From positions 1,420 to 39,792 of the forward strand of contig MGNX01000103.1 of NCBI GenBank assembly GCA_001796935.1: a stretch of 38,373 bases of DNA, given 5' to 3'. This DNA is from Chloroflexi bacterium RBG_16_60_22 (GTDB taxonomy: Bacteria; Chloroflexota; Dehalococcoidia; Dehalococcoidales; RBG-16-60-22). The notes beneath the pieces are model-generated. The model saw only the letters and a list, made by a program, of their open reading frames with translations. It was not told the origin of the DNA and ran no database searches. The translations under genes were made by a program, and so were the position numbers. This document shows, piece by piece, positions 1 through 38,373 of this stretch. How positions within the stretch are numbered: position 1 is the first letter of the stretch; each line of letters starts with the position of its first letter.

Positions 1-77
1 AGGCAGTCGGGCAGCATGTCCCCGTCCTCCAGCCTGACAATGAATACCCGCCCAATGCGTCCTTCACTGGCTTTCAT
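1..77 (-). CDS. Partial CDS (N-terminus only): PPC/DUF296-like domain protein
   Basis: Reverse-complement translation gives MKASEGRIGRVFIVRLEDGDMLPDC..., running off the window edge. AAGGAG (complement of 85-90) lies 7 nt upstream of the ATG at 77-75. The GRxFVxRLxxGD pattern recalls DUF296/PPC N-termini, from memory only. Confidence 0.45.
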   Translation of the reverse strand, partial: MKASEGRIGRVFIVRLEDGDMLPDC

Positions 78-88
78 ACGCATACTCC

Positions 89-673
89 TTACCGGCTGCC
101 GAAGTACTGGAGGGCCAGCTTGATTTTCTCCTCCAGGTCGAGGGGGCGGTCGGCGGGCAGGGAGGCCACGGCCTTGACGGTCTCGGCGGGGGAGTAGCCC
201 AGGGAGGTCAGCGCCGCCAGCACGTCCGTGTTCTCCCGGGCCACCTCGCTGGCCGGGGCGGCCACCCAGCCGGCGCCGATTTTCTCCTTGAGCTCCAGGA
301 TGATGCGGCTGGCCACCTTCTTGCCGATGCCGGGAATCATGTCCAGCATATCGATGCTGCCGGTGGCGATGGCCGTGGTAATCTGCTCCGGGTTCAACGC
401 CGAGAGCATGGCCAGCGCCAGCTTGGGGCCGAGCCCGGTGACGCCGAGCAGCGTCTCGAAGAGCCAGAGCTCCTCGGCGGTGGGGAAGCCGTAGAGGGAA
501 AGGTTGTCCTCGCGGACGTGGAGGTGGGTAAAGACCCTGACGTCATGGCCGGGGGTCGCCAGCGAGCTGAGGGCGGTGGTGGGCATATAGACGTAATAGC
601 CGACCCCCCCGACGTTGATAATAGCGCCGTCGCTCCCCAGCGACTCCACCTTGCCCTGGAGGGAAGCTATCAT
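89..673 (-). CDS. ruvA: Holliday junction branch migration complex subunit RuvA
   Basis: 194-aa ORF. Starts MIASLQGKV...GGVGYYV and carries HhH motifs (LLGVTGLGPKLALAML, IPGIGKKVASRI). 4-nt overlap with ruvC. Confidence 0.95.
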   Translation of the reverse strand: MIASLQGKVESLGSDGAIINVGGVGYYVYMPTTALSSLATPGHDVRVFTHLHVREDNLSLYGFPTAEELWLFETLLGVTGLGPKLALAMLSALNPEQITTAIATGSIDMLDMIPGIGKKVASRIILELKEKIGAGWVAAPASEVARENTDVLAALTSLGYSPAETVKAVASLPADRPLDLEEKIKLALQYFGSR

Positions 674-1176
674 GTCCCCTCTCTCCGTCCGGCCAGGAGG
701 TCGTTGAGGTGCATCTCCTGGACGTGGCAGATGGCCACCGCCAGGGCATCGGCGGCGTCAAGGGGCCGGGGGGCCTCGGCCAGGCCGAGCTGGAGGCGGA
801 CCATCTCCTGGACCTGCTCCTTGCTGCTGGCGCCGTAGCTGGTCACCCGCTGCTTGACCGCGGCGGGGGTGTACTCGAAGGCGGGGACGCCTTCGGCGGC
901 GGCGGCGAGGAGGGCAACCGCCTGGGCGCGCCCGATGGCCAGGGCCGATTTCACGTTCCTGGCGACGAAGGGCTGCTCCACGGCCACGGCATCCGGCCGG
1001 TGGCGGCGGATGATTTCCAGAAGCCCGTGATAGATGTGGTTCAGGCGCTCCCCGATGGGGGCGCGCTCCGGGCTGACGATGGCACCGCACTCGACCTGGA
1101 CTATCCCGCTATCATCACTCTCCACCACGCCGTAGCCCATCACCAGTGTGCCGGGGTCGATGCCTAAAATCTTCAT
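670..1176 (-). CDS. ruvC: Crossover junction endodeoxyribonuclease RuvC
   Basis: 168-aa ORF. MKILGIDPGTLVMGYGVV (catalytic Asp), ...VAVEQPF..., ...DAADALAVAICH: the canonical RuvC signature. Confidence 0.95.
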   Translation of the reverse strand: MKILGIDPGTLVMGYGVVESDDSGIVQVECGAIVSPERAPIGERLNHIYHGLLEIIRRHRPDAVAVEQPFVARNVKSALAIGRAQAVALLAAAAEGVPAFEYTPAAVKQRVTSYGASSKEQVQEMVRLQLGLAEAPRPLDAADALAVAICHVQEMHLNDLLAGRREGT

Positions 1177-1211
1177 GACATATTCATCGCGGGGACGGCG
1201 GGGTCGAAAGC

Positions 1212-1964
1212 CTACTGGGACTCGTATTCTTCCACCACGGAAAGGGGGATATCGGCGTTGCTGAACACGTTCTGAATATCGTCGATTTCCTCCAGCCGGT
1301 CCAGCAGCTTGAGGGTCTGCATGGCCGCTTTTTCATCGAGCGGGACGAGCGACTTCGGCACCATCACCAGCTCGCTGGACTCGACGGGCACGTCCTGGCC
1401 TTCCAGGGTTTCCCGGACCCTTTCCAGGTCTTCCGGTCTGGTATAAACCTCGACGAAGCCATCCTCCACCTTGACGTCCTCGGCGCCGGCATCGATGGAG
1501 GAAAGCATCAGTTCGTCGGCGTTAACTTTCTTCGCCTTGATGGTGATAATCCCCTTGGAATCGAAGAGCCAGGCGACGCAGCCGCTCTCTCCCAGGCTGC
1601 CGCCGTGCCGACCGAACGTGCTCCGCACCTCCTGGACGGTCCGGTTGCGGTTGTCCGAGAGGGCATTGACCAGGATGGCGATGCCGCTGGGTCCGTAACC
1701 CTCCAGCGTCATCTCGGCCAGGGCGCCTCCCTCCAGCTCGCCGGTGCCTTTCTTGATAGCCCTTTCGATGTTATCCATGGGCATATTGCTGTCTCGCGCT
1801 TTCTGGACGGCCAGGCGCAGGCGGAAGTTGCCTTCGGCGTTGCCGCCCCCCTCCCGCGCCGCGATTATCAGCTCACGCGTCAGCTTGGTGAAAAGCTGGC
1901 CTCTCCTGGCATCAGCGACCCCCTTCTGGTGTTTAATAGAGTGCCACTTGGAATGCCCGGACAT
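1212..1964 (-). CDS. yebC: YebC/PmpR family DNA-binding transcriptional regulator
   Basis: 250-aa ORF starting MSGHSKWHSIKHQKGVADARRG, the diagnostic YebC N-terminus. Confidence 0.93.
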   Translation of the reverse strand: MSGHSKWHSIKHQKGVADARRGQLFTKLTRELIIAAREGGGNAEGNFRLRLAVQKARDSNMPMDNIERAIKKGTGELEGGALAEMTLEGYGPSGIAILVNALSDNRNRTVQEVRSTFGRHGGSLGESGCVAWLFDSKGIITIKAKKVNADELMLSSIDAGAEDVKVEDGFVEVYTRPEDLERVRETLEGQDVPVESSELVMVPKSLVPLDEKAAMQTLKLLDRLEEIDDIQNVFSNADIPLSVVEEYESQ

Positions 1965-2044
1965 CGTCGTAAACCTCCTCGGACCACTGGTCCACTTATC
2001 GTGATAATTCTAGCACTTCACTATCCTGCGGTCAAAGAGTCAGC

Positions 2045-2073
2045 TTGTTTTTATGGAGCGTATTTACTATAAT
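2045..2073 (+). promoter_or_regulatory. Sigma-70-type promoter candidate (TTGTTT-17 nt-TATAAT)
   Basis: TTGTTT at 2045-2050 and TATAAT at 2068-2073 with a 17-nt spacer, in an AT-richer gap upstream of the 2139 CDS. Confidence 0.45.
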
Positions 2074-2138
2074 GCTGCTGGGTGCCCGATGTATCCTTCT
2101 GAAAATAAAGTTACGCCTAGTAAGGAGATTTTTTAACT

Positions 2139-2603
2139 TTGGGAAGTCTGTCAACGACCATACTCTTTGGGGTGGCCATGATTTTACTGCTGGGCCTGAG
2201 CATCGGCCTCCAGGTATTCCGTACCCGGCGGTCACTGCTGGGGAAGGTAGTAGGTCTGCTTAGCGCCGTCAAGTACAACGAGAAGCTCATCGAGAACTTC
2301 AGCTACCACCGCGGTATCGGCCGGATGAGGGATGGGTCCTGGGAGAAGAACCGTGAAAAGCTGAGGTTCCTGCCCCGGGGGCTGGATGGGGAACTCACCA
2401 GGGTCTTCGGGATGGTGGCCGAAATCAACGAAAAGATAAATGCCGCCAAGAGACACGGGACCGATGCCTATATGGCGTCCATCGAGGTCGATAAACTTAA
2501 GGTGCCGCTGGCGACGTGCCGGGAGCAGCTCCAGACCTGGATATATGAGAACATGAACAATCCGGAGTATCTCCCGAAGCGGCGCCGCCTCTTTAAGTTT
2601 TAA
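2139..2603 (+). CDS. Hypothetical protein with an N-terminal transmembrane helix
   Basis: 154-aa ORF with a TTG start and AAGGAG at 2122-2127. GC3-rich codon usage on this strand. Hydrophobic N-terminus TILFGVAMILLLGLSIGLQVF followed by a charged soluble part. No family recognised. Confidence 0.65.
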   Translation: MGSLSTTILFGVAMILLLGLSIGLQVFRTRRSLLGKVVGLLSAVKYNEKLIENFSYHRGIGRMRDGSWEKNREKLRFLPRGLDGELTRVFGMVAEINEKINAAKRHGTDAYMASIEVDKLKVPLATCREQLQTWIYENMNNPEYLPKRRRLFKF

Positions 2604-2641
2604 GTAATTTTCCCGTCCCCGGCGGACCACGCCCTTTTCAT

Positions 2642-3331
2642 CTAGTACAGTTTGCCGGCCAGGGTCTTCCTCAGCTTCTTCAGATTTACCTGGAATGCTT
2701 CTGAGTTGATATTTTCCGTGGTCATGATGACGCCGTCTTCCCGGTTATCCAGGTAGTAGCCGGGACGCACGCCGACCTTGGCAAAGCCGTACTTGGTGTA
2801 GAGGTTCTGGGCTACGGTGTTGGAGGCGCGCACCTCCAGCGTCATCGACCTGGCATTGAGCTCCCGGGCCAGGTCAATGGTGGCGATGAGCAGCATCTCC
2901 CCGAGCCCCCGCCCCTGATAGGTCTGCCGTACCGCGATATTGGTGATGTGGGCTTCGTCGGTGATGACCCAGATGCCGGAAAACCCGACGATGTACTGCT
3001 GGAAAGCGCGCGGTGGAGGGTCATCGGGCCGGGGACGGCGCCGGCCCAGCCAGCGCAGCCATGACCTCAGGGTACTCAGGGCCCGGGGGGGACGGGCGTG
3101 GGAGACCTCCACCTTTTTAGTATCGTCCCTGGCGACGATGTAGTGGGCGAGCTGGTTCTGGAGCTCCTGGAGGTAGTTGGCCGGAGGCCATTGGGTGGGA
3201 AAGGCCTCGCGGTCGATTTCCGTGACCTGGCCCAGGTCACCTTTGACCATGGGGCGTATGGAGTATATCAAGGCTCCTTCTCCGCGGCGTGTTACCGGCC
3301 GGTGGCCGGTTACGTCCTGCAATTTTAGCAT
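2642..3331 (-). CDS. GNAT family N-acetyltransferase, RimI-like, with internal Arg/Pro-rich insertion
   Basis: 229-aa ORF. IRPMVKGDLGQVTEIDREAF, ...DEAHITNIAVRQTYQGRGLGEMLL (acetyl-CoA Q/RxxGxG motif), ...LEVRASNTVAQNLYTKYGF. Exact start uncertain. Confidence 0.85.
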   Translation of the reverse strand: MLKLQDVTGHRPVTRRGEGALIYSIRPMVKGDLGQVTEIDREAFPTQWPPANYLQELQNQLAHYIVARDDTKKVEVSHARPPRALSTLRSWLRWLGRRRPRPDDPPPRAFQQYIVGFSGIWVITDEAHITNIAVRQTYQGRGLGEMLLIATIDLARELNARSMTLEVRASNTVAQNLYTKYGFAKVGVRPGYYLDNREDGVIMTTENINSEAFQVNLKKLRKTLAGKLY

Positions 3332-3479
3332 ATTTTTGGCTTCAGTGGCATGCCGTCGCCGCTAACGTAATAACTATCTTTTCAGCCTCCCTTTCGTTAT
3401 ACTATATGCACGGGTAACGCCACAAGCCCGGTCGGGCTAACGAACAAACCAACCGGTCCGGTCGGGCAGGAGTTGTCAG

Positions 3480-4019
3480 GTGCGAGATGAGGAGAGCCTT
3501 ATCCGTCGCGCGCAACAGCGCGACCAGATGGCTTTAACTCAATTATACGAGGAGAACTTCGATAGGATTTATCGGTATATAGTTCTCAAAATAGGGGACA
3601 GGACCGAGGCCGAGGATATGACGCAGCAGGTCTTTCTCCAGGCCCTCAAGGCCATCTCTTCCTACAGGTTCAAGGGCATGCCCTTTTCCTCATGGCTGTA
3701 CCGCATCGCTCACAACCAGGTGGTCGATTACCTGAGAAAGAAGTCGCGGCGCCCTACCATCCCCATTGAGGATACGATGGCGGCCGGCAGCAGCGACCCG
3801 CCCCGCGAGATTGAGCGGAAGATGGAAATCGAGCAGCTGACCGCGGCGGCGCGGCAGCTTACGGCGGCGCAGCGGGAGGTAATTTCCCTCCGCTTCGGCG
3901 GGGAGCTTTCCGTGGCGGAGGTCGCCAGGGTGATGGGCAAGAGCGAGGGGGCGGTGAAAGCGCTGCAGCACAGCGCCATCGTGGCCCTGCGCAAGGTGAT
4001 GGCGGCAGGAACGGCATAA
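3480..4019 (+). CDS. ECF-type RNA polymerase sigma-70 family factor
   Basis: 179-aa ORF with a GTG start preceded by AGGAG. Region 2 (FDRIYRYIVLKIGDRTEAEDMTQQVFL...WLYRIAHNQVVDYLRK) and region 4 (REVISLRFGGELSVAEVARVMGKSEGAVKALQHSA). Confidence 0.92.
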   Translation: MRDEESLIRRAQQRDQMALTQLYEENFDRIYRYIVLKIGDRTEAEDMTQQVFLQALKAISSYRFKGMPFSSWLYRIAHNQVVDYLRKKSRRPTIPIEDTMAAGSSDPPREIERKMEIEQLTAAARQLTAAQREVISLRFGGELSVAEVARVMGKSEGAVKALQHSAIVALRKVMAAGTA

Positions 4020-5044
4020 TGGCAAAGGTAAACGAGTTCGATAATATTCTGGACGAATGCCTGGAGCGACTGCTCAGGGGCGAGGCGCTCGGGCCGTGCC
4101 TGGCGGACTACCCCGACCATGCGGACGCGCTCGAGCCCCTGCTCCGCACGGCGCTGGACGCCCGTGACGCGGCGGCCATCCGGCCCCGCCCCGGGTTCCG
4201 CGACCGGGCACGCTACCAGTTCCAGGCGGCCATCCGGGATACGGAAGTCAGGGGAAGCCGCGGTTTCTTCGGCTGGCAGCCCCGCTGGGTGACCGCCGTG
4301 GCCGTGGTCATCGCCCTGCTGGTGGTGGGCAGCGGTACCGTGGCGGCGGCCGGTAACAGCCTGCCGGACGGGCCGCTCTACCCGGTGAAGCTGGCGACCG
4401 AGGCGGTACAGGTGGCATTGACTCCCTCGGCCGCGGGTAAAGCCGAGCTTTACGTCAAGCTGGCGGATAAGAGAGTTGACGAGATAATCAAGATGGCGGA
4501 CAAGGGCAAGGTGAAGCAGGTGGAGCAGGCCACGGACCGCCTCAACGACCAGCTGGTGGCCATGGCCGGTCTGGCCGCCCCCGGCGGCGGGCCGGCGGCA
4601 CAACTGGCGGTACCCGCGCCGGCACCGGTCCCGGCCCCGACGCCCGCCCCCGTGCCGGAGCCAGTCGCCGAACCGGAGGCGGAAGGGCCGCAGATATTGA
4701 TGAAAGCGCCCCCGCCGGCGGAACAGCTGCCGGAGGCAGTACCGGCGCCGGTCATCGAGGTACCGGCAGCCCCCGGGGCGGAAGCCCCGGTAGCTGTCAC
4801 TCCCGGGGCACCGGGACGTTCCGATGAAGCGCATGAAAAAGCGGTCGGGAAGGAACGTAAGAAAGCCGCCAAGGCTGACGAGCAGGAAATATTGAGGGAG
4901 CTGCTTTCCCGCCATGCCCTGGATAACGAGGAAGCCCTGCGGGAAGTGCTGGCCCGGGTACCGGAATCACTCAAGCCAGCTTTACGGCGGGCCCTCGAGG
5001 TGGCCGGCGCCGGCTACGAGCAGGCCCTCAGAAACCTCGACTGA
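4019..5044 (+). CDS. Putative anti-sigma factor, single-pass membrane protein with DUF5667-like domain and Pro/Ala-rich linker
   Basis: 341-aa ORF whose ATG overlaps the sigma TAA by 1 nt (ATAATG). Cytoplasmic N-terminus, TM helix WVTAVAVVIALLVVGSGTVAAAG, then LYPVKLATEAV...KRVDEI, a PAPAPVPAPTPAPVPEP linker and a helical C-terminus. Confidence 0.75.
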   Translation: MAKVNEFDNILDECLERLLRGEALGPCLADYPDHADALEPLLRTALDARDAAAIRPRPGFRDRARYQFQAAIRDTEVRGSRGFFGWQPRWVTAVAVVIALLVVGSGTVAAAGNSLPDGPLYPVKLATEAVQVALTPSAAGKAELYVKLADKRVDEIIKMADKGKVKQVEQATDRLNDQLVAMAGLAAPGGGPAAQLAVPAPAPVPAPTPAPVPEPVAEPEAEGPQILMKAPPPAEQLPEAVPAPVIEVPAAPGAEAPVAVTPGAPGRSDEAHEKAVGKERKKAAKADEQEILRELLSRHALDNEEALREVLARVPESLKPALRRALEVAGAGYEQALRNLD

Positions 5045-5144
5045 CCCTCGGGCGATTTCTCGCGGTAAAAATACCCTTATTGTCGCTAACCCCGCGGCGA
5101 TTTTTTCGTTGTATATAGTAGGAATATCAGAAAGGGGACAAGCA

Positions 5145-5915
5145 ATGAAGAAAATATGGTTAACAGTAATCGGGGCGGCAATTCTGGTACTGGCGGTGGT
5201 CGGCTTTACCGGCTGCAGCCCGGAGGGGGCGACATTCACCGGGGGCAGCCTGGAGATAAAAGGGAGCCTGAACAGCCAGCAGGAGGGAATCTGGGTCAGC
5301 GGCGAGGGTAAGGTGACCGCCGTGCCCGACGTGGCTAACCTGAGGCTGGGCATACAGTCGCAGGAGGGGACCGTCGCCGAGGCGCAGGGTAAAGCCGCCG
5401 CGGCCATGGACAGCGTCATGAAATCATTAAAGGGCAATGGAGTCGCCGAGAAAGATATCCAGACCCAGACCTTCAATATACAAAAGGTCACCCGGTGGGA
5501 CAACGATAATCAACGGGAAATCGTCATCGGCTACCAGGTGACCAATATCGTGACCGCCAAGATAAGGGAGGTCGGCACCACGGGCCGGGTTATCGATGCC
5601 GTGACGATTGCCGGCGGCGACCTGACCCGGGTTGACAGCATAAGCTTCTCGATTGACAACCCCGCCGCCTACTACGGAGAGGCCCGGCAGAAGGCCGTGG
5701 CCGATGCCGCCGCCAAGGCGAAGCAGCTGGCCGACGTGACGGGGGTCAAGCTGGGCAAGCCGACCTATATCTCGGAGAACGTTTACGTACCGGGGCCCGT
5801 TTTCCGCGGCGCTATGATGGAGGCGGCCGCCCCCGCGCCGGTGGAGACGCCTATCAGTCCCGGTGAGCAGGAAATAACCATGAATGTCCAGATTGCCTAT
5901 GCCATCGCGGACTAA
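5145..5915 (+). CDS. SIMPL (DUF541) domain lipoprotein
   Basis: Start at ATG 5145 (MKKIWLTVIGAAILVLAVVGFTGC, a signal peptide plus lipobox), not the ORF-track start at 4914. The body (VTAVPDVANLRLGIQ..., ISPGEQEITMNVQIAY) is typical of SIMPL proteins. Confidence 0.85.
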   Translation: MKKIWLTVIGAAILVLAVVGFTGCSPEGATFTGGSLEIKGSLNSQQEGIWVSGEGKVTAVPDVANLRLGIQSQEGTVAEAQGKAAAAMDSVMKSLKGNGVAEKDIQTQTFNIQKVTRWDNDNQREIVIGYQVTNIVTAKIREVGTTGRVIDAVTIAGGDLTRVDSISFSIDNPAAYYGEARQKAVADAAAKAKQLADVTGVKLGKPTYISENVYVPGPVFRGAMMEAAAPAPVETPISPGEQEITMNVQIAYAIAD

Positions 5916-5948
5916 GTCCGATAGGAAAAAATAAACCAGGAAGACCGG

Positions 5949-5979
5949 GGGAGCCTCGAAGAGAGGCTCCCTCTTTTTT
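5949..5979 (+). terminator. Rho-independent terminator after the SIMPL gene
   Basis: 9-bp stem GGGAGCCTC / GAGGCTCCC with loop GAAGA, followed by TCTTTTTT. The T-tract abuts the queH stop on the other strand. Confidence 0.7.
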
Positions 5980-6520
5980 ATGCTTCCCGGGGGTCAGCGT
6001 AGCGCTCCAACTCGCTGTAGAGGCACCCGCAGTACTGCTGGCGGTAGAGGTCCAGGGGCTTGGTGATGTGCCGACTATCCGAGTAGCGTTTCCGAAGGTC
6101 GGCGTAGAGGAACGCCACCCCACGTTGAGCGGCGATGCCGTCGCCGATTTCTTTGATTAAATCATGTTTCTGGTGGGGGCTGATGAGGAGGGTGGTGGTG
6201 AAGGCGTCAAAGCCCTGCTCCCGGGCGGTCTCCGCCGTTTTCCCCAGACGGAGGTCGAAGCAGTGCCGGCAGCGTCCGTCCTCGTGGCCGGCCACCCGGC
6301 GGAAGTACGCCGCCATGTCATAGCCATCGGCGACCGTCAGGGGCAGGTCGAGCTCACGCGCCAGTGATGCCATGCTTTCGAGGCGGCGCTGGTGCTCGGT
6401 GAAGGGGTGGATATTGGGGTTGTACCACAGGCCGCTGACAGCGTAGCCCTGGCGCCGCCAGTGCTCGATGGTGAAGGCGGCGCAGTGGGCGCAGCAGACG
6501 TGGAGGAGTACTTTTTTCAT
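5978..6520 (-). CDS. queH: Epoxyqueuosine reductase QueH (DUF208)
   Basis: 180-aa ORF. MKKVLLHVCCAHCAAF...NPNIHPFTEHQRR...CRHCFDLRL...YCGCLYS, the conserved Cys pattern of QueH. Confidence 0.88.
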   Translation of the reverse strand: MKKVLLHVCCAHCAAFTIEHWRRQGYAVSGLWYNPNIHPFTEHQRRLESMASLARELDLPLTVADGYDMAAYFRRVAGHEDGRCRHCFDLRLGKTAETAREQGFDAFTTTLLISPHQKHDLIKEIGDGIAAQRGVAFLYADLRKRYSDSRHITKPLDLYRQQYCGCLYSELERYADPREA

Positions 6521-6538
6521 GCTTCGGTTGTGTGGTGA

Positions 6539-7558
6539 TTACAGCAGCGTTCCCTGCGGGGGCTTTTTATTGTAGGGGAGGCCGAGGTGCTCGTAGGCGA
6601 GCCGGGTGGCGAGGCGGCCGCGGGGCGTGCGCTCCAGGAAGCCGAGCTGCAGGAGGAAGGGCTCGTAAACGTCCGTGACGGTGTCCGCTTCCTCGCTGAT
6701 GGAGGCGGCGATGGTGTCCAGTCCCACCGGTCCGCCGTTGAACTTCTCGATGATGGTGCGCAGCACCTTGTGGTCGATTTCATCCAGCCCGATGGGGTCG
6801 ACTTCCAGCTTGGCCAGCGCGGCCGTGGCTATCTCCAGGGTAATAATACCGTCGGCCATGACCTGGGCGTAGTCCCTGACCCGCTTGAGGAGGCGGTTGG
6901 CGACGCGGGGCGTGCCGCGGGCACGCCGGGCAATCTCGCTCAGGCCACCGTCGTCCGCCTTTACCTGGAGAATCTCGGCGGAGCGCCTGATGATTTTCTC
7001 CAGCGAGGCGGGTTCGTAGAAATCGAGCCGGTAAACGGCCCCGAACCGGTCCCTCAGGGGCGGGCTGAGCAGGGCGAAGCGGGTGGTGGCGCCCACCAGG
7101 GTAAACTTGGGGAGGTTGAGTCGCAGGCTTCTGGCGCCGGGGCCCTTGCCGATGATGATATCCAGGGCGAAGTCTTCCAGGGCGGGGTAGAGTATCTCCT
7201 CGACCGTGCGGCTGAGGCGGTGGATTTCGTCGATGAAGAGGACATCGTGGCTTTTCAGGTTGGTGAGGATAGCGGCGAGGTCGCCGGTGCGCTCGATGGC
7301 CGGGCCGGAGGTCATCTTGATGTTGACGCCAACCTCGGCGGCGAGGATATAGGCCAGGCAGGTCTTGCCCAGGCCGGGCGGTCCGTAGAAAAGAATATGG
7401 TCGAGAGGTTCACCCCGGCCTTTGGCCGCGGCGATGGCTATCTTGAGGTTTTCCTTGGTCTTGTCCTGTCCGGTGAAATCGGCCAGGTGGCGGGGTCGCA
7501 GGCTGGTATCGAGCGGAGCGTCCTCGGCGTTTGGCTTACCCGATATAATGCGAGATAT
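6539..7558 (-). CDS. ruvB: Holliday junction DNA helicase RuvB (start codon non-canonical or uncertain)
   Basis: The ORF-track ORF (6539..7315) begins at MTSGPAIE. The same frame stays open upstream to a TGA at 7565-7567 and encodes SRIISGKPN...[62 protein letters not shown], which includes the Walker A motif (7361-7384). The 5' end is placed at ATA 7558-7556, 7 nt after GAGGGGGTG. Confidence 0.85.
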
Positions 7559-7609
7559 CTCGGTTCACCCCCTCAGCCCTTCCGTTGGAAGGACAAGCGG
7601 TACAGCGGG

Positions 7610-11666
<4,057 letters not shown>

Positions 11667-11674
<8 letters not shown>

Positions 11675-14600
11675 CTCTTTCGTCTACCTCTTTCCACTGC
11701 GGTTCTTCAAATTCCTTTACTTCCGTCTCCAGCTTGTACTCTTCCTCCAAGGTCTCTTCCGCCGAGGCAATCCGGGTCTCTTCCTCGTTGATTACCTCGA
11801 GGGCGAGGCCCAAACTCTGCAGCTCTTTGACGAGCACCTTGAAGGACTCCGGCACGCCGGGCTGAAGGATATCGTCACCTTTGATGATGGACTCGTAGGC
11901 CTTGGCGCGGCCGGTGACGTCGTCCGATTTTATGGTAAGCATCTCCTGGAGGTTGTGGGCGGCGCCGTAGGCTTCCAGCGCCCAGACCTCCATCTCGCCG
12001 AAGCGTTGCCCGCCGAACTGCGCCTTACCGCCCAGCGGCTGCTGGGTAATCAGGGAGTACGGCCCGGTGGAGCGGGCGTGGACCTTGTCTTCAACGAGGT
12101 GTATCAGCTTCATCATGTAGATGTTGCCCACGGTCACGGGCTGGTCGAAGGGTTCCCCGGTGCGCCCGTCGTGGAGGATGACCTTGCCGTAGGTGGGCGG
12201 GGAGAACCTTCCCTCCGCATTGACCCTTTCCACCACCTTTTCCAGGTCTTCCGGGGAAAGGTCACGGGCGGAGATATTGAGGTCTTCCAGCCAGAGGCGC
12301 AGGCCGATATCACGGGCCCGGCCGGGCTGAGACTCGTCGAAAACGGCCTCGCCGTCATAGCCGTGGCTGTTGACCCAGGCTTTGGCGGTATCCAGGTTGG
12401 GGTGGCTGTTTTTCTTATCGGGATTGGGGTCGACGGAGCCGGATTTCAGGGCAATCCAGGCGCGGCACAGGGCATCCTCGATGGACGTGTCCGTGGCGCC
12501 GTCAAAGACCGGCGTCAGCGCCCGGAAACCCAGCACCTGGCCGGCCCAGCCGAGGTGGGTCTCCAGCACCTGGCCGATATTCATGCGCGAGGGTACGCCG
12601 ATGGGGTCAAGGATGATGTCTACCGGCGTGCCGTCCGGCAGGAAAGGCATGTCTTCCTTGGGGGCGATGATGCTGATGACGCCCTTGTTGCCGTGCCTCC
12701 CGGCCAGCTTATCCCCGACCGAGACGCGGCGTTTCTGGGCAATCCAGACCTGCACCCACTGGTTGACCCCGGCGGGGAGGTCGTCGCCGCCGTTCTTGCT
12801 GTCCTTGCGGGTATAGACCTTGACGTTGATGACCTTGCCCCACTCGCCGTGGGGTACCCTCAGGGAGGTGTCCTTTACTTCCCGGGCCTTTTCCCCGAAG
12901 ATGGCCCGCAGCAGCTTCTCCTCGGCGGAGAGCTCGGTTTCGCCCTTGGGGGTGATTTTACCTACCAGGGTATCGTCCGGCCTGACCTCGGCGCCGATGC
13001 GGATGATGCCCTCTTCGTCGAGTTCGCGCAGGCTTTCCTCACCGACGTTGGGGATATCGCGGGTAATTTCCTCCGGGCCGAGCTTGGTATCGCGGGACTC
13101 CACCTCGTGCTTGTTGATGTGGATGGAGGTGAACATATCTTCCTCGACCATGCGGCTGCTGAGGATAATGGCGTCCTCGAAGTTATAGCCTTCCCAGCTC
13201 ATGAAAGCCACCGTGACGTTCTGTCCCAGCGCCAGCTCGCCGTTCTCCGTGGCGGAGCTGTCCGCCAATACCTGGCCGGCCTCGATGCGGTCGCCTTTGC
13301 TGACCAGGGGACGCTGGTTGATGCAGGTGCCCTGGTTGGTGCGGACGAACTTCATCAGCTCGTAGTCATCGTTGACGCCGTCGTCCCGGGTGATGGCGAT
13401 GCGGTAGCGTGTATTCCCCTTTTCATCGATGATGCCGGACAATTCGGTGACCACGCCGGCGTTCTTGGCGAAGACTACCTGCCGGCTGTGCTTGGCGGCT
13501 TCCATTTCCATGCCGGTGGCCACCAGCGGCGCCTCGGGGCGGAGCAGGGGTACCGCCTGGCGCTGCATGTTGGCGCCCATGAGGGCGCGGTTGGCATCGT
13601 TGTGCTCCAGGAAGGGCGTCAGGGCGGTGGCGACACTGACTACCTGCTTGGGGGAGACGTCCATAAGCTCGATTTTATCCTGCGTTTCCAGGAGGTAACC
13701 GTCACCCAGCCGGGCCTCAATCCGCTTCTCCTTGAACTGGTTGTTCTCGTCAAGGGGGGCGTTGGCCTGGGCGATGACGTACTTGTCCTCCTCGTCGGCC
13801 GGGAGGTAGATGATTTTATCCGAGACGAAGGGTACCACCTTCACCTTGCGGCCCTTGAGCTTGGCCAGTTTTCCGGCAATCTGGGGGGTAACGACCGTTT
13901 CGGCTTTGACGATGACGGTGTCTTTTTCACCGTGAACGTCCTGGGTTACCATCCTGCCGAGGAGCTTTTCATCCTTGCTGCTCAACTCGTGGATGACCTT
14001 GCGGTAGGGCGTTTCGATGAAGCCGTACTCGTTGATGATGCTGTAGGTGGCCAGTGACCCGATGAGGCCGATATTGGGTCCTTCCGGCGTCTCGATGGGG
14101 CAGATACGCCCGTAGTGGGAGAAGTGGACGTCACGCACCTCGAAGCCAGCCCTTTCCCGGGAGAGGCCGCCGGGGCCCATCGCCGAGAGGCGGCGCTTGT
14201 GGGTCAGCTCCGCCAGCGGGTTGGTCTGGTCCATGAACTGCGAGAGCTGCGAGCCGCCGAAGAACTCCCTCACCGCGGCGACGATGGGGCGGATATTGAC
14301 CAGGGCGCTGGGGGTGACCGCCTCGGTGCCGATGATACTCATGCGTTCCCGGACGACCTGCTCGAGGCGCAGGAAGCCGATGCGGAACTGGGTCTGGACC
14401 AGCTCGCCGACGGTGCGGACGCGCCGGTTGCCGAGGTGGTCGATATCGTCGCCGGTGTCCTGGCCGTTATCAATCATGATGATATGGCGGATAATCTCGA
14501 TGATGTCTTCCCGGGTCAGCGTCCGCTCCTTGAGGCTGACCTCGAGGCCGAGGCGCTTGTTCAGCTTGTAGCGGCCGACACTGCCCAGGTCGTAACGCGC

Positions 14601-15428
14601 CGAATCGAAGAACAGGTTCTTTATCAGCTTGCGGGCGTTGTCCAGCGAGGGCATCTCGCCGGGATGCAGCTTTTTGTAGATATCCAGCAGGGCCTCTTTC
14701 TCATCGGTGATGGCCGGCTCTCGCTCCATGGTCGTCCTGATGAAATGATAGTCGGAGGCGTCATCCTCTTTCTTGAACAGCTTGAGCAGCTCCTCGTCGC
14801 TGCCGTAGCCGATGGCGCGGAGCAGCGTGGTGATGGGAATCTTGCGCTTGCCGTCTATCTTGGCGGATATCACGTTCCGGTTGCTCGTCTCGAACTCCAG
14901 CCAGGCCCCTCGTGTGGGGATGAGCTTGGCATGGCACAGATAGCGGCCGGTGACCGGGTCTTCCTCGGCGGTGAAGTAGACGCCCGGCGACCGCAGCAGC
15001 TGGCTGACGACGACCCTTTCCGCGCCGCTGGTGATGAAGGTGCCCTTGGCGGTCATCAGCGGAATATCGCCGAAGAAGAGGTCCTGCTCCTTGATTTCCC
15101 CCGTTTCCTTGACCAGCAGGCGGACCTTGACGTAGAGGGGGGAGGAGTAGGTCTGGTCCCTCTCGTGGCACTCCTGCTCGGAATGGCCGGGACGGGGCTC
15201 CCGGAACTCGTAGGCGATAAAGCTGAGCTCCAGCCGGTTGCCGGTGAGGTCCTTGATGGGGGATACCTCTCCCAGCAGGGCTTTAAGGCCGTCTTCCTGG
15301 AACCTCTGGAAGGAATCAAGCTGCACTTTAATCAGGTTGGGCACATCCAGGACATGGGGCAGCTTGGCGTAAGACTTTCTGGTAACGGTCATCCTGGAAT
15401 CAGGCGCGGGCGTGGGCGATGTAAACAC
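11667..15428 (-). CDS. rpoB: DNA-directed RNA polymerase subunit beta
   Basis: 1253-aa ORF. GTG start at 15428 with AAGGAG 8 nt upstream. Conserved blocks include [43 protein letters not shown] and [13 protein letters not shown]. Confidence 0.98.
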
Positions 15429-15584
15429 TATCTCTACTCCTTAGACGAATACAGCAATACTCGTGCGTTTAGCGCTAGCTTTCAGAACGATGGCGTGCGT
15501 GCGCGACATATGCAGCCATACAGCGGATATATATAATTGGGAGGGTAGAAACAAAAAACACTTGGGGCATTATTACAAATATAA

Positions 15585-15614
15585 ATCATACTACATTCAT
15601 TACAGGGCTGTCAA
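15585..15614 (-). promoter_or_regulatory. Strong sigma-70-type promoter candidate for rpoBC (TTGACA-18 nt-TATGAT)
   Basis: On the minus strand, TTGACA (complement of 15609-15614) and TATGAT (complement of 15585-15590) with an 18-nt spacer. An A/T-rich UP-like tract lies just upstream. Implies a ~150-nt leader before rpoB. Confidence 0.55.
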
Positions 15615-15703
15615 GTACGGCGCCACGAAATATTTACTAAAAATCCGGCGAGATGTTAACGCTATTAAAACCGGGCGTTGAGATTATCATCGGGGCGGTA
15701 GCC

Positions 15704-15712
15704 TGCTATAAT
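15704..15712 (+). promoter_or_regulatory. Extended -10 promoter candidate (TGcTATAAT) for nfeD
   Basis: TGCTATAAT at 15704-15712, 14 nt upstream of the nfeD ATG region. No good -35 at proper spacing. Confidence 0.35.
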
Positions 15713-15725
15713 ATGTTGGAGCGTT

Positions 15726-16136
15726 ATGGACAGGAAGATGACCCTGGCCAGGCTGGTACTGGCCGTTGTCAGCACGATACTGGAGGAGGGCGCCATCTAC
15801 GTCATCTGGCGCTGGCTGCTGCCCGAGTTCGATATCAGGCTGCCGGTCGCGGCGCTCATCACCGCCATGGCGGTGTGGGCGGCCTTCGGGACCTGGCTTT
15901 TTATCTTCACCACCCGCACCCTGAGGCGGCAGATACCGGTCGGCCTGCCGTCCATGGTGGGCACCCGCGGCAGGGTCGCCAGCCGGCTGGCCCCGGAGGG
16001 CATGGTGCGGATAAAGGGCGAGCTGTGGGGAGCGACCTCCAACGCCGACAATATCGATAAAGGGGAGGATATCGTGGTGGTGGGGGAGGACGGACTCAAG
16101 CTGCTGGTACGCCGGGACGGCGACGTTAAACGTTGA
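15726..16136 (+). CDS. NfeD family membrane protein
   Basis: 136-aa ORF with two or three hydrophobic helices, then an OB-like C-terminus GMVRIKGELWGATS...GEDIVVVGEDGLKLLVRR typical of NfeD. Confidence 0.8.
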   Translation: MDRKMTLARLVLAVVSTILEEGAIYVIWRWLLPEFDIRLPVAALITAMAVWAAFGTWLFIFTTRTLRRQIPVGLPSMVGTRGRVASRLAPEGMVRIKGELWGATSNADNIDKGEDIVVVGEDGLKLLVRRDGDVKR

Positions 16137-17232
16137 AGAGGAAGGTGATGACATCACCGTCCCGGACGATGTAATCCTTGCCTTCAAGTCGTAGCAAGCC
16201 CTGTTTACGCGCCTCGGCGATGCCGCCACATTTGACGAGGTCGTCAAAGCCGATACCCTCGGCGCGGATGAACCCCCTCTCCATGTCCGTGTGAATCTTC
16301 CCGGCGGCTTTGAGGGCGGTGGTTCCTCTTTTCACGGACCAGGCCCTGACCTCGCCGGAGGCGATGGTGAAGAAGGAAATGAGGTCGGAAAGCTCGTAAG
16401 ACATCTTGACGGTGCGCTCCAGCCCGGACACCGCCAGGCCGTAATCGGCGCGGAACTCCGCGGCGGCGGTCTCGTCCAGCCGGGCCAGCTCCATTTCCAG
16501 CTTGCCGCAAAGGGTGATGGCGCGGCAACCGGCGCCGGAGAACTCCTTATTCAGTTCCGTTTCCAGCGCCGTCGCCCCGGCCAGCCTCTCCTCACCGATG
16601 TTCACCACGATGAGGAGAGGCTTGGCGGTGAGGAACTGGTAGTTGGTGACGATTCTGGCCGGCCCCGGCTCCAGGGAAAGCTGCCGGATGGGCTGGTCAC
16701 TCTCGAGGTCGGTCTTGAGCCGGAGCAGGATATCTTTCTCCTGAAGGAGGGCCTGGCGCTCCGGGGGTCTGGCGCCCTTCAGGGAGTTCTCCAGCCGCTC
16801 CAGCCTTCTTTCCATGATGGCGAGGTCGGAGAAGACAAGCTCCAGGTTGAGGGTGCCGATATCCCTCCGGGCGTCCAGGCTGCCTTCGGGGTGCGGAATG
16901 GTATCATCAACGAAGGCACGCACGACGCAGATGAGGGTGTCCACGGTGCTGAGCTGGTTGAGCAGCTCGCCGCCGATGCCTTTATCCCGGGCCAGGCTCT
17001 TCACCGAAGCCCCGACGTCGATATACCTGGCCTCGGCGGGGACGACCTTCCTGGGGTGGAGCATCGCGTCGAGGACCTTCAAGCGGGGTTCGGGGACATG
17101 GGCGGTGCCGACGTGCGGCGAGAGGCCGTCCGCGGCATGGGCGGTGGTGTCCGCTTTGCCCCCGGTCAGGGCGTTGAAGACGGTCGTCTTGCCGCTCTGG
17201 GGCAGGCCGATAATCCCGATGTTAATACTCAT
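16126..17232 (-). CDS. ychF: Redox-regulated ATPase YchF
   Basis: 368-aa ORF. MSINIGIIGLPQSGKTTVFNALTG (P-loop), ...TGR/TGS-like C-terminus FIRAE...GKDYIVRDGDVITFLFNV. Confidence 0.93.
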   Translation of the reverse strand: MSINIGIIGLPQSGKTTVFNALTGGKADTTAHAADGLSPHVGTAHVPEPRLKVLDAMLHPRKVVPAEARYIDVGASVKSLARDKGIGGELLNQLSTVDTLICVVRAFVDDTIPHPEGSLDARRDIGTLNLELVFSDLAIMERRLERLENSLKGARPPERQALLQEKDILLRLKTDLESDQPIRQLSLEPGPARIVTNYQFLTAKPLLIVVNIGEERLAGATALETELNKEFSGAGCRAITLCGKLEMELARLDETAAAEFRADYGLAVSGLERTVKMSYELSDLISFFTIASGEVRAWSVKRGTTALKAAGKIHTDMERGFIRAEGIGFDDLVKCGGIAEARKQGLLRLEGKDYIVRDGDVITFLFNV

Positions 17233-17264
17233 CAGCGCGGAGTCCCGGGGCTGTCAGCGGGTGG

Positions 17265-17504
17265 TCAGCGGCCCTTTTTGACGATATCCCGGGCTTTCTT
17301 GAGGGCCAGGTCCCGCTCCTCGACGTTCAGGCGGTCGTTGGCGGCCAGGTTGAGCAGTACCAGCAGGGACTCGTGTGAGGCCATCTCGCCGAGCTGGTTG
17401 ACGGCCTGGTTTCTCATCTTGGTGGAAAGCTGCATATCCGTGGCGATGCTCGCCAGCTTCTTCAGTTCATCAACCCGGTTGACTTCTTCAGGGTTTTCCG
17501 ACAT
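17265..17504 (-). CDS. Small hypothetical protein, HEAT-repeat-like
   Basis: 79-aa ORF. ATG preceded by GAGGTG. Helical repeat-like sequence (RNQAVNQLGEMASHESLLVLLNLAANDRL). 32 nt upstream of, and co-oriented with, ychF. Confidence 0.55.
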   Translation of the reverse strand: MSENPEEVNRVDELKKLASIATDMQLSTKMRNQAVNQLGEMASHESLLVLLNLAANDRLNVEERDLALKKARDIVKKGR

Positions 17505-17654
17505 CGTAGCTCACCTCTCGACTTCAGCGGTTGGGCTGCCCGGTGTTTGGTGTTCTCAGAGCGATTATTCCCTAACGGCGGGGTTTTGTCAACCTTAACC
17601 ACCGGCCGCGGGTATGGTAAAATAGGTAAACCCTTGACCACGGGAGGACCGGGC

Positions 17655-18659
17655 TTGCTGCACGTGCTCATCGGCGAGGACGACTATTCCATCCGCCAGG
17701 CGCTCGAGGAGATAAAGAAAGGTATCGGTGATGCCACCGCCCTGATGACCAACACGACGGTCATCGACGGGCGGCAGGCGACGCCGGAGCAGCTGCGGGC
17801 GGCCGCCGGGACGGTGCCCTTTCTGGCGGAGAAAAGACTGGTCATCGTCGAGGGGCTGCTGGAGCGCTTCGAGCCCTCCAACCGGACCGGCCGGAAGAAA
17901 GCGACACGCCAGTCGGAGAACCCGGAAGCCTGCCGGGCCATCGCGGAAAGCGCCGCCCGGATGCCGGACTTCGCGGAGGTGGTGGTGCTCGGCGGCAGGG
18001 TCGGCGGTACCAACCCGATGCTGCGCGCGTTGTCAGCCTTAACGAAAGTGAAAGTGTTCCCTTTGCTCAAGGACGATTCTTTGCGCCGCTGGATTGGGCA
18101 GCGGGTGAGCGGGGCGGGCGGCGCCATCGCGCCAGGGGCGGTGGACCTGCTGGTCACGTTCGTGGGCCGTGACCTGTGGACCATGGCCAGCGAGGTGGAC
18201 AAGCTTCTAAATTTCGCCGGGGAGCGCCGCATCGAGGCGGAGGATGTCCGGGAGGCGGTCAGCGGGGCCCGGGAAGCCAACGTTTTTGCCATGATTGACG
18301 CCATTATGGAGTCGAGGGTGGGGCGGGCCGAGGAGCTTTTTCAGCAGCTCCTCAGGGAGGGAGCGGCACCGTCCCAGCTCCTGGCCATGCTGGCAAGGCA
18401 GGTCAGGCTGATATTCCAGGTCAAGGAGCTGCGGGGCCAGCGCGTGCCCCGCAACGAAATTCAGTCGAGGCTGGGACTGAAGTCTGACTTCGTGGTAGGG
18501 AAGGCCTGGGGGCAGGGTGACCGGTATACGACGTCGCGACTGCGCGAGGTGTACCACCGCCTCCTGGAGACCGACCTGTCCATCAAGACCGGCAAGTACG
18601 AGGGCGAGCTGGCCCTGAACATCCTTATCGCCGAGCTCGGCCAGCGCGCTTCCGCTTGA
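17655..18659 (+). CDS. holA: DNA polymerase III subunit delta
   Basis: In-frame TTG at 17655 preceded by GGGAGG at 17642-17647. Product begins (M)LHVLIGEDDYSIRQALEEIK, matching typical HolA N-termini. The 36 extra residues from the track start at 17547 look non-coding. Confidence 0.85.
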   Translation: MLHVLIGEDDYSIRQALEEIKKGIGDATALMTNTTVIDGRQATPEQLRAAAGTVPFLAEKRLVIVEGLLERFEPSNRTGRKKATRQSENPEACRAIAESAARMPDFAEVVVLGGRVGGTNPMLRALSALTKVKVFPLLKDDSLRRWIGQRVSGAGGAIAPGAVDLLVTFVGRDLWTMASEVDKLLNFAGERRIEAEDVREAVSGAREANVFAMIDAIMESRVGRAEELFQQLLREGAAPSQLLAMLARQVRLIFQVKELRGQRVPRNEIQSRLGLKSDFVVGKAWGQGDRYTTSRLREVYHRLLETDLSIKTGKYEGELALNILIAELGQRASA

Positions 18660-18692
18660 CAAATCCGGGAAACAGGCTAAAGTGGAGGTGAC

Positions 18693-19682
18693 ATGACGGG
18701 ACAGCGGGAAGCGCCGGTCCTGGCCGTGGACATCGGCGGCACCAAGATAATGACCGCGATTGTCCCGGCCGACGGCCGGGTGCTGGCTAAAGACGTCTCT
18801 CCGACTTTGGCTGGTGAAGGGGTACCGTCGGTGGTCGACCGACTCTGCCGGGCCGCTGAAAAGCTCGTCAAGTCCAACAACCTGAAGTTTACGCAGCTGG
18901 CCGGCATCGGTATCGCCTGCGCCGGCGCCATCAATACGGGGCGGGGGATGGTTACCGTCTCCCCGAACCTGCCGGGCTGGGTGGATATCCCGCTGGCGCA
19001 GATGGTAAGGGAGAGGCTGAAAGTCGACACCTTCCTGGTCAACGATGCCAGCGCCGCCGCCCTGGGGGAACACCGGTACGGGGCTGGCAAGGGGGTCAAA
19101 CACCTGGTGCTGCTCACGCTGGGCACCGGCATCGGCGGCGGCATCATCGCCGACGGCAGGCTCTACCTGGGGGCCAGCGGCGCCGCCGGCGAAATCGGGC
19201 ACATGACCATCGATGTCAACGGCCCGGAGTGCCCCGGCGGCCACACCGGCTGCCTGGAGGTGCTGGCCTCCGGCACGGCGATAGTCCGGGAAGCCGTGCG
19301 GCGTTTAAAAAATGGAGAAGAGTCTTCCCTCACGGAAATGGTCGGGGGGAAGGCGGGGGGCATCACGGCGGAAACGGTGGAAAAAGCCGCCAGGAATGGC
19401 GACGGCCTGGCGCGGGAAGTGCTGGCGCGGGCCGCCTACTACCTGGGCGTGGGCCTGGCCAACGTGGTCAATATCTTCAACCCGGAGATGGTTATCCTCG
19501 GCGGGGGCATGGCCGGGATGGATGACCTTCTCATCGACCCGGCCCGGCGCCTGGTGGCCGAGCGGGCGTTTCCCGTATCGGCGGGGGCGGTGAAAATTGC
19601 CACGGCGCGGCTGGGCAACGAGGCCGGGGTCTACGGCGCGGCGGCCTTCGTGCGGGAGGCCGGGAAAGGGAGGAAACCATGA
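18693..19682 (+). CDS. ROK family glucokinase
   Basis: 329-aa ORF. LAVDIGGTKI, ...GEIGHMTIDVNGPECPGGHTGCLE (ROK zinc motif CxxGxxGC). GGAGGTG RBS. Confidence 0.88.
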   Translation: MTGQREAPVLAVDIGGTKIMTAIVPADGRVLAKDVSPTLAGEGVPSVVDRLCRAAEKLVKSNNLKFTQLAGIGIACAGAINTGRGMVTVSPNLPGWVDIPLAQMVRERLKVDTFLVNDASAAALGEHRYGAGKGVKHLVLLTLGTGIGGGIIADGRLYLGASGAAGEIGHMTIDVNGPECPGGHTGCLEVLASGTAIVREAVRRLKNGEESSLTEMVGGKAGGITAETVEKAARNGDGLAREVLARAAYYLGVGLANVVNIFNPEMVILGGGMAGMDDLLIDPARRLVAERAFPVSAGAVKIATARLGNEAGVYGAAAFVREAGKGRKP

Positions 19683-20539
19683 AGCTCCGTAAAGCGGTGA
19701 TAATCGCGGCGGGGCGGGGCACCCGTTTCCTGCCGGTAACACGGTCGCAGCCCAAGGAGATGCTGCCGCTGGTGGACCGGCCGGTGCTCCAGTACGCGGT
19801 GGACGAGGCGCTCGATTCCGGCATCGACCAGGTCGTCATGGTGACCGCCCGGGGGAAGCCGGGCATCGAGGACTACTTCGACCGCTCCTTCGAGCTGGAG
19901 GTATTCCTCAAGCAGAAGGGGGATACCGAACGACTCCGGCAGGCGCAGGAGCTCTCCCGGAAGGTAAACGTCTGCTACGTCCGGCAGAAGGAGCAGCTGG
20001 GACTGGGACACGCCATCGCCACGGCCCGGGACGTGGTCGGGGAGGAGCCCTTCGCGGTGATACTCCCCGACGACATTATCGACAGCGAAGTGCCGACCAT
20101 GCGGCGGATGGCGGAAATCTATGAAAAATATAAGGTCGGCGTGGTGGCGGTGGAGAGGGTCGGCGACGAGGATACCCGGAAGTACGGCATCATCGAGCCC
20201 AAAGAGGTGGCGGATGGAGTTTACGAGGTGCTCGGCCTGGTGGAAAAGCCGGAGTCGGCGCAGGCACCGTCCCGACTGGGCATCGTGGGGCGGTATATCT
20301 TCACGCCGGAGATATTCGACGCCATCGATGATACCCCGCCGGGCCAGGGCGGGGAGATACAGATAACCGACGCCATGCAGCGGCTGCTCGGCAAGCAAAA
20401 GCTCTACGCCTACGAGCTGGAGGGGGTGCGGCATGACACCGGCACGCCGCTGGGCTGGCTCAAGGCCAACATCGCTTATGCCCTGAAGCGTGAGGACATC
20501 GGGCCGGAGCTGCGGGACTACCTCAAAAAGCTGAAATAG
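19679..20539 (+). CDS. galU: UTP--glucose-1-phosphate uridylyltransferase
   Basis: 286-aa ORF. KAVIIAAGRGTRFLPVTRSQPKEMLPLVDRPVLQY. ATGA overlap with the preceding kinase gene. Confidence 0.92.
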   Translation: MKLRKAVIIAAGRGTRFLPVTRSQPKEMLPLVDRPVLQYAVDEALDSGIDQVVMVTARGKPGIEDYFDRSFELEVFLKQKGDTERLRQAQELSRKVNVCYVRQKEQLGLGHAIATARDVVGEEPFAVILPDDIIDSEVPTMRRMAEIYEKYKVGVVAVERVGDEDTRKYGIIEPKEVADGVYEVLGLVEKPESAQAPSRLGIVGRYIFTPEIFDAIDDTPPGQGGEIQITDAMQRLLGKQKLYAYELEGVRHDTGTPLGWLKANIAYALKREDIGPELRDYLKKLK

Positions 20540-20548
20540 CGCTGGATA

Positions 20549-20579
20549 TGTCATTGCGAGCCGCAGGCGAAGTAATCTC
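20549..20579 (+). repeat. Short intergenic repeat, family A (TGTCATTGCGAG...GCGAAGTAATCTC)
   Basis: Inverted partner at 20703-20737. The two share the termini TGTCATTGCGAG and (C/T)AATCTC. Confidence 0.7.
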
Positions 20580-20594
20580 TCCTCCAATCTGCCC

Positions 20595-20625
20595 GTCATT
20601 CTCCGGCTTGACCGGAGAATCCAGC
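20595..20625 (+). repeat. Short palindromic repeat, family B (GTC-ATTCTCCGG-cttga-CCGGAGAAT-CCAGC)
   Basis: Perfect 9-bp stem (20598-20606 / 20612-20620) with a 5-nt loop. Flanks GTC...CCAGC are shared with the inverted copy at 20641-20668. Confidence 0.75.
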
Positions 20626-20640
20626 CGGCCATACACTTCT

Positions 20641-20668
20641 GCTGGATTCCCGCCTTCGCGGGAATGAC
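20641..20668 (-). repeat. Short palindromic repeat, family B, inverted copy (GCTGG-ATTCCCGC-cttc-GCGGGAAT-GAC)
   Basis: Perfect 8-bp stem (20646-20653 / 20658-20665) with a 4-nt loop. The reverse complement reads GTCATTCCCGCGAAGGCGGGAATCCAGC. Confidence 0.75.
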
Positions 20669-20702
20669 ATCTTGGTTCAGGTGATTTACAGGTTTATTTA
20701 TC

Positions 20703-20737
20703 GAGATTGCTTCGTCGCTGCGCTCCTCGCAATGACA
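20703..20737 (-). repeat. Short intergenic repeat, family A, inverted copy
   Basis: The reverse complement reads TGTCATTGCGAGGAGCGCAGCGACGAAGCAATCTC. It pairs with 20549-20579 as the outer arms of a nested inverted arrangement. Confidence 0.7.
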
Positions 20738-20754
20738 GGTTGATTGCCACTTCG

Positions 20755-20784
20755 TTGACAGCTACGGCCTGTTGCCCCTAAAAT
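20755..20784 (+). promoter_or_regulatory. Sigma-70-type promoter candidate for alaS (TTGACA-18 nt-TAAAAT)
   Basis: TTGACA at 20755-20760 and TAAAAT at 20779-20784 with an 18-nt spacer, ~40 nt upstream of the alaS ATG. Confidence 0.5.
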
Positions 20785-20825
20785 TACAGGTAAGCAACCG
20801 GCAGGTTTTTACCCGGAGCCATTAC

Positions 20826-22835
20826 ATGAACAGCGACGAGATACGAACGGTGTTTCTGAAATTCTTCGAGGAGAAGGGACATAAAGTCATTCCCAGCTCC
20901 TCCCTGGTGCCCAAAGGCGACCCCACGCTGCTGCTGACCACGGCCGGCATGGTGCAGATAAAGCCCTACTTCCTGGGGGAGCAAAAACCCCCCGGCCGGC
21001 GCCTGGCGTCCTGCCAGAAGTGCTTCCGCACCACCGATATCGAGTCGGTGGGCGATGCCACCCACCTGACCTTCTTCGAGATGCTGGGCAACTTCAGCGT
21101 CGGCGACTACTTCAAGAAGGAGGCCATCGCCTGGGCCTGGGAGTTCTTCCTCGACCGGATGAAGCTGGCGCCGGAAAAGCTCTGGATAACCATCTACCTC
21201 GACGACGACGAGTCGTTCCAATACTGGCGGGATATCGGCGTCCCCGCGGAGAAAATCCTGAGGTTCGGGGAGGAGGACAACTTCTGGGGGCCGGCGGGCA
21301 GCTCCGGTCCCTGCGGGCCGTGCAGCGAAATCCACTTCGACTTCGGGGAGGACCGGGGGTGCGGCCAACCGGGCTGCAAGCCCAACTGCAAGTGCGGTCG
21401 TTTCGCCGAGATATGGAACCTGGTCTTTACCCAGTACAACCAGGACGAAGCGGGCCAGCGCACGCCGCTGCCGCGCCCGAACATCGATACCGGCATGGGG
21501 CTGGAAAGGCTCGCGGCGGTGATGGCGGGCAAGACGTCCGTCTACGAGACGGACCTGTTCCAGCCGCTGCTGGACGTCGTGGCGAAGCTGACGGGCAGGC
21601 AATACGGTTCGGATGCCGACGACGATAACGCCATGAGGGTGGTGGTGGAGCACGGGCGCGGCCTGGCCTTCCTCATCGCCGACGGCGTTATCCCCGGCAA
21701 CGAGGGGCGGGGCTACGTGCTGCGGCGGTTGTTACGCCGGGCGGCGCTTTTCGGCCGGAGGCTGGGGCTGGACAAGCCTTTCCTGGCCGGGATTGCGGAT
21801 ACGGCCGTCCGCCGGATGGGCCACGTCTATCCCGAGCTGAAGCAGCGGCGGAGCTTTATCAAGAAAGTAATCGAGCTGGAGGAGACGCGGTTTGAGGAAA
21901 CGCTGAACACCGGGCTGGAGATTATCGAGGGGGTGATGGCCGTTGAGAGCGCCCGGAAGAAAAAAGAGATATCCGGGGCGGAGGCTTTCCGCCTCTACGA
22001 TACCTACGGCTTCCCCGTGGAGCTGACGAAGGAGATTGTGCAGAAGTCCGGCTTCACGGTGGACATGGACGGCTTCGAGAGGGAGATGGAGAAGCAGCGG
22101 GAGAGGGCCCGGGCCACCCACAAGTTCGACGTTGCCGTCGGCGATACTGCTGGACTCAAGCTTGATGTTGCCCTACTTCCTGGGGGAGCAAAAACCCCCC
22201 GGCCGGCGCCTGGCGTCCTGCCAGAAGTGCTTCCGCACCACCGATATCGAGTCGGTGGGCGATGCCACCCACCTGACCTTCTTCGAGATGCTGGGCAACT
22301 TCAGCGTCGGCGACTACTTCAAGAAGGAGGCCATCGCCTGGGCCTGGGAGTTCTTCCTCGACCGGATGAAGCTGGCGCCGGAAAAGCTCTGGATAACCAT
22401 CTACCTCGACGACGACGAGTCGTTCCAATACTGGCGGGATATCGGCGTCCCCGCGGAGAAAATCCTGAGGTTCGGGGAGGAGGACAACTTCTGGGGGCCG
22501 GCGGGCAGCTCCGGTCCCTGCGGGCCGTGCAGCGAAATCCACTTCGACTTCGGGGAGGACCGGGGGTGCGGCCAACCGGGCTGCAAGCCCAACTGCAAGT
22601 GCGGTCGTTTCGCCGAGATATGGAACCTGGTCTTTACCCAGTACAACCAGGACGAAGCGGGCCAGCGCACGCCGCTGCCGCGCCCGAACATCGATACCGG
22701 CATGGGGCTGGAAAGGCTCGCGGCGGTGATGGCGGGCAAGACGTCCGTCTACGAGACGGACCTGTTCCAGCCGCTGCTGGACGTCGTGGCGAAGCTGACG
22801 GGCAGGCAATACGGTTCGGATGCCGACGACGATAA
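20826..22835 (+). CDS. alaS: alaS ORF 1: AlaRS residues 1-448 fused to a 221-codon out-of-frame tail
   Basis: Native sequence runs through ...GDTAGLKLDV. It then reads copy 2 in the wrong frame (ALLPGGAKTPRPAPG...) to TAA 22833-22835. Confidence 0.7.
   Translation: MNSDEIRTVFLKFFEEKGHKVIPSSSLVPKGDPTLLLTTAGMVQIKPYFLGEQKPPGRRLASCQKCFRTTDIESVGDATHLTFFEMLGNFSVGDYFKKEAIAWAWEFFLDRMKLAPEKLWITIYLDDDESFQYWRDIGVPAEKILRFGEEDNFWGPAGSSGPCGPCSEIHFDFGEDRGCGQPGCKPNCKCGRFAEIWNLVFTQYNQDEAGQRTPLPRPNIDTGMGLERLAAVMAGKTSVYETDLFQPLLDVVAKLTGRQYGSDADDDNAMRVVVEHGRGLAFLIADGVIPGNEGRGYVLRRLLRRAALFGRRLGLDKPFLAGIADTAVRRMGHVYPELKQRRSFIKKVIELEETRFEETLNTGLEIIEGVMAVESARKKKEISGAEAFRLYDTYGFPVELTKEIVQKSGFTVDMDGFEREMEKQRERARATHKFDVAVGDTAGLKLDVALLPGGAKTPRPAPGVLPEVLPHHRYRVGGRCHPPDLLRDAGQLQRRRLLQEGGHRLGLGVLPRPDEAGAGKALDNHLPRRRRVVPILAGYRRPRGENPEVRGGGQLLGAGGQLRSLRAVQRNPLRLRGGPGVRPTGLQAQLQVRSFRRDMEPGLYPVQPGRSGPAHAAAAPEHRYRHGAGKARGGDGGQDVRLRDGPVPAAAGRRGEADGQAIRFGCRRR
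20963..22169 (+). repeat. Tandem duplication copy 1 (1,207 bp)
   Basis: Compared block by block against 22170-23376 with no mismatch seen. Boundary is ambiguous by 1 nt (shared G). Confidence 0.93.
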
Positions 22836-24651
22836 CGCCATGAGGGTGGTGGTGGAGCACGGGCGCGGCCTGGCCTTCCTCATCGCCGACGGCGTTATCC
22901 CCGGCAACGAGGGGCGGGGCTACGTGCTGCGGCGGTTGTTACGCCGGGCGGCGCTTTTCGGCCGGAGGCTGGGGCTGGACAAGCCTTTCCTGGCCGGGAT
23001 TGCGGATACGGCCGTCCGCCGGATGGGCCACGTCTATCCCGAGCTGAAGCAGCGGCGGAGCTTTATCAAGAAAGTAATCGAGCTGGAGGAGACGCGGTTT
23101 GAGGAAACGCTGAACACCGGGCTGGAGATTATCGAGGGGGTGATGGCCGTTGAGAGCGCCCGGAAGAAAAAAGAGATATCCGGGGCGGAGGCTTTCCGCC
23201 TCTACGATACCTACGGCTTCCCCGTGGAGCTGACGAAGGAGATTGTGCAGAAGTCCGGCTTCACGGTGGACATGGACGGCTTCGAGAGGGAGATGGAGAA
23301 GCAGCGGGAGAGGGCCCGGGCCACCCACAAGTTCGACGTTGCCGTCGGCGATACTGCTGGACTCAAGCTTGATGTTGAAGGTACCGATTTCGTTGGGTAT
23401 CACCGTCTGGAGCAGAAAGCCGTAATCGCTAAGCTGTTGATAGCGGGCGAGGAAGCCAGCACCATATCGGAAGGGCAGGCAGCCGGAATCATTCTAAATA
23501 CAACACCCTTCTACGGGGAGATGGGTGGGCAGGTCGGCGATACGGGTGAAATCGTTAGGCAGAACGGTCGCTTTACCGTCACCAATACCGTTCGAGGTCT
23601 CAATGACGTTGATGTTATCATCCATGAGGGGAAGGTCGCCGGAGGGACTTTATCCGTCGGCGATGCGATAAAGGCGGTGGTGGACATGGAGCGGCGGCGG
23701 GACATCGCCCGCAACCACACGGCCACCCACCTTCTCCAGGCCGCTCTCCGGGAGGTGCTGGGGGAGCATATCCAGCAGCGGGGCTCGCTGGTGGCGCCGG
23801 AGCGCCTCCGCTTCGACTTCTCCCACCTGGCGGCCATGACGCCGGAGGAAATAAAGAACGTACAGCGCATCGTCAACGACAAGATACGCCGCAACGTGAA
23901 GGTGTATGATGAAGAACTTCCTTACCAGGCCGCCGTGAAGTCGGGGGCCATCGCTCTCTTCGACGAGAAGTACGGGGACGTCGTCCGGGTGATGCGCATC
24001 GGCGAGCCGGTTATCAGCGCCGAACTCTGCGGCGGCACCCACGTGGCCTTCACCGGAGAAATCGGCTATTTCTATATTCTCGGTGAAAGCAGCATCGGCG
24101 CGGGGCTGCGCCGCATCGAGGCGGTGACCGGCCGGGGGGCCGAATCGCTCATTGAGCGGCGCCTGGCCAGCCTGGATAAAATCGCGCAGTCGCTGGAGGC
24201 CTCGCCGGACGACGTCGGGGAGAAAGTGGCCGGGCTGGCCGCCGAGCTGGACAAAGAACGGAAACAGGTGCGCCGTCTGGAGAGGGAAATCAGCCACCGC
24301 CGCGCCGACGACCTTCTCGCCAGGGAGGAAACGGTCAAGGGGATAAAGGTTATCGCGTCCGCGGTGCCGTCATCGAGCATCGAGGCGCTGCGGGAGATGA
24401 GCGACCGCCTGCGGGACGGGATGAAGAGCGGCATCGTGGTGCTCGGCTCGGTGTATAACGACCGGCCCATCTTCGTGGCTGCGGTTACCCCGGACCTGGT
24501 AGCCAGGGGGTATCACGCCGGCGACATCGTCAAGAAGGTCTCGCAGGTGACCGGGGGCGGTGGCGGCGGCAAGGCCGGCTTCGCCCAGGCGGGCGGACGG
24601 GACAAGGGCAAGCTGGACGAAGCCCTGGGTCTGGTGAAGAGCTTGATATGA
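22165..24651 (+). CDS. alaS: alaS ORF 2: AlaRS residues 47-872 (start uncertain; ATG created at the duplication junction)
   Basis: The frame is open from 22036 but becomes native AlaRS only from 22171 (PYFLGEQKPP...). The nearest in-frame ATG is at 22165-22167. No obvious Shine-Dalgarno sequence precedes it. Confidence 0.45.
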   Translation: MLPYFLGEQKPPGRRLASCQKCFRTTDIESVGDATHLTFFEMLGNFSVGDYFKKEAIAWAWEFFLDRMKLAPEKLWITIYLDDDESFQYWRDIGVPAEKILRFGEEDNFWGPAGSSGPCGPCSEIHFDFGEDRGCGQPGCKPNCKCGRFAEIWNLVFTQYNQDEAGQRTPLPRPNIDTGMGLERLAAVMAGKTSVYETDLFQPLLDVVAKLTGRQYGSDADDDNAMRVVVEHGRGLAFLIADGVIPGNEGRGYVLRRLLRRAALFGRRLGLDKPFLAGIADTAVRRMGHVYPELKQRRSFIKKVIELEETRFEETLNTGLEIIEGVMAVESARKKKEISGAEAFRLYDTYGFPVELTKEIVQKSGFTVDMDGFEREMEKQRERARATHKFDVAVGDTAGLKLDVEGTDFVGYHRLEQKAVIAKLLIAGEEASTISEGQAAGIILNTTPFYGEMGGQVGDTGEIVRQNGRFTVTNTVRGLNDVDVIIHEGKVAGGTLSVGDAIKAVVDMERRRDIARNHTATHLLQAALREVLGEHIQQRGSLVAPERLRFDFSHLAAMTPEEIKNVQRIVNDKIRRNVKVYDEELPYQAAVKSGAIALFDEKYGDVVRVMRIGEPVISAELCGGTHVAFTGEIGYFYILGESSIGAGLRRIEAVTGRGAESLIERRLASLDKIAQSLEASPDDVGEKVAGLAAELDKERKQVRRLEREISHRRADDLLAREETVKGIKVIASAVPSSSIEALREMSDRLRDGMKSGIVVLGSVYNDRPIFVAAVTPDLVARGYHAGDIVKKVSQVTGGGGGGKAGFAQAGGRDKGKLDEALGLVKSLI
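22170..23376 (+). repeat. Tandem duplication copy 2 (1,207 bp)
   Basis: Identical to 20963-22169. Six-frame ORFs recur at a +1207 offset (21194..21532 = 22401..22739; 22036 vs 23243 starts). Confidence 0.93.
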
Positions 24652-24676
24652 CGCGGAGGAAATTATAGCGCGCACC

Positions 24677-25102
24677 ATGGGACTCGATATCGGTGACAGC
24701 CGGATAGGGGTTGCCCTCTGCGACCCTCTCGGGATACTGGCCAGCCCGCTGACTATCATCTCACGCACGGAGGGCGGGGCGGATATCCGGGAAGTCATCG
24801 GAATCGCTCTGAAAAACAAGGTCGAGCGCATCATCGTCGGCCTGCCGCTGTCTATGGACGGCAGCATGGGCAAGCAGGCGGAGAAGGTGAAGGTGTTCGC
24901 CGCGGAGCTGGGCCGCCACACGGATATCCCCGTGGAGTTCAAGGACGAAAGGCTGTCCACGGTGGTGGCCAAGCGCATGATACAGGGCGTCAGGAAGACC
25001 AACCGGGACACGCGCTACGATGCGGCGGCGGCGGCCCTCATCCTGCAGCGCTACCTGGACGATACCGCCATGGAAAAGGGCCTCCACCGGCCCCCGTTGT
25101 GA
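24677..25102 (+). CDS. ruvX: Holliday junction resolvase-like protein RuvX/YqgF
   Basis: 141-aa ORF. MGLDIGDSRIGVALCDPLGILASPL...IIVGLPLSMDGSMGKQAEKV...DERLSTV...DAAAAALILQRYLD. Confidence 0.9.
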   Translation: MGLDIGDSRIGVALCDPLGILASPLTIISRTEGGADIREVIGIALKNKVERIIVGLPLSMDGSMGKQAEKVKVFAAELGRHTDIPVEFKDERLSTVVAKRMIQGVRKTNRDTRYDAAAAALILQRYLDDTAMEKGLHRPPL

Positions 25103-25110
25103 GAGCAGCC

Positions 25111-25137
25111 CGACCGTTCAACCGGTCGTTTCTTTTT
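25111..25137 (+). terminator. Candidate rho-independent terminator after ruvX
   Basis: 6-bp stem CGACCG / CGGTCG with a 6-nt loop, followed by TTTCTTTTT. The stem is short. Confidence 0.4.
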
Positions 25138-25151
25138 CAGGGCTAGCTTTG

Positions 25152-25181
25152 TTGACAAGCAATTAACCCCCCGAGTATTAT
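25152..25181 (+). promoter_or_regulatory. Sigma-70-type promoter candidate for dnaJ (TTGACA-18 nt-TATTAT)
   Basis: TTGACA at 25152-25157 and TATTAT at 25176-25181 in an AT-richer gap. Confidence 0.5.
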
Positions 25182-25234
25182 AAAATTGTAACTATGTCTT
25201 TTTATAGCGGCTTTTTTCAGACACTTGAGATAAA

Positions 25235-26308
25235 ATGGCAGTAAAACGCGACTACTATGAGGTACTCGGGGTGCCCCGGGACGCCTCCAACGAGGATGTC
25301 CGTCGGGCTTTCCGCAAGCTGGCCTTCCAGTACCACCCGGACCGCAACCGGGAGGACGGCGCGGCGGACAAGTTCAAGGAGGTCAACGAGGCTTACGAGG
25401 TCCTCTCCGACGCCGATAAGCGCGCCGCTTACGACCGCTTCGGGCACAGCGCCGGGGACAATATGTTCGGGCGGGGTTTCGAGGGGTTTGACTTCGGCGG
25501 CTTCGGCGATATTTTCGAGGCCTTCTTCGGCGGCACCGGCACGACCGCCCGGCAGACATCGCGTCGCGGCAGCGACCTCCGCTACTCGCTGCACATCTCC
25601 TTTGAAGATGCGGCCCTGGGCTGCGAGAAAGAGATTGACATAACACGCACCGAGGTCTGCGGCACCTGCCACGGCACCCGTTCCCAGCCGGGGAGCCAGG
25701 CCCACCGGTGCACCAGCTGCGACGGCACCGGTCAGATACGCCGCGTACAGCGCAGCATCTTCGGGCAGTTTATCAACACGGCGGTCTGCCCCCAGTGCCA
25801 CGGCGAGGGCAAAATCGTCACCGACCCCTGCCAGGAATGTAAGGGCGCGGGTTACCAGAAGCACAAGCGGCGCATCTCGGTCAAGATTCCCGCCGGAATC
25901 GATAACGGCAACGGTATCCGCCTTACCGGCGAGGGCGAAGCCGGCTACCGCGGCGGCGCGGCGGGCAACCTGTACGTCGTGGTTTCCGTGAGTCGGCACA
26001 AGTTCCTCACCCGCCAGGGTGATGATGTCCTCTACGAGCTGCCGGTCAACTTCGCCCAGGCGGCCCTCGGCGCCGAGGTCGAGGTGCCCACCCTTTACGG
26101 CGATACCAAGCTCAAGATTCCCCCCAGCAGCCAGACCGGCAAGGTCTTCAAGCTGAAAGACAAGGGCATTGCCCACCTGCACGGCAGCGGGCGGGGCGAC
26201 CAGCTGGTGAGGCTGCGCGTGGTGACCCCGGAATCGTTGAACAAGGAGCAGCGCAAGCTGTTCGAGGAACTGGCGAAGAGCCTGGGGCCGATAAAAGGGG
26301 TGGGTTAA
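25235..26308 (+). CDS. dnaJ: Molecular chaperone DnaJ
   Basis: 357-aa ORF. J-domain [13 protein letters not shown]...HPDRN, a G/F region and four CxxCxGxG zinc-finger repeats. Confidence 0.95.
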
Positions 26309-27381
26309 GCGTCCTGAGGTCGGGCAGCTGCCGTACGCTTGCGGCGCCGGAACAGGGAAAAGAGCCGCCAGCGGCGTCCCGCCAGCTCGTGCTTGGCATT
26401 ACCGCCCATCAGCTCGACGGCTGCCTGGCGGGGGTCGGCGTCTTCGTAGAGCACCTGGTAAATCTTCTCCGTAATCGGCATTTCCAGTCCGAGCTGCTCG
26501 GCGAGGTGGTGGGCCACCAGGGTGGTGTTGATGCCCTCGGCCACCTCGTCCATTGATTCCAGTATCTCGGCCAGCTTGCGTCCCTTGGCCAGCTCCTCGC
26601 CGACATAGTGGTTGCGACTCAACGGGCTGGCGCAGGTGGCGATGACGTCGCCCAGGCCGGCCAGTCCGGAGAAGGTGAGGGGGTTGGCCCCCAGTGACAT
26701 GCCCAGGGCGGTTATCTCGGTCAGGCCGCGTGTCATGAAGGCCGCCTTGCCGTTATCGCCGTAGCCCAGGCCGTCGGCGATGCCCGCCCCGAGCGCGATG
26801 ATGTTCTTCAAGGAGCCCCCCAGCTCCACCCCGATGATGTCCGAGTTGGTGAAGACGCAGAAGTTGGGGGCGGTCAGTATCTTCTGGGCCTTCTTGGCGG
26901 TGGCGGTGTCCTCGGCGGCGACCACCGCGGCGGCGGGCAGGTGGTGCATAATCTCCCGGGCGAGGTTGGGGCCGGAGAGAACGCAGATGTTCGACCGTAA
27001 CTTTTCGTTTATCTCCTCGGCGATGACCTGCGACATGCGCTTGTTACTGCCCAGCTCGAGGCCCTTGGCGGCGCTCACCACCAGTGTGGACTTGCCGAGG
27101 TAGCTTTCCAGCAGCGAGATGTTCTGGCGCATGGTGGGGGAGGGCACCGCCATGACGGCGGCATCCGCCTCGGCCGCGGCCTCGGCCAGATGGCTGGTAA
27201 TAGCTATCTGCGGCGGCAGGGTGACCTCGGAAAAGCGGGCGGGGTCAAGGCCTTTCTTCCGCAGTTTTTTAGCCTCGCGTTCCGTCCGCGCCCAGAGCCT
27301 GACCTCCGTGCCCTTGGCGGCCAGGAGCAGCCCGATGGTTATTCCCCAGCTGGTGGTGCCGATAATAGCGACTTTATCCAT
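26305..27381 (-). CDS. gpsA: NAD(P)H-dependent glycerol-3-phosphate dehydrogenase
   Basis: 358-aa [22 protein letters not shown] (Rossmann fold), ...[13 protein letters not shown]..., and a basic C-terminal tail. Stop overlaps the dnaJ stop (TTAA). Confidence 0.92.
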
Positions 27382-27417
27382 GGCTTATATTGCTTTCCTC
27401 GAACGGTTGGGCGGCCG

Positions 27418-28110
27418 CTACTTGTGGTCGCCGGCCACGGGATTACCCGATGCGGCCTTCTCACCCAGGCGGCGCTCCGTGCCGGATACCAGACGGATGA
27501 TATTATCCCGGTGCATGAAAAAGATGAATATGGAGCATATCATAGCATAAACGGTATAGGCCAGGTATTCGACCGGGTAGGACTTGGTGACGAAGAGGAC
27601 GATACACATGACCAGGGCGGCGACGGCGCCGGTAATGGAGCCGAGCGACATGTACCGGGAGACGAAGCCAACGATGAGCATGATACCGCCGCCCACGACG
27701 GCCGCCGGCCAGTATAAAGCCATCAGCCCCCCGATGAAGGTGGCCACCCCGCGCCCGCCCCGGAACCTGAGAAAGACCGACCAGCTATGCCCGCCGATGG
27801 CCGCCAGGGCCGCCAGCACCCGGGCTACCTCTGACGTCCAGGGGAGCGCGCCGGAGGCTAACGCAAAATCGGTATTGAAGAGCAACATGGCCACGATTAC
27901 GGACAGCGCCCCCTTGGTCATATCGAGGAGGAGGGAAAGGGCGGCGGCCTTTTTCCCGGCCGCCCGCATCACGTTGGTCATGCCGGTTTTGCCGCTGCCC
28001 ACCAGCCTGATATCCGTCTTGGCGAACGTCCGGGCGATCAACAGGCCGAAGGGTATGGAGCCCAACAGGTAGCCAACCAGGACCACGGCCACGTAGAGGA
28101 GGGCTATCAT
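27418..28110 (-). CDS. plsY: Glycerol-3-phosphate acyltransferase PlsY
   Basis: 230-aa polytopic membrane ORF. GYLLGSIPFGLLIAR...GSGKTGMTNVMR...GGRGVAT. Confidence 0.92.
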   Translation of the reverse strand: MIALLYVAVVLVGYLLGSIPFGLLIARTFAKTDIRLVGSGKTGMTNVMRAAGKKAAALSLLLDMTKGALSVIVAMLLFNTDFALASGALPWTSEVARVLAALAAIGGHSWSVFLRFRGGRGVATFIGGLMALYWPAAVVGGGIMLIVGFVSRYMSLGSITGAVAALVMCIVLFVTKSYPVEYLAYTVYAMICSIFIFFMHRDNIIRLVSGTERRLGEKAASGNPVAGDHK

Positions 28111-29432
28111 TCTTCACCCCTCGTCTTAAAGACCATACGGAGCGGCGTGCCGTCAAAGCCGAAGGACTTGCGGAGCGTGTTCTCCAGGTAGCGACGGTAA
28201 GAGAAATGGACCAGCTTGGCATCGTTGGTGAAAAAGACGAAGGTGGGCGGGTTGACCTCCGCCTGGGTGGCGTAATAGACCTTGAGCTGCTTGTTGCGGC
28301 TGCGGGGCCGGGGATGAGACGCCACCGCCTGCTGGACGACGCTGTTGACCGTGGCGGTGGTCAACCTCTTGAGCCTCTCCCGGTAAACCTGGCTGACCTG
28401 AGGCATGATTTTATCCACTCCCTGTCCTGTTTTCGCCGAGGTGTACAGTACCGGTGCGTATGAAATGAACCTGAACTCGTTCCTGATGGCTTTGGTCCAC
28501 CCGGCCGCATCCTTGTCTTCAATCAGGTCCCACTTGTTCACGATAATCAGGATGCCCCGGGCGGCCTGCTGGATGTATCCGGCGACGTGAGCATCCTGGG
28601 AGGTCGCCATCTCGGTAGCATCGAGGACAAGCAGAGCGATATCGGCACGGTCAATCGCCCGCAGGGTCCGGATAACGCTGAAGCGTTCCACCCCGGCTTT
28701 GACCCGCCCCTTCCGCCGGATACCGGCCGTATCAATAAGTAGCACACTTTGCCCACCAAAGTCAAACAGGGTATCCACGGCGTCGCGGGTGGTGCCGGGG
28801 GTATCATCGACGATGGCCCGCCGGTCTCCCACCAGGGCGTTGAGCAGCATCGACTTGCCCACGTTGGGCCGGCCGATGATGGCCACTTTGATGGCATCAG
28901 GCTCGGGGGCGGCGGGCGGCCGGGGCGGCAGCAGGGCCACCACCCGGTCGAGCAGGTCGGCGACGCCGCGGCCGTGGTGGGCGCTGACGGCCATCGGCTC
29001 GCCCAGTCCCAGCTCGTAGAACTCCACCGCGGCGATTTCCAGCCTGGTGTTGTCCGCCTTGTTCGCCGCTAGCACCACCGGCTTGCCGGCGCGGCGGAGC
29101 ATATCGGCGATATCGAGGTCGGCCGGGGTCACCCCGTCGGTGACGTCCACCACGTCGATGATGACGTCCGCTTCGCGGATGGCCGTCTCAATCTGCGCCC
29201 TGACCTCCCGGTCGATGGCGGAGCGCGGCTTCATCTCCAGGCCGCCGGTGTCCACCAGGGTGAACTCCACTCCCTGCCAGGCGACGGTGGCCAGATTGCG
29301 GTCGCGGGTGGTCCCCGGCCGGTCCTCCACGATGGCCTTGGGCTGGCCTACCACGCGGTTGAGGAGCGTGGACTTACCGGCGTTCTGCCGGCCGACAATA
29401 GCAACAACAGGTCTGGTCATGGCTGCCTTCAA
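28107..29432 (-). CDS. der: Ribosome biogenesis GTPase Der (EngA)
   Basis: 441-aa ORF with two G-domains (GRQNAGKSTLLN...DTGG; GRPNVGKSMLLN...DTAG) and a KH-like C-terminus. 4-nt overlap with plsY. Confidence 0.95.
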   Translation of the reverse strand: MKAAMTRPVVAIVGRQNAGKSTLLNRVVGQPKAIVEDRPGTTRDRNLATVAWQGVEFTLVDTGGLEMKPRSAIDREVRAQIETAIREADVIIDVVDVTDGVTPADLDIADMLRRAGKPVVLAANKADNTRLEIAAVEFYELGLGEPMAVSAHHGRGVADLLDRVVALLPPRPPAAPEPDAIKVAIIGRPNVGKSMLLNALVGDRRAIVDDTPGTTRDAVDTLFDFGGQSVLLIDTAGIRRKGRVKAGVERFSVIRTLRAIDRADIALLVLDATEMATSQDAHVAGYIQQAARGILIIVNKWDLIEDKDAAGWTKAIRNEFRFISYAPVLYTSAKTGQGVDKIMPQVSQVYRERLKRLTTATVNSVVQQAVASHPRPRSRNKQLKVYYATQAEVNPPTFVFFTNDAKLVHFSYRRYLENTLRKSFGFDGTPLRMVFKTRGEE

Positions 29433-29471
29433 AGCTTTCTAACTTCAGTCGATGTGGCGGCAGCGTCCTGC

Positions 29472-30233
29472 CTATAAACCGGACGCACCATCCACAATCA
29501 GGTTTATCCCGCTGGTCATCGAGGCTTCATCGGAGGCCAGGTACAAAGCGGCGAGGGCTATTTCTTCCGGTTTAACCAGGCGTTGCCCCAGGGGGATACG
29601 GCTTACCATGGTTTTCAACCATTCCGCCATAGCGGGGTCTTGCTTGACGTATTTAACCATGGCCGTGTCCGTTAGCGATGGGCTGACGCAGTTGACCCGG
29701 ATATTGTCCGGGGCCAGCTCGACAGCCAGCACCCTGGTCAGCGCAATAACCGCGCCCTTGGAACTTATGTAACAGGACATTCCCGGGGTGGGGTTGTTGA
29801 CGGAGTTGGAGGCGGTATTGATAATGACGCCGCCCCCTGTCTTTCTCATCTCGGGCGCCGCATATTTCACGGAGAAAAAGATGCTCTTGACATCCACGGC
29901 ATAGAGGTAGTCCCAGGCGGCTTCCTCCATCGCCTCGCATAAACTCAAGCCTTCCACGGTGCCGGCGTTGTTGAAAAATATGTCAACTTTGCCGAATTTT
30001 TCCATGGTTGCCTTCACCAGGTTTTTCACCTCGGGGGCTTTAGAGACATCGGTATGAATAAAAATGGCTTCACCACCGTCCGCCCTGATGGCATCCACCG
30101 TCTCTTTACCGCCAGCGTCATTCATATCGGCGACGGCTACCCTGGCTCCCTCCCTGGCAAAGACATATGCCGAAGCTCTGCCTATTCCGGAGCCGGCCCC
30201 GGTAATTACCGCTACTTTATTGGCTAATCTCAT
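29472..30233 (-). CDS. SDR family NAD(P)-dependent oxidoreductase
   Basis: 253-aa ORF. TGAGSGIG, NNAG and the YISSK catalytic motif. Substrate not inferable. Confidence 0.88.
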   Translation of the reverse strand: MRLANKVAVITGAGSGIGRASAYVFAREGARVAVADMNDAGGKETVDAIRADGGEAIFIHTDVSKAPEVKNLVKATMEKFGKVDIFFNNAGTVEGLSLCEAMEEAAWDYLYAVDVKSIFFSVKYAAPEMRKTGGGVIINTASNSVNNPTPGMSCYISSKGAVIALTRVLAVELAPDNIRVNCVSPSLTDTAMVKYVKQDPAMAEWLKTMVSRIPLGQRLVKPEEIALAALYLASDEASMTSGINLIVDGASGL

Positions 30234-30262
30234 CCTATCTCCTCATCGAACGGCATTTCAAT

Positions 30263-30287
30263 AAAAAAATCCGGGTTTAAGCCCCGG
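30263..30287 (-). terminator. Candidate rho-independent terminator after the 30305..30967 CDS
   Basis: Minus strand: CCGGG-7 nt loop-CCCGG followed by T7 (A-run 30263-30269 on the plus strand). The stem is only 5 bp. Confidence 0.4.
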
Positions 30288-30304
30288 GACGGTTATGAAC
30301 CGGG

Positions 30305-30967
30305 CTACCTTCTGATGGCGGGAAGCTCGCGGGCCAGCCTGATGCTGGGGGCTTCAATCTGCGTCCGGGCGATGTTTCTCAGCTCGGTGATGGTATCCCG
30401 GAAGTTCTCCACGAAGACGTTGTATTCCACGGCGAACTTGTTGTACTGCTCGATGACGTCCGGCGGGACCTGGTACCGGCCGACGATTTCGCAGAACTGC
30501 TCGGTGAACTCAAAGTAGTGGGTGTTGATGGACCACAGCTCGTTGAGGTGGGAGTGCAGGAAAAGGGTAAAGCGCCGGCCCCGCAGGTCGCTCTCCACCC
30601 GGGTGGCGAAGCTGTCCGTCCAGGTATCGAAGATGCGCTGCGACATGCTGCAGGCGCGCGCCCAGTCCCAGACCTTGGGGTCTTCCACGCTGAAAAGGCC
30701 GTCGATGGCGGCGAAGATGGACACCGAGGAGTTCCCCATGAAACGGCGGTTGAAATGAGTGGTCAGCTGCGCCAGCCGCAGCGACTGCCTTTCCAGTTCG
30801 TTCTTGCGGGCACCGATGATGGTCACCGCCAGCCCGATGAAGAGGAGGATGACCAGCGCCGGGACGATAACCGTGAAAGGTACGATATCGTAGAATATCA
30901 GGCTGACCACCGCGACGGCGGTGATGAGTGTCGGGTACCAGCCACGGCTTACCAGCGTTTTGAACAT
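30305..30967 (-). CDS. Hypothetical membrane protein (two N-terminal TM helices plus a ~150-aa soluble domain)
   Basis: 220-aa ORF with GC3-rich codon usage. TM helices YPTLITAVAVVSLIFYDIV and FTVIVPALVILLFIGLAVTII. No family recognised. Confidence 0.7.
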   Translation of the reverse strand: MFKTLVSRGWYPTLITAVAVVSLIFYDIVPFTVIVPALVILLFIGLAVTIIGARKNELERQSLRLAQLTTHFNRRFMGNSSVSIFAAIDGLFSVEDPKVWDWARACSMSQRIFDTWTDSFATRVESDLRGRRFTLFLHSHLNELWSINTHYFEFTEQFCEIVGRYQVPPDVIEQYNKFAVEYNVFVENFRDTITELRNIARTQIEAPSIRLARELPAIRR

Positions 30968-30980
30968 GGTGCCTCCAAAC

Positions 30981-31922
30981 TTACGGGTAGTTGGCCAGCG
31001 GTATCTCCAGCCCGCCGAGGATGTCCACCAGCAGCGCTTTCTGGGCGTGGAGTCGGTTCTCGGCCTGGTTGAAAACGACCGACTGCGGGCGGTAGAGGAT
31101 GTTTTCCGCTACCTCCTCACCATGGTGGGCGGGGAGGGGGTGCATGAAGACGGCATCCGGCCGGGCCAGGGAAAGCAGTTCGTCATTAACCTGGTAGTTG
31201 GAAAAGACGCGGCGCCGCTGCTCCGCCTCCGCCTCCTGACCCATGCTCGCCCAGACATCGGTATAGACGACGTCGGCACCCGCTACGGCCCGGCGCGGGT
31301 CTGGAGTGCAGAGTATTTCCGAGCCGCTCTCCGCCGCAAAGCCGCGGGCGACCTGTAGTATATTATCCTTGACCTCATAGCCGGCGGGAGAGGCGATGCG
31401 GAAGTTCATCCCGCAGAGGGCTGCCCCCAGCATCAGGCTGTGGGCCACGTTATTGCCGTCGCCGACAAAGGCCAGCGTGATACCCTCCAGCGTTTCCCTT
31501 GTCTCGTAAACGGTCAGGAGGTCGGCCAGGGCCTGGCAGGGGTGCTCGAGGTCGGACAGGGCGTTTATCACCGGTACGGAGGCATGGGTGGCCAGCGTCT
31601 CCACCGTGGCGTGGGAGAAGGTGCGGGCAGCGATGGCATCGGCGTAGCGGCTGAGCACCATGGCGGCGTCCGGGACCGATTCCCGTCTTCCCAGGCCGAC
31701 CTCTTCCGGGGAGAGGTAAAGGCAGTATCCCCCGAGCTGCCGCATGGCCACCTCGAAGCTGACCCTGGTCCGCAGCGACGGCTTTTCAAACATCAATACC
31801 AGGATTTTCTCGCTGAGGAGGGTATTCCAGCCCTCGGCCTTCAACGCCGCGGCATTGGAAACGAGCAATTTCAGGCGCTCGGGGGTGAGGTCGGCGATGG
31901 AAAGAAAGTCCTTGCTCTTCAA
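30981..31922 (-). CDS. argF: Ornithine carbamoyltransferase
   Basis: Conserved SLRTRVSFE, HPCQALAD and HPLPAHHGEE motifs. Preferred start is TTG at 31922 (MKSKDFLSIADL...), 5 nt after GGGAGG. The track start at 31976 adds 18 atypical residues. Confidence 0.9.
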   Translation of the reverse strand: MKSKDFLSIADLTPERLKLLVSNAAALKAEGWNTLLSEKILVLMFEKPSLRTRVSFEVAMRQLGGYCLYLSPEEVGLGRRESVPDAAMVLSRYADAIAARTFSHATVETLATHASVPVINALSDLEHPCQALADLLTVYETRETLEGITLAFVGDGNNVAHSLMLGAALCGMNFRIASPAGYEVKDNILQVARGFAAESGSEILCTPDPRRAVAGADVVYTDVWASMGQEAEAEQRRRVFSNYQVNDELLSLARPDAVFMHPLPAHHGEEVAENILYRPQSVVFNQAENRLHAQKALLVDILGGLEIPLANYP

Positions 31923-32014
31923 GTCAACCTCCCGTATGCAGACAGTACAGTATATCATGAAAACCGGGATTTTCAATAGAGGGTCGGAGGGGGGCTATCG
32001 CGTGATAATAATAC

Positions 32015-32044
32015 TTGACACCGAATGGAACTCTTATCTAATAT
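32015..32044 (+). promoter_or_regulatory. Sigma-70-type promoter candidate (TTGACA-18 nt-TAATAT)
   Basis: TTGACA at 32015-32020 and TAATAT at 32039-32044. An AGGAGG RBS follows before the ATG at 32066. Confidence 0.5.
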
Positions 32045-32065
32045 GCTGGTAGTCAGGAGGTAATT

Positions 32066-32317
32066 ATGGCCGAAAAAGAGAGCTTTAAGGTATCGGGCGG
32101 GCAGGTCCTGGACAAGGTGAAGCAGCTGATACGAGCCGGTAATGTCCGGCGGGTGCGTCTGGTGCATAACGGCCGGACGATAATCGAGATACCCCTGTCC
32201 ATCGGCGCCCCGGTGGCAGTGGCGGGCATCCTGGCGGCACCCTTGCTGGCGGCTATCGGGGCTTTTGCGGCGCTGGTGACCGAGTGCACCATCGAGGTCG
32301 AGAAGGTCGAGAAATAG
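32066..32317 (+). CDS. DUF4342 domain-containing small protein
   Basis: 83-aa ORF. FKVSGGQVLDKVKQLIRAGNVRRVRL...IEIPLSIGAPVAVAGILAAPLLAAIGAFAALVTECTIEV, which matches my recollection of DUF4342. Confidence 0.7.
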   Translation: MAEKESFKVSGGQVLDKVKQLIRAGNVRRVRLVHNGRTIIEIPLSIGAPVAVAGILAAPLLAAIGAFAALVTECTIEVEKVEK

Positions 32318-32334
32318 CCGGTGGCCTTGCCATA

Positions 32335-32970
32335 ATGCTGGAAATCATTATAGCCAGGCACGGCGAGACCGACTGGAATGCCTCCGAGACGTTCCGGGGC
32401 CGGGCGGACGTGGCTTTGAACGAGACCGGAGAGAGGCAGGCGGCACGGCTGGGAGAGTACCTGGCCGGTGAGAAGATAGACTTCATCTACTCCAGCCCGT
32501 TGCAGCGAGCGGTGAAGACCGCGCAGGCGATTGCCGCGCCCCAGAATCTCGAGGTAAACGTTGTCTCCAACCTGGTGGATATCGACTACGGCGAATGGCA
32601 GGGGATGTCCCGCCGGGAGGTGGAGGAGAAGTACCCGGAGCCCTACCGGGACTGGCTTGACCTCCCCGAGCAGGTGAGAATACCGGGCGGGGAGAGCCTG
32701 GAAGACGTGAGGAGCCGTGTCTGGCCTTTCGTAGAGGACGCGGTGATGCTCTGCGGGGAGGGGAGGCTGGTGCTGGTGGCGCACCGGGTGGTGAATAAGG
32801 TGCTCATCTGTGCCCTCCTCGGCCTGGACAACTCCCATTTCTGGAACGTCCGGCAGGATACCGGCGCCCTGACGCGCTTCAGCCTGGAGGGAGGCCGGCT
32901 GGTGCTGACATCGCACAATGACACCTCCTATTTAACAACGCTGAAGGCCGCCCGGCCGGGCGATTTTTGA
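32335..32970 (+). CDS. Histidine phosphatase family protein (phosphoglycerate mutase-like)
   Basis: Start at ATG 32335 (MLEIIIARHGETDWN, the RHG motif), with ...LVAHRVVNKV downstream. The track start at 32284 overlaps the previous gene. Confidence 0.85.
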   Translation: MLEIIIARHGETDWNASETFRGRADVALNETGERQAARLGEYLAGEKIDFIYSSPLQRAVKTAQAIAAPQNLEVNVVSNLVDIDYGEWQGMSRREVEEKYPEPYRDWLDLPEQVRIPGGESLEDVRSRVWPFVEDAVMLCGEGRLVLVAHRVVNKVLICALLGLDNSHFWNVRQDTGALTRFSLEGGRLVLTSHNDTSYLTTLKAARPGDF

Positions 32971-32988
32971 TTTTTAACGTTGCTCCCT

Positions 32989-33016
32989 TTACAGAGAAGC
33001 GAAAGCGGGTTACAAT
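32989..33016 (+). promoter_or_regulatory. Weak promoter candidate (TTACAG-16 nt-TACAAT)
   Basis: Hexamers at 32989-32994 and 33011-33016, upstream of the 33052 CDS. Confidence 0.3.
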
Positions 33017-33051
33017 GCGTATAGCAATTTTAAAAAGGGGGGTGGCCTCCG

Positions 33052-33339
33052 GTGAGCATTGAATGGTTCAGCGACCTGGTGATAAGTATTTTCGGGATTG
33101 GAGCCGGGCTCGCCATTATCGTTATCGCGGTGCTGGCGTTCCTGATGTATCGCCGCATCAAGCCAATACTCGATTCGGTCAGGACGGCCGCCAGGTCGGT
33201 GGAGAATGTCGCTACGACCGTGGAAACAGAAGTGGCCCGGCCCCTGGCCCAGGTGGCGGCCCTGTTCCACGGTGTGCGGCAGGCCATCAACATGGTGAGT
33301 AGATTTACCGGAAGGAAGGAGGGAGACAAAGATGAGTGA
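33052..33339 (+). CDS. Small membrane protein, DUF948-like
   Basis: 95-aa ORF with a GTG start, an N-terminal TM helix (VISIFGIGAGLAIIVIAVLAFLMY) and a helical tail. Overlaps the next gene by 8 nt. Confidence 0.65.
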   Translation: MSIEWFSDLVISIFGIGAGLAIIVIAVLAFLMYRRIKPILDSVRTAARSVENVATTVETEVARPLAQVAALFHGVRQAINMVSRFTGRKEGDKDE

Positions 33340-33565
33340 CAGAGATACGGGCAGCTTTACCATCGGTTTTATCATCGGCGCTATCGCCGGGGTGGCTCTC
33401 GGCTTCCTCTATGCTCCCAAGGCGGGTAAAGAGACGCGAGCGCTGATAAAAGAGAAGGCGGCGGAAGTCAAGGAAAAAGCCGAGGAAGTGACCGAGAAGG
33501 CCAAAGAGACGGCCCTGGAGGCCGGCAAGAGGGTCCGGGAAAGGCTTACCCCCAAACAGGCCTGA
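33332..33565 (+). CDS. YtxH domain-containing protein
   Basis: 77-aa ORF. GFIIGAIAGVALGFLYAPKAGKETRALIKEKA, the hallmark of YtxH. Confidence 0.75.
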   Translation: MSDRDTGSFTIGFIIGAIAGVALGFLYAPKAGKETRALIKEKAAEVKEKAEEVTEKAKETALEAGKRVRERLTPKQA

Positions 33566-33628
33566 TACCCGGCTTATCCGGCGGTCCCGCCTCCCCGGCT
33601 GATAACTGGCCGGTTAGGTTTGTAATCA

Positions 33629-34729
33629 TTGAAGAATATTCTGGTTAGAAACTGGCGCCTGGTAGGGTTGGGCCTGGGTATTGTCATCATTATCTGGGTG
33701 CTCTATCTGTGGAGGACCTTCTTCCTGCCTTTCGCCATCGGGCTGGTGCTGGCTTACCTCCTGATGCCGGTGGTCTCCTGGCTGGAAAGGAAGCTCCCGC
33801 CCCGGCGGAAATGGCCGGGGTTCCGGCGGGTTGTCTCCGTCCTGATATCCTTCATGCTCCTTATCGCCCTGCTGGGCGGCTTCACTTACATCATCGTCAC
33901 GGCGGTCATCGACGCCTCCCTGGTCCTGGTGCAGGGTGCCCCGTATTTCATCGGCCAGAGCATCTTGAGAGTGCAGCTATGGTTCGAGGGACTGGTGGCC
34001 GACCTGCCCTTGGAGATACAGCAGGAGGTGAACCGGGAGCTCATCGAGGGCGGCGTGTCCCTGGGCCGGGCCATCCGTGATTTTCTGCTGCGTCAGATCG
34101 GGAATATTCCCAGTTCCTTCGGCATGATTCTCGGTTTCGCCGTGCTGCCCTTTTTCCTTTTCTATATCCTCAAGGACTCGGAGAGGCTCAAGGCCGGCCT
34201 GTCTGCGGCGCTTCCCTCCAGAGTGTCCTGGCACGGGCGCAACCTCGCCAATATCGTGGAGAGGGTACTGGGAAGGTACATCAGGGCGCAGCTGATGCTG
34301 GGGGTCATCGTGGCCTATTTCTCCTTCATCGGGCTTTTACTGCTCAAGGTACCCTTTTCGCTGGCCCTGGCCCTGCTGGCAGGGGTGACCGAGCTGATTC
34401 CGACGCTGGGGCCCTGGATTGGCGGGGCGGCGGCGGTCATCGTGGCCCTGGCGATGGCCCCGGATACGGCCATCTGGGTGGCCGTGCTCTTCCTGGGAAT
34501 TCAGCTGGTGGAGAATAACCTGCTGGTGCCTAAAATTCAGAGCGCTTACCTGCATATCCACCCCGCCGTGATGATTGTGCTGCTGGTCTTCGGCGCGTAT
34601 ACCGCCGGTTTCTGGGGACTACTGCTCATCGGCCCGCTGGTGGCAACCCTGGTGGAAATCTTCAAATACGTGCGTGATTATACCTGGGAAAGGGACCGCC
34701 AGCTCACCGAGCCCGAGCACGCCGGCTGA
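33629..34729 (+). CDS. AI-2E family transporter (PerM-like permease)
   Basis: 366-aa polytopic ORF with a TTG start. ...FLFYILKD..., ...ELIPTLGPWIGG..., ...QLVENNLLVPKI..., typical AI-2E blocks. Confidence 0.85.
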   Translation: MKNILVRNWRLVGLGLGIVIIIWVLYLWRTFFLPFAIGLVLAYLLMPVVSWLERKLPPRRKWPGFRRVVSVLISFMLLIALLGGFTYIIVTAVIDASLVLVQGAPYFIGQSILRVQLWFEGLVADLPLEIQQEVNRELIEGGVSLGRAIRDFLLRQIGNIPSSFGMILGFAVLPFFLFYILKDSERLKAGLSAALPSRVSWHGRNLANIVERVLGRYIRAQLMLGVIVAYFSFIGLLLLKVPFSLALALLAGVTELIPTLGPWIGGAAAVIVALAMAPDTAIWVAVLFLGIQLVENNLLVPKIQSAYLHIHPAVMIVLLVFGAYTAGFWGLLLIGPLVATLVEIFKYVRDYTWERDRQLTEPEHAG

Positions 34730-34777
34730 AAGACAGCAGGTTTGCTACCATGGCGGCCCAGCCCCTATAATTGGGTT

Positions 34778-37516
34778 ATGGAAAAGCCGCTGCTGGTGCT
34801 CTTCGACGGCAACGCCATCGTGCACCGTGCCTACCACGCCTTCGGGGCGACCCGCTACCGGCAGGCCACGCCCCTGACCGTGTCCAAGACGGGAGAGGTG
34901 GTCAGCGCCGTTTACGGCTTCGCCCTGATGCTGCTCAAAGTGCTGAGCGACCTTAAACCGACGCACTATGCCATCGCCTTCGATAGGAAGGGCCCTACCT
35001 TCCGGCACAAGCTCTATGATAAGTACAAGGCCCAGCGGCCTCCCACCCCCCCGGAGCTGGTCGGGCAGATAGACCGGGTAAAGCAGCTGGTACAGGCCTT
35101 CCGTATTCCCCTCTTCGAGGTGGATAACTACGAGGCCGACGACGTCCTCGGCACGCTGAGTCGGCAGGCCAGCCAGCAGGAGATTGACACCGTCATCGTC
35201 ACCGGCGACGCCGATACCATGCAGCTCGTCTCGCCGCACGTGAAAGTACTCTATCCCCGCGCGGGCAAAGCCTTCAGCGATACCCAGCTTTTCGACGGGG
35301 CGGCCGTGAGCGAGAAGTACGGCGTGGGGCCGGAGCACATCGCCGACCTCAAGGCGCTGGTAGGCGATGCCTCGGACAACATCCCCGGGGTGCCCGGCAT
35401 CGGCGATAAGACGGCCGTCAAGCTTATCCGGCAGTTCGGTGACCTCGACGGGGTCTATCAGCACCTGGAGGAGGTGACGCCGCCACGGGCGCAGGAGGCA
35501 CTGCGGCAGCACGAGGCCACGGCGCACCGCAGCAAGGAGCTGGCGACCATCGTGACGGAGACGCCGGTGAAGCTCGACCTGGAAGAGTGCCGGGTCAGCC
35601 AGTACGAACGCCGGCAGGTGGCCGACTTTTTCCGTGAGCTGGGGTTCTTCAGCCTGCTCCCCAAGCTGCCGGGAACGGAAGGGGAGTCCACCCCGGAGGG
35701 GGTGACCGCCGGGCCGGCCGAGACCCATTACCGCATCACGGCCAGTACGGAGGACCTTGATGCACTGGTCAATACCCTCGCCGCGGCTAAGTCATTCGCT
35801 TTTGACACCGAGACGACGGGACTGGACCCGATGCTGGCGCAGCCGGTGGGCATATCCCTGGCCACCGGGCCGGGCAACGCGTACTATATACCGATAGGGC
35901 ACGCACTCCTCGACGAGGTGACACAGCTACCCCGGGAGCAGGTCGTCAGCCGCCTCAAGCCCATCTTTGAAGACGCGGGGATTGCCAAGCTGGCCCATAA
36001 CGGCAAGTACGATATGATGGTGCTGGCGGAGTGCGGGATAAACGTAAAGGGGCTGACCTTCGACTCCATGATTGCCGCTTACCTGCTGGGGGAGAAGTCG
36101 CTGGGGCTCAAGGCGCTGTCCTTCAGCAAGCTGGGCATCGAGATGACACCCATCAGCAGCCTCATCGGCACGGGTGCCAGGCAGGTGTCGATGGCTCAGG
36201 TTGACATAAAGAGAGCAGCCGACTACGCCTGCGCCGATGCCGACATGACCTGGCGGCTTTCGGACCTGCTGGGAAAAGAGCTGGAAAAGCAGGGGTTTAT
36301 GAAGCTCTTTACCGGGGTGGAGATGCCGCTGGTGCCGGTACTGCTGCTCATGGAGAGGAACGGCGTGGCCGTGGACACGGGGATGCTCAAGGAGATGTCC
36401 CGTAATCTCGGGGAGCAGATTACAGTGCTGGAGGGGAAAATTTACGAAGAGTCCAAGCACGAGTTTAATATCAACTCTCCGGCGCAGCTCGGGAAGGTGC
36501 TCTTCGACGAGATGCAGCTGCCCACGTCGCGCCGCGGCAAGAGCAAGTACTCCACGGAGGCGGCGGTGCTGGAGGAGCTGCGCCTGAATCATGACATCGC
36601 CAAATATATCCTGGAGTACCGCCAGCTCGCCAAGATAAAATCGACCTACATCGATACGCTGCCGGCGCTGGTAAATCCGAAAACGGGGAGGATTCATACC
36701 AGCTTCAACCAGACGCGGGCCGTTACCGGGCGGCTTTCCTCCAGCGACCCCAATATGCAGAACATCCCGGTGCGCGGCGAGCTGGGGGGGCAGGTCAGGC
36801 AGGCCTTCATCGCGCCCGGGGGCACGAGCCTTTTCGGGGGGGACTACTCGCAGATAGACCTGCGGGTGCTGGCCCACCTGTCCGGGGACGAGCACCTGGT
36901 GCGGGCCTTCAAGTACGACGAGGATATCCACGCCGCCACCGCGGCCCTGCTGTTCGGGGTGGAAAAATCGAAAGTTACGCCGGACATGAGGCGGTTCGCC
37001 AAGACGGTCAACTTCGGCGTTATCTACGGCATGAGCGACTACGGCCTGGAGCAGGCCACCGAGCTCTCCCGCGAGGACGCGGGCAAGTTCATCCGGGCCT
37101 ACTTCGAGAAGTACCCGGGTGTGAGGAAGTACCTTGACGAAACCAAGGAAAAGGCGCGCCGTGAGGGCTACGTGCAGACGCTGCTGGGCCGGCGGCGGTT
37201 CATCCCGGATATCAACGCCGCCAACCGCCAGGTGAGGGAGGGCGCCGAGCGCATGGCCATCAACATGCCGGTACAGGGTACCTCGGCGGACATCATCAAG
37301 GTGGCGATGATAAACCTGTACCGTGAGATGGAGAAGAAAAAGCTGAAGAGCAAGATGCTGCTCCAGGTGCACGACGAGCTCCTCTTCGAGGTGCCCGGAG
37401 AAGAGCTGGCCACCATGCGTAAGCTCGTGCCGGAGGTGATGTCCACGGCGGTGGAACTGAGCGTCCCGGTGAAGGTGGATACTAAAGAAGGCAAGAACTG
37501 GGGAGAGATGAAGTAA
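34778..37516 (+). CDS. polA: DNA polymerase I
   Basis: Start at ATG 34778 (MEKPLLVLFDGNAIVHRAYHAF). 5'-nuclease domain, 3'-5' exonuclease-like region (FAFDTETTGLDP) and polymerase motifs (DYSQIDLRVLAH, RRFAKTVNFGVIYG, LQVHDELLFE). Confidence 0.96.
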   Translation: MEKPLLVLFDGNAIVHRAYHAFGATRYRQATPLTVSKTGEVVSAVYGFALMLLKVLSDLKPTHYAIAFDRKGPTFRHKLYDKYKAQRPPTPPELVGQIDRVKQLVQAFRIPLFEVDNYEADDVLGTLSRQASQQEIDTVIVTGDADTMQLVSPHVKVLYPRAGKAFSDTQLFDGAAVSEKYGVGPEHIADLKALVGDASDNIPGVPGIGDKTAVKLIRQFGDLDGVYQHLEEVTPPRAQEALRQHEATAHRSKELATIVTETPVKLDLEECRVSQYERRQVADFFRELGFFSLLPKLPGTEGESTPEGVTAGPAETHYRITASTEDLDALVNTLAAAKSFAFDTETTGLDPMLAQPVGISLATGPGNAYYIPIGHALLDEVTQLPREQVVSRLKPIFEDAGIAKLAHNGKYDMMVLAECGINVKGLTFDSMIAAYLLGEKSLGLKALSFSKLGIEMTPISSLIGTGARQVSMAQVDIKRAADYACADADMTWRLSDLLGKELEKQGFMKLFTGVEMPLVPVLLLMERNGVAVDTGMLKEMSRNLGEQITVLEGKIYEESKHEFNINSPAQLGKVLFDEMQLPTSRRGKSKYSTEAAVLEELRLNHDIAKYILEYRQLAKIKSTYIDTLPALVNPKTGRIHTSFNQTRAVTGRLSSSDPNMQNIPVRGELGGQVRQAFIAPGGTSLFGGDYSQIDLRVLAHLSGDEHLVRAFKYDEDIHAATAALLFGVEKSKVTPDMRRFAKTVNFGVIYGMSDYGLEQATELSREDAGKFIRAYFEKYPGVRKYLDETKEKARREGYVQTLLGRRRFIPDINAANRQVREGAERMAINMPVQGTSADIIKVAMINLYREMEKKKLKSKMLLQVHDELLFEVPGEELATMRKLVPEVMSTAVELSVPVKVDTKEGKNWGEMK

Positions 37517-37518
37517 CC

Positions 37519-38328
37519 ATGCCGGAACTGCCTGAAGTAGAAACGATTAAGAACGAGCTGCTGCCCCACGTCCTGGGGCGGGAAATTACCGGGGTGGAGC
37601 TGTCCTGGGACCGGATAGTGCGGCAGCCCACGGTCGCGGAGTTCCGCCGCCGGGTGGTGGGGCAGAGAATAACGGGGCTGTCCCGGCGCGGCAAGTACCT
37701 GTTTTTTCACCTGAGCGGCGGCGCGGTGCTGGTCATGCACATGAAGATGACCGGCTCGCTGCTGGTGAACCCCGCCAACGGCCGTTTTACCCGGGCGATT
37801 TTCCACCTGGACAACGGGTCGGCGCTGCATTTCTGGGACCCGCGCAAGTTCGGGGTGATGTGGCTGGCGACGGACGAGAGCGCCGTGGTGGCCAAGCTGG
37901 GGCCGGAGCCGCTGGACGAGGACTTCACGCCGGAGGTGCTGGCGGGGATTCTGGGCCGCCGGACGGCGCCGGTCAAGCCGGTCATCATCGACCAGGCCAT
38001 CATCGCCGGCATCGGCAACATGTACGCCGACGAGGCGCTCTTCGAGGCCAGGCTCCATCCCCTGCGCCCGGCGAACAGCCTGAGCCAGGCGGAGATTGAG
38101 CGACTCTACCACGCTATCCGGAAGGTGCTACTCAAGGCTCTGGCCAGCAAGGGGGCCAGCGTGCGGAACTACATCCGCCCGGACGGCCGGCCGGGCACCG
38201 CCCACGACGATTTCAACGTCGCCCACGGGGTCGGTAAAAACTGCCCCGGCTGCGGCGGGCCCATCCAGCGCATCGTGGTGCGGGGTCGGGGCACCTACCT
38301 GTGTCCTAAATGCCAGCCGGAACCCTAG
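37519..38328 (+). CDS. mutM: Formamidopyrimidine-DNA glycosylase
   Basis: 269-aa ORF. MPELPEVETI, H2TH region and C-terminal zinc finger CPGCGGPIQRIVVRGRGTYLCPKC. 2 nt after the polA stop. Confidence 0.94.
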   Translation: MPELPEVETIKNELLPHVLGREITGVELSWDRIVRQPTVAEFRRRVVGQRITGLSRRGKYLFFHLSGGAVLVMHMKMTGSLLVNPANGRFTRAIFHLDNGSALHFWDPRKFGVMWLATDESAVVAKLGPEPLDEDFTPEVLAGILGRRTAPVKPVIIDQAIIAGIGNMYADEALFEARLHPLRPANSLSQAEIERLYHAIRKVLLKALASKGASVRNYIRPDGRPGTAHDDFNVAHGVGKNCPGCGGPIQRIVVRGRGTYLCPKCQPEP

Positions 38329-38373
38329 TCGTCCCAGAGGCGGAAGGGCGGATAGGCGTCCGTCATCAGGGTC
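38325..38373 (-). CDS. Partial CDS (C-terminal 15 codons only), unidentified
   Basis: The minus-strand frame ...TLMTDAYPPFRLWDD-stop is open to the window edge. Its TAG overlaps the mutM TAG (CTAG). Too short to identify. Confidence 0.25.
   Translation of the reverse strand, partial: TLMTDAYPPFRLWDD

Follow-up and report, generated by a model that had tools for sequence, protein, structure and literature searches.

Has the essential alaS gene of an uncultured bacterium been broken by a duplication within itself, or was a second copy of part of the gene written into the contig when the genome was put together? The window analyzed here is a stretch of 38,373 nucleotides of core chromosome from an uncultured Dehalococcoidales bacterium, represented by a metagenome contig. 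Its alaS locus lies on the forward strand at positions 20826 to 24651; as written it measures 3,826 nt with the duplication, and 2,619 nt (872 aa) minus one copy.

A perfect internal repeat and its reading frames

Exact comparison of copy 1 (20963-22169, forward strand) with copy 2 (22170-23376, forward strand) gave 0 mismatches over 1,207 nt, and the shadow ORFs repeat at a +1207 offset, which bears out both the base-perfect adjacent copies and the recurrence of six-frame ORFs described in an earlier note on this DNA. The copies are direct and adjacent with a single novel junction, as expected of a real tandem duplication. The 1,207-nt unit of copy 1 holds AlaRS residues 47-448 and the third base of codon 46, while through copy 2 ORF1 runs in the +1 frame and ORF2 in the native one. 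A perfect repeat of this length is far beyond chance; it is the sole long repeat within the window, and no exact direct repeat of at least about 100 nt was found in 86 other loci (1.19 Mb, mostly from related Dehalococcoidia). The window has no N characters.

The start codon of alaS is the ATG at 20826, and 448.0 native codons precede the junction. The loss of frame claimed at 22170 agrees with the codon arithmetic: ORF1 (20826-22835, forward strand, 669 aa) runs through 448 native codons and then through 221 out-of-frame codons to the TAA at 22833-22835. The native frame returns in copy 2, as had been proposed, within ORF2 (22165-24651, forward strand, 828 aa), which begins with M-L, continues from native P47 onward and stays open to the TGA at 24649-24651.

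Comparison with Pfam matched ORF1 to profile positions 1-435 of 552 of tRNA-synt_2c, and ORF2 to positions 43-552 of the same profile together with tRNA_SAD and DHHA1, both of them complete; the domains of an AlaRS (tRNA-synt_2c, tRNA_SAD and DHHA1/C-Ala) are found in that order. ORF1 also spans residues 1-441 of the E. coli AlaRS (3hxu, chain residues 4-438) and the Aquifex AlaRS (1riq, chain residues 4-432), and by this extent its native part contains the aminoacylation and tRNA-recognition domains in full. The earlier statement that the AlaRS frame is lost stands as far as the shift at 22170 is concerned, but it falls short of a plain knockout, since ORF1 retains the entire catalytic fragment. 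Neither ORF is a full AlaRS as written, ORF2 being without residues 1-46, and a single uninterrupted AlaRS frame is obtained only after one copy is removed.

The junction puts the ATG at 22165 in frame with copy 2, and as a result a gene caller annotated an 828-aa AlaRS without residues 1-46; this product (P0001, from the source contig of 47,852 nt) is 100% identical to ORF2. Upstream of this ATG, a weak GGA provides the only Shine-Dalgarno-like bases, whereas the true start at 20826 is preceded by GGAG. A leader of 286 nt (20540-20825, forward strand) separates the NTP-transferase gene from alaS, and a scan of the whole window at Rfam gathering thresholds gave 0 matches, with no known RNA element in this leader.

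Removal of one copy gives a translation of 872 aa, the intact AlaRS that had been anticipated. This collapsed form aligns end to end with full-length relatives at 73-75% identity and is ungapped at both repeat boundaries, and a single, colinear and uninterrupted alaS was present in all 80 of the related genomes retrieved, a duplicated one in none (0 of 80). The alignment and the single copy in these 80 genomes uphold the claim that the repeat arose from an intact gene. A scan of GTDB genomes returned relatives at ≤74% identity only. Every gene examined in the 38 kb other than alaS is intact, including ruvA, ruvC, yebC, queH, ruvB, rpoC, rpoB, ychF, holA and the ROK gene, as well as the NTP-transferase gene, ruvX, dnaJ, gpsA, plsY, der, polA, fpg and others, which indicates that the damage to alaS is one structural event and not general sequence decay.

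The junction and its genomic setting

The novel junction, at 22158-22181 on the forward strand, joins AAGCTTGATGTT to GCCCTACTTCCT between dissimilar flanks. Period-1207 identity spans 20963 to 22170, leaving 0 shared bases on the left and 1 (G) on the right; these limits confirm the junction of AAGCTTGATGTT with GCCCTACTTCC and the 1-nt (G) microhomology that had been assigned to it. The longest run common to both breakpoints within ±15 nt is 4 nt. Joins made at random would share 1 nt or more in 46% of cases, which puts the microhomology of this junction at chance level. In Salmonella, duplications verified by experiment carried microhomology of at least 11 bp, and junctions as poor in microhomology as this one were inseparable from artificial chimeras (PMC3411829). 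Against the above-chance microhomology of at least about 8-11 bp expected of a real duplication, only 1 nt was found here, which makes a real duplication less likely while still allowing a homology-free event. Identical copies joined at arbitrary positions without homology, as expected of a false duplication in assembly, are what the locus contains.

The junction 24-mer had 0 matches in JGI metagenome contigs, and a 47-nt pattern with wobble tolerance, drawn from the center of the repeat, likewise had 0 matches. Exact-protein look-ups of ORF1 (with two possible starts), P0001, the upstream NTP-transferase and the ROK protein returned no match. A query of 125 aa across the right boundary, aimed at protein fragments from the same species, found nothing above 77% identity, and it is a weak negative since P0001 itself was missed too.

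Five other assemblies contain the same species at 99.3-100% identity, and none of the five spans alaS. Besides the MAG GCA_035256185.1, the species is represented in ERZ4902961, ERZ27254738, ERZ28563958 and SRR4030067. In the MAG GCA_035256185.1, contigs end at window position 20144 and resume at 23842, and four further same-species contigs begin at 24478-24502. Strain divergence is about 0.2% in the flanks as compared to about 5% within the 3′ part of alaS (about 25-fold), and one same-species contig changes in alaS to an allele that is about 70% identical; among strains, alaS is a divergence hotspot. The same-species assemblies all break around alaS, which marks the hard-to-assemble region expected of an assembly false duplication, and tangled regions of an assembly graph are where scaffolders and gap fillers re-join contig ends. 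However, the breaks in GCA_035256185.1 fall beyond the repeat boundaries, by 819 nt and 466 nt; they neither mirror nor support the duplication and are counted against the artefact reading.

Artefact, recent duplication or split synthetase

We consider it probable that the repeat is a false duplication, arising from assembly, scaffolding, gap closure or a chimeric junction. The organism would then have one intact 872-aa alaS, and a second copy of 20963-22169 would have been added in assembly or post-assembly processing. Contig ends overlapping by 1,207 nt may have been joined with the overlap untrimmed, a gap-closing or contig-extension step may have put already present sequence in again, or a repeat-resolving assembler may have circled a graph loop once, the loop having come from a few chimeric library molecules. 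This origin is favored by the combination of perfect copies, a chance-level junction and a break in an essential gene that is intact everywhere else, and by a location in which other assemblies of this species, made independently, break up. It is further favored because the contig as written encodes no full-length AlaRS, because the 80 related genomes have one colinear alaS and the 86 loci are free of exact direct repeats at or above about 100 nt, and because the junction 24-mer is missing from JGI metagenome contigs. Known errors of assembly include false duplications (PMC9516828, PMC2864568), and in amplified libraries chimeric junctions have been described that link sequences lying close to each other (PMC1855051). 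Several points count against the artefact, among them the predominance of inverted over direct joins in MDA chimeras (>85% inverted; PMC1855051). Another is that the junction shows neither Ns nor any other mark of scaffolding. An assembler built on plain de Bruijn graphs needs junction-bearing reads and cannot invent a junction, so that some molecule, real or chimeric, or a post-assembly join must be invoked, which is a further weight on that side. The same is true of the complete catalytic fragment in ORF1, with which a real duplication would not necessarily be instantly lethal.

A real and very recent tandem duplication, formed when illegitimate recombination or a template switch joined sequences of almost no homology, and carried by part or all of the population, is possible but rather doubtful. 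On this reading it would be a short-lived variant, harmful or close to lethal and without a function of its own, which the assembler took up into the consensus. A spontaneous duplication looks just so, head-to-tail with a single novel junction, a recent event fits the zero divergence between the copies, and real junction-bearing molecules would supply what a graph assembler needs. In populations of bacteria, duplications often arise spontaneously and are unstable (PMC3411829; PMC12607827). The full catalytic fragment in ORF1 matches crystallized AlaRS fragments, so temporary survival of the cell may be possible. However, neither ORF gives a full AlaRS, and E. coli N461, which is comparable to the native part of ORF1, has low affinity for tRNA-Ala (Kd above 32 µM) and did not rescue a yeast ALA1 knockout (PMC10036535), while ORF1 carries a 221-aa nonsense tail as well. 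Entry into the consensus would also require a high frequency of a deleterious variant, the 1-nt microhomology is below that of verified bacterial duplications (PMC3411829), and the junction is without an independent sighting, its 24-mer having been sought in JGI metagenome contigs.

A duplication that is not only real but tolerated seems very unlikely to us, whether ORF1 provides aminoacylation and ORF2, translated from the ATG at 22165 that the junction creates, provides editing and the tRNA-binding C-Ala domain in trans, or a second alaS elsewhere covers the function. The native 448 residues of ORF1 stop just past the tRNA-recognition domain and wholly cover the crystallized catalytic fragments, and ORF2 has an in-frame ATG with complete tRNA_SAD and DHHA1. 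There are natural precedents in the AlaRS of Nanoarchaeum equitans, which is split into alpha and beta parts (PMC11392972), and in a mini-AlaRS that functions while lacking both the editing and the C-Ala domain (PMC10036535). Yet this split layout is conserved in none of the 80 related genomes, signs of adaptation such as sequence divergence are lacking, the ATG at 22165 has only weak Shine-Dalgarno-like bases upstream, and bacterial N461 performs poorly without C-Ala in cis (PMC10036535). The position of the right-hand breakpoint is not significant, since about half of random breakpoints keep the catalytic fragment whole. That a real, tolerated duplication turned a canonical AlaRS into a catalytic fragment plus an editing/C-Ala protein in a free-living Dehalococcoidales bacterium is, in our judgment, highly improbable.

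Of the three explanations that the earlier note had left open, the artefact is thus judged most likely and a recent or subpopulation variant possible, whereas nothing supports a deliberate or engineered change, which can practically be dismissed. The clean structure is the sole point in favor of engineering; the lineage, an uncultured member of the Dehalococcoidales, comes from environmental metagenome contigs only, no vector, marker or scar sequences are found, and the repeated stretch consists of native DNA alone.

Several other candidates were rejected. Programmed frameshifting or recoding would require a +1 shift at GTT-G-CCC, where there is no known signal, and its product would hold an internal 402-aa repeat that is absent from all relatives. 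A mobile element, intron or intein does not fit inserted DNA that consists of alaS alone, with other repeats and RNA families not found. Tandem diverged alleles or strains (heterotype false duplication) do not match copies that are identical even though alaS varies strongly from strain to strain. An assembly from noisy long reads is unlikely, as a frameshift occurs in no other gene of the window. Finally, selection was not read from the coincidence of the right breakpoint with a domain boundary, about half of the possible positions sparing the catalytic fragment.

Meaning and known parallels

If the repeat is an artefact, as we think probable, its value lies in quality control. A public contig then bears a mis-annotated 828-aa "AlaRS" (P0001) without the first 46 residues, and the genome would be wrongly scored as if an essential marker gene were broken or duplicated; the 872-aa collapsed form is the correct gene. 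If it is real, the locus would be a rare case in which a fresh duplication, independent of homology, is seen directly within an essential synthetase gene, and could be a natural experiment on a bacterial AlaRS as separate catalytic and editing/C-Ala pieces. If it is both real and tolerated, it would be a snapshot of the origin of split or mini synthetases. There is no sign of a novel type of genetic element or system.

Among known systems, the false duplications of assemblies (PMC9516828; PMC2864568), which include contig overlaps left untrimmed and errors of gap closure or of graph loops, resemble the alaS repeat in their perfect or near-perfect adjacent copies, in their occurrence in difficult regions and in the apparent gain or break of a gene without a biological counterpart in relatives. 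However, the described cases are mostly from diploid eukaryotes with diverged haplotypes, whereas the alaS copies are identical and lie on a metagenome contig. Chimeras of amplified or ligated libraries, such as those of MDA, share with it joins within the same molecule, close together and with little or no homology, but MDA chimeras are inverted in more than 85% of cases (PMC1855051) and the alaS repeat is direct.

Spontaneous tandem duplications of bacteria are likewise head-to-tail, with one join and undiverged copies, as in a survey of Salmonella in chemostats (PMC3411829) and in short tandem gene duplications (PMC12607827). They differ in that verified Salmonella junctions carry at least 11 bp (PMC3411829) as compared to 1 nt at alaS, and in that they usually amplify whole genes, whereas here an internal fragment of an essential gene is repeated out of frame. 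The split AlaRS of N. equitans and the mini-AlaRS of Tupanvirus are similar to the present layout in that a catalytic module is encoded apart from the editing/C-Ala part (PMC11392972; PMC10036535). Those layouts are evolved and conserved, while the alaS ORFs described here overlap by a perfect 1.2-kb repeat, ORF1 has a nonsense tail, ORF2 has a crippled catalytic domain, and the layout occurs in no relative.

Structure of the duplication and its junction

By exact comparison, we found 0 mismatches over 1,207 nt between the two adjacent copies within alaS (20963-22169 and 22170-23376), as the earlier note had claimed from inspection by eye. The period-1207 identity stops at the left edge of the repeat and continues for one base (G) beyond its right edge, so the junction at 22169/22170, where ...AAGCTTGATGTT is followed by GCCCTACTTCC..., has the 1 nt of microhomology that had been reported. 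The shadow ORFs likewise repeat at a +1207 offset, and the whole structural description of the duplication in that note proved right in every particular. The window contains zero N and no other long repeat besides the 1,207-nt unit, and exact direct repeats of at least about 100 nt were absent from 86 other loci (1.19 Mb in total).

The junction is the main internal clue to the origin of the duplication. Of random joins, 46% would be expected to share 1 nt or more, which places the alaS junction at the level of random juxtaposition, and the sequences flanking the two breakpoints show no resemblance to each other. In a survey of Salmonella chemostat populations, junctions with so little microhomology were not distinguishable from artificial chimeras, and the experimentally verified duplications had at least 11 bp (PMC3411829). 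Neither the junction 24-mer nor a wobble-tolerant pattern from the repeat interior had a match in JGI metagenome contigs.

Reading frames and the annotated protein

The alaS gene starts at ATG 20826 on the forward strand, with GGAG upstream, and its 286-nt leader (20540-20825) has no Rfam match at the gathering threshold, e.g., no T-box. As had been proposed, the native frame runs for exactly 448 codons up to the junction and then gives way to 221 out-of-frame codons ending at TAA 22833-22835 (ORF1, 20826-22835), while copy 2 carries the native frame on to TGA 24649-24651. With one copy deleted, the gene measures the predicted 2,619 nt and encodes 872 aa. This protein has the complete tRNA-synt_2c / tRNA_SAD / DHHA1 architecture and aligns over its full length, at 73-76% identity, with AlaRS from MAGs of uncultured Dehalococcoidales and Dehalococcoidaceae; both repeat boundaries are free of gaps. 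The duplication is therefore secondary to a normal gene, in agreement with the earlier claim.

An 828-aa database protein, P0001, is 100% identical to the window and is found on a single 47,852-nt contig. Its start maps to ATG 22165, which does not lie in the reading frame of the native gene (within ...CTT GAT GTT...) and is brought into the frame of copy 2 by the junction (22165-22170). Thus, the duplication is present in the public contig, and automated annotation gave an 828-aa “AlaRS” (22165-24651) without residues 1-46. This annotation hides the duplication and, in practice, leaves an N-terminally truncated, mis-annotated AlaRS in public databases. A protein search with a 125-aa verbatim AlaRS query, based on word-based candidate collection, missed P0001 itself, and negatives from such short queries are weak.

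Genomic surroundings and other assemblies of the species

The window is core chromosome, and besides the duplicated alaS all examined genes are intact: ruvA, ruvC, yebC, a GNAT acetyltransferase, an ECF sigma factor with a DUF5667 protein, a SIMPL protein, queH, ruvB, rpoC, rpoB, ychF, holA, a ROK kinase, an NTP-transferase, ruvX, dnaJ, gpsA, plsY, der, an SDR, a carbamoyltransferase, an AI-2E transporter, polA, and fpg. No Rfam family (gathering threshold) and no tRNA gene was found in the window. The genes for the ECF-type sigma factor (3480-4019), the DUF5667 protein (4019-5044), and the SIMPL/DUF541 protein (4914-5915) possibly form a sigma/anti-sigma envelope module. Several long opposite-strand ORFs in this GC-rich window (e.g., 3728-4915, 19631-20632, and 8786-11791) match no family and resemble shadow ORFs. 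In ruvB (6539-7558, minus strand), the sequence coding for the conserved N-terminus lies, in frame, ahead of the first canonical start codon (ATG 7315), and no ATG, GTG, or TTG separates that ATG from the in-frame stop preceding it. A 339-aa RuvB would need ATA 7558, or an ATT close by, as its start codon; a strong Shine-Dalgarno-like GAGGGGG lies just ahead of this ATA, and the identical ruvB of GCA_035256185.1 carries a 339-aa annotation from the same ATA.

Across 80 related genome loci, alaS is in no case duplicated or interrupted. The same species is present in five other assemblies (99.3-100% identity over ruvX-dnaJ and beyond), and it is also represented by a 21-kb contig of the independent MAG GCA_035256185.1 (99.76% identity to 6126-20144). 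None of these contigs spans alaS. In GCA_035256185.1, DATEYM010000201.1 stops at 20144, inside the NTP-transferase gene, and DATEYM010000154.1 begins at 23842; among the contigs matched, the 5' two-thirds of alaS is wholly missing. Contigs of four different assemblies all start at 24478-24502, and one of them (L002) continues to the left of 24478 into another alaS allele, with identity of only about 70%. Between the window and GCA_035256185.1, 23 of 32 mismatches fall inside 23869-24294 (about 5% divergence, against about 0.2% downstream). The 3' part of alaS (23842-24502) is a hotspot of strain-level divergence, suggestive of recombination in alaS, or of allele replacement there, in this population. 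Given these contig breaks, the allele switch, and the local divergence, alaS is strain-variable and assemblies of the species fragment there; the two breaks in GCA_035256185.1 fall outside the repeat, 819 nt and 466 nt from its boundaries, and so do not mirror the duplication.

Origin of the duplication

False duplications (PMC9516828; PMC2864568) and chimeric junctions (PMC1855051) are both documented classes of error. Among the three explanations offered in the earlier note, we consider an assembly artefact, a false duplication, the most likely, because the junction is at chance level and has no independent sighting, the copies are identical, the only damage in an otherwise intact stretch hits an essential single-copy gene, and the duplication lies where assembly graphs tangle. 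Such a duplication could have arisen from a contig overlap left untrimmed, from an error of gap closure or extension, or from loop traversal set off by chimeric molecules. However, there is no scaffold scar and no N, and a pure de Bruijn graph assembler requires molecules that bear the junction. It also counts against an artefact that MDA chimeras are mostly inverted (PMC1855051). For these reasons, a real tandem duplication, very recent or present as a minority variant, stays a serious rival, albeit a less likely one. Within the latter reading, a tolerated “split AlaRS” would be a small and quite improbable subset.

The 448 native residues of ORF1 span the complete crystallised fragment of E. 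coli AlaRS 1-441 (3hxu, chain residues 4-438) and the Aquifex catalytic fragment (1riq, chain residues 4-432); since this fragment is retained, the duplicated allele is, as read from its sequence, not a simple null, and split and mini AlaRS occur naturally (PMC11392972; PMC10036535). Yet the native part trails a 221-aa nonsense tail, the bases upstream of ATG 22165 are only weakly Shine-Dalgarno-like, and the comparable N461 fragment of E. coli has a low affinity for tRNA-Ala (Kd above 32 µM) and does not rescue a yeast ALA1 knockout (PMC10036535). A genome carrying the duplicated allele alone would be badly impaired at best. The engineered change that the earlier note also raised is very unlikely, as the lineage is uncultured and the duplicated DNA is purely native. 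Overall, the duplication does exist in the deposited sequence but probably not in the organism, and it is no new kind of system.
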